Shown: positions 1-64,000, counted from the stretch's first letter. The stretch is 64,000 nucleotides of DNA from Candidatus Binatus sp. (GCF_030646925.1 NZ_JAUSKL010000124.1:48298-112297), one strand, 5' to 3'. The notes: a model not told the origin generated them from the sequence alone. Made by a program: numbers and translations.

Positions 1-221
1 TTCATCAGATTCTCTGCGTGACGCATCTGCCGCAGATTGCCGCGTTCGCCGATCGGCACTTCGTGGTCGAAAAAGAAGAGCGCCGCGGCTCGACCAAAAG
101 CCGCGTGACGATGCTGGCCGAACCTGAGCGCACCGGCGAAATCGCGCGGATGCTCGGTGGCGAGGCCTCCGACAAGTTTCGCCGCGCCGCCAAGGAACTG
201 CTCGACCTCGCCCGCACCTGA
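1..221 (+). CDS. recN: DNA repair protein RecN, C-terminal end (partial, continues upstream of window)
   Basis: C-terminal motif ...EIARMLGGE...AAKELL typical of RecN; ORF runs off 5' window edge. Confidence 0.55.
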   Translation, partial: HQILCVTHLPQIAAFADRHFVVEKEERRGSTKSRVTMLAEPERTGEIARMLGGEASDKFRRAAKELLDLART

Positions 222-333
222 GGCGAGCGCTAGACCGTCGGTCTCAGGCTTATGCCGTCTTTAGAATCGCCACGATCTGAGGTCGGTTGACAGCCCGGCG
301 CGCATCCGATTAGCTGAAAAATCCGCATTCGGT

Positions 334-409
334 GGGGCTGTAGCTCAGTTGGGAGAGCGCCTGAATGGCATTCAGGAGGTCGACGGTTCGATCCCGTTCA
401 GCTCCACCA
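334..409 (+). tRNA. tRNA-Ala (anticodon GGC)
   Basis: Cloverleaf read directly: acceptor GGGGCTG/CAGCTCC, D-arm GCTC..GAGC, anticodon loop ATGGCAT, T-loop TTCGATC, encoded CCA. Confidence 0.9.
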
Positions 410-711
410 ATCAAATCAAGGCTTTTTCGGTTTCGGACAGAATTGGACAGGCCTTGTCTGAAAACTGTCCGAATTTGTCAAGAAAGATGGAAGTATCGCA
501 GCTTTGCGGCCATACTCTGGGCCATGGTCGGACGCCCTACGGAAAGCATGTACCGCGAACGATGGTTATCTTCGATACATGAAACGTGTGCGTTCATTCG
601 CTATTGTAGAGGCCTCACGACTCGGATAAGACCAATCCGTTCGAGATGTTTGACCCTGTGGCGCGCTTGGTTTCGGTTGGATAGAGTCTGCGTGCGATTT
701 CAAGTGAACTC

Positions 712-1389
712 ATGATGTCAGATCCAAATCGTCCAGATTACTTCTTCTCGGTTGCGTTGGTCGGGGCCATGAACCCTGCGATTCATCACTACGCATGGTA
801 TCTGCACGAGAACATTCTGAAGAAAGAGGAAGCTGACATCGCCGCGCAGAGCGGAGCAGGGGTCTGTACCGCCCAATTATCGCAACTTCAATTTGGTGCG
901 ATTCTGATCTTCTGCGATCCCATCCGATGGCAGATCTCGACGTCCGAGATTCAGGCTGTGGGTCGCATCGTGAAGATTGCGGACGATACATTCTCGGTGC
1001 TCAGACACACGCCGGTGTCGGCGTTTGGCTTTAACTTCAATCACCATCGATCTACGAGATTGCCGAAGGTCAACAACACCTTAGCAAGGATGGTGCGTAG
1101 TCTGCCCTTGGGGCTCATCTCCGAGGACAGAGAAGAGTCTGCCGGAAAGCTGAATTATCAGCACTCGGTTGGCGGAGGGCGGGTGATCACAGTTCAAATA
1201 GAACCGTCAGTGAGGGGCCCCGACCAAGTCTACGTGGCAGTAAATGTCGAGTATCGCATGACGGCCGCGGCGGGGGAATTCAAGGCTTTCGAACTCAAAC
1301 TAGAAGAGCGCTTCCCTGGAGATCGGAAATTTGCGGAACAGCAACTTGAGTTCATAGTGAAGGCTCTAAATAGCCTAGAGGCAAATTGA
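712..1389 (+). CDS. hypothetical protein (first gene of 3-gene operon next to tRNA-Ala)
   Basis: 225-aa ORF, lower GC than flanks, stop TGA abuts next ATG (1390); no domain recognised. Confidence 0.5.
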   Translation: MMSDPNRPDYFFSVALVGAMNPAIHHYAWYLHENILKKEEADIAAQSGAGVCTAQLSQLQFGAILIFCDPIRWQISTSEIQAVGRIVKIADDTFSVLRHTPVSAFGFNFNHHRSTRLPKVNNTLARMVRSLPLGLISEDREESAGKLNYQHSVGGGRVITVQIEPSVRGPDQVYVAVNVEYRMTAAAGEFKAFELKLEERFPGDRKFAEQQLEFIVKALNSLEAN

Positions 1390-2217
1390 ATGGCGACGCC
1401 TTGCTCTCTGCGAGAACCAACCGACCGGCAGGGCATCCTTCCGCCCCTCGTGCTCTCCTCAACGGCAACTCGAAGCGCGAATTCTGCCGGGCAAGTTGGA
1501 ACGTCTGAGCAATTCCAGGCTGACGCGACGGGAGAGCCCTTAAGCGAATACGCCCGCAAAAAAAGCGTACCGTTGATGGGTCGAGCGTCTGCGGCGCGGG
1601 AAGTCATAAGAGCGATCGAGGTGAGCATTAAGAGTATTTCGGCTGGGCATTCCGGAGAATTGGGTGCTATTGGCCAGACGCTGGGTCGGCCTGTGACTTT
1701 GATTGGGCGTCCCGAGTTAGCGGAGTGGTACGAAAGGCTGGGCCGTTGGGTCGGACCTTTCGGCACCCGGACTGCTCAGGCTGAGCTTGTTCGCACATGG
1801 CTTGAGACCGGCGAAGAAGGTGCTGCCTGGCTGGTCGGTCAACTTCTTTGCGAGCAGCACGCTGATGCAATTTCGGGCTCATCAAGAGTGCTGCTTCAGA
1901 TGCGAGGCGCAGCTGCACCGCATGTAGTTGCAGCACTCGCGATGAGCGCCCGTTCGGAAGCAGTGGTTCCAGCGGTGACGTTCCTGCGCATTGTAAGAGA
2001 TCTGGATGCCGAGTCGGTAGGGCCGTGGTTGCCACAAATTTCGGAGATCTTGCACCGTCTGGTGGATCACTTCGATAAAGATGTGCGGCTGGCTGCCTTT
2101 CACACTTGCATAGATCTCCTGCCCGTCGAACAGGCTAAGCGAGTCCTGGCGCACAGGAGGGCAAAGGAGGCCGATCCCGAGCTAGCGGAGCTTCTTGAAT
2201 CCTTCCTGCGTCAGTAA
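1390..2217 (+). CDS. hypothetical protein (second gene of operon)
   Basis: 275-aa ORF immediately following previous stop; helical/repeat-like composition; no recognised family. Confidence 0.5.
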   Translation: MATPCSLREPTDRQGILPPLVLSSTATRSANSAGQVGTSEQFQADATGEPLSEYARKKSVPLMGRASAAREVIRAIEVSIKSISAGHSGELGAIGQTLGRPVTLIGRPELAEWYERLGRWVGPFGTRTAQAELVRTWLETGEEGAAWLVGQLLCEQHADAISGSSRVLLQMRGAAAPHVVAALAMSARSEAVVPAVTFLRIVRDLDAESVGPWLPQISEILHRLVDHFDKDVRLAAFHTCIDLLPVEQAKRVLAHRRAKEADPELAELLESFLRQ

Positions 2218-2232
2218 GGTTCATGACCTTGG

Positions 2233-2736
2233 ATGTGGATGCGGGAGGCACAGACGCGCAACTCTTGGGATAACCGCGATCCCGCGAATCCGGCTCATCG
2301 AGAACAGGCCGAAAAAGATCTGTTACGAACTGGCGATAAGAAGGTCTCGTTCTTTCGAGTTTCCTCGTGCGACGATATCGAGCGCGTCGCGTATCTCTTC
2401 GCATTGTGCATCAAAGGAGGTCAAGACCGATTCGACTACATGCTGCTAGACGAGAGTCTTCACAGTGCGTTCCAATTCGTTCCAAAACAAGATGCTGAGC
2501 TACATCCGTATTTACGGCCTCGCCACGTAGAGCTGAACTTGGAGTACCGCAAGACTCTTGATGCATTCCTGGACCTAGCCCTTGGCAGTAACGCCACGCG
2601 CCGGTTTTATGAGCGTGAGGTCGTTTGCGCCTTCGAGGCTATGAGCGGATTGGAACGGAGGGAAATCCTGGACTTCCAAAAGCAGCCTGAAAGGTGGAGA
2701 AAGAGCCTGAGCCGTATTGCGCCAGCACCTTCCTGA
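2233..2736 (+). CDS. hypothetical protein (third gene of operon)
   Basis: 167-aa ORF 16 nt after previous stop, same strand, lower GC. Confidence 0.45.
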   Translation: MWMREAQTRNSWDNRDPANPAHREQAEKDLLRTGDKKVSFFRVSSCDDIERVAYLFALCIKGGQDRFDYMLLDESLHSAFQFVPKQDAELHPYLRPRHVELNLEYRKTLDAFLDLALGSNATRRFYEREVVCAFEAMSGLERREILDFQKQPERWRKSLSRIAPAPS

Positions 2737-2922
2737 ATCGCGTTAAAGCACTTTAGCTAGTTACACGCGCTCCCTGGGACGATAGCTGGACGCCCCCGCA
2801 GTACGGATGTAACCCACGTGGGCGGCTGAGTCCACGCTTATAGCTCGCTTAATACACAAACGTTTTTCTCGCGAAAGGGCGCGCGCAAGCTTGTGATTCG
2901 AGCGGGTAATGCCTAATTTGCG

Positions 2923-3333
2923 ATGAGCCGGTCGTTGAGCAATCCGATTTGGGGATGGCTGAGCCTCACGATCGCCGCGGTCTATTCCGTGATTTGGCCG
3001 GGATGGCGCGACGCGCATCCGGCGCCGCATCCGTTTGCGATCTGTTTCGTGCTGCGATGGTTTCACGCGATCACATGGATTTTGCTCGCAGCTTCATTCT
3101 TCATCCGATCGTCTATTGCGCCGTCGCGAACCACGCTCGCCAACGCGATCGCGCCCGCCGCGATGCTCTGTTACGTCGCGTTCATCGCCACCTTCGCATA
3201 TTTCCGCACGACCCAGGTTGGTCGAGAGCAACCTCCTCGATTTCGGACGAGACGCTCATTGTGCCGAAGCCGGGGACAAGCCAATCCCTGCGGGGTGTCT
3301 GAATGCGCAATCCTGGCAGCTCGACGCCGCTGA
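2923..3333 (+). CDS. small hydrophobic membrane protein, copy 1 (3' end diverged, reads through into Arg-rich tail)
   Basis: ORF with ~3 predicted TM segments (IWPGWRDAHP..FHAITWILLAASFFI..); body nearly identical to copy at 6369-6602; lacks the native stop seen in copy 2. Confidence 0.4.
   Translation: MSRSLSNPIWGWLSLTIAAVYSVIWPGWRDAHPAPHPFAICFVLRWFHAITWILLAASFFIRSSIAPSRTTLANAIAPAAMLCYVAFIATFAYFRTTQVGREQPPRFRTRRSLCRSRGQANPCGVSECAILAARRR
2941..3216. repeat. direct repeat copy 1 (~276 bp, ~90% identical to 6321-6596)
   Basis: Nucleotide alignment by eye: aatccgatttggggatggctgag...cgcacgaccca vs aatccgctctggggacggctgag...cgcacgaccca. Confidence 0.85.
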
Positions 3334-5651
3334 CGACGCGGTCGCGCGGCCTGACTAGCGAAGAAGCTCATCGGCGTCTTCTCGAGTCTGGCCCCAATGC
3401 CGTGACCGAGAAGAAACCACATCTAATTGTGGCGCTCATCGGTAAGTTCTGGGCTCCGGTTCCGTGGATGCTCGAAGTCACCGTCGTGCTCGAGCTTGCG
3501 CTTGGCAAGGTTCTTGAGGCGGCTGTCATTGCGGTGCTGCTGGTCTTCAATGCCTCACTGAGCCTGTTCCAGGAAACGCGCGCGCGCGGCGCGCTGGAGC
3601 TGCTGCAACAGCGGCTTGCCGTGCAGGCTAGGGTTCTGCGTGACGGCGTATGGGGTCTGATTCCAGCAGAGCAGATGGTCCCGGGTGATTTCGTTCACTT
3701 GCAAATGGGCGACCTTGTGCCAGCCGACGTCGGCATCCGCGACGGAGAGGTGTTGCTCGATCAATCGGCACTTACCGGTGAGTCGGTGCCGGTAGAAGCG
3801 GACCAGGGCAAGACTGCTTACGCCGGCTCGTTGGTTAAGCGTGGCGAGGCCAGCGGCGAGGTCACGGCGACTGGCCAGCGAACCTTTTTTGGAAGGACCG
3901 CCGAACTGGTTCGCTCAGCCAGGACGGTCAGCCACCTGCAAAGCATCATCTTCTCGATCGTGAAGTACTTGGTGGCGATGGACACGGCGCTGGCGGTCGC
4001 GGTCTTCTTGTACGCCGCGCTCGTCGGTATGCCTCTCGCCGATACGCTTCCATTCGTACTGATCCTGCTGGTGGCTTCGGTTCCGGTCGCGCTACCGGCC
4101 ACGTTCACTTTGGCAACTGCGCTCGGCGCGGTGGAATTGGCCAAGCGCGGTGTTCTCGTGACGCGTCTGTCGGCGATCGAGGAAGCGGCGGCGATGGACA
4201 TGTTGTGCAGCGATAAAACCGGAACGATCACCCAAAATCAGCTATCGCTGGTGGCGTTGCATTCATACGCGCCGTTCAGCGAACACGACCTGTTGCGGTT
4301 CGCCGCATATGCCAGCGACGAAGCGGGCCAGGACCCGATCGATCTCGCCGTTCTCGCTCGCGCCAAAGCTGAAGGCACGCTCTCGGCGCCGACTCATCGG
4401 CTCAAGTTCATTCCGTTTGAGCCAGCAAGCAAGCTTGCCGAAGCCATCGTTGGCCAGGACGGAAAAGAATTGCGCGCCCTAAAGGGTGCGCCTCAAGCGG
4501 TTGCCGCGCGGGTCGGACACACTACCGACATAGATGCCGACGTTGAGCGACTTTCAGCGGGAGGTTACCGCGTGCTCGCAGTTGCGGGTGGCGCCGACGG
4601 CAGCTTGCGCTTGATCGGACTCCTGGCGCTTCAGGATCCGCCGCGCGGGGATTCCAGGTCGTTGGTGGCAAGCCTGAACAAGTTGGGTGTTCGCGTCGTG
4701 ATGGTAACCGGAGACGGGCTCGCGACAGCTCGTGCAGTAGCTGCGCAGGTCGGGATCTCGGGCCGTGCCTGTTCGTCGCAGGATTTGCGCGAGAACATCG
4801 ATAAGGCGCTCGATTGCGCAGTCTTCGCCGGTGTCTTTCCCGAAGACAAGTTTCAGCTCGTGCGCGCCCTGCAGCAGGCGGGACATGTTGTCGGCATGAC
4901 TGGAGACGGAGTCAACGACGCCCCGGCGCTCAAGCAGGCTGAAGTTGGGATCGCGGTCGCCACCGCCACCGACGTGGCGAAAGCCTCGGCCAGCTTGGTG
5001 CTCACCAATCCCGGTCTCACTGACACCCTGGCCGCGGTCGAAAGCAGCCGGCGCATCTATCAGCGCATGCTGACCTACACGCTCAACAAGATCATCAAGA
5101 CCGTCGAGATTGGGCTCTTCCTCAGCGTCGGCGTGATTGTTACGCGCACCTTCATCATTACGCCGCTACTGATCGTAATGCTGCTGTTCACGAATGACTT
5201 CGTAACCATGTCGATTGCGACCGATCACGTATCCGCGTCCCCGATGCCGGATCGTTGGCACATCCGCCGTCTGATGCTGGCTGGAATGAGTCTCGGCAGT
5301 CTCATCCTGCTGCTGTCGTTTGGCTTGTTTTTCTGGGGGCGGGACCTTCTTCACCTGTCGCTTCTTCAACTGCAGACACTGGTCTTTGTCACACTCGTGT
5401 TCACAGGTCAGGGGATGGTCTATCTGGTGCGCGAGCGCCACCACTTCTGGAATTCTGCTCCAAGCCGATGGATGATTCTCAGCTCGATTATAGACGTGGG
5501 AGTGGTGTGTCTGATGTCGATGCGGGGCATTTTGATGGCGCCTCTGCCGGGTGCGGTGATCGCATCGGTGATTCTCGCGTGCGCGCTGTACCTGATCGCT
5601 CTGGACTTCCTGAAGGTCCCAATTTTGGCGCGCCTGATGTACACGTCGTGA
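3303..5651 (+). CDS. P-type ATPase, plasma-membrane H+-ATPase-like (P3A subfamily)
   Basis: DKTGTIT phosphorylation motif, TGES actuator motif, TGDGVNDAPALK hinge, 8-10 TM; N-terminus GLTSEEAHRRLLESGPN typical of P3A pumps. Confidence 0.9.
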   Translation: MRNPGSSTPLTTRSRGLTSEEAHRRLLESGPNAVTEKKPHLIVALIGKFWAPVPWMLEVTVVLELALGKVLEAAVIAVLLVFNASLSLFQETRARGALELLQQRLAVQARVLRDGVWGLIPAEQMVPGDFVHLQMGDLVPADVGIRDGEVLLDQSALTGESVPVEADQGKTAYAGSLVKRGEASGEVTATGQRTFFGRTAELVRSARTVSHLQSIIFSIVKYLVAMDTALAVAVFLYAALVGMPLADTLPFVLILLVASVPVALPATFTLATALGAVELAKRGVLVTRLSAIEEAAAMDMLCSDKTGTITQNQLSLVALHSYAPFSEHDLLRFAAYASDEAGQDPIDLAVLARAKAEGTLSAPTHRLKFIPFEPASKLAEAIVGQDGKELRALKGAPQAVAARVGHTTDIDADVERLSAGGYRVLAVAGGADGSLRLIGLLALQDPPRGDSRSLVASLNKLGVRVVMVTGDGLATARAVAAQVGISGRACSSQDLRENIDKALDCAVFAGVFPEDKFQLVRALQQAGHVVGMTGDGVNDAPALKQAEVGIAVATATDVAKASASLVLTNPGLTDTLAAVESSRRIYQRMLTYTLNKIIKTVEIGLFLSVGVIVTRTFIITPLLIVMLLFTNDFVTMSIATDHVSASPMPDRWHIRRLMLAGMSLGSLILLLSFGLFFWGRDLLHLSLLQLQTLVFVTLVFTGQGMVYLVRERHHFWNSAPSRWMILSSIIDVGVVCLMSMRGILMAPLPGAVIASVILACALYLIALDFLKVPILARLMYTS

Positions 5652-5717
5652 GGTTTGTCAGAAGCGCAAGTGCTTCCGGCCAGAGTCCCTATCACTCAAA
5701 ATAGCCAGATGGAACTA

Positions 5718-6266
5718 ATGATGAACAAGGTGCTGTTGGTTCTCGTCCTGATAGCAATTGCTCCTATCTCTTCAGCCTGGTCCGCAGGTCCCGACTTCAT
5801 CGTCTGCAAAAGCACCTATGCCTTGTGCACTACGGCGGAGTGCTCCCCGATAGCTGACAAGCCGGGATTCGTGTCATGTAACTGCAATGTTACGACCGGC
5901 TACTCTGCCGGACTGCGAGCCTGCGAAGAGAAAAACGCCAGCGAGGGCCGGTCGCTCAAATCGCGCTACCATCCAATCAATAGCTACGCGCGTTGCTCTA
6001 ACGATCGCCCCTGGGGATGGTGCCTGGACAGCCCCTGCGTGGTGGATAACAGCGACCCTTCAAAGGCCGCCTGTGCGTGTTCGGTGGTTAAGAATCAAGG
6101 AGATTACGTGATCGTCAACGATACCGGCTCCTACAATGAGTCCTCATGCACTACCGGACTCTATTCATCAGCGACCGTCGTGCAGCTAGATCAGGTCACC
6201 GATTTTCTGAAGACTCACGACACCCCGCTGCATCCAGTTCCTATGAAGATTTACACGGGCAAGTAG
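5718..6266 (+). CDS. secreted cysteine-rich protein of unknown function
   Basis: Start 4 nt after ATPase stop region; N-terminal signal peptide MMNKVLLVLVLIAIAPISSAWS; ~16 Cys; no family recognised. Confidence 0.6.
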   Translation: MMNKVLLVLVLIAIAPISSAWSAGPDFIVCKSTYALCTTAECSPIADKPGFVSCNCNVTTGYSAGLRACEEKNASEGRSLKSRYHPINSYARCSNDRPWGWCLDSPCVVDNSDPSKAACACSVVKNQGDYVIVNDTGSYNESSCTTGLYSSATVVQLDQVTDFLKTHDTPLHPVPMKIYTGK

Positions 6267-6320
6267 ATGCTCGCATGCTCGGGCAGGCTTTCGATGCCGA
6301 CGTGAACTGGTCCTTGGACC

Positions 6321-6596
6321 AATCCGCTCTGGGGACGGCTGAGTCACGCGATCGCTGTCATCTATTCCGTGATTTGGCCGGGATGGCGCGATGCGCATCC
6401 GTCGCCGCATCCGTTCGCGATCTATTTCGTGCTGCGATGGTTTCACGCGATCACCTGGATCGTGCTCGCAGCTTCGTTCTTCATCCGCTCGTCGATTGCG
6501 CCGTCGCGAATCACGCTCGCCAACGCGATCGCGCTCGCCGCGATGCTCTCTTACGTCGCGTTCATCGCCACCTTCGCGTACATCCGCACGACCCAT
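6321..6596. repeat. direct repeat copy 2 (partner of 2941-3216)
   Basis: see copy 1. Confidence 0.85.
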
Positions 6597-6602
6597 TCGT
6601 AA
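6369..6602 (+). CDS. small hydrophobic membrane protein, copy 2 (intact C-terminus ...IRTTHS-stop; start GTG/TTG uncertain)
   Basis: Paralogue of 2923-3333; upstream in-frame stop at ~6303 limits N-terminus. Confidence 0.45.
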   Translation: MIWPGWRDAHPSPHPFAIYFVLRWFHAITWIVLAASFFIRSSIAPSRITLANAIALAAMLSYVAFIATFAYIRTTHS

Positions 6603-6762
6603 CCGCCAACATTGACGGAGAGGCCAATTTGTCCGCATTCACGCTCGACAGGGTGCGATTCGGTTTCATCTATGACCCGTTGTGAAACATTAATGCAACA
6701 TATAAAGTATCTGAATGCGAGCTCAACATTCACCACTTAAGCCCCGAGTCGCAAGCCGACCA

Positions 6763-7101
6763 ATGGAGAGCGCAGTAGCACGGATTCTAGACGACCTCGA
6801 GCAGCGCGGGGGACTCAAGGGCTCCGATGTCGCGAACATCGTCAATGCGTCGCGGCCGACCGTGTCGCGATGGAAGAGCGGCAAAGCCTCGCCGCCGCTC
6901 GCAACTCAGACCATCATCGCCGACCTGCGCTATGTCGTCGATCGACTGTCTGACTTCTATACGCCATCCGAGACGCGACTATGGCTTCATGCGAAACATC
7001 AACTGCTGAACAACGAACGTGCGATCGATCTGATCATTGCGGACCGCACGCAGGAAGTTCTCGCCGTTATCGAACGCCTCGATGCCGGTGCTTACCTATG
7101 A
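6763..7101 (+). CDS. Xre-family / DUF2384 antitoxin of RES-Xre toxin-antitoxin pair
   Basis: HTH-like N-terminus plus C-terminal region typical of Xre/MbcA/ParS antitoxins; directly upstream of RES-domain gene. Confidence 0.7.
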   Translation: MESAVARILDDLEQRGGLKGSDVANIVNASRPTVSRWKSGKASPPLATQTIIADLRYVVDRLSDFYTPSETRLWLHAKHQLLNNERAIDLIIADRTQEVLAVIERLDAGAYL

Positions 7102-7121
7102 CCATCCAGGCTTGACCTGCC

Positions 7122-7667
7122 ATGCCGGGAGCACGGAAGCCGCGCGATCCCGCACTGCTCGACGCACTCGATGCCCTCGATAGAGTTCATTATGCCGGCG
7201 AAGCTTGGCGGGTTGTGCGCGACGGCCGGGATCCTCTGCAGGGAAATGCTTCCGGCGGACGCTGGGATCCCACGTTGTTTGACGTACTCTACACCTCCCT
7301 GGATCCGGATGGAGCCGTTGCAGAAGTTCACTTTCACCTGTCACGTCAGCCGGTCTTTCCGTCGAGGATCAGCTACCGACTGCATCGCATCAAAGTCAGG
7401 ACCGCGAAGACTCTCAGCCTTCCGGATTTAGACGCGATGGTTCCGCTTGGCGTCGATCCGGCCCGATACCGCGCGATCCTCTACGAGCCCACTCAGGCAA
7501 TCGGCGACGCCGCTTACTTCCTCGGTTTCGACAGTATCATCGCCCCGAATGCTCGCTGGTCATGCGACAACTTGATCGTATTCACCGATCAGCTCGCGCC
7601 CGCCGAGCTGGAAGTCATCGAGTCGACGGAAGTCAATTGGACCAAATGGCGGAAGAAGCTGAACTGA
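7122..7667 (+). CDS. RES-domain toxin (MbcT/ParT-like NAD-targeting toxin family)
   Basis: Conserved R (GGRWDP), E (AVAEVHFHL) and S (IIAPNARWS) positions of the RES domain; 181 aa. Confidence 0.8.
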   Translation: MPGARKPRDPALLDALDALDRVHYAGEAWRVVRDGRDPLQGNASGGRWDPTLFDVLYTSLDPDGAVAEVHFHLSRQPVFPSRISYRLHRIKVRTAKTLSLPDLDAMVPLGVDPARYRAILYEPTQAIGDAAYFLGFDSIIAPNARWSCDNLIVFTDQLAPAELEVIESTEVNWTKWRKKLN

Positions 7668-7775
7668 TCGTATTCGCCGACGTGTGATTTTGCGCGGCGA
7701 TCGACGCTTTGACTTTTGCGCTGCGATGACGCATGGCTTGTCGGGTATGCTCCATCAGCAGCGGAGGTAAGAACG

Positions 7776-8144
7776 ATGATCGACCACGTCGGTTTTAAGG
7801 TTTCTGACTTCCAGAAGAGCAAGAAGTTCTATGAAGCCGCGCTGAAGTGCCTCGGTTACGGCGTCGTCTTCGGCGACGACGCGCAAAAGTTCGCCGGCTT
7901 CGGCGGCAAGGACGGTCCGGATTTCTGGATCACCCAGGGAACGGCCGGGGCGCCGGCGCATGTCGCGCTGCGAGCCTCCGATCGCGCGACCGTCGGACGA
8001 TTTCACGCCGACGCCCTCGCCGCCGGCGGGCGCGACAACGGCAAGCCGGGCCCGCGTCCCGAATACACGCCGACCTATTACGGCGCGTTCGTGCTCGATC
8101 CCGACGGCAACAACGTCGAGGTGGTCTGCCACGCGAGCGCGTAA
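7776..8144 (+). CDS. VOC family protein (glyoxalase/bleomycin-resistance/dioxygenase fold)
   Basis: MIDHVGFKVSDFQKSKKFYEAAL... typical VOC N-terminus; GGAGG RBS upstream. Confidence 0.8.
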   Translation: MIDHVGFKVSDFQKSKKFYEAALKCLGYGVVFGDDAQKFAGFGGKDGPDFWITQGTAGAPAHVALRASDRATVGRFHADALAAGGRDNGKPGPRPEYTPTYYGAFVLDPDGNNVEVVCHASA

Positions 8145-8198
8145 CGCGAACCGGCGAAACCCGAATTTGATCGACCGACTGCGCCGCGTGTTCCCTGC

Positions 8199-9122
8199 AT
8201 GAAAATACTGGTGATGGGCGCCGGCGCGGTCGGCTCGTACTTCGGCGCGCGCCTGCAAGCCGCGGGCGAAGACGTGGTGCTATGCGCGCGGGGCCAGCAT
8301 CTCGAGGCGATTCGCGAGCGAGGCCTCGACATCGCGAGTCCTCGCGGCGATCTTAAAATTCCCGTCACCGCGACCGCCAAGCCCGCGGAGTGCGCGCCGT
8401 ACGATCTGATTATTTTCAGCGTGAAGGGTTATGACACTGACGCAGCGGCTGAATTGATCCAGGGATGCATCAAGCCGGGCGGCGCGATTCTCACGATCCA
8501 GAACGGCGTCGAAAATGAAGCGCGCCTCGCCGCGATTTTCGGCGCCGACGCCGTGATGGGTGGTAACGCGCGCGTCGGCGTCGAGATGGTTGCGCCCGGC
8601 AAAATCGTTCACTTCAGCACGGGCCATATCGATTTCGGCGAACTCGACGGCCGCGAGAGCGATCGCGCGCTTAAAATCGCCGACGCGTTTCGGCGCGCCG
8701 GCATCCTCGGCCAGCTATCTGCCGATCTCAAGACGCTGCGCTGGGACAAGTTGATTTGGAACGGCTCGCTGAATACAATCGCGACGCTGACGCGGCGGCG
8801 GGTCTGCGAACTGCTCGACGATCCTGAAAGTATGCGGCTGCTGCGCACGCTGATGACGGAAATCGCCGCCGTCGGACGCGCCGAGGGCGCAAAGCTCGGC
8901 GATGATCGCGTCGAGGCTTACATCGCGCATTCGCAGAAAAATCTGCGCGCGCTCAAAACCTCGACCCAGCAGGACCTCGAGCACGGCAAGCCGCTCGAAT
9001 ACGACGAGCTGAGCGGCGCCGTAGTGCGAGCGGCGCGCCGGCATCGAATCGATGTGCCGGCCAACGAGACTATTTACGCCCTGCTGCGATTGCTCGACGG
9101 CGCGTCGCGCTCGATTTCCTAG
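8199..9122 (+). CDS. panE: 2-dehydropantoate 2-reductase (ketopantoate reductase)
   Basis: MKILVMGAGAVGSYFGARL Rossmann N-terminus and ApbA/PanE C-terminal domain. Confidence 0.85.
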   Translation: MKILVMGAGAVGSYFGARLQAAGEDVVLCARGQHLEAIRERGLDIASPRGDLKIPVTATAKPAECAPYDLIIFSVKGYDTDAAAELIQGCIKPGGAILTIQNGVENEARLAAIFGADAVMGGNARVGVEMVAPGKIVHFSTGHIDFGELDGRESDRALKIADAFRRAGILGQLSADLKTLRWDKLIWNGSLNTIATLTRRRVCELLDDPESMRLLRTLMTEIAAVGRAEGAKLGDDRVEAYIAHSQKNLRALKTSTQQDLEHGKPLEYDELSGAVVRAARRHRIDVPANETIYALLRLLDGASRSIS

Positions 9123-9128
9123 CCGACT

Positions 9129-9842
9129 CTAACGCTTCTCGAACTGCTTGGCGCCGAACAGGATGTCCCAGCTTTTCTTGTCCTGCTGCGGCTGCTGCGC
9201 CGCCGCGCGCATCTTCTCGACTTCCGCGCCCATCACGGCAAAGCCGCGCTGCGTCGCCGGTCGCGCGCGAAGTTCGTCGTACCATTTCTTCAGATTGGGA
9301 AAGTCCTCGAGTTCCTGCCCCTGCATGCTGTGCGGCACCAGCCACGGATAGATCGCGATATCCGCGATCGAGTAGTCGCCCGCAATATATTTCGCCTCGC
9401 CGAGTCGTTTATCGATCACTCCATAGATGCGTTTGGCTTCGTTAGTGTAACGATTGATCGCGTATTCGATTTTTTCTGGCGCGTAACGGCGAAAATGATG
9501 CGCCTGGCCGAGCATCGGACCGACGCTCGCCATCTGGAACATCAGCCACTGCAACACTTCATACTTGCCGCGCGGGTCAGTCGGCATCAGTTGGCCGGTT
9601 TTTTCCGCGAGATAGATCAGGATCGCGCCGGATTCGAAAATCGAAATCGGCTTGCCATCGGGGCCATCGGAATCGGTGAGCGCGGGCATCCGGTTGTTCG
9701 GACTGATTTTCAAAAATTCGGGCTTGAACTGATCACCGGCGCCGATATTGACCGGAATCACGTTGTACTTGAGCCCGACTTCCTCGAGCATCCAGGTCAC
9801 TTTGTAGCCGTTCGGCGTGGGCCAGAAATATACGTCGATCAT
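9129..9842 (-). CDS. glutathione S-transferase (Nu-class, YghU/YfcG-like)
   Basis: MIDVYFWPTPNGYKVTWMLEEVGL..., ESGAILIYLAEK motif. Confidence 0.85.
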   Translation of the reverse strand: MIDVYFWPTPNGYKVTWMLEEVGLKYNVIPVNIGAGDQFKPEFLKISPNNRMPALTDSDGPDGKPISIFESGAILIYLAEKTGQLMPTDPRGKYEVLQWLMFQMASVGPMLGQAHHFRRYAPEKIEYAINRYTNEAKRIYGVIDKRLGEAKYIAGDYSIADIAIYPWLVPHSMQGQELEDFPNLKKWYDELRARPATQRGFAVMGAEVEKMRAAAQQPQQDKKSWDILFGAKQFEKR

Positions 9843-9968
9843 GCGCTGCTCCTTGCTGGACTCGACAGTTTTCGCGCACGGCCTGTGCGGGATGCGCCGT
9901 TGCAGATTGCAACTTTGATCACTTGCGCACCCGACGCAAGGCAAACTCGATCGAGCGGCAAGGGCCCG

Positions 9969-11097
9969 TTAAGTCGGCATCGTATCGGCGTCACCTTTGC
10001 GCACGCCCATCAGGTACGCCTCGATAAAATCATCGATCGCGCCGTCCAGCACCGCATCCGTGTTGCCGATCTCGACGCCGGTGCGATGGTCCTTCACCAT
10101 CCGATACGGCTGCAGCACGTACGATCGAATCTGGCTGCCCCACGCGATGTCTTTCTTGTCCTTGCTGAACTTCTCGAGTTCTTCCTTTTTCTTGCGCTGC
10201 TCAAGCTCGAACAAACGTGCGCGCAAAATCTTCATCGCCATCGCGCGATTCTTATGCTGCGAGCGCTCGTTCTGGCACGTCACCACGATGCCGCTCGGGA
10301 GGTGCGTGAAGCGCACCGCCGAGTCAGTCTTGTTAACGTGTTGTCCACCCGCCCCCGACGCGCGAAACGTATCGATCCGCAAATCAGCCGGATTGATGAT
10401 GATTTCGATCGTGTCGTCCACCGCTGGAAAAACGAACACCGACGCAAACGACGTATGCCGCCGCGCGTTGGCGTCGAAGGGCGAGATTCGCACCAGCCGA
10501 TGAATCCCGGCCTCGGCCTTGAGATAGCCGTACGCGAAATCTCCTTCCACCGTCACAGTCGCACTCTTGATTCCCGCGCCGTCGCCGGGTTGCAGGTCCG
10601 CGATTTCGGTGCTGAAGCCGCGGCGCTCGGCCCATCGCAGGTAGAGCCGCAGCAGCATCTCGGCCCAATCCTGCGCCTCCATGCCGCCGGCGCCGGGATG
10701 GATCGATACGATCGCGCCGAGCCGATCGTGCTCGCCGCTCAGCATCAGGCGTAGTTCCTGACGCTCGAGCTCGATGCGCGACGCGTCGAGCGCCGACGCG
10801 GTTTCGCGCGCGGCTTCGGAGTCGTCGGCGCCCTCTTCCTCCGCCATCTGGAGAAACACCCGCGCCTCGTCGAGCTTGTCGCGCAGCATCTTGTAGCCCG
10901 TGAGCTGCGCGCGCAGTTGTTCCTGCTCTTTCAGCGACGCCTGCGCTTTTTCGCGGTCGTCCCAGAAATCCTGTTTGGCGGATTGTTCGACGAGCTGGGT
11001 CTGGCGGGTGGTCAGTGCGGGGACGTCAAAGACGCCTCCCGAGCTTATCGGCGCGATCATCGAACTCGGCAAGCTGCTGCTTCATGTCGCTGAGCAT
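9969..11097 (-). CDS. prfB: peptide chain release factor 2 with programmed +1 frameshift (join 11097..11029 and 11027..9969)
   Basis: Frame-0 ORF from ATG at 11097 (MLSDMKQQLAEFDDRADKLGRRL) ends at CTT TGA C preceded by GGGAGG; +1 frame continues DVPALTT...; GGQ motif (SGAGGQHVNKT) and SPF motif downstream. Confidence 0.9.
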
Positions 11098-11198
11098 TGG
11101 AAATTTCACCTCACCTCGCGCCGGGATTAATCGGCGCCTGAGGATTCATTGTGACACAAGCGCGCGCTCCGATTAATGGGGCCTGGCTCCGCTCCTTT

Positions 11199-12383
11199 TT
11201 ACTTCGGGATTGGCTTTTGCAAAATGACGAGCACGTTTTTCCCTCGTTGCGGCACGCGTTGTCTTCCAACAAGCCCCTGCAACCGCACCTTTCCGGCGCT
11301 TATCCAATCACGAATCCAGTCTTTGAGGTCACTTTCCCAGACCATCGGTACCGATGTTGTTATTTGCCAAAGAATGTCGTGCGGAACGCGGCCTTTCTCA
11401 GCCAGCTCAGCTTCGACTTTTGCCAGTCCGATCTCGATAAATCGTTGCCGCAACGAATCGTAATAATCCGAATCGTTCATAACACCGGCGGAAAACAGTT
11501 CCCTATTTGCACTGCGATCGATTCGCCTGCGCTGACGCGCCGCAGCTCGAGCTGATTCCATTGCCTGCATGGCCATCTTTTCCGATTCCTTGAAGACTGC
11601 CATACCCTCCGGGTGGCGCGTTGCGCAGATCAAATGGAAATGGGTTCGATTGATCTCGGGATGCAATACAATAGCGCTACTAACAAAATCGAAACCGCCA
11701 ACGCGCTTTACGTTCTCGGAATAGAGTCTGACCGCCTCCTCATCGCGATCCACGCCGGTCAAACCTTCCAACCCCTTCCGGTAGGTTTCTGAACCAAACA
11801 GCGCTGTGAAGCTGTCCTGTGTATCTTTTTGAGGAGAATCCAAAAAACGGCGTATGTGACCGGTCATGAAGTTAATCAAAACTTCAACTGGATGAAGCTT
11901 CAAGATCGGTTCGATCGTGTTCATTGCGAAGCCCGTCCAGCCTGTCGGATCGATAAATACAAACGGAAAGGATCCTGACCCGCCATCCCTCACGAAGCTG
12001 AGAATCTCCCCGACGGCTCCCTCGAGTTCTCCGTTCAGCGTTTTGACGTCGATATCCGAAATGCTTGCGGTAAATTTCTGGAGTTGTTCGTACGCTCCTG
12101 GATCTCTTTCGAGGAAGAAGCAACGCAATCGTAACACGTGTCCGCGCTTCAGTTGCGTTGCTCGAGCCTTTCTCAATTCTTCCAAAGCGATTGAGAAGGA
12201 GCTATCGCTTAGCTTGCTCGATTGCACATTCCAAGGGCCGGCGAAACAGTCTATGTAGGTTATGCAAGCCCACTTAGACCCAACCTTGTGAGCAAAGCGC
12301 TCAAGGTACTTTCGAAGAATGAGATGCTTTACAAGGGTTTGTTCCCGACCAATGTATAGATCTTCCTCGCTCAAATTCCCCAC
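11199..12383 (-). CDS. three-Cys-motif partner protein TcmP-like (partner of Gp37/Gp68-family protein)
   Basis: 394-aa protein with YIDCFAGPW and FVFIDPTGW motifs; adjacency to DUF5131 protein matches the TcmP context; lower GC. Confidence 0.55.
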   Translation of the reverse strand: MGNLSEEDLYIGREQTLVKHLILRKYLERFAHKVGSKWACITYIDCFAGPWNVQSSKLSDSSFSIALEELRKARATQLKRGHVLRLRCFFLERDPGAYEQLQKFTASISDIDVKTLNGELEGAVGEILSFVRDGGSGSFPFVFIDPTGWTGFAMNTIEPILKLHPVEVLINFMTGHIRRFLDSPQKDTQDSFTALFGSETYRKGLEGLTGVDRDEEAVRLYSENVKRVGGFDFVSSAIVLHPEINRTHFHLICATRHPEGMAVFKESEKMAMQAMESARAAARQRRRIDRSANRELFSAGVMNDSDYYDSLRQRFIEIGLAKVEAELAEKGRVPHDILWQITTSVPMVWESDLKDWIRDWISAGKVRLQGLVGRQRVPQRGKNVLVILQKPIPK

Positions 12384-12429
12384 CTTTGAATCGCAATGGT
12401 TTTTATCGTTCTAGGTGACAGGAAGTTAT

Positions 12430-13182
12430 CTAATTTGGGTTCTTCCACTTGTGCGTCGTGGGAAACTCCCCATAAGTCTTTCCACGCAGCCGGCGTCCAG
12501 TCTCATGCTTTCGCACGCCGCCCCATTGCTTGAAAAAGAATGGAACACCGAACTGTCGACATTGACCTAAAAGAGATAGAACCCACTTCTCTTCCATAGG
12601 CCTTGCCTTCGGTCCGCTCTCGCCACCGACAATCACCCAGTCGATTCCGCTAAGGTCGAGCGTGCCGAGATCTTCCAGCAGAGGCTCTACCGAAAGAAAT
12701 CTGACGCAAGCAGGAGTCTCCAATAGAGCCTTAATCCGAGGCAAGCCGTATTTTCGATCTTCAACGCTCACTCCGAACCAAACATTTGGTAACTCTCCCA
12801 ACCAAGCGAGTGGCCCTGAAATGAGCTCCTTCATTCTCGTGTGGCGCTTCGTAAGAACTTGGTAGACATGCCAATTCGCCTCTTCCATGACGCGGCCGAC
12901 ATCCCCTATGTAGCTAATCGGCACGCCTTCTTGGAAGAGATCACTCATCGAGTTTACAAATATCATACGCGGAGTTAGCCACCTCAAAGGCTCGCGCAAC
13001 TTTTCTGGTACAAGTCGCAGATCAAAGCCCTGTTCGAAGGGATGTCCCCTCACCCCGCGGAACCGCTGGGCAAATCGCTCGGCGTAGCAGTTCTTGCATC
13101 CTGGACTTACTTTCACGCACCCTCTAATCGGATTCCAGGTAGCATCCGTCCATTCGATGGTACTCTTGACGCTCATTGTCAA
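12430..13182 (-). CDS. phage Gp37/Gp68-family protein (DUF5131) with three-Cys motif
   Basis: N-terminal TIEWTDATWNPIRGCVKVSPGCKNCYA (Cys-x6-Cys-x2-Cys) characteristic of the family; 250 aa. Confidence 0.65.
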   Translation of the reverse strand: MTMSVKSTIEWTDATWNPIRGCVKVSPGCKNCYAERFAQRFRGVRGHPFEQGFDLRLVPEKLREPLRWLTPRMIFVNSMSDLFQEGVPISYIGDVGRVMEEANWHVYQVLTKRHTRMKELISGPLAWLGELPNVWFGVSVEDRKYGLPRIKALLETPACVRFLSVEPLLEDLGTLDLSGIDWVIVGGESGPKARPMEEKWVLSLLGQCRQFGVPFFFKQWGGVRKHETGRRLRGKTYGEFPTTHKWKNPN

Positions 13183-13388
13183 ACCCTCGAGCGAAACTTA
13201 GGCGAAACTGGTCTGAAGTTCAACCGCCATTTCGCGAGCAGGCGGCTGCTGACGTTGATGCACCTGCACGCACATGACAATTTTCGCCGCAATAATGAGA
13301 GGTCACATTCCGTCGCGAGGCCCCGATTAATGGGGTGTCCGCCCGCCCGCCGGTGCGCCTGTATATCTGGGCGGCGCGAAATGCCGAG

Positions 13389-13420
13389 TGGCTCCCCGGG
13401 CCGGATTCGAACCAGCGACA
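13389..13420. repeat. 32-nt direct copy of the 3' end of tRNA-Asn (att-like island boundary)
   Basis: tggctccccgggccggattcgaaccagcgaca identical to 17399-17430. Confidence 0.8.
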
Positions 13421-13439
13421 CTCGAATACAGATCACAGA

Positions 13440-13784
13440 TTAGATCGTGATGAATGCTTCCAGTTTGGCGCGCACGAGTTGCGCGATTGCCTGCGGGACC
13501 TTCGCACCGGCATATCGGATTGGTCGCGCCATCGTATCGATGCTGCAGATGTGACTGGTAAGGATCTCACCCGAAATCGGTAACCCGGGTGGTAGAACGA
13601 CGCTGGTGGGAAATGGCCGAACACGAGACGTGATCGGGCAAACAAACGCCAATCCCGTGTTTTCGGCGAACAATGCTGACGAGACGACCAGCGCGGGCCG
13701 CCTGCCGGCCTGCTCCCTGCCTCGAGTCGGATCGAAATCGGTCCAAACCAGATCGCCGGCGCCCGGCACGTAGTTTCGCGCCAT
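13440..13784 (-). CDS. mazF: MazF/PemK-family type II toxin (mRNA interferase)
   Basis: MARNYVPGAGDLVWTDFDPTRGREQAGRRPALVVS... PemK/MazF fold signature; start overlaps antitoxin stop. Confidence 0.75.
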   Translation of the reverse strand: MARNYVPGAGDLVWTDFDPTRGREQAGRRPALVVSSALFAENTGLAFVCPITSRVRPFPTSVVLPPGLPISGEILTSHICSIDTMARPIRYAGAKVPQAIAQLVRAKLEAFITI

Positions 13785-14044
13785 TACTCCTCGACGACCT
13801 CGCGCCCGCGATCGGCCCCCCACTCGAATGCAGAGGAATAAGCCGCCCGCCACTGCTTAGGACTCTTCCCCCTGAAAAGCCCTTCCAATGTGAAAGACGG
13901 CGCAGCGCGACGGACAACGATATTGCCGTCCTGGGTCTCAACCTCGACGCGTTCACCGCCGCTGAGCCCGGCGCTCCTTGCGACCTCTGCGGGAAGCCTG
14001 ACTGCGAGGCTCTTGCCCCATTTTCCAACTGTTGCACGTGACAT
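13784..14044 (-). CDS. mazE: MazE/AbrB-type antitoxin (SpoVT-AbrB domain)
   Basis: MSRATVGKWGKSLAVRLPAEVARSAGL... swapped-hairpin AbrB-like N-terminus; directly upstream of mazF. Confidence 0.65.
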   Translation of the reverse strand: MSRATVGKWGKSLAVRLPAEVARSAGLSGGERVEVETQDGNIVVRRAAPSFTLEGLFRGKSPKQWRAAYSSAFEWGADRGREVVEE

Positions 14045-14215
14045 ACGGCGCTTTCCACACCCCTGAGATATTCTCAGGATATCATCGCGGGCGAGCCTTT
14101 TCAAACGAGCGAATACCGGGATGTGGCGGATGGCCAAGCGCAGGCCGTCAAAAAAGACGCCACCCGATCTCGTCGGGGCAATTTAATGGGCGGTCCGGCG
14201 AGCCGCAGATGCTGG

Positions 14216-15736
14216 CTATCTGGGATCGAATGCCGCAGCCAGATCGCGATTTCCTCCTTGGGCCGCCCGTTCTTGTTCGAGCCTGGCCAGGCGCGCTTCG
14301 AGACGTGCGATCTTCTCAACCTGCCGGCGCAGTTGTTCTATCTGCGCTGCTTGCTCCTTGTTCTTCCTGGTTTCTTTCTGTAGTTCGTTCAGCAGCATCG
14401 AGGTAAGCATCGAGTAGCGCACCGACTGGACCTTGCCATCGTCATCGTGGACCACCAGTTCCGGATAGACACGATAGACTTCCTCGGCCACCAGCCCATA
14501 CTGCTTGATAGCTTGCGGATCGTCCTTGTAGCGGAATGTCACTGGATGCAGCTTCATCAGACCTTCGGTCGAGTCTCCCTTATCGTTAATGTCGCGCTTG
14601 TAGCGAGCAGACGAGATCACTACTCCGAGCTTGCCGCTGCCATTAACTACAACATCGCTGCCTGTTACCGCCGTGCCCGCGATGCCCGCAATAAAAGTCT
14701 GCGTCTGCGTGCCCTGTAATCCGATTCGTATAGTCCCGGTGTCAGTCGAAAGACCCAAGCTCGCGATGTGGATGTTGTTCTTACCGGTGGTCAGGTTGAA
14801 GCCCGCCTGGAACCCGAGCGCGGCATTGGTTTGGCCGGTAGTGTTGTTAAACAGCGCCTGCAGTCCCACAGCCGTGTTGAAGCTGCCGGTTGTGTTCTTA
14901 AGCAGAGCTTGCGCTCCGTCGGCCGTGTTCTGCACGGCGGTGGTGTTGCTAAAGAGAGCCTTCGCGCCGGTGGCCGTGTTGTTGTTGCCCGAGGTGTTAT
15001 TGAACAGCGCCGACGACCCGCCCGCGGTGTTGCTGACGCCGATCGTGTTCGATGTCAGCGCCGAGTCTCCGCTGGCGGTGTTGAGGTTACCGGTAGTGTT
15101 GCTTCGGAGCGCGCTCGCGCCGTCAGCGGCATTGTTGCCGCCCGTGGTGTTGTTAAACAGCGCAAACGCGCCGGTCGCAGTGTTGCTGACTCCCGTCGTG
15201 TTTAATATCAGCGCCGAGGCTCCGTCAGCGGTATTGAAGATACCGGTAGTATTGAATCTCAGCGCCTGGGATCCGGTCCCGGTGTTGCTCGCACCCGAGG
15301 TGTTGAACTGCAAGGCGTCCAGCCCGGTCGCGGTATTGTCGGAACCGGTCGTGTTAGTTCGAAGGCTGTTGAGCCCGGTGGCAGAATTGCCGCCTCCAGT
15401 GGTGTTGGCCGCCAGCGCGCGGCGGCCGATGGCGGTGTTGGCGCCGCCGGAGGTGTTGGAGCTAAGCGCGGATTCGCCCGTAGCCGTGTTGTTGTTGCCG
15501 CCAACATTTCCCTTGAGGGCGCTCGCTCCACAGGCGGTATTGCCACCGCCGGTGGTATCGGCATTGAGGGCGTTGAATCCGAGCGCAGTGTTGTTGGTGC
15601 CCGTGGTGACGCTCGCCAAGGCGCCGCTTCCCAATTTGGTGTTGCTCTGGGCCAGCACGACAGCGGGGCTTGAGATCGCCGCCGCCAACACGACGATGAG
15701 GGTAGCAACGAAACGCAAACTTGAGTTCTTCATCAC
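14216..15736 (-). CDS. secreted repeat protein with C-terminal peptidase S74 / tail-fibre intramolecular chaperone domain and coiled-coil
   Basis: Signal peptide, ~25 tandem 14-15 aa repeats (NTTGxxNTAxGxxAL), then IASLG..ARYKRDI..LHPVTFRYK..GLVAEEVYRVYPELV chaperone-of-endosialidase motif, then heptad-like C-terminus. Confidence 0.7.
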   Translation of the reverse strand: MMKNSSLRFVATLIVVLAAAISSPAVVLAQSNTKLGSGALASVTTGTNNTALGFNALNADTTGGGNTACGASALKGNVGGNNNTATGESALSSNTSGGANTAIGRRALAANTTGGGNSATGLNSLRTNTTGSDNTATGLDALQFNTSGASNTGTGSQALRFNTTGIFNTADGASALILNTTGVSNTATGAFALFNNTTGGNNAADGASALRSNTTGNLNTASGDSALTSNTIGVSNTAGGSSALFNNTSGNNNTATGAKALFSNTTAVQNTADGAQALLKNTTGSFNTAVGLQALFNNTTGQTNAALGFQAGFNLTTGKNNIHIASLGLSTDTGTIRIGLQGTQTQTFIAGIAGTAVTGSDVVVNGSGKLGVVISSARYKRDINDKGDSTEGLMKLHPVTFRYKDDPQAIKQYGLVAEEVYRVYPELVVHDDDGKVQSVRYSMLTSMLLNELQKETRKNKEQAAQIEQLRRQVEKIARLEARLARLEQERAAQGGNRDLAAAFDPR

Positions 15737-16426
15737 GTTCTCTCCTCCAGAGCGCTCCAGTAGCGGCTGCTCCCCGAGCGCGATCGCCGATACCTCGCCG
15801 CCCTCGGGTAGATGCTAGGCTGTCCCTAGGATGTGGTATGCCCCAAGCGAGGGGGTTAGAGCAAGGGAGCAGCCGGAAGCTGAAACTCGCCGAGGCCGTC
15901 GCCGACGACGCACCTGCGTGGGCATAACGCCGAGGTAGAAAATCAGGATTGCGCTGCCGCTGATCTGGCGACCTGCTGACGCGCTACTTCCGCTCGAATG
16001 CGGCCGCCAGATCGCGATCTTCGTTCTTCGACAGCGTCGCGCGCTCGCAAGAGCTAAGCGCCACCCGGTTATCGGCCGGCCTTCGGTCCGCCATTTCGAA
16101 ATTAGGTGGTGCGCCCGGCTCTGCGCCTCACGACGAAGGGGCCAGGGAAGTTGATCGAGTCTGACCTCACGGTGTCGGTAAGGGTCTAATTTCTCGATAC
16201 GGCGGCCTCGTTGTCGGCGAAATTCCATTCCGAAATATTATTGGACTAGAATGCGGAAAACTGAAGCTAAGCGAATCACGCGTTCTTCGACGCTACCACA
16301 TCCTTGTTTCACCACCGAGTCCACTTTGACGCCAAATCCGCCGAAGGGGTTCTTGCACGGGAAGCGAGTGCTAATCTCAAGTTTGAGACCGAGCCCGCCG
16401 AGCTGCGCGAGATAGGAGTTAGCCAC

Positions 16427-17134
16427 ATGAAAAAGCTTTTTGCTGTGCTGCTGCTAGGAGTCGGCGCACTTCTCCACGCCCCTTCGCACGCAGCCGAAAT
16501 ACGATCTCAGCGGGAGTCGAGTCCGTACGCTTCCAGTGCTTCTGGAAGCCAGCGATACTCAATCCCACCGTCGAAGCAAACTCTGGAAATTCCGACCATC
16601 GAAGTTCCGGCTGCTCTCGAACTTCCGCCTGTCGTAGTCGGTTGCTGGCACGGAGAAGATGTCTTGGATGACGTGACGGTGGTGCTCGGAGACCACGGAG
16701 CTGATTCCTATACCTCCACCATCTACACCCTATGCTATCGCAAACGCGGCGACGGCCCCTATGAACTCTCCCTCGCTACCGCCACCGCCGGTTCCACCAA
16801 CCCGTGGGCGGGGCTCGGAGGCTTCTTGCTGGCCTCCCGAATCGCGGCGGTAGAGGCGCAGTTTTCGGACGAAAAACTGGAACTTGTGCCCGAAGACGAG
16901 CCGACTCGGTTTCGATTGCACATTAGTTTTCGCATGACCACTCACCTGTCTCTGTTCGGGATGTACGTTGGTCAGAGCAGTTACAATTGTGATGAATTGA
17001 TGTACTGCCAAGTCCGCTCCCCCTCCTCCGTCTACTGCCAAAGCGCAGGCACCACCGAACGCGATGACGGAACTTGGAAGGTGCTGGGCCACGGTCATGT
17101 CGAATTGACTCGGCTGGCCAACCAAGCTTCATGA
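16427..17134 (+). CDS. secreted hypothetical protein
   Basis: Signal peptide MKKLFAVLLLGVGALLHAPSHAAE; GGAG RBS; no family recognised. Confidence 0.5.
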   Translation: MKKLFAVLLLGVGALLHAPSHAAEIRSQRESSPYASSASGSQRYSIPPSKQTLEIPTIEVPAALELPPVVVGCWHGEDVLDDVTVVLGDHGADSYTSTIYTLCYRKRGDGPYELSLATATAGSTNPWAGLGGFLLASRIAAVEAQFSDEKLELVPEDEPTRFRLHISFRMTTHLSLFGMYVGQSSYNCDELMYCQVRSPSSVYCQSAGTTERDDGTWKVLGHGHVELTRLANQAS

Positions 17135-17398
17135 GAAACGGTGGGGCGTCGAGCAAACCGGTTAACCTCCCCTGTCCCACAGTCGGCTTGACGCCAAGCC
17201 TTCTAATACTGGATATCAGCCGACAGATCAGAGTGCCGCGCATCCTGCCCCGTTGGCCCATCCATGAGATTGAGAAGGCGGCGTGCAGCGGGCGTCTTGT
17301 CTTGGGGGACCCCACCAAAGTCCCCACAGTTGGCAAGTGACAGTAAGCCCGTTCTGAACTGAGGGGCCAAATGATCTTCGCCAATGCTAGAGTTTTAG

Positions 17399-17474
17399 TG
17401 GCTCCCCGGGCCGGATTCGAACCAGCGACATGACGGTTAACAGCCGTCCGCTCTACCGACTGAGCTACCGGGGA
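17399..17474 (-). tRNA. tRNA-Asn (anticodon GTT)
   Basis: rc reads TCCCCGG TA GCTC AGTCGGTA GAGC G GACGG CTGTTAA CCGTC ATGTC GCTGG TTCGAAT CCGGC CCGGGGA G CCA. Confidence 0.9.
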
Positions 17475-17590
17475 GCAATCCGATGCGGATTCGGAACTAT
17501 TCTTGGTATCTGCGTAGCGGATTCAAATCAAGGGTTCGCGACCGCCAACTGCGAATGCCGATACATTATGCGCTGAGCCTCGACTGACAC

Positions 17591-18427
17591 TCAATCGGGC
17601 GCTTTGGTCCCGCGCAGCGCCTTGTCCTGCACCTCGGCCATCGCCTTGACCGTCTCGACGATATACCTCGCGGGCAGAACTCCCGCGAGGCCCGAGAAAA
17701 CCGGGTCGCTGGTGAGCGAACTGTTCGCCTCAAGGATGCCCCACAGCGCAAAGCGCAACCCGGCGCTGACGAAGACCGGCGCACCGCTCGAGAATCCAGG
17801 CGTGCCGCCGCCGTCGAGCAACGACAGTTGCTGCAGGCCGGCGCCAACCACTTCGGTTTCGGCCGGCACGGGCACCGAGACATGGCCGAAGCGTGCGAGC
17901 GCTTCGAATCGCGGACGCGAGGCGCCGACGGTCGCGGCCGTCAGGTAGTAAATCTGCGCGCCGGTTTCGGGACGCGTCAGCGGGTCGTCGTTGCCAAGCA
18001 GTGAGCTCAGCGGTATCGGAGCAATCGCGGCGCCCTCGGAGGTAAACGGCACCGCGGCGACGTCGGCCTTTTCATTCAGCGGATCGAGCACCCATTTGGC
18101 CTCTGGCGGGAGCGGTTCTTCGCGCATCGCGGCGGTTTTCGAATCTTCGAGGGTGAGGAACAGCCCGCTGCGTTCGTTGCCTTGTTGATCGAGCAGATTG
18201 TGGCGAGCGGTCACGAGATAGACGAAGGACCGGCCCGGAAACGCCTCGCTCGGCACGGCGACAAAGAAGGCGGTGCCGACCTGCACGACGCGGCCGTTGC
18301 CATGGCTCACGATACCGGCGACGTTGCGCAAGGTTTGAGTCGGTACTGTATCGGCGACGGATTTAGCCGGCGCTGAAAGCGCGGCGGCGATCGCCAGCGC
18401 GAGAGTCGAGGCTACGGCATTTCTCAT
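17591..18427 (-). CDS. secreted trypsin-like serine peptidase (S1 family)
   Basis: Signal peptide MRNAVASTLALAIAAALSAPA; TARHNL His motif and GFSSGAPVF Ser motif. Confidence 0.6.
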   Translation of the reverse strand: MRNAVASTLALAIAAALSAPAKSVADTVPTQTLRNVAGIVSHGNGRVVQVGTAFFVAVPSEAFPGRSFVYLVTARHNLLDQQGNERSGLFLTLEDSKTAAMREEPLPPEAKWVLDPLNEKADVAAVPFTSEGAAIAPIPLSSLLGNDDPLTRPETGAQIYYLTAATVGASRPRFEALARFGHVSVPVPAETEVVGAGLQQLSLLDGGGTPGFSSGAPVFVSAGLRFALWGILEANSSLTSDPVFSGLAGVLPARYIVETVKAMAEVQDKALRGTKAPD

Positions 18428-18610
18428 TCGTGGGGATTCACTCACAGGCTTAAATTTTTTGGGGACGATTCCGACGTGACAGGATAGCAGTTGGAGGGGA
18501 GTTGCGGCCAATCAGAATTCAGCAATAGAAACGGCGCGGCAAAAGATTGAATCTTCGACCGCGCCGCGGATTAAGGCTCAAGTTATGCTGCTAGATGACG
18601 GCGCATATTA

Positions 18611-18946
18611 CTATCGATTGCGGCCTCCGCCGCCCGCTCCACCGCCGCCACGACGGCGATCGTCTCCGCCACCGCCGCCGCCGCCACGCGGACCGCCGGT
18701 GCTGGCGCGCGCTTCATCGATCTTGATCCGGCGTCCTTTCAGATCGGTGTCGTTCAGCGTCTGGATCGCGTTCGCCGCCTCGCTCGCCTCCGCCATCTCG
18801 ACGAAACCAAAGCCGCGCGATTGTCCGGAAAATTTGTCCGTCACGACCACCGCGCTCTCGACCTTCCCCGCCTGCGCAAACAGTTCAGCCAAGTCCTCCT
18901 GGGTAACCGCGTAGGCGAGATTCCCTACATACAACTTCGTAGGCAT
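18611..18946 (-). CDS. RNA-binding protein with RRM domain and Gly/Arg-rich tail
   Basis: KLYVGNL (RNP-2) and RGFGFVEM (RNP-1) motifs. Confidence 0.85.
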   Translation of the reverse strand: MPTKLYVGNLAYAVTQEDLAELFAQAGKVESAVVVTDKFSGQSRGFGFVEMAEASEAANAIQTLNDTDLKGRRIKIDEARASTGGPRGGGGGGGDDRRRGGGGAGGGGRNR

Positions 18947-19238
18947 ACAAGCCCTCCTTCTGAATTTGCCGGATAGCTCCTAAACAGACGACCCTGCGGG
19001 GGAACCTCGGGATCAGTGAGAAAGGCGGCGTCCGAGCGTTATCGATGATTTCAAACATATGCGCGCGACTGGTTAGTGTAAAGGACGGATGCGGCGGCGG
19101 CGCGACGCGCCGAAAACGAGCGGTGCAGATTCATCGAGCGGAGTTGTTCCGTGTCATCCCGAGCGAGCCTTGCGACGAGGGATCCCGGAGCCGGGATTTC
19201 TCGCTGCGCTCGAAATGACACGGAAAGAGTGTGGCGAT

Positions 19239-19895
19239 CTAATGACGCGTTGCGGCCGCGTCGGCAATCGGGGCGTCGAGCAGTGGCGCGAGGAAGTCGC
19301 GGATGTAGCGATTCACCAGTTCTGGCTTTTCCTGCTGCACCCAATGGCCCGAGTCGGGGATGTACTTGATCTCGAAGGGGCCGGTGAAAAGATCCTCCAT
19401 GTTGTAGGTGAGTTCCACCCCGAGTGCGAAATCCTGCTCGCCCCAGATGAGCATCGTGGGCGCGTCGATCTTGCGATTGAGCCAGTCGTTCTGCCCGGGC
19501 TTCGCCATCAGGCCGGAGCGAAAATTCGCGCGGTAGTAATTGATCGCGGCGGTGATCGAATAAGGATTGCGGAACGCGGCGCGGAAGAATTGCAAATCGT
19601 CGTCGGTGAAAACGTTTTTCTGCACGGCGCCATCGCGAAGCGCGCGCGTGAGCAGTTCGTAATCGTGGCGGCGGAACATCACGCCGACGGGCGCGTCGGT
19701 CTCGCCGTAACCGCGCATCTCGGGCGCGACACAGTCGAAGCTATCGGAGAGCGCGCGGATCTGATGCCGATACGAGTACCAGCACTCGGGGAATCCGTGC
19801 AGCATCACGACGAGCGGACCGGCGCCCGCGCGCGCGAGCCGCATCGTGAGGCCGCTCTTGAGCGTCAATTTTTCGAAGCGCCAGGGCTCGGCCAT
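19239..19895 (-). CDS. alpha/beta-hydrolase-fold protein, epoxide-hydrolase-like, apparently lacking the nucleophile-elbow segment
   Basis: HGFPECWYSYRHQ N-terminus and C-terminal GHW..QE motifs present but only 218 aa; no GHDWG-type nucleophile region. Confidence 0.55.
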   Translation of the reverse strand: MAEPWRFEKLTLKSGLTMRLARAGAGPLVVMLHGFPECWYSYRHQIRALSDSFDCVAPEMRGYGETDAPVGVMFRRHDYELLTRALRDGAVQKNVFTDDDLQFFRAAFRNPYSITAAINYYRANFRSGLMAKPGQNDWLNRKIDAPTMLIWGEQDFALGVELTYNMEDLFTGPFEIKYIPDSGHWVQQEKPELVNRYIRDFLAPLLDAPIADAAATRH

Positions 19896-19913
19896 CGTCG
19901 ATGCCGCTTCAGC

Positions 19914-21146
19914 CTACTTGTAGCGCGGCAGCAATTCCTTGCCGAAGGTTTCGATCTGCTTCCTGTTCTCGGCGAGCGGCAGCAAGCCCTGGTCGCCCTG
20001 CCATACGAACCATTCCGGATGGATATTCTCGACCATCGCGTCGAATTGGCGGCGCACCTGATCGACGGTGCCGGTATAGGCGAAGTCGGCGCGCTCCATC
20101 CGCGCGACGGTGCATTCGGACTGCGGGAGGATTCCGTTCGCGACCGGAAACTTCGCTTCGTCCTCGGGCTCGCGCCAGGCTTCGAAGAATCCAAAATGAT
20201 AGAAGAATTTTTGAAAGGCGGTGCCGCAGATTCCCTGCTGCGCGAGCGCGCGCGCCTGGTCGCGATTCTCCGCAAAGTACATCGCGTGCAGCACGCCGAT
20301 TCCCTGCCCGAGATCGAGCCTGCGGCCCGCCTTGCGCGCTTCCTCGCGAAACGCCTCGGCGAGCTTGCGGACTGCGGCCGGTTGCGAGATCAGAATCGTC
20401 GGCGTGATGTTTTCGCGCGCGCACCATCGCACGGTCTCCTCGCTGATCGAAAAAGCCTGGAACAGCGGCGGATGCGGTTTCTGGTACGGCTTCGGCACCA
20501 CGCTGATTTTCTGGATGCGGCCGAGCTCGTCCACTTCGCCCGGGAAGCCGTACTCGCGAGTCCATTCGTGCGCGAGCCACGGCGTGCCCTCCTGCGGATA
20601 CGGATACTCGTAGTACTTGCCCTTGAAACGGAACGGCTCGTCGGCCCATGCGAGTTTGAGAAAGCGGAAGACTTCTTCGAAGGCTTCGCGATTGATCCGA
20701 TCGGTCTCGCTCTTGTCGCTGGTGGTGGCGCCGACGTGAATCTTCTGCGCCATCTGGTTGAGCCATCGCGATTGATAGCCGCGCGCGAAGCCGACGAAGG
20801 TGCGGCCCTTGGTCAATTGATCGAGCCACGAAATTTCGAGCGCGAGGCGGAGCGGATTCCACCCCGGGAGGACGTAGCCGATCGGGCCCACCTTGATGCG
20901 CTTGGTGTTGTGAATCACGTGCTGGGTGAGTGTCGGCAGGCTGCCGATCTCGAGGCCTTCACTGTGCAGGTGATGCTCGGGGAAACAGACCGCATCGAAG
21001 CCGACCTCCTCGGCGAGTTGCGCAAGTTCGACGACCTCCTCGATCATGCGCTGCCATCGTTCGGTTTGATTTGCGATCGGGCGCTGGCTGCGGCGTTCTT
21101 CCATCGTCGCGGGCAGCGTGGGCAGGAAAAAGTACATCGATTTCAT
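19914..21146 (-). CDS. LLM-class flavin-dependent oxidoreductase (luciferase-like monooxygenase)
   Basis: TIM-barrel LLM signatures (FDAVCFPEHH, PKPYQKPHPPL); GGAGAG RBS before MKSMYF. Confidence 0.85.
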   Translation of the reverse strand: MKSMYFFLPTLPATMEERRSQRPIANQTERWQRMIEEVVELAQLAEEVGFDAVCFPEHHLHSEGLEIGSLPTLTQHVIHNTKRIKVGPIGYVLPGWNPLRLALEISWLDQLTKGRTFVGFARGYQSRWLNQMAQKIHVGATTSDKSETDRINREAFEEVFRFLKLAWADEPFRFKGKYYEYPYPQEGTPWLAHEWTREYGFPGEVDELGRIQKISVVPKPYQKPHPPLFQAFSISEETVRWCARENITPTILISQPAAVRKLAEAFREEARKAGRRLDLGQGIGVLHAMYFAENRDQARALAQQGICGTAFQKFFYHFGFFEAWREPEDEAKFPVANGILPQSECTVARMERADFAYTGTVDQVRRQFDAMVENIHPEWFVWQGDQGLLPLAENRKQIETFGKELLPRYK

Positions 21147-21258
21147 GCGGCTCTCCTTCTTCCTCTCAGCATTAGTCCTCGAGAAAAAAGTTTGCCAGCG
21201 AAGTACGTCGATGAAGTTCGCGTCGCGAAGAGGTGGTCCGGCGAGCGTCGCCCGCGGA

Positions 21259-21274
21259 TGTTTCACGTGAAACA
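21259..21274. promoter_or_regulatory. perfect 16-bp palindrome TGTTTCACGTGAAACA (candidate operator, site 1)
   Basis: Self-complementary; 113 bp upstream of LLM gene start. Confidence 0.4.
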
Positions 21275-21368
21275 TTTTTTCAGCCATCTCGTCTGTGTTG
21301 AGAACGCACCTGGTTTCACGAGGAATCGCAGCGAGGTGAGAAGTCCGCGCGCTCATCCGCAGGTGCGA

Positions 21369-21384
21369 TGTTTCACGTGAAACG
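21369..21384. promoter_or_regulatory. near-identical palindrome TGTTTCACGTGAAACG (candidate operator, site 2)
   Basis: 15/16 identical to site 1, shares extended GATGTTTCACGTGAAAC. Confidence 0.4.
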
Positions 21385-21399
21385 TCTGAAAGTTCAGGA

Positions 21400-21800
21400 G
21401 AGTTCAGGGGAATGAAACGCGAAGGGACCGAGGCGGATTCTCCTGTGGCACAGGCTTCAGCCTGTGGAGGTGTGATCGCCGAAGCCCGGCGTGCACGCGC
21501 GTTCGATCAAAATCAAAGGCGATCAACAGGAACGGAAGAGGATCCGGGATTCTTCGCTGCGCTCAGAATGACAAAATGTGATGACGCGACGAGTAGGCGG
21601 CATGCGGGATGATAGCAGGGGCGTCGCGGTGGCGCCGCAAGGCGGCGACATCGCGACAGCACCCTCACCGGCCTCTTTATCCTGGAGCGATTCGGCCCTT
21701 CGGCCCGAAGTCGGCTTCGCGTGCGTTCCCGCGACTTCGGCCTCCTCTCCCTCAACAAAGCGCGATTTTGTTGGTGTTGACACTCAGACCGGAAAGTGAT
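21400..21800. repeat. cluster of GC-rich palindromic intergenic repeat units (shared with 19151-19230 and 26338-26700)
   Basis: Segments ggatccgggattcttcgctgcgctcagaatgaca and cgattcggcccttcggcccgaagtcggcttcgcg recur elsewhere in window. Confidence 0.45.
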
Positions 21801-21812
21801 TAAATTCCTGTC

Positions 21813-22741
21813 ATGCAGAACCTAGCTTCATTCGACAGAATGTTCGCGACAGAAGGTGGCTGCAAGCGCTATCTGGAACGCAAGCGCTGGCCGAATGGTG
21901 TGACCTGTCCGCGATGCGGAGCAAAAGAGAAAGTCTATGCACTCGCGGCGCGGCCCTTCCATTGGGTTTGCAAAAGCGGCGCTGAAACGCTCGACAAAGA
22001 GACTGGCGAATTGGTGATTTGCCACAAGCGCAATGGATACCGATTCAGCGTCATCACACGCACAATCTTTCAGGACACAAAGATTCCTCTCAAGCTGTGG
22101 TTCAAGATCGGATTCTTGATGATCACCGCGAAGAAGGGCGTTAGCTCGCTGCAGGTCCGACGCATGGTATTTGGCGAATACTCAGGCACCGATTGGCGCA
22201 CCTGCTGGTACGTCTGCCATCGCTGGCGCGCCGCGATGAAAGGCGATGCGATCTCGCTCACTGGCGAAGTCGAGGTTGACGAAACTTACGTCGGCGGCAA
22301 GGCTTTCAACCGTCATAAAAGCGCCAAGAAACAGCGGCGCGGTGGATGGGACAAAGTTGCAGTCATCGGCGCGATCGCACGCAAAGGAATGGTCGTCGCA
22401 AAAGGGATCGAAAATACCGATACTGAAACCCTCGATAGCTTTGTGCATTCCGCCGTAGGCCCGAACGTGAGCTTAGTCGCGACCGATGAACACTCTGGAT
22501 ACCGGCTGCTTGGCCGCGATCTTCCGCACGGCGTCGTGCGCCACAGTGCGGGCGAATACGTAGTCTGCGCGGTTCACACTCAGACAATCGAGGGATTCTG
22601 CTGAAGCGCGGCATCATGGGCAGTTACCACAAAGTCAGTAAAGACTATCTGCCGCTTTATATGAACGAATTTTCTTGGCGCTACAACAATCGGAAAAATC
22701 CAAACGCATTTGCTGATTTGATTACGACGTGCGGTAACTAG
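21813..22741 (+). pseudogene. IS1595-family (ISXO2-like) transposase, frameshifted
   Basis: N-terminal zinc-ribbon (CPRCGAKE...C) and ISXO2-like DDE domain end prematurely at IEGFC-stop (22604); conserved C-terminal LKRGIMGSYHKVSKDYLPLYMNEFSWRYNNR continues in +1 frame to 22741. Confidence 0.7.
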
Positions 22742-22770
22742 CCGTCCGAATCTGGAAGCGCTAAAGTATC

Positions 22771-22965
22771 GTGGTGGCTTCCATTCGAAATGGCAACGGA
22801 AAAAAGGCCCCCAAAAAATACGTTCCAAGCGAAAAACAACGCACAGAGGACGAGCGCATAAAAGAAAAACTCGAACGTCTGACCGATGCTGATTTAAGGG
22901 AATTTGACCGAGTATTAGAGCGTGCCTTCAAACAACCACAAACGGCGCGAAAAAGTGGCGACTAA
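22771..22965 (+). CDS. hypothetical small protein
   Basis: 64-aa Lys/Glu-rich ORF in low-GC segment next to IS remnant. Confidence 0.3.
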   Translation: MVASIRNGNGKKAPKKYVPSEKQRTEDERIKEKLERLTDADLREFDRVLERAFKQPQTARKSGD

Positions 22966-23404
22966 GAACTTGCGTCTCTCTGCCGCGATATTGTGCGAGA
23001 GAGTGCTTGTGGAAAAAGACGAGGTCCTGAGCATTATCAGGCTCGTAGACACGTTCTATGTACACGTTCCGAAAGAACTCCCAGAGGCCGCAAATCCGGT
23101 AGTTCAATTGACCGCGTTGCTGTCTTTCAAACGAGGTGACGAACCAGATACCGATAAGCATCAGGTGAAATTGAAGATTCAGCCGCCAACGGGATCGGCT
23201 GCAGATTTACCGATAGTGATGGACTTTGTTTTCAAACCTGGCGATATCGCAAGCGCCAATTTGATTATGAATATCCAACTCGGAATAAAAACATTCGGGC
23301 GATTCCGATTGGACGTATTTGTCGATGATCAGGGACCGGTCGCTGAAATTCCGTTTATGCTCCTTGAGCAGCCTGAACAGAAAACTCCTGAGAGAGTCCA
23401 CTAG
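22922..23404 (+). CDS. hypothetical protein
   Basis: 160-aa ORF, low GC (~48%), no family recognised. Confidence 0.4.
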   Translation: MPSNNHKRREKVATKNLRLSAAILCERVLVEKDEVLSIIRLVDTFYVHVPKELPEAANPVVQLTALLSFKRGDEPDTDKHQVKLKIQPPTGSAADLPIVMDFVFKPGDIASANLIMNIQLGIKTFGRFRLDVFVDDQGPVAEIPFMLLEQPEQKTPERVH

Positions 23405-23693
23405 ATGCGGTGGTTACGACCGGCTCGGTCAGGGGCGCGTGCTCGATCAACACCTTAATTGGAGAAGCGATCAAACCTTTTAGTTCTCTCTCCAGCGCGT
23501 CATCGTCCAAATGATCATCGGAGTATTCTGCGAGGCGGAGTTCGATCGCGCCAACGAGACTCTGAGCGGCATCATCACTATCAAGATGCATATCCCAACT
23601 TTGAGAAACCAACCAATCCTCAAAGTCGTTCAAAGTGATATCGCGAACCAGATAGGCGAGCAGCCGTTCGCGTATTTGTGATTCGGTAATCAT
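23355..23693 (-). CDS. hypothetical acidic protein
   Basis: Start MITESQIRERLLAYL; divergent from and sharing start-codon position with 23692 ORF. Confidence 0.35.
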   Translation of the reverse strand: MITESQIRERLLAYLVRDITLNDFEDWLVSQSWDMHLDSDDAAQSLVGAIELRLAEYSDDHLDDDALERELKGLIASPIKVLIEHAPLTEPVVTTASSGLSQEFSVQAAQGA

Positions 23694-24033
23694 GGCAAAG
23701 AAACCAATACCACAAATCGTCCGCATCGGTGAAACGGAACTGCGTCGGCTGTTCAATGAGAATTATTTGCCGCAGATTGGCACGAACAAAATCGAGGAAC
23801 GGGTGATGAGAGGCGCGGGGAAGCATCCTGCGCCAGCACCAGCGCAGGAGCCGTACTGTACCGAGAGCCAACAGGTTTCTTATCGTGATCCTGCGACTGG
23901 CAAAGAGCTTGCTCGCGCACATCGGTATGTACGACCGGACGGGACGCTCGGCGCAAGCGGCAAGCCCGACCCCAAGCGAGTCTCCGTGAACGACGTTCTT
24001 TACCGAATCATCAAACAAAAAAACCGGCCATAG
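23692..24033 (+). CDS. hypothetical protein
   Basis: 113-aa ORF, low GC. Confidence 0.35.
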   Translation: MAKKPIPQIVRIGETELRRLFNENYLPQIGTNKIEERVMRGAGKHPAPAPAQEPYCTESQQVSYRDPATGKELARAHRYVRPDGTLGASGKPDPKRVSVNDVLYRIIKQKNRP

Positions 24034-24281
24034 CCTAAAAGCCGACCTGTCACGTCGATACGAACGGTATTCAAGTTGAGTGTCGATTGCGACAAAATCG
24101 CCCAACAAAGCGGGCGAGGGAAAGGAGACGGCCACTGCTCAAAAGGGACAGGGCCGCGGCGAGGAACTCGCCGCGGCTCTTTCAAATCAATTCCCGTTCA
24201 ATTCAATTTCCGCTCGAATGAATTCCTGCGGAAATCAATTCCCGCAGAGACTTTGCAGTCTCCGCGGATCTGTCGAAGCAG

Positions 24282-25037
24282 CTAGGCGGCGACCTTGGTC
24301 GTACCCTGCAATGCGGGCACTTCCGGATTGCAGATGTAGCGAATTTTCGGCATCGTCACGTCCGCGACGGTAAACGTCGCCGAGATCGGATTGCCCAGCC
24401 TGAGGTTGTCGCCCGCGCCCCAGCAGTTGTTGTCGAGATGCAGGATTCGGGGCTTGCCGCGCTCGGCCTTCGAGAAGACGAACTCCGGATCGACCTGCAC
24501 CAGCACCAGCTTGCCGTCATCCTTGTTGCGCGCCAGATGCATGCTCGCGATGTACTGGATGTCGTTGCCGGCGATCACGTCGCGATCGACCAGTTCGCAT
24601 TCGAGCGCGGTTTTGCCGTCGGCGACGACCCGTGCGACGACGCGATCGTGCCGCAAATCAAGCTTCACTTCGCCCGGCGCGACCGGAAAACCCCATCGCT
24701 CGCCTAGTTCGCGGCGCGCGTCTGCGCTATCGCAGAAACTGCGCAACACGAAGCCGCGGGGACGAACGCCGGTGCGGCCCGCGATGCGAACTTCGGCGAT
24801 CGAAAACGCACCGGCCGGACTTTCGGGACAATGCATCACATTGAAGATCGCGTAGGACGGAATCGACGGATGCATCGTGCGCGGGATCAGGTTATCGGCG
24901 GGATCGTCGTCGATCTCGATATTGATGCTCAGAATCTGCGCGCCCTTCAGCAGCCACGGCTCGGTCTTGTAGCCGTTGATAGTCGCGGCGGCTTTCGCCC
25001 AATCGGCGACGTTGAGATTTCCGTAACGTGGAGGCAT
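24282..25037 (-). CDS. acetoacetate decarboxylase (ADC)-family protein
   Basis: Pattern YAIFNVMHCPESPAGAFSIAEVRI and ADARRELGERWGFP parallels ADC-family motifs; ATG overlaps upstream LLM stop (ATGA). Confidence 0.6.
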   Translation of the reverse strand: MPPRYGNLNVADWAKAAATINGYKTEPWLLKGAQILSINIEIDDDPADNLIPRTMHPSIPSYAIFNVMHCPESPAGAFSIAEVRIAGRTGVRPRGFVLRSFCDSADARRELGERWGFPVAPGEVKLDLRHDRVVARVVADGKTALECELVDRDVIAGNDIQYIASMHLARNKDDGKLVLVQVDPEFVFSKAERGKPRILHLDNNCWGAGDNLRLGNPISATFTVADVTMPKIRYICNPEVPALQGTTKVAA

Positions 25038-26146
25038 CAACGACCTCCGGCCGCGGCGGCGGATTCGCTCGCGCCCTGAAAATGCGGCATCACTTCTTTC
25101 GCAAAAAGGCGGAGGCTGTTGAGCACCTGTTCTTGCGGGATCGTCTCGAGCGCATTCAGCAGGAAGTTCACGCGATCGACGCCGCAGGCTTCCCACTTCT
25201 TGAGTTCGCGCACGAGTCGCGCAGGATTGCCGATCGCGATACCCTCGGGCGCGCCCGACGCGTCGCCGGGGCCCGATGCTTCCTGCCGGAGTGACGGGAG
25301 CAAGCCGAGCGACGGATACGATTTGCTCGGATACGCCTCGCGCGCGGCGAGCAACTGCGACGCGAGATAATTGAAGGTGCCGGTCATCCGTTTGCCGACC
25401 TTCACGCCTACCGCATCGTCCTCATGGCAATAGAGGAAGTTAACCGTCGAAACATTTTCATTAACGAAGTCGCCGACCGGAGTGCAGTTGCGAATGATCT
25501 TGCGATAGCGCTTGACCTTCTCATCCTGCTCCGCGAAACCGCCGAAGGTCAGCCCAAGACTGCCCATCCCGCGCTCGGCGGCGTCGATTTCAGTACCCGG
25601 ACTGGTGACCGCGACCCACAGCGGCGGATGCGGTTTCTGATACGGCTTGGGCACAATCGTGCGCTGCGGCATCGACCACGAACGTCCCTGATACGAGTAA
25701 CGTTCCTGGGTCCACATCTTGGGGAGGCAATGGACGAATTCGTCCCAGGTTTTTTTGGTTTCGTCGGGGCTCGCGCGGAAGCCGCCGAGTTCGGTCCAGG
25801 TCGCGGAGCGTCCGGTGCCTACTTCGAGGCGGCCACCCGACAGGATATCGAGCACGGCGGTGCGCTCAGCGATTTTGATCGGATGATTGAACTCGGGGAC
25901 GCATACGACGATGCCGTGACCAACGCGCATCTTCTTGGTCTTCATCGCGCAGGCGGTGAGGAACAATTCAGGCGCCGGGCAGTGAGAATATTCTTCGAGG
26001 AAGTGATGCTCGACGGCCCACACCTGATCGTAGCCAAGGGTGTCGGCGAGCGCGACTTGTTCGAGGCAATTGTCGTAAACCGTTTTTTCAGTTTCGCGCC
26101 CCCAGGGTCGCGGTACCGAGATTTCATAGAAGAGACCGAATTTCAT
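25037..26146 (-). CDS. LLM-class flavin-dependent oxidoreductase
   Basis: MKFGLFYEISVPRPW..., VWAVEHHF, PKPYQKPHPPLW motifs; GGAGG RBS. Confidence 0.85.
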   Translation of the reverse strand: MKFGLFYEISVPRPWGRETEKTVYDNCLEQVALADTLGYDQVWAVEHHFLEEYSHCPAPELFLTACAMKTKKMRVGHGIVVCVPEFNHPIKIAERTAVLDILSGGRLEVGTGRSATWTELGGFRASPDETKKTWDEFVHCLPKMWTQERYSYQGRSWSMPQRTIVPKPYQKPHPPLWVAVTSPGTEIDAAERGMGSLGLTFGGFAEQDEKVKRYRKIIRNCTPVGDFVNENVSTVNFLYCHEDDAVGVKVGKRMTGTFNYLASQLLAAREAYPSKSYPSLGLLPSLRQEASGPGDASGAPEGIAIGNPARLVRELKKWEACGVDRVNFLLNALETIPQEQVLNSLRLFAKEVMPHFQGASESAAAAGGR

Positions 26147-26221
26147 GGGTTTACCTCCACATACCGGTCGTTTAGCGCAATCTTGGGCGGAACGAAAGCC
26201 CCGCGTGAGAGGAAAGAAACG

Positions 26222-26333
26222 GAATTCGAAACCCCTCACGGGTTTCGAGCTTCCTGGGGCATCGCGAAGCCGACTTCGGGCCGCAGGGCCGAATCGCAAT
26301 AAGATTAAGATGCGCGCTACGCGCTGTTAATAG
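26222..26333 (+). repeat. structured intergenic repeat element family A, copy 1 (three hairpins)
   Basis: cgaaacccctcacgggtttcg hairpin, gccgacttcgggccgcagggccgaatcg, gcgcgctacgcgc hairpin; ~95% identical to copy 2. Confidence 0.6.
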
Positions 26334-26337
26334 TTGA

Positions 26338-26800
26338 ATGGGTAAACGCCGGAAGAGATCGAGGCTGAAGTCCTCCCGAGCGAAGCCGCCTCCTCTGTCA
26401 TTCCCGCGCGTGGCTGCCGCGCGAGGAATCCCGGCTCCTCGTTCCTCTTCTGTCGCCGCGCAGTCCCTTCCGTCATCTCCTCTTCGTCATTCAGAGCGCC
26501 GCGAAGAATCCCGGATCCTTTGTTCGCGCCGACGGCACCCTCACCCGCCTCTCTATCGTAGAGCGATTCGGCCCTTCGGCCCGAAGTCGGCTTCGCGGCT
26601 GACGCGCTTCGGCGCGCCTCTCCCGCAACAAAGCGGGCGAGGCAAACCTCCGGGATTCTTCGGCGTCGCGGCCTTAGCCTCTGAATGACAACAGTGGTGC
26701 AGTTCGCTCGGTACTAGAGATTCGATGCCGTCATCGATCAGTTCAGCGAAGAGATTCGGGATTCCTCGCGCGGCAGCTTACCTACTTCGAGTCGGCCCTC
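26338..26800. repeat. dense array of GC-rich palindromic repeat units (GTCATTC..GCG..GAAGAATCCC type)
   Basis: Inverted pairs e.g. tggctgccgcgcgaggaatccc (26400s) vs gggattcctcgcgcggcagc (26760s); units shared with 21400-21800 and 19151-19230. Confidence 0.5.
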
Positions 26801-26897
26801 CGGCCCGACTCGGCTCCGCGCGCGCGGGAATGGCAGAATGCCAAACGGCATCGAATTTCTTGGTACCGAGCGAATTTCATCGATAAGCGCACACTTC

Positions 26898-28148
26898 TCA
26901 AGTGTCGGATGGAGAAGAATGGAGGTCGCGGCCGAGGCGCTCGCGGCCAAGCATGATCACGACCGCAGTTGAAACCATCACGATCGCGGCGACGCCCGCG
27001 AGCGCCGCCGAGTAGCCGAATTTCTCCGCGAGCAGCGCCTCGCCGAACGCGGCGTTGGATGCGAGCAGCACGCCCATCTGATACGCGAGGCCGGAGAACA
27101 GCCCGCGCACTTCGGGCGGTGATAGCTCGGTGAGATGCGCCGGGATGACGCCCCATGCGCCCTGCACCATGAACTGCATCAGAAAGGCGCCAGCGATCAG
27201 CATCGCGAGCGTGCCCGGATAGATCCAGAGCGGCACGACCAATCCGGCGCAGATCACCGCGAACGCCATCGTGCGGCGCCGTCCGAGCCGATCGGAAAAA
27301 TAGCCGAAGACGAGACCGCCCAGCACCGCGCCGACATTGTAGATCAGCGCGATCGTCGCGACGGTGCGCGAGTCGAAGCCGCGCTGCTTCTGCAGAAACG
27401 TCGGATATAAATCCTGGGTGCCGTGCGAGACGAAATTCATCATCGTCATCAGCAGGACCAGGTAGAGAAAGAGGCGCCAGTTCTCGCGGACCGCGCGCTT
27501 GATTTTGGCCATGTCCGGACGGTTGCGCTCCCAGGCCTCGGACTCGGGCACTTTGGCGCGGATGTAGATGGTCAGCAGCGCTGGCGCGCCGCCGAGGAAG
27601 AACATCGCGCGCCATCCGAAATACGGAAACACGAAGAAGTACGCGGCGGCGGCGAGCAGGTATCCGACCGCGTAGCCCTCCTGCAGCAGGCCGGAAAAGA
27701 AGCCGCGCCATTTCGGCGAGACCGCTTCCATCGCGAGCGACGCGCCGACGCCCCATTCACCGCCCATCGCGATACCGTAGAGCGCGCGGAGGAAGAGGAA
27801 CCATCCGTAGCTCGGCGCGAAGCCGCTCAGCACCTCGACGACTGAGTAAAAGATGACATCAATCATCAGCGGGATGCGGCGGCCGTAGCGATCGGCGACC
27901 CATCCGAAGATGAGCGCGCCAACCGGGCGCATCGCGAGCGTCGCGGTGATGGTGAAGGCGACGTCGGCGACGGATTTGTGAAATTCTTTGGCGACGGTCG
28001 GCAGCACGAAAATCAGCACAAAAAAATCGAAAGCGTCGAGCGCCCAGCCGAGAAAGCTCGCGAGCAGAGTGTGCGCGGCCTCGCTCGAGGTGATCTTGCG
28101 CGCCGGCGGGAGCGCGGGAGTCGAGGCGGTCGCGGACATGGCGTGCAA
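26898..28148 (-). CDS. MFS transporter (metabolite:H+ symporter-like)
   Basis: 12 TM, GWVADRYGRRIPLMI and related MFS signature loops. Confidence 0.85.
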   Translation of the reverse strand: MHAMSATASTPALPPARKITSSEAAHTLLASFLGWALDAFDFFVLIFVLPTVAKEFHKSVADVAFTITATLAMRPVGALIFGWVADRYGRRIPLMIDVIFYSVVEVLSGFAPSYGWFLFLRALYGIAMGGEWGVGASLAMEAVSPKWRGFFSGLLQEGYAVGYLLAAAAYFFVFPYFGWRAMFFLGGAPALLTIYIRAKVPESEAWERNRPDMAKIKRAVRENWRLFLYLVLLMTMMNFVSHGTQDLYPTFLQKQRGFDSRTVATIALIYNVGAVLGGLVFGYFSDRLGRRRTMAFAVICAGLVVPLWIYPGTLAMLIAGAFLMQFMVQGAWGVIPAHLTELSPPEVRGLFSGLAYQMGVLLASNAAFGEALLAEKFGYSAALAGVAAIVMVSTAVVIMLGRERLGRDLHSSPSDT

Positions 28149-28195
28149 TGTTTAATCGAAGCGTCGTGGCAGAGGAAGGAGCGAGGAAAAGAGAA

Positions 28196-28305
28196 GAGTT
28201 CGAAACCCCTCACGGGTTTCGAGCTTCCTGGGGCGACGCGAAGCCGACTTCGGGCCGCAGGGCCGAATCGCGATAAGATAAGATGCGCGCTACGCGCTGT
28301 TAGTA
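28196..28305 (+). repeat. structured intergenic repeat element family A, copy 2
   Basis: see copy 1. Confidence 0.6.
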
Positions 28306-28355
28306 AAAGGCATAAGAGAAAAAAGTAGGTTAGATGATTCAGCCAACGATGCGCG

Positions 28356-29369
28356 ATGAGGGCGATTCAGATGAATCGAAGTAGGAGAGCATTCATAGGG
28401 GCAGTCGCGATCGCGGTTGTGGTGGTTGTGCTGAAGGAGGTGGCAACATCGCGCGCTGAAGAAAAAGGCGACCCGTATGCGTTGCCGAAAGATTGCGCGG
28501 TGCGCGAGGGTTTCGTCGCGGTCACCGGCGGACGCGTGTGGTATCAGCGGGTCGGGAGCGGCGACGCGACGCCGCTGCTGACGCTGCATGGCGGTCCGGG
28601 CTTTGGTCACGATTATCTGCAACCGCTCGGACGATTGTGCGCCGAGCGTCCGGTGATTTTTTACGATCAGCTCGGGTCGGGAAAATCCGATCGGCCGAAA
28701 GACGATAACTTGTGGCGGGTCGCGCGCTTCGTCGAGGAACTGGGGCAGGTGCGCGCGGCGCTCGGCTTGAAGCGCGTGCATATCCTCGGGCAATCGTGGG
28801 GCACGATGCTGTTGACGTCCTATATGCTGACCAAGCCGGACGGCGTCGCGAGCGTGATTTTTTCCGATCCGGCGATCTCGATGCCGCAGTGGGTGAAGGA
28901 TGCGCGGCGGCTTCGCAGCGAGTTGCCGGCGGAGACGCAGGCGACGCTCGATCGCCACGAGAAGCTGGGCTCGACGAACTGCTACGAGTATCAAGCCGCG
29001 GTGAACGAGTACTACAAACGCCACGTATGCCGGCTGGCGGTTTATCCCGAGGTGCTCGAGCGCGCGTTCGCCGGACTCGGGCAAAACGTTTACCTCACGA
29101 TGAACGGCCCGACCGAGTTCAGCGTGACGGGAAATTTGAAGGACTATGATCGCGTCGCGCGGCTCAAGGAAATCGCGCATCCTGCGATGTTCATCTGCGG
29201 GCGTTTTGACGAAGGAACGCCGGAGGCGACCGAGTCGTATCATCGCGCGATGCCGGGCTCGGAGTTCGTCGTGATGGAAAAGAGTTCGCATATGCCGATG
29301 CTCGAGGAGCCAGACAGATATATCGAGGTGGTGCGCGAGTTCATCGGCAAAAACGATCACGCGCAGTAA
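28356..29369 (+). CDS. proline iminopeptidase-family alpha/beta hydrolase (S33), Tat-type signal
   Basis: RRAFIGA twin-arginine N-terminus; HGGPGFGHDY oxyanion region; GQSWG nucleophile elbow. Confidence 0.8.
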   Translation: MRAIQMNRSRRAFIGAVAIAVVVVVLKEVATSRAEEKGDPYALPKDCAVREGFVAVTGGRVWYQRVGSGDATPLLTLHGGPGFGHDYLQPLGRLCAERPVIFYDQLGSGKSDRPKDDNLWRVARFVEELGQVRAALGLKRVHILGQSWGTMLLTSYMLTKPDGVASVIFSDPAISMPQWVKDARRLRSELPAETQATLDRHEKLGSTNCYEYQAAVNEYYKRHVCRLAVYPEVLERAFAGLGQNVYLTMNGPTEFSVTGNLKDYDRVARLKEIAHPAMFICGRFDEGTPEATESYHRAMPGSEFVVMEKSSHMPMLEEPDRYIEVVREFIGKNDHAQ

Positions 29370-29382
29370 AGAAGGAGAAGAG

Positions 29383-29450
29383 ATCCGAAACCTCACGAGG
29401 TTTCGGGCTTCCTGGGGCAAAGAAGATGCGCGCTACGCGCTGTGAATAAG
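29383..29450 (+). repeat. structured intergenic repeat family A, copy 3 (shorter; hairpin 1 with compensatory substitutions, hairpin 3 conserved)
   Basis: ccgaaacctcacgaggtttcgg vs cgaaacccctcacgggtttcg; ttcctggggc and gcgcgctacgcgc conserved. Confidence 0.5.
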
Positions 29451-29513
29451 GGCACAAGGAACGGCGTCGCGCCGTTGTCGGGGCTAACTTAGCATTCTGT
29501 TAGCGGAGTAAAT

Positions 29514-30340
29514 TTGCCACCGGATATTGAAGTTGCTATCACTCTTCGTGAAATCAGCTCGGGAGCCAGCGTGCCACTCAGCAAAGACAAGTTACGGAGT
29601 ACTGTTTCGAAACTTGCCGAGCGCCCCGGTCATGAGGCGGTCCGCAGCGCCGTCAAGGCGCTTCTGGTTATCATCTGGGCGCGGAGCCCTCGGACGTTCA
29701 CTTCGAGAAAACTCTACCGGAAGTCAGCGGCCGGCTCGATGCCCTGATCGGTCGGACCGTTTTTGAATTCAAATCTGATCTGAGAAAAGAACGCGCAGAT
29801 GCCGAAGCGCAGCTTTCCTCCTACCTGGCTGATCGTCAGAAGGCGACGGGTGATCGGTTCATAGGGATTGCCGCTGACGGTGCTGAGTTCGTCCCGTACG
29901 AATTGCGAAACGGCAAGCTTCGCACCTTCCAACCGTTCAAAGTTTTGCGTGGTGACTGGGAAGGGCTCACGCGCTGGCTGCGCAGCTTCGTGGCACTCGA
30001 CCCGGAAAAGCGTCCCGATCCCGAGACGGTGCGAAAAGAACTTGACCGTGAAAGCCTCGTTTACGAAATCGCGCGTTCGCGAATCGGCGAACTATGGGAC
30101 GTGGCGAAGGGGCATGACGATGTGGGCCTCAAGCGGCAACTGTGGGCCGATCGTCTGAGCCTGGTGTATGGCACCGCCATCAACGACGACGATCTCTTCT
30201 TCCAGCACACCTATCTCACGATAGTGGCCAAAACCATGGCCACGCTGGTGCTTGACGTAAAAGTGCCCGATGCGCCGAAGTTGCTGTCCGGCCGAGTATT
30301 TCAGGATGCAGGAATCGAAGGGGTCGATCCCGCAATTTGA
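29514..30340 (+). pseudogene. N-terminal fragment of MmeI-like type IIL restriction-modification enzyme / class I DNA MTase (frameshifted near 29665, truncated)
   Basis: PD-ExK nuclease-like motif LDALIGRTVFEFKSDL followed by region paralleling MmeI (EMKS...AYDQALDY); only ~330 aa of an expected ~900; stops and frame change. Confidence 0.45.
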
Positions 30341-30596
30341 CAGCGCCAATCCTGTTCATCGCGATCTTGCCTCCGCGGCCGAGAAGGCGGAGCAGATCGC
30401 ATCTTCGGTCGAGATACCCGAGGCGCTTCATTTCACGCGCGCACGCCAACTGATCCGCAAATCCTTGAAGGATGCGGGACTCTGGGATCAAATCGAAAAG
30501 CTGGCCGAAGCCGCACTGCGGTAAGATCAGGCCTCTTTGGCGCCCTGTTGTCGGAGCGGCGACAGTGGTTACTCTAATACAGAGGCTGAGCATCAA

Positions 30597-33230
30597 ATGG
30601 CCGAAAACCGGTTCACCGATAAACTCCAGGAAGCGCTAGGACGCGCGCAAAACGCGGCGCTCAGCGCGCACAATCAAGCCGTCGACGCCGAGCATCTGCT
30701 GTCGGCATTGCTCGAGGATGACGAGGGTCTGGCTTCATCGATCCTGAAGCTGACCGGCGCCGATCGCGCGGGGGTGCGGCGCAAACTCGAGGCCGAACTA
30801 AAGAAGATTCCACAAGTCACCGGCAGCGGTTCGGATGCGGGGCAAATCTATGCCACGCAGCGGCTCGGGCGAATTCTCGCGCGCGCCGAACAGGAAGCCG
30901 GCAAGCTCAAGGACGATTATATCTCGGTCGAGCACGTGCTGATCGCGATGCTCGACGAGCCCGGCGCGTCGGCGAAAATCCTGCGCGAAGCGGGCGTCAC
31001 GCACGACAAGCTGATGAGCGTGCTCAAGAAGGTGCGCGGCAATCAGCGCGTGAGTTCGTCGAATCCCGAGGCAACCTACCAGGCGTTAGAGCGCTACGGC
31101 CGCGACCTGACCGAGGCCGCCAAGCAGAACAAGCTCGACCCGGTGATTGGGCGCGACGAGGAGATTCGCCGCGTGGTGCAGGTGCTCTCGCGCCGCACCA
31201 AGAATAACCCGGTGCTGATTGGCGAGCCGGGCGTCGGCAAGACCGCGATCGTCGAGGGGCTGGCGCAGCGAATTGTCGCGGGCGACGTGCCGGAGAATCT
31301 CAAAAATCGCAAAGTAGTCACGCTCGATATGGGCGCGCTGATCGCGGGCGCGAAGTTTCGCGGCGAATTCGAGGAGCGCCTGAAGGCGGTGCTGAAGGAA
31401 GTGCAGGAGGCGGCGGGCGAGATAATTCTGTTTATCGACGAGTTGCACACCGTGGTCGGCGCGGGCGCGGCCCAAGGCGCGATGGACGCGTCGAATCTGC
31501 TGAAGCCGATGCTGGCGCGCGGCGAACTGCATTGTATCGGCGCGACCACGATCGACGAGTATCGCAAGCATATCGAGAAGGACGCGGCGCTCGAGCGGCG
31601 CTTTCAGCCGGTGTTGGTCGAGGAGCCGAGCGTCGAGGATACGATTTCGATCCTGCGCGGGCTGAAGGAGCGTTACGAAGTTCATCACGGGATTCGAATC
31701 AAGGATGCGGCGCTGGTGACGGCGGCGGTGCTCTCGAAACGCTACATCACGGATCGGTTCCTGCCGGACAAGGCGATCGATCTGATCGATGAATCGGCGG
31801 CCAAGCTGCGCACCGAAAAAGAATCGATGCCGGCCGCGATCGACGAAGTTAATCGGCGCGTGATGCAACTGGAGATCGAACGCGAGGCGCTCAAACGCGA
31901 GACCGACCAGGCCTCGCGCGATCGGCTGGAGAAACTCGAGAAGGAGCTCGCGGAAATCAAGGACAAGCGCGCGACGCTGCAGGCGCAGTGGGAAACCGAG
32001 CGCGGCGGCCTCGAGAAGCTCGCGAAAATCAAGGCGGAGATCGAGCAGACCAAGCAGGGGATCGAGAAAGCGAAACGCGAATACGATCTGAACAAGGTCG
32101 CCGAGCTGCAATACGGCAAGCTCGCGTCGCTGGAAAAAGAACTCGCGGCGGAAGAAACCAAGCTGATCGAGAAGCACGGCGGCGGCGATCGATTGATCAA
32201 GGAAGAAGTGGACGAGGACGATATCGCGGAGGTCGTCGCGCGATGGACCGGCGTCCCGGTGTCGCGACTCCTCGAGGGCGAAGTGCAGAAGCTGGCGCAT
32301 CTGGAGGAGCATCTGCACAAGCGCGTGATCGGGCAGGACGAAGCGGTGATTGCGGTGTCCGACGCGGTAATCCGCGCGCGGGCGGGACTGAAGGATCCCA
32401 ATCGTCCGATCGGATCGTTTATTTTCCTGGGGCCGACCGGAGTCGGCAAAACCGAACTCGCGCGGGCGCTCGCGGAATTTCTGTTCGACGACGAAGCCGC
32501 GATGATCCGAATCGACATGTCGGAGTACATGGAAAAGCACACCGTCTCGCGACTGGTGGGCGCGCCGCCGGGCTACGTCGGCTTCGAGGAAGGCGGGCAG
32601 CTTACGGAAGCGGTGCGGCGGCGACCGTACTCGGTGATCCTGTTCGACGAAATCGAAAAGGCGCACGGCGACGTGTTCAACGTCCTGCTGCAACTGCTCG
32701 ACGACGGCCGGCTGACCGACGGCCACGGGCGCACGGTGGATTTTCGCAACACCGTCGTGATCATGACGTCGAATATCGCGAGCCAGTTGATTCTCGGATT
32801 CAAGGGCCAGAATTACGAGCGGATGAAAATCGAGGCGCTCGAGGTGCTGCGGCAGAGTTTCCGGCCGGAGTTTCTGAATCGCGTCGATGAGGTGGTGGTG
32901 TTCCATCCGCTGACTCGCGAGGAGCTGCGGAAAATCGTGGATATCCAACTTATGCGGCTGCGCGCGCGGCTCGAGGAGCGCAAGATCGAACTCGAGTTGA
33001 GCGACAAGGCGCGCGACTACCTGGCCGAGCACGGCTACGATCCGTCGTATGGAGCACGTCCGCTGAAGCGGATGATCCAGCGCGAACTCGAAACCGCGCT
33101 CGGGCGCAAGCTGCTGGCCGGCGAAATTCGCGACGGCTCGAAGGTGATGGTTGACGCGGGCCGGAACGGGCTGGAAATTTCGGGGAGTGCGCCTGCCGCG
33201 TCTGCGGATGACTCGCGCGCGGCGACGTAA
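30597..33230 (+). CDS. clpB: ATP-dependent chaperone ClpB
   Basis: Two AAA+ modules ([16 protein letters not shown]), long coiled-coil middle domain, Clp N-domain repeats. Confidence 0.95.
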
Positions 33231-33786
33231 GGCATCGAAGGAGAACGATCGCATCCGCTGTAAACTGCGCATAGCTGTGGCCGCGATCGCAGCCGCACGC
33301 GCAATCGCGAGCGCGCCGCAGATCGCGGCGTGCTTTCCGTGGAGTATCGACATGTATCGCGGACCGGAGGTGCAGCCGTTTGCGGTTGCGCCGCGGGTGA
33401 CGCCCACCGACACGATTCCCGTGCATGGCGGCGAGGCGCCGATGAGCATCGGGGAAGCGACAATCAAGATGCACAATCCGCTCGAGCCGACGCCGCAAAA
33501 TCTCGCGAAGGGCCACGTGCAATTCGACACGTATTGCGCGCCTTGTCACGGCGACAACGGCCAGGGCAAAGGCCCGGTCGCGCATCTGCTGATGAAATCG
33601 CCGAAGAATCTGATCACCGGCGCGAGCAAAAACCTGCCCGACGGATATATCTACGGCGCGATTCGCAACGGCGTGCTGACGATGCCGTCGTACGCGAATG
33701 AAATGCCAATCGAGCAGCGCTGGCAGGCGGTGATGTATCTGCGCTCGATGCAGGCGGCCCAGAAAAACAAGCTGGCCGGCAAGTAA
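33208..33786 (+). CDS. c-type cytochrome (mono-haem), possible lipoprotein signal; start uncertain
   Basis: CAPCH haem-binding motif; candidate signal/lipobox ...APQIAAC; alternative start at 33352. Confidence 0.65.
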
Positions 33787-33855
33787 CCTCGAACCGCTCT
33801 CCGACCTATTGCAACGGAACGACAGTTCCGGCGCGTAATCGCCGCCGCGATTCCG

Positions 33856-34809
33856 ATGGCAGTTAGACTTAACGTGGGCGATATCGCGAGCGTGGTGCAG
33901 GCGGCGATCGGCGGGCAAGCTGTGACGCAGGTGCTCGAAGGCGATCGCCGCTTCGATTTGGTCGTGCGATGGAAGCCGCAGTATCGCCAGAGTCTCGACG
34001 CGATCCGCGATATCCGCGTGAACGTTCCCGGCGGCGGGCAGGCGCCGCTCGCGCAGGTAGCGAGCATCCAGAATGCTGCGGGAGCATCGTTCATTTATCG
34101 TGAGCAGTTGGAGCGCTACGTGCCGGTGCGATTCGCGGTGCGCGATCGCGATCTGCAGAGCTCGGTCCGTGAAGCCAAGGCCAAGGTCGCGAAAAATGTA
34201 CACCTGCCTGAGGGCGTCCATCTTGAATGGGCTGGTGAATACGGCGAGCTTCAGGAGGCGAATCGGCGCCTCGCAGTGGTAGTGCCGTTCGCGCTGTTGT
34301 TGATCGCGGGCGGGCTCTACGGCGCGACCAATTCGTTGATCGATACCTTCATCATCATGGTGCAGATTCCGGTCGCTTGCTTGTGCGGAATCGTCGGATT
34401 GGTCATCACAGGCACGCCGTTCAGCGTGTTGGCGGCGGTGGGATTCATTTCGATTTTCGGAATCGCGGTGAGAGATGGAATCCTGCTGAGCTTTTACATC
34501 CGGCAACTGTGGGAGCAGGGGCGTCCGTTTGCCGAGGCGATCGTGCTCGGATCGGATCGGCGGTTGCGCGCGACGATGATGACCGATCTAGTCGACGCGC
34601 TCGGACTGTTGCCGGCGGCGATATCGACGCGAATCGGCGCGCAGACGCAGCGTCCGCTGGCGATCGTCGTAATCGGCGGCGCGCTCGCGATCATGGTGCT
34701 CACGCGAATGCTGCAGCCGGTGCTGATTTTCCTGTGTCATCGAAAGCTGCGACTGGCGGACAACGCGGCGCGGCCGACGCAGGTCTTCGAGCCCGGTACG
34801 CTCGCGTAA
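33856..34809 (+). pseudogene. C-terminal ~315-aa fragment of a CzcA/CusA-type heavy-metal RND efflux pump
   Basis: Matches the C-terminal TM bundle of HME-RND proteins; N-terminal ~700 aa absent (cytochrome c and clpB lie upstream). Confidence 0.7.
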
Positions 34810-34888
34810 GCGAACTTCTCTGACATTTCGTCAAGCTCGCGGAACGAGGTGAAACCGTGGTAAACGGTCGTCAGGAGGATCTCACACC

Positions 34889-35731
34889 ATGGAATTCGAG
34901 ATGCTCGCGAGCGGCTACGGCTTGCTCGAGGCGCCGCGCGTCGATGAGCGCGAACGATTCTACTTCAGCGACATCCCCAACGGCGGAGTTTACCGGCGCA
35001 ATCCCGGCGGCAGCGTCGAGACGCTGATCCCGAAGCGGCGCGGCGTCGGCGGCATGATCTTCAATCAGAGCGGCGGACTCGTGCTGACCGGCAAAGGGCT
35101 GATTCACTGGGACGAAAAGACCGGCAAGAGCCGCGACTTGTTCGCGTCGTGGGAAGGCAAGCCGGTCAGCATGAACGATCTGACGACCGACGATCACGGC
35201 GGCGTGTACACCGGCACGATTAATTTCGATCCGCTGAGCAACAACAAGCCGATTCCGGGGAGCCTGTTTCGAATAGATCCGCCCGGGCGCGCGCACAAGT
35301 TGTGGGACGGAATCGAGGTGTCGAACGGGCTCGGGCTCAGTCCCGATCGCAAGATGCTGTTTCATTCCGACTCAACCACCGGCGCGGTGTGGGTGTACGA
35401 CGTGACGCACGATCGCGGGGTGAAGGATCGGCGCATCTTTGCGAAGATGCCTGAAGGATGGCCCGACGGATTGGCGGTCGATGTGGAAGGCGGAGTCTGG
35501 GTGGCGGCGGTGCGCGTCGGCGAGGTGATCCATTTCAGCAAGGACGGCACGGTCAAGAAGCGGATCAAATTGCCGGCCTCGATGGTGACGAGCCTGACGT
35601 TCGGCGGGCGCGATCAGATGGATCTGTACGTGGTGACGGCCGACAACACCGACGATCCGAATCGCAAGGGGACGATTTTTCGCGGCCGCTCGGACGTGCC
35701 GGGTCTGCCGGTGCCGAAGGCGAATTTCTAA
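34889..35731 (+). CDS. SMP-30/gluconolactonase/LRE-family protein
   Basis: Six-bladed propeller signature segments (GPDGLAVD-like, SNGLGLSPD). Confidence 0.8.
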   Translation: MEFEMLASGYGLLEAPRVDERERFYFSDIPNGGVYRRNPGGSVETLIPKRRGVGGMIFNQSGGLVLTGKGLIHWDEKTGKSRDLFASWEGKPVSMNDLTTDDHGGVYTGTINFDPLSNNKPIPGSLFRIDPPGRAHKLWDGIEVSNGLGLSPDRKMLFHSDSTTGAVWVYDVTHDRGVKDRRIFAKMPEGWPDGLAVDVEGGVWVAAVRVGEVIHFSKDGTVKKRIKLPASMVTSLTFGGRDQMDLYVVTADNTDDPNRKGTIFRGRSDVPGLPVPKANF

Positions 35732-35756
35732 ATTCGATCGCGCGGAATATTTTCGA

Positions 35757-36644
35757 TCAGGCTTGCGATTCGATTCGTTCGGCCACCGCGCCGACGGAAG
35801 GCGCGCGAGAATCGGCCAGTAGCGCGCTGCCGGCCACGGTCAGGACGAAGGCAGCGATTCGCATCGACGCGGCGGTGCGACTAGCGGGCAGAAGCTCGGC
35901 GAAAAAGAGCATCCCGCCCGCAATCGGCACGATGTTCGAGAGCGCCGAGGATAGCGGCATCGCGATGATCCCGCGCGCCGACGTGAATGAATTCTGCAAC
36001 AGTACGATGCCGACGAGGTTGCCGAAAATCACGCCATAGAAGCACGGATCTGACATCACGATCACCAAAACCGGAGCTGACCCGCGAGCGAGAAAATCGT
36101 CGGTCATGCCCTTGGCGAACAGGCTCGCGAGGCCAAACAGGACGCCGGACAGAATCGCCGGGGCGATGCCGCTCTTGCGGAGTCGCTCGCTCGCGTACGG
36201 CGCGATACCGGCGAAAGTTATCGCGAGCGAAAATCGCAGCAGCGCGCCCGAATCCATCGCGCCGTGGCTTTCATCGGACGAGAGCGACAACGCGAGCATC
36301 AGCATTCCGACAATGATCGCGACGATCCCGAGCCACTCGATCGGACGCGCGCGCTCGCCGAGAAGCACGATCGATAACGCGACGAAAAACGCGATGCCGC
36401 CTTGCTGCATCGCCGCGACCATCGAGACTTGCGCGTTGGAAAGCGAGAGGACGTAGAGCGCGTAGCCGGCTGCCTGCACGACAAGCCCGCCCGTCCAGAT
36501 CGGATCGCGAATCCAGGCGAGGATTGCGCGCAGGACGTTCGCGCCATGGGCCGGCGGCAAAACGTCCGAGCGGGCTTTCATCATCAGCAGGCCGATCGCG
36601 AGCAGCACGCTCGAGACGGCCGCGAGGAGCAGGTACGGCAGCAT
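35757..36644 (-). CDS. polytopic membrane protein, EamA/DMT-like (last gene of hopanoid-associated operon)
   Basis: ~10 TM helices, duplicated 4-5 TM halves; 6 nt downstream of hpnI. Confidence 0.5.
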   Translation of the reverse strand: MLPYLLLAAVSSVLLAIGLLMMKARSDVLPPAHGANVLRAILAWIRDPIWTGGLVVQAAGYALYVLSLSNAQVSMVAAMQQGGIAFFVALSIVLLGERARPIEWLGIVAIIVGMLMLALSLSSDESHGAMDSGALLRFSLAITFAGIAPYASERLRKSGIAPAILSGVLFGLASLFAKGMTDDFLARGSAPVLVIVMSDPCFYGVIFGNLVGIVLLQNSFTSARGIIAMPLSSALSNIVPIAGGMLFFAELLPASRTAASMRIAAFVLTVAGSALLADSRAPSVGAVAERIESQA

Positions 36645-36649
36645 CGCCG

Positions 36650-37810
36650 CTAGCTCTTCAATTCACGCATCACGCCGCGGCGCGTGACATGGAACTGGCG
36701 CCCGGCCCATTTCACCTTGTTGCTGAACAGGCTGGCGAACCAGACGCCGGTCATCACGAGGTCTTTCATCGGGACCATCCAGAGGTCGCTCAGCAGTTCG
36801 GGCATTTTGACGACGCGCATCACGATCGCGGCAGACATCGCAAGCCGCGCCGCGATCACCAGCACGAAGGCGGCGAATGCGGCGGCGCTGCCACGCGACG
36901 CGGCGAGCAATACGATCGCCCAGAATGGGCCGTGCATCAGGATGGTCGCGATACTGAGCGGACGGACGGTGCGATAAGTGCGGGCCCATCGCAGTTGATG
37001 ATGCCAGAAATCGTTGAAGGTCTTTTCTTCAGCGGCGAGCGTCACGAGCGAACTCGACAGCCTGATTGCGTAGCCGTGCTCGACGGCGAACTTGCCGAGG
37101 TAAAAGTCGTCGGCGAGCAGATCCTTGAGTGCGCGAAAGCCGCCGATCGCCTCCAGCGCGGGACGCTTGATCGCGATCGTCGCGCCGAGTGCATAGTGCA
37201 GCGGCTCGATCGATTCGGCGAGCAGCACCTGCGGCAGAAAATCGGTGTTGATGTAGAGCGCCTCGAAGCGCGAGGCAGTCGTGCCGGTCGGGCGGGCGCG
37301 ATACGCGCAAGTGACGATCGCGGACTTGTCGTCGGAGACCAGTTCGCTGACGATGCGGCGCAGATGATCGCGTTCGACGGATACGTCGGCATCGCTGAGC
37401 ACAATGATGTCGGCTTTTTCGGCGCGATCCGCCATCTTGATCAGCTTGGCGATTTTGCGATTGGTGCAGTTCGGCTCCTCGCCGACCACCAGCGTGATGT
37501 TCGCGAATTGATATCGCTGGCGCAGCGCAACCGGAACTTCAGCCGCGGGATCTTCGTAGTCCGAAACGCCAAAAAAATAATCGAGCCGCGGGTACGCCAG
37601 TTCGAGATAGCTGATTAGATTCGCGGCGAGCGTGGAATGGATCCCGTGGAGCGGCTTCAGAAGCGCGACCTTCGGTGCGATCTTCGGCAAGGCTGGGAGC
37701 GCCGCCGAGCTGCGGCTGGCGAATTTGATCGCGGCATGGGTCGCCACGATGTAGTAGCCGATCGAAACGGCTACCCCGACCGCCGATAGTATCAGCACGA
37801 TGCTAATCAC
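36650..37810 (-). CDS. hpnI: hopanoid-biosynthesis-associated glycosyltransferase HpnI (GT2, ceramide-glucosyltransferase-like)
   Basis: GT2 fold motifs, N-terminal TM, located directly downstream of hpnJ. Confidence 0.75.
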   Translation of the reverse strand: MISIVLILSAVGVAVSIGYYIVATHAAIKFASRSSAALPALPKIAPKVALLKPLHGIHSTLAANLISYLELAYPRLDYFFGVSDYEDPAAEVPVALRQRYQFANITLVVGEEPNCTNRKIAKLIKMADRAEKADIIVLSDADVSVERDHLRRIVSELVSDDKSAIVTCAYRARPTGTTASRFEALYINTDFLPQVLLAESIEPLHYALGATIAIKRPALEAIGGFRALKDLLADDFYLGKFAVEHGYAIRLSSSLVTLAAEEKTFNDFWHHQLRWARTYRTVRPLSIATILMHGPFWAIVLLAASRGSAAAFAAFVLVIAARLAMSAAIVMRVVKMPELLSDLWMVPMKDLVMTGVWFASLFSNKVKWAGRQFHVTRRGVMRELKS

Positions 37811-37908
37811 GTGCTTTTCGCCGCGGCTGCAAAACCGCGGATCCCTTCAGGCTGTGGATCGTCTTGAGCAGCGTACACAGTAACGAGCCCAAGCGCAGTT
37901 TGGCCGGG

Positions 37909-39354
37909 TCAGACCGCGGCCTGCTGCATCTGATGCCGTCGTTGGCGCATCGTTGAAAAGAACTGCCGGCCTTCCTTCAGGAGCCGCTTCGATTCCTCGA
38001 CCGAAGTAAGCATCTTCTTTACGGATTTGAAAATGTAGCGCGGGCGAAAATAGAAGCTGCGATAGAAGCGCTCGACCGCGCCGTAAATCTCGTCACTGCT
38101 GAGACCGGGGTAAGTAATCGTGCACTTCTGATAGCCCGATTCGTCGAGCAGCGGGTCGACGGCGAGAAAGCCGTTCTTGGTAACGTAGTCGAACAGTTCG
38201 GTGCCCGGATACGGCGAGGCGAGCGAGACCTGGATTGTTTCGCAATCCATCTCGCGCGCGAATCGAATCGATTCCTCGATTGTTTCCTTGTTCTCGCCGG
38301 GCAGGCCGAGGATAAAGGTGCCGTGAATCAGGATGCCGATTTCGCGGCAATCCTTGGTGAAGCGCCGCGCGCGATCGATGCCGACGCCCTTTTTGATGTT
38401 CTTCAGAATCTGCGCGTTGCCCGATTCGTAGCCCACCACGAACAGCCGCAGGCCGCCGTCTTTCATCACCTTGAGCGTTTCGTAATCGACGTTGGCGCGC
38501 GAGTTGGTGGACCAGGTGATGTTGAGCGGCTTCAGCAACTGCGCGATTTTGCGCGCGCGCGCCGGGTCCGCGGTGAACGTATCGTCATCGAAGAACAGTT
38601 CCTTCATCCTGGGGAACTTGGACCGCATCGCCGATACTTCCTCGAACACGTTCTCGGGACTGCGCACGCGATAGCGATGCCCCTGGGTCACCTGCGGCCA
38701 CAGGCAGAACGTGCATCGCGCGGGGCATCCGCGCCCGGTGTACATCGAGACGTATGGGTACTGGCAGTAGGGGCTGTTGTATTTCAGATAGTCGAGGTTT
38801 TTTTCGTAAACCTCGGTGACGAACGGCAACTGGTCGAGTTCCTCGTCGGTGAGCGACGGACGATCGGGATTGTTATGCAGCACGCCATTCTTCTGATAGC
38901 TGATGCCGCCGATCGTGCTCCAGTCGCGGCCTTGCGCCACTTCGAGCATCGAGTAGTCGAACTCCTTGCGGCCCGCGATATCGATCGCCGAAGAAAGCTT
39001 CAGCACTTCTTCTGGCCGCGCAGTCGGATGCCCCCCGACCATCGCGATGATCGCGTTCGGATTGGCGGCCTTGATTGCTTCCGCGGTGCGCGCGTCCATT
39101 CGGAGCGACGGCGTTGAGGTATGAAGCACGACCAGGTCGTAGTTCTTCGCCTCATTAATCGTCATATCGACGGTGTAGTCGTGCGGAGGCGCGTCCAGCA
39201 GCCGCGCGCCGGGAATCATCCCGGCCGGATATGCGAGCCAAGTCGGATACCAGAAGGACCAAACTTCGCGAGTGGCCTGGTAACGAGAGCCTGCGCCGCC
39301 GTCGAAGTCGTCGTAGGAGGGCGGATTCAGGAAGAGAGTCTTCATCACATCCAT
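37909..39354 (-). CDS. hpnJ: hopanoid-biosynthesis-associated radical SAM protein HpnJ (B12-binding)
   Basis: MKTLFLNPPSYDDFDGGAGSRYQATREVWSFWYPTWLA hallmark N-terminus; CPARCTFC radical SAM cluster. Confidence 0.9.
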   Translation of the reverse strand: MDVMKTLFLNPPSYDDFDGGAGSRYQATREVWSFWYPTWLAYPAGMIPGARLLDAPPHDYTVDMTINEAKNYDLVVLHTSTPSLRMDARTAEAIKAANPNAIIAMVGGHPTARPEEVLKLSSAIDIAGRKEFDYSMLEVAQGRDWSTIGGISYQKNGVLHNNPDRPSLTDEELDQLPFVTEVYEKNLDYLKYNSPYCQYPYVSMYTGRGCPARCTFCLWPQVTQGHRYRVRSPENVFEEVSAMRSKFPRMKELFFDDDTFTADPARARKIAQLLKPLNITWSTNSRANVDYETLKVMKDGGLRLFVVGYESGNAQILKNIKKGVGIDRARRFTKDCREIGILIHGTFILGLPGENKETIEESIRFAREMDCETIQVSLASPYPGTELFDYVTKNGFLAVDPLLDESGYQKCTITYPGLSSDEIYGAVERFYRSFYFRPRYIFKSVKKMLTSVEESKRLLKEGRQFFSTMRQRRHQMQQAAV

Positions 39355-39522
39355 AAGTTGAGCATACTCCGGCAGCCTGTCCGAGTGGTTAGGCGGACTA
39401 TATCGACCGCAAGTCATGAAGGCAAGATTGCCCGAAAATTTTGAGATTAATGGATGTTTAGTGGATCATACGGGCCGTTTTTCGGTGCGTCGGGCGGCTC
39501 GACAAAGGTCGGGACTAGTTAA

Positions 39523-41319
39523 TTAGTTAATCAGGCGCGAGGCGCGTGTAGGGTATCGCGCGCCCAGCAGGTCTGTGGCGGCAGCGGTCGACGCGCTCAG
39601 CCGATGGCGCAGGATCGCGCGCTTCTTGCCTTCCGACGCGATCAAATCGAAAGCGCCGAGCCGCTCCTTGAGCCGCGCCAGTTCCGGCGCGTCAATCACG
39701 AGCACGGTACTCCCAGGGCGTTCCCACAATTCGAGCAATTGCAGGTCGTTGTTGAAGAACCAATCGGCAGTGTCGGCCGCATGGCGCGCGCCGAAATCGA
39801 GTTCGCTTTTCGGGCCCACCAGGATCACGCGGCGTCCGGTATAAAAGGCGAGCGACTGCACGTAGCGGTGATAGCAGATAAGCCGCGCGTCGGGGGCGCG
39901 TGCGGCGACTGCGCGCGCGAGGCTTGCATACGAGCGGAGTGATTCGGTTTCGAGTCGCACCCATCCGCCGGCGATCAGCGCCGATGCGAGCGTGAGCGTG
40001 AGCGCGACCAGGCCGGCTCCGCGGCGGCGACGCAGGAAAATCGCGGTGGTGACGCCGCCCCCGATCAGCAGCACAGCGCCGATCAGGAACATCGCCGGGC
40101 GCGCGGCCATCACGTAAGGCGTGCGAAATTGAGGCGCAAGGATCGCGGCGACGATCACGCCCGCGCCGAACAGCATCAGCAGCGGGCCGCTTTCGAGCAG
40201 GATTCGCGAATCGGGCGGACGATGAGCGGCGCGGGAGTCGGGCGCCGGCCATGCGCAGGAGATCAAGCCGTCGGCGATGAGGATCGCGAGCGGAGGAATC
40301 GCCGGCAGGATGTACGGAATGAGCTTGGCGCTCGCGCATGAGAATGCCACCAGCGTCACCATCGCGGCGGTCAGGCAGAAGGTGCGCGCAGGATTTTTTT
40401 GCGCGTCGCGCCAGGTCATGAACGGCACCAGCATCGACCACGGGATCAATCCCAGCGCGAGCACGGGCAGATAAAAATAGATCGGTTCGGTGTGGCTGTA
40501 GCTGGAATCGAAGATGCGCCGGAGGTGCTCGCCGACGAAATAGAAGTCGAAAAATCCCGGTTCCATAATCGTTATCGCGACGAACCACGGCAGAGCGATC
40601 GCGACGGTAATCGCGAGGCCCGCGAAAGCGCGGAATTTTCCGAGCGCCCCGCGCAGTTCGCCGCGCCACGCGAGAAACGCGAGCATCGAAAGAATCGGCA
40701 GCGCGACGCCGACGGGTCCCTTGGCCAGCACTGCGAGGCCCATCGCGGCGTACGCGATCCAGCACCATCGCGAGCCCGCGTCCCCCCGCCAATGAAGAAA
40801 GAGCGCGAAGTTGGCGATGGTCACCAACGCGGTGAGCAGCATGTCGGTGGTGAGGACCTGCGCCATCACGGCGTAAATCGGGGTGGTCGCGAGGATCGCG
40901 CTCGCGAGAATCGCGTGGCGGCGGCCGAACGTGCGCAGCGCGAAGAAGTAGGTCGCGAGCACGCCAGCGAGCGCGGACATCGCGACCGTGAATCGCGCCG
41001 CAAATTCGGTGAGGCCGAAAACGGCGAATGACAGCGTCGTCAGCCAATACAGCAGCGGAGGTTTTTCGACGTAAGCGACGTAGTTGAGATGCGGGATGAT
41101 TTTGCTGCCGCCGCGGAGCATCTCTCGCGCGATTTCCGCATAGCGGCCTTCATCCGGCTCCCAGAGCCCATACGAGCCGAGATGAAAGAAGAACACCGCG
41201 ATCGAAAGAGCCAGGATCGCAGCAACGTCGTAGGCGATGGGGAACGATTGCGACGAGGATACGCCGGACTGCGAATCAGATGCGGTCGCGGCGGCGGGAG
41301 TGATTGCGATCTCGGACAC
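39523..41319 (-). CDS. GT39/GT83-family membrane glycosyltransferase (ArnT/PMT-like)
   Basis: Multi-TM N-terminal domain with DEGRYAEIAREM catalytic-loop motif typical of ArnT/PMT enzymes. Confidence 0.75.
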   Translation of the reverse strand: MSEIAITPAAATASDSQSGVSSSQSFPIAYDVAAILALSIAVFFFHLGSYGLWEPDEGRYAEIAREMLRGGSKIIPHLNYVAYVEKPPLLYWLTTLSFAVFGLTEFAARFTVAMSALAGVLATYFFALRTFGRRHAILASAILATTPIYAVMAQVLTTDMLLTALVTIANFALFLHWRGDAGSRWCWIAYAAMGLAVLAKGPVGVALPILSMLAFLAWRGELRGALGKFRAFAGLAITVAIALPWFVAITIMEPGFFDFYFVGEHLRRIFDSSYSHTEPIYFYLPVLALGLIPWSMLVPFMTWRDAQKNPARTFCLTAAMVTLVAFSCASAKLIPYILPAIPPLAILIADGLISCAWPAPDSRAAHRPPDSRILLESGPLLMLFGAGVIVAAILAPQFRTPYVMAARPAMFLIGAVLLIGGGVTTAIFLRRRRGAGLVALTLTLASALIAGGWVRLETESLRSYASLARAVAARAPDARLICYHRYVQSLAFYTGRRVILVGPKSELDFGARHAADTADWFFNNDLQLLELWERPGSTVLVIDAPELARLKERLGAFDLIASEGKKRAILRHRLSASTAAATDLLGARYPTRASRLIN

Positions 41320-41361
41320 GGAGAGGAAGTTTAACGCGCCGCGGCGGTGGCGCGAAATCGA

Positions 41362-43071
41362 TCAATAGCCGACGGCGCCGCCGCCTTTGCGCTGATCGAA
41401 CGCGCCACGATAGTTCCCCGGCTCGATCGTGAGCGCGCCGACCGCGCCGAGCGACGGCGCCACTTTGATCTTGTAGCCCATTTCCTCGAGCGCGACGCGC
41501 GTCGCCGCGGGCATCGACTCCTCGACGATCACTACGTCCGGGACGGCCTGCTCGTGGATGCGCGGTTCGTCAACTGCATGGGCCGCATCGAGATGGAAGT
41601 CGAGGACATTCAGCGTGACCTGCAGCACGCCACTGATGATCGTCGGACCGCCGGAGCCGCCGGTGGACATCACCGGGACATTATTTTTGGTGACGATAAT
41701 CGGCGTCATCGAGGAGAGCGGGCGCTTGCCCGGCCGGATCTCGTTGGCGCGCTCGCCGGCCAGGTGATACGCGTTCGGCACGCCCGGCGCGATCGCGAAA
41801 TCATCCATCTCGTCGTTGAGCAGCAGGCCAAGCGCCGGCACGCTGATCAGCGCGCCGAACACCGTGTTGGTGGTGGTCGTCAGCGCGACCACGTTGCCAT
41901 CCTTGTCGGCGACCAGCAGGTTGGTGGTGCCGTGATCGTGCGCGGCCGGAGTATCGGGCGGCGGCGCCTTGCGATGCAGCGCGCGGTCACGCAACTCGCC
42001 GATATGCCGGTCCGAGAGCAGCTTGCCGATTTCAACGCCGACAAATGCCGGGTCGGCATACTGTGCGCGATCGATGAAGCCCTGGCGCATCACCTCGATC
42101 AGGCGCGCGAGATACGGCGGCGAATCGACGCCCAGACCCGCCAGACGGCCTCCCTCGAGCATCCCGAGCATCTCGAGCACGACGCCGCCCGACGACGGCG
42201 GCGGCATCGCCACGACGTCGTAGCCGCGGTACTGGCGGCGGATCGGACTCCGCCAGATGGGCCGGTAGTTGGTCAGGTCGTTGGCGGTGATCAGCCCGCC
42301 ATGCTCCTTCATGAACGACACGATCTGCGCGGCGACTTCACCGTGGTAAAAATTTGCGACCGGATCGTCGCCGAGCCGCTTCAGCGTCGCGGCAAGTTTC
42401 TTCGCGTAGATGGTCTCGCCGGCTTTGGCGGGCGCTCCGTCGGACTTGACGAACACTTCGCGCATGCCGGGATCGGCATTCAGCTTGGGCAACATGTGCG
42501 CAATCTCGCCGGCCAGATGCGGATTCACGGCGAAACCGTTCTCCGCGAGTTTCTCCGCCGGCGCCGCGATCTGCTGAAACTTCATGGTGCCGAAGCGCCT
42601 GAGCGCTGCGTCGATGCCGGCGATCTCACCGGGCACCGCGACCGCCAGGATGCCGTCCTTGGACAATTCCGGGTCGGGCTTGCCGTTGCGAATGTACATA
42701 TCGGGCCGCGCCATCAGCGGTGCGGTCTCGCGATAATCGAGCGCGTAGAAGCCGTGGTTCTTCGCGATGTAAATCAGCATGAAGCCGCCGCCGCCGATAC
42801 CGCATGACGCCGGATTCGTAACGCCGACCGCGAGCGCAGTCGCGACTGCGGCGTCCACCGCGTTGCCGCCCTGCTTGAGAATCTCGATACCGGCGTGGGC
42901 TGCGTCGTCGCTTTCCGAAACGACCATCCCATGGGTGCCGACGGCGGCGCGATTCGCCTGCGAATCGGCGGCGAAGCCTGCGGGCGGCCAGAAAATCGCG
43001 GACAGGAAAACGATCAGAACTGTTGCGCGACAATGCGCCAGTCTGAGATGGAAAGCGAAACTCGAACGCAT
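41362..43071 (-). CDS. ggt: gamma-glutamyltransferase
   Basis: Signal peptide; autoprocessing site ...DHGTTNLLVADKDGN; family-wide conservation. Confidence 0.9.
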   Translation of the reverse strand: MRSSFAFHLRLAHCRATVLIVFLSAIFWPPAGFAADSQANRAAVGTHGMVVSESDDAAHAGIEILKQGGNAVDAAVATALAVGVTNPASCGIGGGGFMLIYIAKNHGFYALDYRETAPLMARPDMYIRNGKPDPELSKDGILAVAVPGEIAGIDAALRRFGTMKFQQIAAPAEKLAENGFAVNPHLAGEIAHMLPKLNADPGMREVFVKSDGAPAKAGETIYAKKLAATLKRLGDDPVANFYHGEVAAQIVSFMKEHGGLITANDLTNYRPIWRSPIRRQYRGYDVVAMPPPSSGGVVLEMLGMLEGGRLAGLGVDSPPYLARLIEVMRQGFIDRAQYADPAFVGVEIGKLLSDRHIGELRDRALHRKAPPPDTPAAHDHGTTNLLVADKDGNVVALTTTTNTVFGALISVPALGLLLNDEMDDFAIAPGVPNAYHLAGERANEIRPGKRPLSSMTPIIVTKNNVPVMSTGGSGGPTIISGVLQVTLNVLDFHLDAAHAVDEPRIHEQAVPDVVIVEESMPAATRVALEEMGYKIKVAPSLGAVGALTIEPGNYRGAFDQRKGGGAVGY

Positions 43072-43200
43072 CCGGATCCTACTAACAGCCGACGCAAGCA
43101 GAAGGAAGGCGGTCGCGCGCGTTGGATTTCGCGTATCGGAGGTGCTTTGATCGCAGCGCGAGGTTCATCGGCAGCCTCGAACCGAGCACGGAGGCATGAG

Positions 43201-44019
43201 ATGCATTTCGACGAAATTATCTTCGAGAAAAAAGATCGCGTGGCGACGGTGACGATGAACCGTCCCGAGAGGATGAACGCGTGGACGCCGAAAATGGGCG
43301 CGGAGATGAGAGCGGCGATGATGGACGCCGAGCGCGACCCGTCGATTGGCGCGATCATCGTGACGGGCGCGGGACGCGCATACTGCGCGGGCGCTGATAT
43401 GGGCGCGCTGTCGAATATCGCGCAGGGCAACACGTCCGCGCGCAGTGCGGAAGTCGAGGACGAGTGGATGAATCAGCAGCGCGCGGATTATCGCAACAGA
43501 TATTCGTGGCCGCTCGCGCTGAGCACGCCGGTGATCGGCGCGATCAACGGCGCCTGCGTCGGGCTCGGATTCACCACGTGCCTCTATCAGGACATCAGGA
43601 TTGCGTCGGAGAACGCGCGGATGGGGCTCATCTTCACGCAGCGCGGACTCGCGATCGAGCACGGCAGCAGTTGGATGTTACCGCGGATCATCGGCCTTGC
43701 ACGCGCGACCGAACTCGCGATTACCGGGCGGCTGGTCGATGCGAAAGAAGCGCTCGAGATTGGCCTCGTGAATCGCGTAGCGCCGCAGGACAAGCTGATG
43801 AGCGTGGCGCACGAAATCGCGTCGGGGATCGCGTCGAAGTGCTCGCCGCTCGGAGTCGCGCAGGCAAAGAAGATGATCTATCAGCATCTGTTCACCGATC
43901 TGGCGACCGGAGTGCGCGAGGACGACGCGTCGATGGAAATGATGACGCGGTCGGAGGATTTCAAGGAAGGCGTGAAGGCGTTCGTCGAGAAGCGGGCGCC
44001 GAAGTTTACCGGTCGATAG
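43201..44019 (+). CDS. enoyl-CoA hydratase/isomerase-family protein
   Basis: Crotonase fold motifs (TGAGRAYCAGADM, GAINGACVGLG). Confidence 0.85.
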   Translation: MHFDEIIFEKKDRVATVTMNRPERMNAWTPKMGAEMRAAMMDAERDPSIGAIIVTGAGRAYCAGADMGALSNIAQGNTSARSAEVEDEWMNQQRADYRNRYSWPLALSTPVIGAINGACVGLGFTTCLYQDIRIASENARMGLIFTQRGLAIEHGSSWMLPRIIGLARATELAITGRLVDAKEALEIGLVNRVAPQDKLMSVAHEIASGIASKCSPLGVAQAKKMIYQHLFTDLATGVREDDASMEMMTRSEDFKEGVKAFVEKRAPKFTGR

Positions 44020-44112
44020 GCGCGAGCTCGTGCGATTTCCGGAGGCTCGCGCGCGCCGGAGCCGGATGATATAAACATTTGGTCTGATTTTCCCGATGAC
44101 GCCTGACGGTTA

Positions 44113-44187
44113 CGGGGTGTAGCTCAGCCTGGCCAGAGCACTGCGTTCGGGACGCAGGAGTCGCTGGTTCAAATCCAGTCACCCCGA
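44113..44187 (+). tRNA. tRNA-Pro (anticodon CGG)
   Basis: CGGGGTG TA GCTC AGCCTGGCC AGAGC A CTGCG TTCGGGA CGCAG GAGTC GCTGG TTCAAAT CCAGT CACCCCG A; T-run terminator-like tail follows. Confidence 0.9.
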
Positions 44188-44269
44188 TTTTTTCACTTTT
44201 TCACGGCTACCGGCGCGCGGGTTGCGGACGCCAGAATTCATTCCCCATCAATCGTCGAATCCGCACAGC

Positions 44270-44878
44270 ATGACAGCAGAAATCGTCCTCCTCGTCGCCG
44301 CTTACCTGATTGGATCGATTCCGACCGGCGTGATCGTCGGCCGCCTCTATGGCTTCGATCCGCGGGCGGTCGGTTCCGGCAATATCGGAATGGTCAATGT
44401 TGCGCGGGCCGGCGGTTCGAGTGCTGCGGCTATCACGTTCATCGGCGACGTGCTGAAAGGCGCGATTCCGGTGATCATCGCGCGCGGTGCGGGCTTCTCC
44501 AACGAAGTTATCGCGTGGACCGGGCTCGCTGCGTTCGCCGGCTCGATCTATTCGATTTTCCTGCGCTTCCGCGGCGGCAAGGGAGTGTCTGCCGCGCTCG
44601 GCGTATGGCTCGCGATCTCGTGGCCGGTGATCCTGTTCGCGCTGGCGATTTTCGGCGTCGTCTTCGCGGCGACGAGAATAATGTCGGTGGCGTCGATGGC
44701 GGCGGCGATCGCGTTGCCGCCGGCGGTCGCTGCGATGGGCTTGCCGCGGCATTACCTGCTGCTCGCGATATTGATGACCGCGCTGGTGTTGTTGCGGCAT
44801 CGCGAGAATATCGCGCGCTTAAGCCGGGGCGAGGAGGAAAGATTTCAGCCCAAGCGGCGCGACGCGAACGCCGGCTGA
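44270..44878 (+). CDS. plsY: glycerol-3-phosphate acyltransferase PlsY
   Basis: GSGNIGMVNVARAGG and downstream PlsY motifs; 5-6 TM. Confidence 0.85.
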   Translation: MTAEIVLLVAAYLIGSIPTGVIVGRLYGFDPRAVGSGNIGMVNVARAGGSSAAAITFIGDVLKGAIPVIIARGAGFSNEVIAWTGLAAFAGSIYSIFLRFRGGKGVSAALGVWLAISWPVILFALAIFGVVFAATRIMSVASMAAAIALPPAVAAMGLPRHYLLLAILMTALVLLRHRENIARLSRGEEERFQPKRRDANAG

Positions 44879-45058
44879 ATGCCAGTCAATTAATCGCCCG
44901 CCCGACAAGCAGGCATCGCAGCGGGTTTATGCCAGAATAAGACGTACGATTGCTTCCGTCGCCGGTTGGCATCGCGCTTGCGCCTCGCCTATCGGCGCAT
45001 CGGTGGAATTGTGCATCATTGATCAAGAGACTAATCATCAAAGTCAGGAGGACCGCCA

Positions 45059-45454
45059 ATGCAGCCAGCACAAATGAAAGAAACCGTCATCGAATTTCTG
45101 CGAGAGTTTGAGGATCCCGATCCCGCCAAACTCGAAACGATGGTCGCCGACCATTTTGAGTATCGCGTGATGACCAAAATGCCCGGCTTCGAGACCCTCA
45201 AGGGCAAGGCCGGCATCCGGCAATTCGCCGGGACGATCAAAACGATGCTGCCCAACGGGCTCAATATGAAACTCGGGCCGATCATCTGCGAGGGCGACCA
45301 CGCGTCGGTGCTCGCGGAGTCGGACACGGTCGCGGCCAACGGGCGCAAGTACGCCAACATGTATAGTTTCTATTTTCGTTTCGCCGGCGACAAAATCGCC
45401 GAAGTGCGCGAGTACTGCGACACCAACCATGCCCGCGAGGTATTTGCCGCCTAG
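45059..45454 (+). CDS. NTF2-like / SnoaL-like protein
   Basis: 131 aa, composition and length consistent with the ketosteroid-isomerase-like fold. Confidence 0.55.
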   Translation: MQPAQMKETVIEFLREFEDPDPAKLETMVADHFEYRVMTKMPGFETLKGKAGIRQFAGTIKTMLPNGLNMKLGPIICEGDHASVLAESDTVAANGRKYANMYSFYFRFAGDKIAEVREYCDTNHAREVFAA

Positions 45455-45528
45455 TATGCTGAAGCTGTCACCGCGTTCACGGCCGTATCCACACTGCTTG
45501 CTCCTTGCGCGGCTGAGGTGAAAGCTGA

Positions 45529-45924
<396 letters not shown>

Positions 45925-46029
45925 GCGATTCGGCGCGGCACTCGGCGCGCGATTCAATCAGGAGACAACGGCGGCGGGGATTCGATCCTCGCCGCCGCTC
46001 ATGTCTGCACCGATCGTAACTAATCAATG

Positions 46030-47259
46030 TCAGTCGCCACGTCCATTGGGCGTGACGGCGCGGCCGAAATCCCATTTGCGGCCCTTCTTGAACTCGCTCA
46101 CGATTCGCCGCGACACCACCATCCGATGCACTTCGTCGGGTCCGTCGTAGATGCGCGCGAATCGCGCGTGGCGATACATCCGCGCAAGCGGCGTGTCCTC
46201 GGAGACGCCCATCGCGCCGTGCACCTGGATCGCGCGATCGATCACGTCATGCAGGACCTTGGCGCCGAAGAATTTGATTAGCGAGATCTCGACGCGCGCT
46301 TCGTCGCCAGCGTCGATTTTGGCGGCGGCGCTGAGCGTGAGCTGGCGCGCGGCCTGGATCTCGGCAGCCGAGTCGGCGATCCAGTTCTGGATCGTCTGCT
46401 TGTCGGCGAGCGTACTGCCAAACGCCTTGCGATTAATCGCGCGCTCGATCATCAGCTCGAACGCGCGCTGCGCCTGCCCCAGCCATCGCATGCAATGATA
46501 GATGCGCCCCGGCCCGAGGCGTTTTTGCGCGATCCTGAACGCTTGCCCGCGCGGTCCGAGCAGGTTGGTTAGCGGCACCCGCACGTCGTTGTACTTGATT
46601 TCGCAATGCCCGCCCGACGTCTCGCCCATCACCGGCACGATACGCACAATTTCGTAGCCTCTGGTGTCAGTCGGGACCACGATCATGCTGAAACGTTCGT
46701 AGGTCGGCGCGTCGGGATCGGTGACGCACATCACGGTCGAAAACGCCGCGACGTTCGCGCCGCTGGTGAACCATTTGTGGCCGTTGATCACCCATTCGTC
46801 GCCGTCTTGAACCGCGCGCGTGCGCAGTCCGGTCGGATCGGCGCCGCTGACTTCCGGCTCGGTCATCGAGAAGCTCGGATAGACGTCGCCGTTGACCAGC
46901 GGCTCGAGCCAGCGTTTTTTCTGCTCGGCGTTGCCGTAGAGATGAAACATCGTAGCGTCCTGCGCGGAATGCGTGCCGAGGCCCGCGATCGCATACTCGC
47001 TGCGTCCGACGATTTCATTGACGAGAACGTAGGGCATGAAGCCGAGGCCGCCGCCACCGATCTCCTTGGGCAATCCGAGCGCCCATAGGTTGCGCCGCTT
47101 CGCCTCGGACTGAATTGATTTGAGCGTGCGCGAGGCTTGCTCGCCGCCGTGCTCGAGAATTTTTTCGTTCGGATAGATGAACTCAGTCAGGAAGGCGGAA
47201 ACGCGGCTTCGCAAATCCTGAATTTCGGGGCTCGATTCGAGTTCGGCAACACTTTGCAT
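46030..47259 (-). CDS. acyl-CoA dehydrogenase-family protein
   Basis: ACAD N-terminal, middle and C-terminal domain signatures (YDGPDEVHRMVVSR etc.). Confidence 0.9.
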   Translation of the reverse strand: MQSVAELESSPEIQDLRSRVSAFLTEFIYPNEKILEHGGEQASRTLKSIQSEAKRRNLWALGLPKEIGGGGLGFMPYVLVNEIVGRSEYAIAGLGTHSAQDATMFHLYGNAEQKKRWLEPLVNGDVYPSFSMTEPEVSGADPTGLRTRAVQDGDEWVINGHKWFTSGANVAAFSTVMCVTDPDAPTYERFSMIVVPTDTRGYEIVRIVPVMGETSGGHCEIKYNDVRVPLTNLLGPRGQAFRIAQKRLGPGRIYHCMRWLGQAQRAFELMIERAINRKAFGSTLADKQTIQNWIADSAAEIQAARQLTLSAAAKIDAGDEARVEISLIKFFGAKVLHDVIDRAIQVHGAMGVSEDTPLARMYRHARFARIYDGPDEVHRMVVSRRIVSEFKKGRKWDFGRAVTPNGRGD

Positions 47260-47343
47260 GGCGATCCTCCTGTGAGTGCGCGACGACTATCGGCAGCCGA
47301 ACGATCGATCTGCCCATGGTCTCGCTTTGCACACATCGCCATA

Positions 47344-47565
47344 ATGACCGCGATGCCGCGAAAGTCAAAAACCGAATCGACCGACAGCCCTTGCTGCCCC
47401 GTGTGCTCGTCGGCCAACGTCGTGCCGATCATGTACGGTCTGCCGGCGCCGCCGATGCCTGGCGAGCCGGAGCCCGACGTCGAATTCGGCGGATGCATGA
47501 TCTTCGAAGGCAAGTCACCGCGCTGGTTCTGCCGCGCTTGCGAACATCGATGGGGAGCGATGTGA
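47344..47565 (+). CDS. small zinc-ribbon protein (hypothetical)
   Basis: CPVC...CRAC paired Cys motifs; 73 aa. Confidence 0.35.
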   Translation: MTAMPRKSKTESTDSPCCPVCSSANVVPIMYGLPAPPMPGEPEPDVEFGGCMIFEGKSPRWFCRACEHRWGAM

Positions 47566-47606
47566 TGCGGCGTTAGATCCGAAGTTCATTCGACAGGAGT
47601 CGCATC

Positions 47607-48230
47607 ATGATCGATCTCGACACCTGGACGACGCCTAACGGCCGCAAAATTTCCGTGATGCTCGAAGAGTGCGGACTCGAATATTCGGTGCATCCGGTGA
47701 ATATCCGCGACGGTGAGCAATTCAAGCCGGAGTTCGTCGCGATCTGCCCCAACAGCAAGATTCCCGCGATCGTGGACAATGACGGCGGCGTCTCGATTTT
47801 CGAGTCGGGTGCAATCCTGGTTCATCTCGCGGAGAAAACCGGCAAGCTGCTGCCGTCAAAAAATCCCGCGCGCGCGAAAGTGCTCGAATGGCTCTTCTTT
47901 CAGATGGCGAACATCGGCCCGATGCTCGGGCAGGCGAATCATTTCATCAACGCGGCGCCCGAAAAACTTCCCTACGCGATCGACCGCTACACGACTGAAT
48001 GCGCGCGGCTGCTCAAAGTGATGGACGATCAGCTCGCGCGCACGGAATACATCGCGGGCGACTACTCAATCGCGGATGTCGCGCTCTATCCGTGGGTGGC
48101 CGTGGGATTTTCTCCAATCAAGGCGGCGAAGGCCGATGTGGTCGGTGAGGGCGGCAACGTCGCGCGATGGATCGCTGCGATCGGCGAGCGTCCCGCCGTG
48201 ACAAAGGGTATGGCGGTGCCGCAGGTCTGA
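47607..48230 (+). CDS. glutathione S-transferase (Nu-class), paralogue of 9129-9842
   Basis: MIDLDTWTTPNGRKISVMLEECGL..., ESGAILVHLAEK. Confidence 0.85.
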   Translation: MIDLDTWTTPNGRKISVMLEECGLEYSVHPVNIRDGEQFKPEFVAICPNSKIPAIVDNDGGVSIFESGAILVHLAEKTGKLLPSKNPARAKVLEWLFFQMANIGPMLGQANHFINAAPEKLPYAIDRYTTECARLLKVMDDQLARTEYIAGDYSIADVALYPWVAVGFSPIKAAKADVVGEGGNVARWIAAIGERPAVTKGMAVPQV

Positions 48231-48484
48231 TCGATCCGGCTAAAGCCGAGGCAACCGATTGATCGAGAACATCAGCGCCTCGGGATCACGTCCGCCCGAC
48301 GCGGCGCCCCTCGGCGCGACCTCGTCGATTCGCTTCAGTTGTCTCGTTTTTCATGATGGGGATTTAGTGCGATTCGCCCGCCCATGTACACCACCAGGTT
48401 GGCGGGAAATGCGGGAAATGAGCAGGTTCTCGAATCATTTGACAGCGTGCGGCGAGATAGGGTCGAATCGCGACGAGAATTAGG

Positions 48485-49702
48485 ATGCGATACAGCGCAC
48501 TCAACGACCTCCGCGTAATCGATCTGACGCATTTCATCGCGGGCCCTTACGCGACCAAACTGCTCGCCGACATGGGCGCCGACGTGATCAAGGTCGAGCC
48601 GCCGTGGGGCGAAGGCGGGCGCAAACTCGGACCAAATCGGAATGGCGATGCGCACGACGAGTTATCCGATCGCGGCGGACTGTTCGCGTTTCTGAATCTC
48701 AACAAACGCGCGATCACGCTGAATCTCAAACACGATCGCGGCCGCGAGTTGCTCGCGCGCCTTCTCGGCGGCGCCGATCTGCTGGTCGAGAACTTCGCGC
48801 CGGGCACGCTCGCCTCGTTCGGACTAGCGCCCGAAGAACTGATCGCGAAATTTCCGAAGCTCTCGGTGATCTCGATTTCCAATTTCGGGCAGGACGGGCC
48901 TGAGCGCGGCGGCGCGTTGAATGACCTGGTGCTGTTCGCGCGCGGCGGATGGACTTTTCCGGTCGGCGAGCGCGACCGCGCGCCGCTGACGCCGCCCGGC
49001 TCGCTGGCGCAATACGTCGGTGCGGTTTACGGGGCGATCGGCGCGTTGCAGGCAATCGCGGCGCGCGACGCCGGCCTCGGTCGCGGCCAGCACGTCGATA
49101 TCTCGCTGCTGGAGGCGACCGTCGCGACCATGATCTACGAAACCGTCTCGTTCCAGTATTCGGGAATCGTGCGCGGCCGCGAGGGTAAACGATTTGCGGT
49201 CGGGCCGTTCATGATCGTGACGCTCAAATGCAAGGACGGTTACGCCGGGCTGCATTGCGTGACCGACAAGCAGTTCGAGGGGCTTTGCGATCTGATGGGA
49301 CGTTCCGAACTGCTCGCCGATTCGCGCTTTCGCACCGCGCTGGATCGCTACACCAACAACGATGCGCTGCTGAAGATCGTCGAGGAGTTTTTTATCGATC
49401 GCGATCGCAAGTGGCTCTATGGCGAGGGACGGCGGCGCGCGATTCCGCTGGTGCCGATTCCGAGCGTCGCCGAGGTGATGGATTGGGAACAGACCAGGGC
49501 GCGCAACTATTTCGAGACGATCGATGATCCGGTGCTCGGAAAAATCCGCGTGCCGGGAACGCCGCTCCGCCTGACGTCGCATCGCGCGGAGAACTCGCGG
49601 CCGGCGCCGCGGCTCGGCGAACACAACCAGGAAATCCTCGCGGCGAATCTCGGACTGAGTCGCGCCGAAATCGACGCGCTCAAACAATCGGGCACGATAT
49701 GA
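48485..49702 (+). CDS. CoA-transferase family III (CaiB/BaiF)
   Basis: LRVIDLTHFIAGPYATKLLADMGADVIKVE N-terminal signature. Confidence 0.85.
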   Translation: MRYSALNDLRVIDLTHFIAGPYATKLLADMGADVIKVEPPWGEGGRKLGPNRNGDAHDELSDRGGLFAFLNLNKRAITLNLKHDRGRELLARLLGGADLLVENFAPGTLASFGLAPEELIAKFPKLSVISISNFGQDGPERGGALNDLVLFARGGWTFPVGERDRAPLTPPGSLAQYVGAVYGAIGALQAIAARDAGLGRGQHVDISLLEATVATMIYETVSFQYSGIVRGREGKRFAVGPFMIVTLKCKDGYAGLHCVTDKQFEGLCDLMGRSELLADSRFRTALDRYTNNDALLKIVEEFFIDRDRKWLYGEGRRRAIPLVPIPSVAEVMDWEQTRARNYFETIDDPVLGKIRVPGTPLRLTSHRAENSRPAPRLGEHNQEILAANLGLSRAEIDALKQSGTI

Positions 49703-50949
49703 AAACGATCTTTGACGGCAAGCTTAGAGTTCTCGACCTCGCGATGGGATGGGCCGGTCCGCTCGTCGGCCAGATGTTCGCCGAGATGGGCGCGGAAGTG
49801 ATCAAGGTCGAGGACACGCAGCATTTCGACTGGTGGCGCGGCTCGCTCTCGATAGCGGCGCCGGAGATGCAGCCGATCGAGCGTTCATCGCCCTTCAACA
49901 CAGCCAATCGCGGCAAGCGCGGAATCACGCTCGATCTCGCGAGTCCGCGCGGAATCGAAGTCCTGCAGCGGCTGATAAAAGTTTCGGACGTGCTGATCGA
50001 AAACTACAGTCCGCGCGTGATGGAGAAGCTCGGACTGCCGTACTCCGCGGTCGCCGCGATCAATCCGCGGATGATCATGATCTCGATGCCGTCGTTCGGC
50101 AGCGACGGCCCCGAATGCGAGACGCGCGGCTACGGCAATACGGTCGAGGCGATGGCTGGCGTCACCGGCCTGATGGGTTATCACGACTCCGAGCAGCGCT
50201 ACACGCTGAGCAATGCGCTTGGCGATCCCGTCGGCGGATTGCACGGAACTTTCGCGTTGCTCGCGGCGCTGCATGAGCGCCAGCGCACTGGCCGCGGGCA
50301 GTGGGTCGAGCTCGCGCAGGTTGAAGCGCTGATTCCGTTCGTGACGCGCGCGATGCTCGAGTACCAGTTCACGGGCGAGGCGCCGAAGCCGCGCGGCAAT
50401 CGGCATCCTGAGCACGCGCCGCATGGAATCTATCGCGCGGCTGGCGAGGAAGCGTGGATCGCGATTGCCTGCGAGAGCGATGCGCAGTGGAAAAATCTCG
50501 CGATCGCGCTGTCACTCGGTCATCTGGCGAATGACCCTCGCTTTGCCGACGCGCGAAGCCGCAAAGCCAACGAAGATGCGCTCGATGCGGAACTGTCGCG
50601 CGCGATTGCCGAAGCGGACGCTGACGAATGCGTCGCGCGGCTGCGCAATGCGGGCGCGCTCGCGGCGCCGGTTAATTCAGCGCCCGCCGTGATGAGCGAT
50701 CCGCAGTTGCAGAGCCGCGAGTATTTCGTCGCGATCGATCGCGCCGTCGTGGGAACGCATCTGTATCCGGGTGCAGTTGCGAATCTGCCCGAGACTCCGC
50801 TCCGCGATGACGCTCCTGCGCCGCTGCTCGGCGAGCACAATCGCGCCGTATTCAGCGAGGTGCTCGCGATGAGCGATGCTGAAATCGCGGAGCTCGAGGA
50901 AGCCGGCATCATCGGCTCTGCGCCGCGGCAATATCGCGCCGCGTCGTGA
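49699..50949 (+). CDS. CoA-transferase family III (CaiB/BaiF), second copy, start overlaps previous stop (ATGA)
   Basis: LRVLDLAMGWAGPLVGQMFAEMGAEVIKVE. Confidence 0.85.
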   Translation: MKTIFDGKLRVLDLAMGWAGPLVGQMFAEMGAEVIKVEDTQHFDWWRGSLSIAAPEMQPIERSSPFNTANRGKRGITLDLASPRGIEVLQRLIKVSDVLIENYSPRVMEKLGLPYSAVAAINPRMIMISMPSFGSDGPECETRGYGNTVEAMAGVTGLMGYHDSEQRYTLSNALGDPVGGLHGTFALLAALHERQRTGRGQWVELAQVEALIPFVTRAMLEYQFTGEAPKPRGNRHPEHAPHGIYRAAGEEAWIAIACESDAQWKNLAIALSLGHLANDPRFADARSRKANEDALDAELSRAIAEADADECVARLRNAGALAAPVNSAPAVMSDPQLQSREYFVAIDRAVVGTHLYPGAVANLPETPLRDDAPAPLLGEHNRAVFSEVLAMSDAEIAELEEAGIIGSAPRQYRAAS

Positions 50950-50958
50950 TCGTTTCGG

Positions 50959-51297
50959 CTAGTTCAGTCCGACGCTGTCCTTCGGGACGAAGCCAGTCGT
51001 ACCTTTGAACGCGCCGTCGAGCACTTCGATCTGCGAGCCGCGATCGTCACTGCGGAGGATTTTCACCGGCGTGTTGTTGTCCACTTGCTTCGCCGCAAGG
51101 CCTTCGCCGAGACCGCCGATCATCCCGCCGACGCCGCCCTGCTTCTTGAGATCCATGAGTTTTACGAATGTGTCTTCGTCGGGATAGACGGCCACGGTGC
51201 TCTCGCCGTTGTGCGCCACCAGTTTGTGACCGCATCCTGAGATCGCAAGCGCGATTCCCAGCGCCAATGCGCAAAAGATCAGCGTCGAAATTCGCAT
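50959..51297 (-). CDS. lipoprotein of unknown function
   Basis: Signal + lipobox LAISGC. Confidence 0.5.
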   Translation of the reverse strand: MRISTLIFCALALGIALAISGCGHKLVAHNGESTVAVYPDEDTFVKLMDLKKQGGVGGMIGGLGEGLAAKQVDNNTPVKILRSDDRGSQIEVLDGAFKGTTGFVPKDSVGLN

Positions 51298-51504
51298 CAG
51301 AAACGTCCTCCTGGGTCGCCTGCGCCAATGCCCGCCGCGGCTCGTCCCGACTCGACATTTAGCACGATGCCCGGTGAAGCGAATATCTTGCGCTCCAGAG
51401 TGCGTGCGCCTGATTTCACCGAATCGTCAAAATTGCGAGCATTCCAGTGCCATGTTACTCTCGCTGATTCATGCTCGGCGCGTGACGGCGCCGAAACGAT
51501 CGCA

Positions 51505-52041
51505 ATGAGAATCGGCCTAATCTCTGACACGCACATTCCTGAAGCATGCGAGCATCTGCCGCTCAGGGTGTTCGAGGTTTTCGCCGGAATCGATCTCGTG
51601 ATGCACGCCGGCGACGTTTATGTGAATCGCGTGCTCGACGAACTGTCACGCATCGCGCCGGTGATCGCTGCGCTCGGCAACGGTGACGAGGGCCTCGACG
51701 GCCATCGCTACAGCCTCGATCCCGACGATCGCGTACGCGAAGCGCATCTGATCGAAATCGAGGGCGTGCGAATCGGTTTGGTTCACGCGATTCCGACGCC
51801 GGACGAAACTTCGGAGGAAGTTTTCGCGCGCGCGATGGAGCGCGAGTTCGGCGGCCCGGTCGATGTGATCGTGCAGGGGCACAGCCATATCGAGGGCGTG
51901 ATGCGATTCGGCGCCACGATGGTGATCAATCCGGGGAGCGCGACCCTGCCGCGCAATTTGATCGGAGTGCCCGGCACGGTTGCAATTTTGGAAATTTCAA
52001 ACGGCGGCCAGATTTCGGCCGAGATAATCAGCCTGGCTTGA
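51505..52041 (+). CDS. metallophosphoesterase (YfcE/MJ0936-like)
   Basis: MRIGLISDTH, GD..NG, GHSH motifs. Confidence 0.8.
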   Translation: MRIGLISDTHIPEACEHLPLRVFEVFAGIDLVMHAGDVYVNRVLDELSRIAPVIAALGNGDEGLDGHRYSLDPDDRVREAHLIEIEGVRIGLVHAIPTPDETSEEVFARAMEREFGGPVDVIVQGHSHIEGVMRFGATMVINPGSATLPRNLIGVPGTVAILEISNGGQISAEIISLA

Positions 52042-52130
52042 CCCCGCGCGCACGCGCTACCGGCCGCTCTTGATAGGAGGAATCATTGTCCGCGGAAAAT
52101 CCAGCGTCGGCGACCAAACGAACGGTCACG

Positions 52131-53429
52131 ATGGAAAAAATCGTCAATCTGTGCAAGCGCCGCGGAATTGTGTTCCCTACCAGCGATATTTACGGCGGTC
52201 TCGGCTCCACCTTCGATTACGGACCGCTCGGCGTCGAACTCAAGCGCAACGTCAAAGAGGCGTGGTGGCGCGAGATGGTGCAATATCGCAGCGACGTGAT
52301 GGGGCTGGACTCCGCGATTTTTCAGCATCCGCGCACCTGGGAAGCGTCGGGGCATCTGCAGAATTTCACCGACCCGATGGTCGATTGCAGGGAATGCCAG
52401 CAGCGTTTTCGCGCCGACAAGATCGAGGGCGACAAATGTCCCGAGTGCGGCGGCGAGCTCACCGAGGCGCGCAACTTCAACTTGATGTTCAAAACTTTCA
52501 TGGGACCGGTCGAAGATACCGCGGCGACAGTTTACCTCAGGCCCGAAACCGCGCAGGGAATTTTTTCGAATTTCGAAAACGTAGTCGATACGCAACGCGT
52601 CAAGCTGCCGTTCGGCGTCGCGCAGCAGGGCAAATCGTTCCGCAACGAAATCACCACCGAGAACTTCATTTTCCGCACCCGCGAATTCGAGCAGATGGAG
52701 ATGGAGTTCTTCGTTAAGCCCGATCCTGCGGAAGAAGAAAAATGGTACCGCTATTGGGTTGATTTCCGCTTCAACTGGCACGTCAAATTCGGCATCAAGG
52801 CGGACCATCTGCGCCGCCGCGAGCACGCGACCGACGAGCTCTCGCATTATTCGAGCGGCACGACCGATATCGAGTTTTTGTATCCGTTCGGATGGGGCGA
52901 GCTCGAGGGCGTCGCCAAGCGCGGCAGCTTCGATCTCGATCAGCATGCCAAGTTCAGCGGCAAGCCCCTTACCTATTTCGACGAGGAAGCGAAAGCGCGC
53001 TACCGGCCGTGGGTGATCGAGCCTGCGCTTGGCGTCGATCGCGCGATGCTCGCATTTTTGCTCGACGCCTACGATGAAGACGTCGTCGAGGAGGAATCGC
53101 GAATCGTGCTGCGGCTCGACCCGCGGCTCGCGCCGATCAAGGTCGCGGTGTACCCGCTGCTCAGAAAAGCCGGGCAGCCGGAAAAGGCGATCGCGGTGCG
53201 CGATACGCTGAAGCGGCACTTCACGGTGGCGTACGATCAGGCCGGGTCGATCGGGCGACGCTATCGCCGGCAGGACGAAGTCGGCACGCCGTATGGCGTC
53301 ACGATCGATCATCAGACGATGGACGATGATACGGTAACCTTGCGCGATCGCGATTCGATGTCGCAGGAACGGGTGCCGATCACGCGCCTGGTGGAAGAAA
53401 TAAGCGATCGGATCGGCTGGACAAAGTAA
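52131..53429 (+). CDS. glyQS: glycine--tRNA ligase (dimeric GlyQS type)
   Basis: Class II aaRS motifs, zinc-knuckle insertion CRECQQRF..CPECGG; alternative upstream start 52086. Confidence 0.9.
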   Translation: MEKIVNLCKRRGIVFPTSDIYGGLGSTFDYGPLGVELKRNVKEAWWREMVQYRSDVMGLDSAIFQHPRTWEASGHLQNFTDPMVDCRECQQRFRADKIEGDKCPECGGELTEARNFNLMFKTFMGPVEDTAATVYLRPETAQGIFSNFENVVDTQRVKLPFGVAQQGKSFRNEITTENFIFRTREFEQMEMEFFVKPDPAEEEKWYRYWVDFRFNWHVKFGIKADHLRRREHATDELSHYSSGTTDIEFLYPFGWGELEGVAKRGSFDLDQHAKFSGKPLTYFDEEAKARYRPWVIEPALGVDRAMLAFLLDAYDEDVVEEESRIVLRLDPRLAPIKVAVYPLLRKAGQPEKAIAVRDTLKRHFTVAYDQAGSIGRRYRRQDEVGTPYGVTIDHQTMDDDTVTLRDRDSMSQERVPITRLVEEISDRIGWTK

Positions 53430-53553
53430 CCGCGCCGGCATCCGCGCCGCGCGCGCGGAGGTTTGCGCCCGGTGCTGCTGAGGCCGGTTCATGAACGAAT
53501 TATGATCGCGAGAGTCTGCAACGCGGAACGCGCGAGACGGGAGCAACGATAAG

Positions 53554-56301
53554 ATGGGTCGCATTCATCCTGAGATATTTTTCTTCGGCGCGGGCGTCGC
53601 GGAAGGACGCGCGTCGATGCGCAATCTGCTCGGCGGCAAGGGCGCCAACCTGTCCGAGATGGCGTCGCTCAAATTGCCGGTGCCGCCCGGCTTCACGATT
53701 TCGACTGAGGTCTGCAACTACTTCTACGATCACGGCCACAAGTATCCGAAGGGCCTCGCGGACGGCGTCGCGAAGAGCGTCGCGCGAGTCGAAAAAGCGC
53801 TGGGCCGCAAATTCGGCGACGCGCAAAATCCGCTGCTCGTTTCGGTTCGCTCCGGCGCGCGCGTGTCGATGCCGGGCATGATGGACACCGTGCTCAATCT
53901 CGGACTCACCGACGAAACCGTGCAGGGCCTCGAAAAGGTCAGCGGCAATCCGCGCTTTGCGTGGGACTCGTATCGGCGCTTCTGCCAGATGTTCGGCGAC
54001 GTCGTGCTGGGATTGAAGCCGGAGGACAAAAACGCCGCCGACCCGTTCGAGGAAATAATCGACCACAAGAAAATCACGCGCGGCGTCAAGCAGGACACCG
54101 ATCTCAACGTCGATGACTTGCAGGAACTGGTCAGCGAATTTCGCGCGCTGATCCGGAGCCGCGTCGGGTGCGACATCCCGCAGGATCCGAACGAGCAGCT
54201 ATGGATGGCGATTGGCGCGGTGTTCGGTTCGTGGAACAACGATCGCGCGATCGCTTATCGGCGCATCAATAATATTCCGGGCGACTGGGGCACCGCGGTC
54301 ACAGTGCAGTCGATGGTGTTCGGCAACCTCGGCGACGACTGCGCAACTGGCGTCGCATTCACGCGCGATCCGGGCACCGGCGAAAAAGGAATCTACGGCG
54401 AGTTTTTGCCCAACGCGCAGGGCGAGGATGTCGTCGCGGGAATCCGCACCGGGCGCTACATCAGCATCAAGGCGAGCCGCGTATGGGCCGAGCGCAGCGG
54501 CATCAGCGAAGCTGAGCGCGCATCGAACTTCTCGACGCTCGAAGAGAGCTTCCCCGCGGTTTACAAGGAGTTCCTCAAGATCTCGAACCAGCTTGAACGA
54601 CATTTTCGCGATTGCCAGGACATGGAGTTCACGATCGAGCGCAACCGCCTCTTCATGCTGCAGACCCGCACGGGCAAGCGCACGGCCGAAGCGGCGGTGC
54701 GGATCGCGGTCGATATGGCGGACGAGAAACTGATCGATCGCAAGACGGCGCTGAGGCGCGTCGAGCCCGAACAACTCGAACAGTTCCTGCATCCGCGGCT
54801 CGACCCCGGCGCGAAGAAGAACGTGATCGCGCGCGGATTGCCGGCGTCGCCGGGCGCCGTGAATGGCGAGGTGGTGTTTTCCGCCGATGAAGCCGTGGCA
54901 GTCGCGGCATCCGGCCGCAAAGTGATCCTGGTGCGCGTCGAAACTTCGCCTGAAGACATCCACGGGATGAACGTGGCGGAAGGAATTTTAACTGCGCGCG
55001 GCGGGATGACGAGCCACGCGGCGGTGGTCGCGCGCGGGATGGGCAAGTGCTGCGTCGCGGGATGCTCGGCGCTCGAAATTGATTACGGCGCGGGCACGAT
55101 GTCGGCGAACGGGGCAGTGATCCGGCGCGGCGAGTACATCACGCTCGACGGCTCGGCGGGCGAGGTGATCGCGGGACGCGTCGCGACCGTCGATCCTGAG
55201 ATGCCGCCGTTTTTTAAGAAATTTTTGTCGTGGGCGGACAAGGAACGCCGCCTGGGCGTTCGCGCCAATGCCGATACGCCGCACGACGCGAGGGTCGCGC
55301 GCGATTTCGGCGCTGAAGGAATCGGGCTTTGCCGCACCGAGCACATGTTTTTCGAACCGGAACGAATCGAAGCGGTGCGCGAGATGATCATGGCGGAGAA
55401 CGCGAAGCAGCGGGGCAAAGCGCTAGCGAAGATTCTACCGATGCAGCGCGGCGACTTTGCCGGAATTCTGAAAGAGATGGCCGGATTGCCGGTCACGATT
55501 CGATTACTCGATCCGCCGCTGCACGAATTTCTGCCGCGCGAGGAGGACGAGATACGCGACCTGGCGATCAAGATCGGCACCACGCCCGAGCATCTGAAGC
55601 AGGTGCGCGAGAGTCTCTTCGAGTTCAACCCGATGTTGGGCCATCGCGGTTCGCGCCTCGGCATCAGCTATCCGGAAATATACAAGGCGCAGGCGCGCGC
55701 GATCCTCGAGGCGGCGTGCGAGTTGCGCAAGCAGAATGTCAAGGCGATGCCTGAAATCATGCTGCCGCTGATCGGCGAGCGCAAGGAATTCGAGATTCTC
55801 GCCTCGGAGATTCGCGAAGTCGCGGCCGAAGTTTTCAAGGAGCAGGGCGTCAAGGTGGCGTACACGATCGGCACAATGATCGAAGTGCCGCGAGCGTGCG
55901 TGACCGCCGATCAGATCGGTGCGGTGGCCGAGTTCTTTTCATTCGGCACCAACGATTTGACGCAGATGACGTACGGAATTTCGCGCGACGACTCCGGGAA
56001 ATTTCTCGACGACTACGTGCGCCGCGAGATTTACAAGAAAGACCCGTTCCAGGAACTCGATCCGAACGGCGTCGGCGAGCTGATGCGAATCGGCATCGAG
56101 CGCGGACGCAAGGCGAACAAGTCGCTGAAGATCGGCATCTGCGGCGAGCACGGGGGCGATCCAGCGAGCGTCAAGCTGTGTCATCGGCTCGGGCTCGACT
56201 ACGTATCGTGCTCGCCGTACCGGATCCCGGTCGCGCGGCTCGCCGCGGCGCAGGCTGCGATCGAAGCGACGCAGACGAAGAAGGAATTCAAGGACGTGTA
56301 G
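53554..56301 (+). CDS. ppdK: pyruvate, phosphate dikinase
   Basis: ATP-grasp N-domain (GGKGANLSEM), phosphohistidine domain (GGMTSHAAVVARGMG), PEP-utilising TIM barrel. Confidence 0.95.
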   Translation: MGRIHPEIFFFGAGVAEGRASMRNLLGGKGANLSEMASLKLPVPPGFTISTEVCNYFYDHGHKYPKGLADGVAKSVARVEKALGRKFGDAQNPLLVSVRSGARVSMPGMMDTVLNLGLTDETVQGLEKVSGNPRFAWDSYRRFCQMFGDVVLGLKPEDKNAADPFEEIIDHKKITRGVKQDTDLNVDDLQELVSEFRALIRSRVGCDIPQDPNEQLWMAIGAVFGSWNNDRAIAYRRINNIPGDWGTAVTVQSMVFGNLGDDCATGVAFTRDPGTGEKGIYGEFLPNAQGEDVVAGIRTGRYISIKASRVWAERSGISEAERASNFSTLEESFPAVYKEFLKISNQLERHFRDCQDMEFTIERNRLFMLQTRTGKRTAEAAVRIAVDMADEKLIDRKTALRRVEPEQLEQFLHPRLDPGAKKNVIARGLPASPGAVNGEVVFSADEAVAVAASGRKVILVRVETSPEDIHGMNVAEGILTARGGMTSHAAVVARGMGKCCVAGCSALEIDYGAGTMSANGAVIRRGEYITLDGSAGEVIAGRVATVDPEMPPFFKKFLSWADKERRLGVRANADTPHDARVARDFGAEGIGLCRTEHMFFEPERIEAVREMIMAENAKQRGKALAKILPMQRGDFAGILKEMAGLPVTIRLLDPPLHEFLPREEDEIRDLAIKIGTTPEHLKQVRESLFEFNPMLGHRGSRLGISYPEIYKAQARAILEAACELRKQNVKAMPEIMLPLIGERKEFEILASEIREVAAEVFKEQGVKVAYTIGTMIEVPRACVTADQIGAVAEFFSFGTNDLTQMTYGISRDDSGKFLDDYVRREIYKKDPFQELDPNGVGELMRIGIERGRKANKSLKIGICGEHGGDPASVKLCHRLGLDYVSCSPYRIPVARLAAAQAAIEATQTKKEFKDV

Positions 56302-56324
56302 CGAGGCGCGAGCGCGGCGGCTCT

Positions 56325-57167
56325 CTACTCGGCGTATTTTTTTTCGAGCGCCTGGTATTCGTCCACGCCCATCAGCCGCACGAAATCGCCGAACACATTT
56401 GATTTCGTACCGACGCTGAGTTGCCCCGTGCGCTTCAGCTCGATCATCAATGAGCGCATCGTGTCGAACGCCGCGAGCATCGTTCCGATGTGAATCGTCA
56501 GCTTGAATGGATATTTTTTCAGCTCGTCGAGCGGCAGCAGATCGCCATTGTACACCAGCGGCAAGTCGCCGATTTTTTCGGCGTACAAGCGCAAGTCGTC
56601 GAGCGTCTTGATGCCATCGACGAAAATCAAATCGGCGCCTGCTGCTCGATAGGCGCGAGCGCGGCGCTCGACGTCGTCCCATCCGTTGACTTGCAGGGCG
56701 TCGGTGCGCGCGATGATCACCAGGTCGCGATCGCGCCGCGCGTCGCAGGCCGCGCGCACTTTCGGCGCCATCGCGTCCATCGCGATCACCTGCTTGCCCG
56801 CAAGGAAGCCGCATCGCTTCGGAAAAACCTGGTCTTCGATATGCAACGCCGACGCGCCCGCGTCTTCGTATTCGCGAACGGTGCGCCACACGTTGAGCGG
56901 ATTGCCGTAGCCAGTGTCGGCGTCGCAGATCACCGGCACATCGACGGCTTGCGAAATCGCGCGCGCGTTCGCGACCATCTCGGTCATCGTGAGCAAGCCG
57001 AGATCGGGGTATCCCCTGGCTGCTGCGGTGCCGAAACCGGTCATATAGACCGCGTCGAAGCCGGCGCTTGCCGCGAGCTTCGCCTGCAGGCAATCGAACA
57101 CGAATGGCGCCACGATAAGATTGCCGCTCGCAAGCATCTCGCGGAGCCGCGCTCTCGGCTGATTCAT
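56325..57167 (-). CDS. isocitrate lyase / PEP mutase-family protein
   Basis: ICL/PEPM TIM-barrel signatures (ICDADTGYG, KRCGFLAGK). Confidence 0.8.
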   Translation of the reverse strand: MNQPRARLREMLASGNLIVAPFVFDCLQAKLAASAGFDAVYMTGFGTAAARGYPDLGLLTMTEMVANARAISQAVDVPVICDADTGYGNPLNVWRTVREYEDAGASALHIEDQVFPKRCGFLAGKQVIAMDAMAPKVRAACDARRDRDLVIIARTDALQVNGWDDVERRARAYRAAGADLIFVDGIKTLDDLRLYAEKIGDLPLVYNGDLLPLDELKKYPFKLTIHIGTMLAAFDTMRSLMIELKRTGQLSVGTKSNVFGDFVRLMGVDEYQALEKKYAE

Positions 57168-57237
57168 CGGAATCTCCTTGTGTGAGAGAAAAAAGACGGA
57201 TTGATGCGCGCGACGGCGACGGGCCCGAGCCTCGCGC

Positions 57238-58146
57238 TCAAGCGAAGTAATCTTCGGCGCGAATCGATGGAACCTCGAGCTGGAACACGCGGCTGTTGCG
57301 CAGCACCTTCAACTGGATGTTCTCGCCGGGGTTGTGATTGCGCAGCGCCTCGTACAGCAGGCGGCGATCGTTCACCTCATTGCCGTTGATTTCGAGCAAC
57401 AGATCGCCCTGCTGCAATCCCGCCTTCTCGCCCGGTCCGCCGGGCATCACGCCCGCCACCACGACGTGCTCCCGCAGCGTGTACGACAGCAGGCCCAGCC
57501 ACGCGCGCGGGGCGGCGGTTACGCGGCGGCCGAATTTCGTAAGCTCGTCACGCACGGTGAGTACGTTGTCGCCCGGTACGCCCAGAATCGCACGGCTCAG
57601 ATCGGCGAAATTCAGGTACGACACCCCGATTACCTGCGACCTGGCATTGCAAATCGGCCCGCCGCTCATCCCGATATTGAGCGACGACGCGGTGACGCAG
57701 ACGCATCTGTCGAGCACGAATTCCCACACCGCATCGAACGGCCCGAGGTAGGTGATGATGCCGCAATCGGCGCATCGCTTTTCACCGCCCATGCTCGAAA
57801 CCGTGAATGCCTCCTGCCCGATGACGCAACTGTCGCTCGAAACCACCTCGACGAATGGCAGGCGTTCGCGATCGATCTTCAGCACGCCGAGTCCGGTGGT
57901 GTAATCCTTGCCGACGATTTTCGCTTCGTGCTGCTCGCCGTCCGGCAGCGTCACGATTACGTTCTGCGCCCCGAGCAGCAGGTAGTGCACCGTCAGGATG
58001 AGACCGTCGCTGCTGATGATCGTGCCGGTGCCGCGCCGATCGGTGCCGAGTCCGATCGCGGTCGAGACGTGCGTCGCGGGGATGTGCGAATGCACGCCGA
58101 CGGTGGCGCGCAGAACTTTCTCAAGCACTAGTGGCGGGGCATTCAC
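57238..58146 (-). CDS. trypsin-like serine protease with C-terminal PDZ domain (HtrA-like, no obvious signal)
   Basis: GMSGGPI Ser motif; PDZ-like GVMPGGPGEKAGLQQGDLLLEING. Confidence 0.7.
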   Translation of the reverse strand: MNAPPLVLEKVLRATVGVHSHIPATHVSTAIGLGTDRRGTGTIISSDGLILTVHYLLLGAQNVIVTLPDGEQHEAKIVGKDYTTGLGVLKIDRERLPFVEVVSSDSCVIGQEAFTVSSMGGEKRCADCGIITYLGPFDAVWEFVLDRCVCVTASSLNIGMSGGPICNARSQVIGVSYLNFADLSRAILGVPGDNVLTVRDELTKFGRRVTAAPRAWLGLLSYTLREHVVVAGVMPGGPGEKAGLQQGDLLLEINGNEVNDRRLLYEALRNHNPGENIQLKVLRNSRVFQLEVPSIRAEDYFA

Positions 58147-58261
58147 GATCGTAGTTTCCTGCGAATTAGGCTAGGACCGCAGGCTCAGTGTTTCAAGCGG
58201 CGGCGCGCGAAAAAAAGGGTGGTCCTCAATGAGGGCCACCCTGCATCGTTAGCGAAGAAAA

Positions 58262-58675
58262 TTACCTGGCGTTTTTCAGCGGAGCTTCAGGCGTCGCGAT
58301 TTCATTCGCGCGAATCGTGAGCAACTGCAGCGCCTGTCCGAGATCGAGTTCGCTGTACTTTTGATTCGAGTATAGCTCGTCGAGTTGCTTGACCGCCTTA
58401 TCGGAAGACACGTCATTCATCGAAAGCTGACCCGACAATTGATGGATGATCTTGCGTGCGCCCTTCCAGTGGAACAGATCGGCCGCGATGTTGAGGCCGT
58501 CGAGCTTGCCGATACTCACGCGCATCGCGTCCGAGTACCCGTTGACGTACCCGTCCTTGGCGGCGGTGTTGAGCCGATTCCAGAAACTCCCATCGTGATT
58601 AGCTTTGGGTGAGGCGAACGCCACTGCCCAGCTCGCGAGGAAACCGAGCAACACGCCGGAAGCAAATTTCTTCAT
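58262..58675 (-). CDS. secreted hypothetical protein
   Basis: Signal peptide MKKFASGVLLGFLASWAVAFA. Confidence 0.45.
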   Translation of the reverse strand: MKKFASGVLLGFLASWAVAFASPKANHDGSFWNRLNTAAKDGYVNGYSDAMRVSIGKLDGLNIAADLFHWKGARKIIHQLSGQLSMNDVSSDKAVKQLDELYSNQKYSELDLGQALQLLTIRANEIATPEAPLKNAR

Positions 58676-58977
58676 TTCGCGATGTTCCTCCCTCCGTGGG
58701 GAATTCTGTACCAAAAATACGCCGGTAACACAAAAAACATTTCTGCCATCGATGGCGTCAGCGGAGAGGTTTCTCTTTGAATTCCAGTCTGAGGGCGCGC
58801 CTACCCGGCTCGAAGCCGCCGCGACCACCCGATCCGCCACCCACCACGCCTGGTACTCTAGAATAATCCAGCACGCCGGTAAATAGCTGGAAAATCGAGT
58901 CAGGCGGGCTCTGCGGGAACGCCTTGCGAGGATATAATCGGGATTGAAGGACCGCGCCCGGCGATGCCATCCTCACT

Positions 58978-60120
58978 TTGGCGCGCGATAAGCCCATGTC
59001 GATCTACCAACACGTACTCACGTTTATCCACAGACCGCGCGCGGAGTCATTCGAGCAGCTTGCGATCGAGGTATTTCGCCATCAGTTCGCTTCGGTCACC
59101 GCGTATCGCAATTACTGCCTTGAGCTTGGTGTTGATTCCTCTGCGGTAAAGCGCATCGACGATATCCCCGCGGTCAGCAACGTCGCGTTCAAGTACGTCG
59201 ATTTGTCCGACGAATCGAGCGCGCAATCACGCGACGCGCTCACATTTCTAACGAGTGGCACGACCCAGGGGCGCGAGCGGCGCGGACGCCACGCCGTGCC
59301 GAGGCCTGAAATTTATCGTGCGTCGGCAATCGCGCATTTGCGGACGATGCTGTTTCCCGACGATCGCAAAACCGCGATGCTCGCGCTGCATCCCACCGCG
59401 GACGCGATGCCGGAGTCGTCGCTGGCGACGATGATCGGATGGTGCATCGCGGAGTTCGGTAGCGGAAGAACTTTCAGCGCGGCCTCACGCGAGGGCGTCG
59501 ATCTGAAAGGCGCGATGGATTTTCTCGACGACGCAGAAACGCGACGCGAACCGGTGTGCATCATGGGAACGACGGCGGCATTCGCGGCGCTCAATTCGGC
59601 GGCTCGCGAACGCGGCGTGAATGTTTCGCTGGCGGCGGGCTCGCGCCTGATGGATACAGGCGGTCTCAAGGGCCAGGCGATGCCGCTTTCCGCGGCGGCA
59701 GTGATCCAGAACGCGCAGGCAAATTTCGGAATCGCGCCCGCGATGGTCATCAACGAGTACGGGATGACCGAACTGTGTTCGCAGCTTTACGACGCGACCG
59801 AGTTCAATTGCCGCGACGCCGCGACTTCGCGCGAACGATTCAAGCTGGCGCCGGCGTGGCTCCGCGTCAGCGCGCGCAACCCCGCTACGCAACGGCGCGT
59901 CGATGACGGCGAACCCGGACTGCTGACGTTCTTCGATCTGGCGAATGTCGGCTCAGTCTCTGCCGTGATGAGCGAAGATGTCGGCATCGTCGAGGGCGAT
60001 CGTGTACGCGTGATCGGCCGTTCCGCGATGGGTGCGGCGCGAGGATGCGCGCTCGCGATCGGTCAGTTCGCAAAAGCCGCCGCGCCGGACGGTCGAGAAA
60101 TTGCGAGGCCGGCGCAATGA
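58978..60120 (+). CDS. LuxE-like acyl-protein synthetase
   Basis: Parallels LuxE along full length: YRNYC, IDDIPAVSNVAFKY, FLTSGTT, C-terminal RGCAL. Confidence 0.8.
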   Translation: MARDKPMSIYQHVLTFIHRPRAESFEQLAIEVFRHQFASVTAYRNYCLELGVDSSAVKRIDDIPAVSNVAFKYVDLSDESSAQSRDALTFLTSGTTQGRERRGRHAVPRPEIYRASAIAHLRTMLFPDDRKTAMLALHPTADAMPESSLATMIGWCIAEFGSGRTFSAASREGVDLKGAMDFLDDAETRREPVCIMGTTAAFAALNSAARERGVNVSLAAGSRLMDTGGLKGQAMPLSAAAVIQNAQANFGIAPAMVINEYGMTELCSQLYDATEFNCRDAATSRERFKLAPAWLRVSARNPATQRRVDDGEPGLLTFFDLANVGSVSAVMSEDVGIVEGDRVRVIGRSAMGAARGCALAIGQFAKAAAPDGREIARPAQ

Positions 60121-61412
60121 CGAAGTCCGCGCTCGAGACTGAGGCGAATCGCATCGGCGAACCGATCGAGATGGTCGCGCCGCTTTCGTCGGCGCCGTCG
60201 CTCGCAGACATCGATGCCACCCGCGTGGCGCTCCGCGATGCGTCCCGCAAACCAATCGCGCCATCTCGAATCGCCGATGCGATCGCGCGCGCAATCTCTC
60301 TTTGGCGCGATCGACAGCATCCGCGGCGCGTCGATGCGGTCGCGCGAATCACGCGCAACGCCGGATTCTCACTCCCGCTGATGAACGATTCGATCGACGC
60401 CTTGTTGCGGCCGTTCACGCGCGAAGCGTTGGCGACGCTCGCCGAACGAGTCACTCGGCGCGGCGCGAGGAAGCAGGCCGAGTTGCTCGGTTTCATCATG
60501 GCGGGCAACGTCGCTGGTGCGGGATTGCACGAAGTTGCGATCGCGCTCGTTGCCGGCGCGACGCTGCTGGTCAAGACCGCGTCCAATGAGCCGATTTTTT
60601 TTGCCGAGTTTGTCCGCACGCTCGCGGATATCGATCCTGAAGTTGCGTCGCGAATCGCGGTTTTCTCCTGGCCTCGAGATCGCATCGATCTTACGGCGGC
60701 GCACGTAGCCAACTGCGATCTCATCGTCGCTTATGGTGACGACGCGACGATCGCCTCGATTGCGGCTCGCAACCTGATCGGTTTCGGCAGTCGCGTCAGC
60801 GGCGCGGTGGTCGCCGGAAGCGCGGCCATATCCTCGCAGATCGACACGATGACAGATTTGCTCGCGCGCGACGTCGCGTACTTCGAACAGCTCGGCTGCC
60901 TTTCGCCGCATCATATTTTCGTTGTCACGCCGCGGCCGGAAATCGCGAGCAAGTTTGCAAATGAAATGTCCGTCGCGTTCGAGCGATTGTCGAAATCGAT
61001 GCCGCCTGCGAAAATCCCCCTGATCGACGCGGCTAAAATTTTAAGCGTCCGCGAGAATGCGCGATGGCGCCGCATTTCCGGTGATACGATTCAGCTCATG
61101 GAAGGTCCGCAACTCGGATGGACGGCGATTTTCGATCCTGATGCAGCGTTTTCGGTATCGCCAGGGTTTCGCACGGTCGTCATCAGCGCCGTTCGCGACT
61201 GGCAGGATCTTCGGTTCCGGCTGCTTCCAGCGAAAGGTCTTATTGAAGCGTTTGGATTTTCCGGCAATCAATCCGAGTTGGCGGATTTTCGCGCGCTCGC
61301 GGGCGAACTCGGCATTTCGTACGTCGCGCAAGTCGGCGAGATGCAGTCGCCGCCACTGGATTGGCCACATGGCGGCGGCGCGTTTCTCGACGCTATGATC
61401 GGAGTGCGATGA
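60117..61412 (+). CDS. LuxC-like acyl-CoA reductase (aldehyde-forming)
   Basis: ALDH-like fold with EQLGCLSPHHIFV catalytic-Cys region as in LuxC; start overlaps luxE stop (ATGA). Confidence 0.7.
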   Translation: MTKSALETEANRIGEPIEMVAPLSSAPSLADIDATRVALRDASRKPIAPSRIADAIARAISLWRDRQHPRRVDAVARITRNAGFSLPLMNDSIDALLRPFTREALATLAERVTRRGARKQAELLGFIMAGNVAGAGLHEVAIALVAGATLLVKTASNEPIFFAEFVRTLADIDPEVASRIAVFSWPRDRIDLTAAHVANCDLIVAYGDDATIASIAARNLIGFGSRVSGAVVAGSAAISSQIDTMTDLLARDVAYFEQLGCLSPHHIFVVTPRPEIASKFANEMSVAFERLSKSMPPAKIPLIDAAKILSVRENARWRRISGDTIQLMEGPQLGWTAIFDPDAAFSVSPGFRTVVISAVRDWQDLRFRLLPAKGLIEAFGFSGNQSELADFRALAGELGISYVAQVGEMQSPPLDWPHGGGAFLDAMIGVR

Positions 61413-62626
61413 CTGAACTCCACGAACTGTTTCTCAAGCGGCTGGCGCAAACTTCGGACGCGCCGATCGCGCTCGAAATTTCACGCGCCGAGGGATGCTG
61501 GCTCGTCGCGGCGGACGGCAGGCGCTATCTCGATTTGATTGCCGGCATCGGCGTGTCGGCGCTCGGCCACGGCCATCCCAACGTCATCGCCGCGATTGAA
61601 GCGCAGGCGCGCCGCCATCTGCACGTGATGGTCTATGGCGAATACGTGATCGAGGCCCAGGTGCAACTCGCGCGGCGACTGACTGAGCTGCTGCCGACAA
61701 AACTCGAACGCGTTTACTTCACGAATAGCGGCGCCGAGGCAATCGAAGGCACGCTCAAGGTCGCGCGCAAAGCGACCGGACGCGAAGCATTCGCGGCCTT
61801 TGACGGTGCGTATCATGGCGACACGATGGGGGCGCTCGCGCTTGCGGGAAATCCCGCGTTTCGCGCGCCCTTCGGCAATTTGCCCGGTCCCGTGCGTCAT
61901 CTTCCGTTCGGCGATTCCGCCGCGCTCGATCAGATCGATTCGACGATCGCCGCCGTTGTGATCGAACCCGTTCAAGCCGAAGGCGGCGTGCGAATACCGG
62001 CGGCTTCGTTCATGCGATCGTTGCGCGATCGATGCGATCAGGTTGGCGCGCTGCTTGTTTTCGACGAAGTGCTGACCGGCTTCGGGCGCACCGGCAAGCT
62101 TTTCGCTCTCGAACATTTCGGCGTCGTGCCAGACATCATCGTGATGGCGAAAGCGCTCGGCGGCGGGATGCCGCTCGGCGCGTTCTGCGGCAGCGACGAT
62201 CTGATCGGCACATTGTCGCACGATCCACCGCTCGGACACCTCACGACTTTCGGCGGCCATCCACTGTCGTGCGCCGCCGCGCTCGCCTCGCTCGAAGTGA
62301 TCGTGGCGGACGACCTGAGCGCGCGCGCCGCCATGATCGGCGCGGATCTCGCTCGGCGCTTGCGCGAAATCAACGCGCCCGAGATGACGGCGATTCGCGC
62401 AATCGGATTGCTCATCGGGATCGAATTTGCCGAGGCGCAATTCGCGCATCGTTTCGTCGCGGAGACAATCTCGCGCGGCGTGATCGTCAACTGGACGCTG
62501 AATGCCGACAAGGTGGTCCGACTCGCACCGCCGCTCACGATCGAAGCCGCGGAAATCGATTTCGCAGTTGCGAGGATGATCGAAGCCCTTGATGCGACGC
62601 GGCAGGAACGTCAAGTTGTCCGGTAG
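61409..62626 (+). CDS. class III (PLP fold type I) aminotransferase, acetylornithine/omega-aminotransferase-like
   Basis: GIGVSALGHGHP, DEVLTGFGRTGKLFA (Lys in MAKALGGGMPLGA region); start overlaps luxC stop (ATGA). Confidence 0.85.
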   Translation: MTELHELFLKRLAQTSDAPIALEISRAEGCWLVAADGRRYLDLIAGIGVSALGHGHPNVIAAIEAQARRHLHVMVYGEYVIEAQVQLARRLTELLPTKLERVYFTNSGAEAIEGTLKVARKATGREAFAAFDGAYHGDTMGALALAGNPAFRAPFGNLPGPVRHLPFGDSAALDQIDSTIAAVVIEPVQAEGGVRIPAASFMRSLRDRCDQVGALLVFDEVLTGFGRTGKLFALEHFGVVPDIIVMAKALGGGMPLGAFCGSDDLIGTLSHDPPLGHLTTFGGHPLSCAAALASLEVIVADDLSARAAMIGADLARRLREINAPEMTAIRAIGLLIGIEFAEAQFAHRFVAETISRGVIVNWTLNADKVVRLAPPLTIEAAEIDFAVARMIEALDATRQERQVVR

Positions 62627-62675
62627 TAGTTTGCGGTCCTCCGAGGCGGGGAATTCCAATGGCGGAAGGGCAGCG

Positions 62676-63980
62676 ATGAACGTCAGGGAAGTTGAAGCGC
62701 GGTCGGCGCCGAGGTTCCCGGACGTCTTGCGCACCACTTCAGAGCTGGAGTGGACCAAAGACGACGAGGAATCCCTCCGCACGATCAAGCTCGGCACCGC
62801 GCTCGGCGTGCTGATGCTGGTCGCGTATCTCGAGTACGATCTGCGCATCCGCGGACACGGGGGCATCGGCGCGACCTTTCACTGGATCATCCTCGGCGGC
62901 ACCGCGGTGTTTTTCGGCACCCTTTGGACGCGCGCATTCCGGCGCCAGTGGAAGCTGTGGACGTTTTCGATCTCCTTATTCCTGATGTGGATGTTCACGA
63001 TCATCAGCGCCTCGACGCGCGATCCCGAGTCGCGCTTCATCACGATGGCGCTCTGCCCGATGGCGACCGCGTCATTCGTAAACTGGGGACCACGCTGGCA
63101 GTTTTCGATGGCGGCGATTTCGCTCGCGACCTTCAGCGCCGCGCAATATTTCGTGCCGATCGAGAACCCGTTCATCATGTACCAGTGGCTGGGATTGGTG
63201 GCCGCGCTCGGAATCGCGCAGTTCACCGCGATCTACATCGATCGCTATCGCCGCCGGCTGAGCCGGCAAGTCGAGGATCTCGAGGAGGCGGCGCGCTTTC
63301 GCCAGAACCAAATCGCCACCATGGCGCATGACATACGGAGCCCGGTCGCCGCGCTCAGCGGCTACGTCAATCTGCTGGAAGAGGATCACGCTGATGCAAA
63401 GGAGCGCGCCGACGTCCTCGGGCGAATCGGCTCGACCGCGTGGTACATGGACCTGCTCGTCAGCAACGTGCTGGATTTGTACCAGGTGCAGGAACGCAAC
63501 ATCGTGGCGTCTCCGATCGATCTGGATCCGAATCTTCTGCTCGCCGAGATAACCGCGGATTGCGCGGTGCAGGCGCGCCGCCGTCATCTCTCGCTCCGCA
63601 CCGAATTTTCGAGCCTCCCGCCGTGCCGGCTCGATCCGCGCCATTTCGAGCGCATCGTGAGAAATCTGATCGCGTTTGCGATCGTTCGTTCCGTCACCGA
63701 CGAAGTGGTCCTGCGAACCGCGCTGCGCGGCCGCTGGATCGTCGTCGAGGTCACTGACGACGGCCCCTCGCCGACTCCGGACGAGCTTGCCACGCTGTTC
63801 GATGCGCCCAGCAGCGACGGCCGGAGAGGCCGTGCGCGAGGTCTGGGATTGTACATCGCGCGGGCGATGGCGCGAGCGGCGGGCGGACGCATCGAGGCGC
63901 GCTACGCCGGCGCGCGCGGGATCACACTGACCGCCGAGTTGCCGATCGAAGCGGCGCCGCGCCAACGTCAACTGGATTAA
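62676..63980 (+). CDS. membrane sensor histidine kinase
   Basis: ~6 TM N-terminal sensor, H-box MAHDIRSPVAALSGY, HATPase G-boxes (GLGLYIARAMARAAGGRIE). Confidence 0.8.
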   Translation: MNVREVEARSAPRFPDVLRTTSELEWTKDDEESLRTIKLGTALGVLMLVAYLEYDLRIRGHGGIGATFHWIILGGTAVFFGTLWTRAFRRQWKLWTFSISLFLMWMFTIISASTRDPESRFITMALCPMATASFVNWGPRWQFSMAAISLATFSAAQYFVPIENPFIMYQWLGLVAALGIAQFTAIYIDRYRRRLSRQVEDLEEAARFRQNQIATMAHDIRSPVAALSGYVNLLEEDHADAKERADVLGRIGSTAWYMDLLVSNVLDLYQVQERNIVASPIDLDPNLLLAEITADCAVQARRRHLSLRTEFSSLPPCRLDPRHFERIVRNLIAFAIVRSVTDEVVLRTALRGRWIVVEVTDDGPSPTPDELATLFDAPSSDGRRGRARGLGLYIARAMARAAGGRIEARYAGARGITLTAELPIEAAPRQRQLD

Positions 63981-64000
63981 AGCATCGCGCTTGCCCCATG

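Follow-up and report, generated by a model that had tools for sequence, protein, structure and literature searches.

A LuxE-LuxC-aminotransferase operon of Candidatus Binatus: a predicted acid-to-amine module with a possible link to preQ1 formation

The only biochemically characterised LuxE and LuxC enzymes act on myristate; the acylated cysteine of LuxE lies in the motif TRxxKGCxLS, its catalytic pair is Lys238/Arg355, and a C-terminal segment of LuxC, about 30 residues long, closes a 40-angstrom hydrophobic cleft (PMC9157457). In tambjamine biosynthesis TabE, a reductase of the LuxC cluster, and the transaminase TabA take a thioester through the aldehyde to a fatty amine, dodecylamine (bioRxiv 10.1101/2025.08.11.669332), and such thioester-to-aldehyde-to-amine chemistry is documented for tambjamine with TamH as well (PMC9594044). 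Non-luminous pairs of LuxC/LuxE homologues that modify a small acyl group are found in O-antigen and flagellin glycosylation islands of Aeromonas and Enterobacteriaceae (PMC7874193).

Our analysis concerned a 64,000-nucleotide stretch of DNA from Candidatus Binatus sp. (the window), in which a luxE-like gene, a luxC-like gene and a class III aminotransferase gene follow each other in this order (Table 1). As the initial annotation had claimed, the genes overlap by ATGA at both junctions, the TGA stop of the first (60118-60120) with the ATG of the second (60117-60119) and the TGA of the second (61410-61412) with the ATG of the third (61409-61411), and they form a single translationally coupled operon. 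The luxE-like gene likely starts at ATG 58996 rather than at TTG 58978, in agreement with the public gene call (374 aa). The upstream intergenic region is presumed to hold the promoter and leader of the operon; neither a sigma-70 consensus nor a terminator was found in it, and no Rfam family, including the preQ1 riboswitches, matched it at the gathering threshold or at E<=5. There is no luxA/luxB luciferase gene and no luxD within 10 kb of the trio, which is thus not a lux operon. The absence of luciferase genes noted initially holds for LuxAB, while two generic luciferase-like monooxygenase genes (PF00296), scoring 46-61 bits on LuxA/LuxB models with cut-offs of 500-600, are encoded 33-39 kb upstream.

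Table 1. Features of the operon and its immediate surroundings; positions are counted from the first nucleotide of the window.
Feature	Position	Strand	Description
Upstream intergenic region	58841..58995	+	spans the gap between the operon and a divergent small secreted-protein gene
LuxE-like acyl-protein synthetase	58996..60120	+	374 aa; PF04443
LuxC-like thioester reductase, ALDH superfamily	60117..61412	+	431 aa; PF05893
Class III PLP aminotransferase, type A	61409..62626	+	405 aa; PF00202
Membrane sensor histidine kinase	62676..63980	+	434 aa; HisKA + HATPase_c; 50 nt downstream of the trio

The three family assignments were borne out, as all Pfam matches exceeded the curated cut-offs. The LuxE-like protein scored 63.8 bits on PF04443 (cut-off 24.9) and is, as annotated, collinear with this family over its full length (residues 19-357 against model positions 38-388 of 391); its best PDB match was LuxE within the LuxC-LuxE complex (7XC6_E, E=2.6e-12). 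It belongs to the adenylate-forming family and has, instead of a C-terminal ANL subdomain, a short C-terminal Cys motif, GR-x6-ARGCAL (the C-terminus reads ...VIGRSAMGAARGCALAIG...), in which Cys351 is the predicted acyl-carrying cysteine. RGCAL is invariant across 51 Binatia orthologues, GR...RGC is retained in 56 sequences from other lineages, and the RGC motif matches the TRxxKGCxLS of LuxE (PMC9157457). The Lys of DTGGLKG aligns in the PDB alignment with LuxE Lys238, which lies in GGWK, and the Arg of IGR, which lies beyond the aligned stretch, may be the equivalent of Arg355.

The LuxC-like protein scored 145.1 bits on PF05893 (cut-off 21), and the top Foldseek PDB match of its AlphaFold model (pLDDT 76.7) was 7XC6_A (E=5.7e-15); its identity to real LuxC is about 15%. 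Its catalytic Cys261, within FEQLGCLSPHH, aligns with the catalytic Cys of LuxC in YDQQACFS and is invariant, also across 46 diverse sequences. The protein ends 13 residues past a conserved W-x-H-G-G motif, with a single short helix after residue 421 in the model, and judging from this it seems to be without the C-terminal segment that closes the LuxC cleft. Taking an equivalog cut-off as a sign of the same function and substrate, we found that both NCBIfam equivalogs fail, the long-chain-fatty-acid--protein ligase LuxE (NF052244) with 61.5 bits against 550 and the long-chain fatty acyl reductase LuxC (NF052251) with 43.7 bits against 750. Binatia form the deepest branch of the LuxC tree and their LuxC-like proteins are only 28% identical to those of NC10, which makes the transfer of function between lineages uncertain.

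The aminotransferase (PF00202, 352.5 bits, cut-off 30.5) most resembles AcOAT/LysJ and putrescine aminotransferase, and its best NCBIfam model was acetylornithine transaminase (373 bits, cut-off 457), another ArgD model giving 356 against 410. Its AKALGGG and FDEV motifs line up with their counterparts in 1VEF, 7NN1 and YgjG, placing the PLP-binding Lys and the pyridine-N Asp, and DEVQTG of the 1VEF and 7NN1 enzymes reads DEVLTG here. Despite the ArgD/LysJ-like character of the protein, YHGDT replaces F(H/S)GRT in the alignments to 1VEF and 7NN1, with Asp for Arg, and AYHGDT is invariant across 58 Binatia orthologues. In GabT, OAT and AcOAT the Arg of F-H/S-G-R-T binds the alpha-carboxylate of the substrate. 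The equivalog scores below cut-off and this invariant Asp speak against an ArgD or LysJ identity. Two aminotransferase subfamilies, A and B, about 37% identical to each other, have both been recruited beside LuxE-LuxC; the Binatus enzyme, which is of type A, is 48-58% identical to the aminotransferases adjoining LuxE-LuxC in NC10 and four other lineages.

The gene directly after the trio does encode a membrane histidine kinase, as first described (HisKA 47.4 bits and HATPase_c 51.4 bits in Pfam; H-box HDIRSP), whose N-terminal 200 residues or so are hydrophobic and probably multi-pass. Its inclusion in the module was not supported. It adjoins the module in most Binatia loci but is absent beside it in NC10, in Verrucomicrobia-like and in most other lineages, and outside Binatia it adjoins the module no more often than chance would give. 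The synteny thus holds within Binatia only, and there the genes for PPDK and HtrA upstream, which are unrelated, are equally syntenic; no response regulator adjoins the kinase. The next gene downstream of the kinase, two genes downstream of the trio, is thiL.

The trio was present in 20/20 of the Binatia clusters sampled, with the aminotransferase adjacent in all, and a class III aminotransferase accompanied LuxE-LuxC in 18 of the 40 non-Binatia clusters, in varying gene orders (AT-E-C, E-C-AT, E-C-x-AT). Because it is kept throughout the former and recurs in the latter, the arrangement is more than chance. Class III aminotransferases were the commonest neighbour family of the pair (21/83 loci, against 14 for generic ABC ATPases), and the subfamily of the Binatus enzyme has joined up again with luxE-luxC in no fewer than six unrelated contexts. 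No aminotransferase lay near the pair in eleven clusters whose flanks were long enough to tell. Five natural LuxE-LuxC fusion proteins were also found. The contexts of the LuxE-LuxC family are heterogeneous across lineages, and in Binatia the module is core and embedded among housekeeping genes. The initial annotation was to be abandoned if the LuxC or LuxE profiles failed or if the trio were not syntenic elsewhere, and neither turned out to be the case.

Family membership and the conserved catalytic residues make it very probable that the three proteins carry out successive steps from acid to thioester, aldehyde and amine. The LuxE-like enzyme would adenylate a free carboxylic acid with ATP and park it as a thioester on its own C-terminal Cys; its arm would then pass the acyl group to the catalytic Cys of the LuxC-like enzyme, where reduction with NAD(P)H would free the aldehyde, and the aminotransferase would turn the aldehyde into R-CH2-NH2. 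Since the sequence keeps the Glu/Arg pair of enzymes that use 2-oxoglutarate, glutamate probably supplies the amino group. Such a module is well supported by the presence of the trio in all Binatia clusters, the recurrent aminotransferase elsewhere and the LuxE-LuxC fusions. Hence the acid-to-aldehyde-to-amine logic proposed initially stands, backed by recurrent linkage across phyla and by fusions, whereas its long-chain fatty substrate is not supported, since the equivalogs fail and the trio has no ACP, LuxD or fatty-acid gene next to it in Binatia. Nor is the chemistry uncharacterised, as had been supposed: conversion of a thioester through the aldehyde to a fatty amine is already known from tambjamine TabE/TabA, from TamH and from PigE.

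The neighbourhoods of related modules point to 7-deazaguanine (queuosine) metabolism, their specific repeated neighbours being queE, queG and queD. In Verrucomicrobia-like lineages queE (TIGR04349, 281-303 bits against 300) lies directly upstream of a type B aminotransferase gene, whether or not luxE-luxC is close by. The two genes are 14-17 nt apart in loci L117 and L134; in L160-162 they overlap or are separated by 5 nt, and luxE-luxC is absent within 10 kb. A contig with luxE-luxC only, L121, comes from the same metagenome as L160-162. The five Verrucomicrobia-like clusters are related and do not represent independent observations. In two loci of the Verrucomicrobia-like lineages, L139 and L140, queD lies within about 3.5 kb of the LuxE-LuxC pair, with a score just above the cut-off. 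In NC10 the flanks vary but the order queG-aminotransferase (type A)-luxE-luxC stays the same (QueG, TIGR00276, 385-389 bits against 200). Canonical queC adjoins queE in about 26% of genomes (PMC13329287); queC, queF, tgt and queA had no match in any locus examined (flanks up to 10 kb). The queE link involves the type B aminotransferase and Binatus carries type A, for which the sole queuosine link is queG, in one phylum. Neither the window (64 kb) nor any of 65 Binatia loci contained a queuosine gene.

We tentatively propose 7-carboxy-7-deazaguanine (CDG), the QueE product, as the substrate, which the module may convert through 7-formyl-7-deazaguanine to preQ1, bypassing QueC and QueF. For Binatus this proposal draws on homology, that is on the gene neighbourhoods of related modules in other phyla, and on nothing in the Binatus window itself. 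The module would replace QueC (acid to nitrile) and QueF (nitrile to amine) and would deliver preQ1 (7-aminomethyl-7-deazaguanine), the base inserted into tRNA en route to queuosine. In its favour, the three enzyme chemistries applied to the QueE product yield exactly the known next free base, preQ1, and the aminotransferase is without the Arg that binds an amino-acid carboxylate; the core status of the module and its place among housekeeping genes fit a role in tRNA modification. Against it count the lack of queuosine genes in the Binatia loci, the lack of a preQ1 riboswitch and the lipid-flavoured neighbours elsewhere. More tentatively still, the module could be an unrecognised, widespread preQ1 route, serving as a non-orthologous substitute for QueC and QueF across Binatota, NC10, Verrucomicrobiota and further uncultured phyla. 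We found no report of a route from CDG through 7-formyl-7-deazaguanine to preQ1.

It is rather unlikely that the module would instead reduce a long- or medium-chain fatty acid and transaminate the aldehyde to an alkylamine that serves as a lipid, head-group precursor or signal, in the manner of tambjamine tail synthesis. The precedents are the LuxE and LuxC acting on myristate and the dodecylamine-forming TabE and TabA cited above, yet both equivalog scores are an order of magnitude too low, the protein shares little identity with real LuxC and the cleft-closing segment seems, from the model, to be missing. In four loci the gene right after the type A aminotransferase encodes a protein with an SCP2 lipid-binding domain, an alpha/beta hydrolase lies upstream in five, the operon of the closest non-Binatia relative contains a weak acyl-ACP-thioesterase/4HBT match, and lipid metabolism genes are plentiful in the window (acyl-CoA dehydrogenase, PlsY, hopanoid genes). 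However, the lipid-flavoured neighbours of the module are limited to one clade and belong to generic families, and in no Binatia locus is there an ACP, LuxD, thioesterase, FAS, acyltransferase or other fatty-acid gene next to the trio. A fatty substrate, for which the only basis is distant homology, is not supported, and it would leave the coupling of queE to the aminotransferase unexplained.

The same chemistry on another small polar acid we regard as doubtful. The acid could be a dicarboxylate or a derivative of an amino acid, which would yield a diamine or an omega-amino acid by analogy with ArgB/ArgC/ArgD or LysZ/LysY/LysJ, or a pyrimidine carboxylate salvaged to 4-amino-5-aminomethyl-2-methylpyrimidine for thiamine, and substrates may vary by clade. 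The kinship of the aminotransferase with AcOAT/LysJ and putrescine aminotransferase fits this, a cationic or hydrogen-bond-donating group would be matched by the Asp that replaces the carboxylate-binding Arg, and the heterogeneous contexts of the family agree with it. The thiamine clues, thiL in Binatus and an NMT1/THI5-family binding protein with an ABC transporter after luxE-luxC in a group of seven loci, are weak, being generic or just syntenic; none of the loci examined couples an arg, lys, polyamine or ten/thi salvage gene to the module, and the neighbours that do repeat specifically are queuosine genes. We find it highly improbable that the aminotransferase is ArgD or another housekeeping transaminase hitch-hiking in the operon, with the kinase sensing the product and regulating the operon. 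Acetylornithine transaminase models give its best NCBIfam matches, the whole Binatia neighbourhood is syntenic including the kinase, PPDK and HtrA, and signal-transduction genes lie near the module in three other loci. Yet all ArgD models remain under their cut-offs, the Arg for the acetylornithine carboxylate is Asp in 58/58 orthologues, the subfamily has rejoined luxE-luxC repeatedly, and the kinase shows neither adjacency above chance outside Binatia nor an adjoining response regulator.

To our knowledge, the biosynthesis of queuosine is considered completely worked out (FolE, QueD, QueE, QueC, QueF, Tgt, QueA, QueG/H). If CDG were the substrate, a second route to preQ1 would mean revising the way genomes and microbiomes are scored for a complete queuosine pathway, and genomes scored as precursor auxotrophs for want of queC/queF would be de novo producers. 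It would also make 7-formyl-7-deazaguanine a natural metabolite and give the LuxCE enzyme system its first substrate other than a lipid, turning this 'fatty acid reductase' into a general carboxylate reductase in the core metabolism of several large uncultured phyla. A fatty acid substrate would imply unknown amino-lipids in Binatia. Whatever the substrate, a compact acid-to-amine cassette independent of CoA and ACP, running on ATP, NAD(P)H and glutamate, would be of interest for biocatalysis.

Among known systems, LuxC-LuxE of luminous bacteria (7XC6) shares with the Binatus module the two families, adjacent genes and a likely complex, and presumably the mechanism, in which the acid is adenylated, bound as a thioester to the synthetase's C-terminal Cys, moved to the Cys of the reductase and reduced with NAD(P)H to the aldehyde. 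The Binatus proteins differ in their low identity and failing equivalogs, in the order E-C instead of C-D-A-B-E without luxA/B/D, in a reductase seemingly lacking the cleft-closing segment, and in that the aldehyde would go to a transaminase and not to luciferase. Glycosylation-island LuxC/LuxE genes have ACP, FabG and glycosyltransferase genes as neighbours, and the Binatus module has none of these; V. cholerae RfbN is a further O-antigen LuxC/LuxE-type homologue. TabE with TabA (Streptomyces), TamH (Pseudoalteromonas) and PigE (Serratia) likewise combine a reductase with a class III/omega-transaminase to go from thioester through aldehyde to primary amine, and TabE and LuxC cluster together within the ALDH superfamily. 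These tambjamine and prodigiosin systems act on ACP- or CoA-bound fatty acyl chains and belong to secondary-metabolite gene clusters, and TamH and PigE have another reductase domain, fused to the transaminase, whereas in Binatus a LuxE-type self-acylating synthetase would activate a free acid, and the operon belongs to the core gene set and lies among housekeeping genes. ArgB/ArgC/ArgD and LysZ/LysY/LysJ follow the same three-step logic (acyl-phosphate, semialdehyde, amine) and have the aminotransferases most similar to ours, but the Binatus module would activate by adenylation and thioester formation instead of phosphorylation, has a reductase of another family and an aminotransferase without the carboxylate-binding Arg. 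If the CDG reading is right, QueC and QueF (CDG to preQ0 to preQ1) would share with the module the substrate, the product and the slot between QueE and Tgt, and the module takes the place beside queE/queD that queC often holds. The two sets of enzymes have no homology: QueC and QueF proceed through an amide and a nitrile at a cost of 2 ATP, NH3 and 2 NADPH, whereas the proposed route would proceed through a thioester and an aldehyde at a cost of 1 ATP, 1 NAD(P)H and 1 glutamate.

The initial annotation had described a LuxE-like, a LuxC-like and a class III aminotransferase gene, joined by two ATGA overlaps and followed by a histidine kinase gene, on a Candidatus Binatus sp. (Binatota) contig. 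We confirmed this observation: the stop/start overlaps are present in the sequence at both junctions of the trio, the LuxE, LuxC, Aminotran_3, HisKA and HATPase_c domains each exceed the curated Pfam thresholds, and, among solved structures, the first two proteins match by sequence only 7XC6, the LuxC-LuxE complex of Photobacterium, through both of its chains. The AlphaFold model of the LuxC-like reductase (pLDDT 76.7) had the LuxC chain, 7XC6_A, as its first structural match, and the protein is 100% identical to a public one with the NCBI name 'MAG: acyl-CoA reductase [Candidatus Binatus sp.]'. Judged by sequence, the two proteins belong to LuxE and LuxC at the family level, but they should not be assigned the same function as the fatty-acid enzymes. 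LuxE carries the acyl group on a C-terminal cysteine in the motif TRxxKGCxLS (PMC9157457); the Binatus counterpart, GR-x6-ARGCAL, does not vary among 51 orthologues from Binatia and is also conserved in 56 sequences of other lineages, and the invariant Cys261 of the LuxC-like protein aligns with the LuxC catalytic cysteine. The NCBIfam fatty-acid equivalogs scored 61.5 against a cut-off of 550 (LuxE) and 43.7 against 750 (LuxC), and the reductase shares about 15% identity with LuxC. In LuxC a hydrophobic cleft of 40 angstrom is closed by a C-terminal segment (PMC9157457). The Binatus reductase seems to lack this segment, since the protein ends shortly after a conserved WxHGG motif; its alignments to 7XC6_A reach only residues 301-373. 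Five natural LuxE-LuxC fusion proteins were found in a profile search (3030 representatives), and one of them, in a Phycisphaerae MAG, has an ABC exporter gene and an aldehyde dehydrogenase gene as neighbours.

Upstream of the operon lie a glycyl-tRNA synthetase-like gene, PPDK, a methylisocitrate-lyase-like gene, an HtrA protease and a small secreted protein, and 3′ of the kinase the source contig continues with thiL and a CNNM/CorC gene. The trio was found at 65 genome loci, all in Binataceae-type MAGs, with the kinase next in most of them and with PPDK, HtrA and the small upstream gene also retained. This synteny is vertical conservation of the whole region and alone says little on function. 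Distant relatives were collected by the profile search, and their contexts were taken from public contigs and 80 metagenome loci, the latter scanned with a 13-sequence subset of a 46-sequence alignment. When all neighbouring ORFs were clustered, no other family recurred beside the LuxE-LuxC pair as often as the class III aminotransferase (21/83 loci). After dereplication to 60 LuxC clusters, an aminotransferase was present within about 4 kb in 20/20 Binatia clusters and in 18 of the 40 others, and was absent nearby in 11 clusters with enough flanking sequence. This recurrent association, which involves two aminotransferase subfamilies and changing gene order (AT-E-C, E-C-AT and E-C-x-AT, for aminotransferase, luxE and luxC), argues strongly that the three enzymes act jointly, from acid through thioester and aldehyde to amine. 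The enzyme logic of the initial annotation was right, and the generic acid-aldehyde-amine mechanism is highly probable. The module, which couples a carboxylate reductase of LuxCE type with a transaminase, is core in Binatia and present in several uncultured phyla. In one large clade no aminotransferase lies nearby, and the genes next after luxE-luxC, in the same orientation, encode an ABC transporter (ATPase, permease, NMT1/THI5-type binding protein); this transporter may bring in the substrate acid or a precursor.

The kinase is a genuine membrane HisKA kinase. We rejected it as a component of the system because it is linked to the module in Binatia alone, and there synteny extends over the entire region; no response regulator gene is adjacent to it, and the signalling genes close to the module in three further lineages are at about chance level. 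The Binatus aminotransferase is nearest to AcOAT/LysJ and putrescine aminotransferase, all its scores with ArgD models are under the cut-off, and the NCBI model for prodigiosin PigE also hits it. In GabT, OAT and AcOAT the substrate carboxylate is bound by the arginine of the F(H/S)GRT motif, which in the Binatus enzyme is replaced by an aspartate (YHGDT) that is invariant across Binatia. Enzymes of this type A (motifs [FY]HGD[TS] and H-x-MVYGE, 48-61% identity to the Binatus enzyme) occur in Binatia, NC10 and the collected loci L074, L086-L103, L157 and L165, while type B (YHGL[TS], ~37% identity to type A) occurs in Verrucomicrobia-like lineages and L159. In four loci of one clade (L086, L088, L091, L093) a protein of ~208 aa with a C-terminal SCP2 lipid-binding domain is encoded directly 3′ of the type A gene, and in five loci an alpha/beta hydrolase is encoded upstream. 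HpnI and HpnJ in the window prompted the idea that the aminotransferase is HpnO, which makes a hopanoid amine; we rejected it because these genes are 20 kb off, no HpnO-type model was among the top NCBIfam matches and it is with luxE-luxC that the aminotransferase is associated.

In NC10, queG lies 62 nt upstream of the type A aminotransferase-luxE-luxC genes (TIGR00276, 385-389 bits against 200), and this four-gene block is retained while its flanks vary. Six Verrucomicrobia-like lineages have queE directly 5′ of the type B gene, with a gap of 14-17 nt in L117 and L134; their QueE proteins are 64-79% identical, score 281-303 bits with TIGR04349 (against 300) and carry the JGI name 7-carboxy-7-deazaguanine synthase. 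At L160-162 queE and the type B gene overlap or are 5 nt apart and luxE-luxC are not within 10 kb, and the same metagenome also yields a contig with luxE-luxC only. Two separate Verrucomicrobia-like lineages have a REP-associated tyrosine transposase (RAYT/Y1_Tnp) gene inserted between the aminotransferase gene and queE, and queD is close to the module in L139 and L140. The product of QueE is a carboxylic acid, 7-carboxy-7-deazaguanine (CDG); its aminomethyl equivalent is preQ1 (7-aminomethyl-7-deazaguanine), the second free intermediate after it in the known pathway. Taken as substrate through thioester, aldehyde and amine, CDG would yield exactly preQ1, so the module would substitute for QueC and QueF. 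We tentatively propose this conversion as the role of the module. Searches with E. coli QueA, Tgt, QueC, QueD, QueE and QueF against all collected loci and the window gave only QueE and QueD matches, none in Binatia; queC, queF, tgt and queA were not detected in any collected locus. In about one genome in four, canonical queC and queE are neighbours (PMC13329287).

Several points speak against preQ1 formation. Neither the Binatus window nor any of the 65 Binatia loci contains a que gene, Binatia form the deepest branch of a LuxC neighbour-joining tree calculated without support values, the queE linkage concerns type B aminotransferases whereas Binatus carries type A, and the Verrucomicrobia-like clusters are mutually related. 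No riboswitch or other RNA reached the gathering threshold upstream of the operon and the related queG/queE operons (143 kb), a family search of 58600-59100 at E<=5 returned nothing, and neither search found a preQ1 riboswitch. A promoter/terminator scan showed neither a sigma-70 consensus nor a terminator in the intergenic region before the operon (58841-58995). A link to phage deazaguanine DNA modification was rejected because the phage collection gave one weak match (24% identity) and viral contigs none. The conversion of a fatty acid to a fatty amine, as the initial annotation had it, could account for the lipid-flavoured neighbours in other clades (the SCP2 protein and the alpha/beta hydrolase) and for a weak acyl-ACP-thioesterase match in one relative, but we consider it unlikely: both equivalog scores are far under their cut-offs, the neighbourhoods point elsewhere, and the Binatus module has no ACP, thioesterase or FAS gene next to it. 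Luciferase and response-regulator genes are also absent from its immediate surroundings. The NMT1/THI5-type transporter near the module in other clades would fit another polar acid as substrate, which also seems rather improbable.

Elsewhere in the window, HpnI and HpnJ together with a glycosyltransferase and a gamma-glutamyltranspeptidase suggest that Binatus produces bacteriohopanetetrol glucosamine or cyclitol-ether hopanoids. The reported absence of luciferase genes holds for LuxA/LuxB, whose models gave 46-61 bits against 500-600, but not for luciferase-like genes, as there are two of the PF00296 family; on these scores we rejected them as luciferases. The stretch of lowest GC (22-24 kb, 0.518 against about 0.60) holds an IS1595-family transposase. 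The region of the Peptidase_S74 ORF and the tRNA gene may be a prophage remnant or integration site, and a 128-aa ORF with no Pfam match and the RES-domain gene that it precedes look like a RES-Xre type toxin-antitoxin pair. The tandem CoA-transferase genes sit downstream of GST and acyl-CoA dehydrogenase genes, and the partial AcrB/AcrD/AcrF ORF reflects either truncation of an RND transporter gene or a mis-called start or frameshift.

Features of the window and of related loci (L, collected loci; P, proteins of the profile search)
Feature	Position	Strand	Details
RES-domain protein	7122-7664	+	within 6715-7664, with the preceding ORF
Peptidase_S74 ORF, 506 aa	14219-15736	-	endosialidase chaperone, tail-fibre type
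tRNA gene	17402-17474	-	near Peptidase_S74 ORF
Luciferase-like monooxygenases (PF00296)	19917-21356; 25040-26299	both -	no specific NCBIfam model above cut-off
IS1595-family transposase	21813-22601	+	DDE_Tnp_IS1595, zinc ribbon
Partial AcrB/AcrD/AcrF ORF	33856-34806	+	C-terminal ~290 residues of 1021-position model matched
HpnI, hopanoid side-chain	36653-37810	-	TIGR03472 316.8 vs 310
HpnJ, hopanoid side-chain	37912-39417	-	TIGR03471 714 vs 578
ArnT/PMT_2-type glycosyltransferase	39526-41319	-	after HpnI/HpnJ; hopanoid region 36653-43071
Gamma-glutamyltranspeptidase	41365-43071	-	after ArnT/PMT_2-type gene
Family III CoA-transferases	48485-49702; 49699-50949	+	tandem, 4-nt overlap
LuxE-like protein, 374 aa	58996-60120	same as next three	PF04443 63.8 bits
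LuxC-like protein, 431 aa	60117-61412	same	Pfam LuxC 145.1 bits
Class III aminotransferase, 405 aa	61409-62626	same	Aminotran_3 352.5 bits
Histidine kinase, 434 aa	62676-63980	same	HisKA, HATPase_c; 50-nt gap after aminotransferase
Single-chain LuxE-LuxC fusions, 700-820 aa	L070 8001-10436; P0131, P0138, P0144, P0238
RAYT/Y1_Tnp insertion	L140 2108-2719; L163/L164 6496-7041
SCP2-domain protein (example)	L091 5885-6511
NMT1/THI5-type ABC transporter	L111, L115, L119, L122, L127, L128, L144, L145 and related loci

A literature search returned no paper linking queuosine or deazaguanine with LuxC/LuxE and no occurrence of '7-formyl-7-deazaguanine', and a preQ1/queuosine role for the module is a specific, testable candidate that is apparently unreported. 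The acid-to-amine chemistry itself, which the initial annotation had regarded as uncharacterised, is not new, because tambjamine fatty amines are made by TabE (LuxC cluster, ALDH superfamily) with TabA (bioRxiv 10.1101/2025.08.11.669332) and likewise by TamH (PMC9594044).
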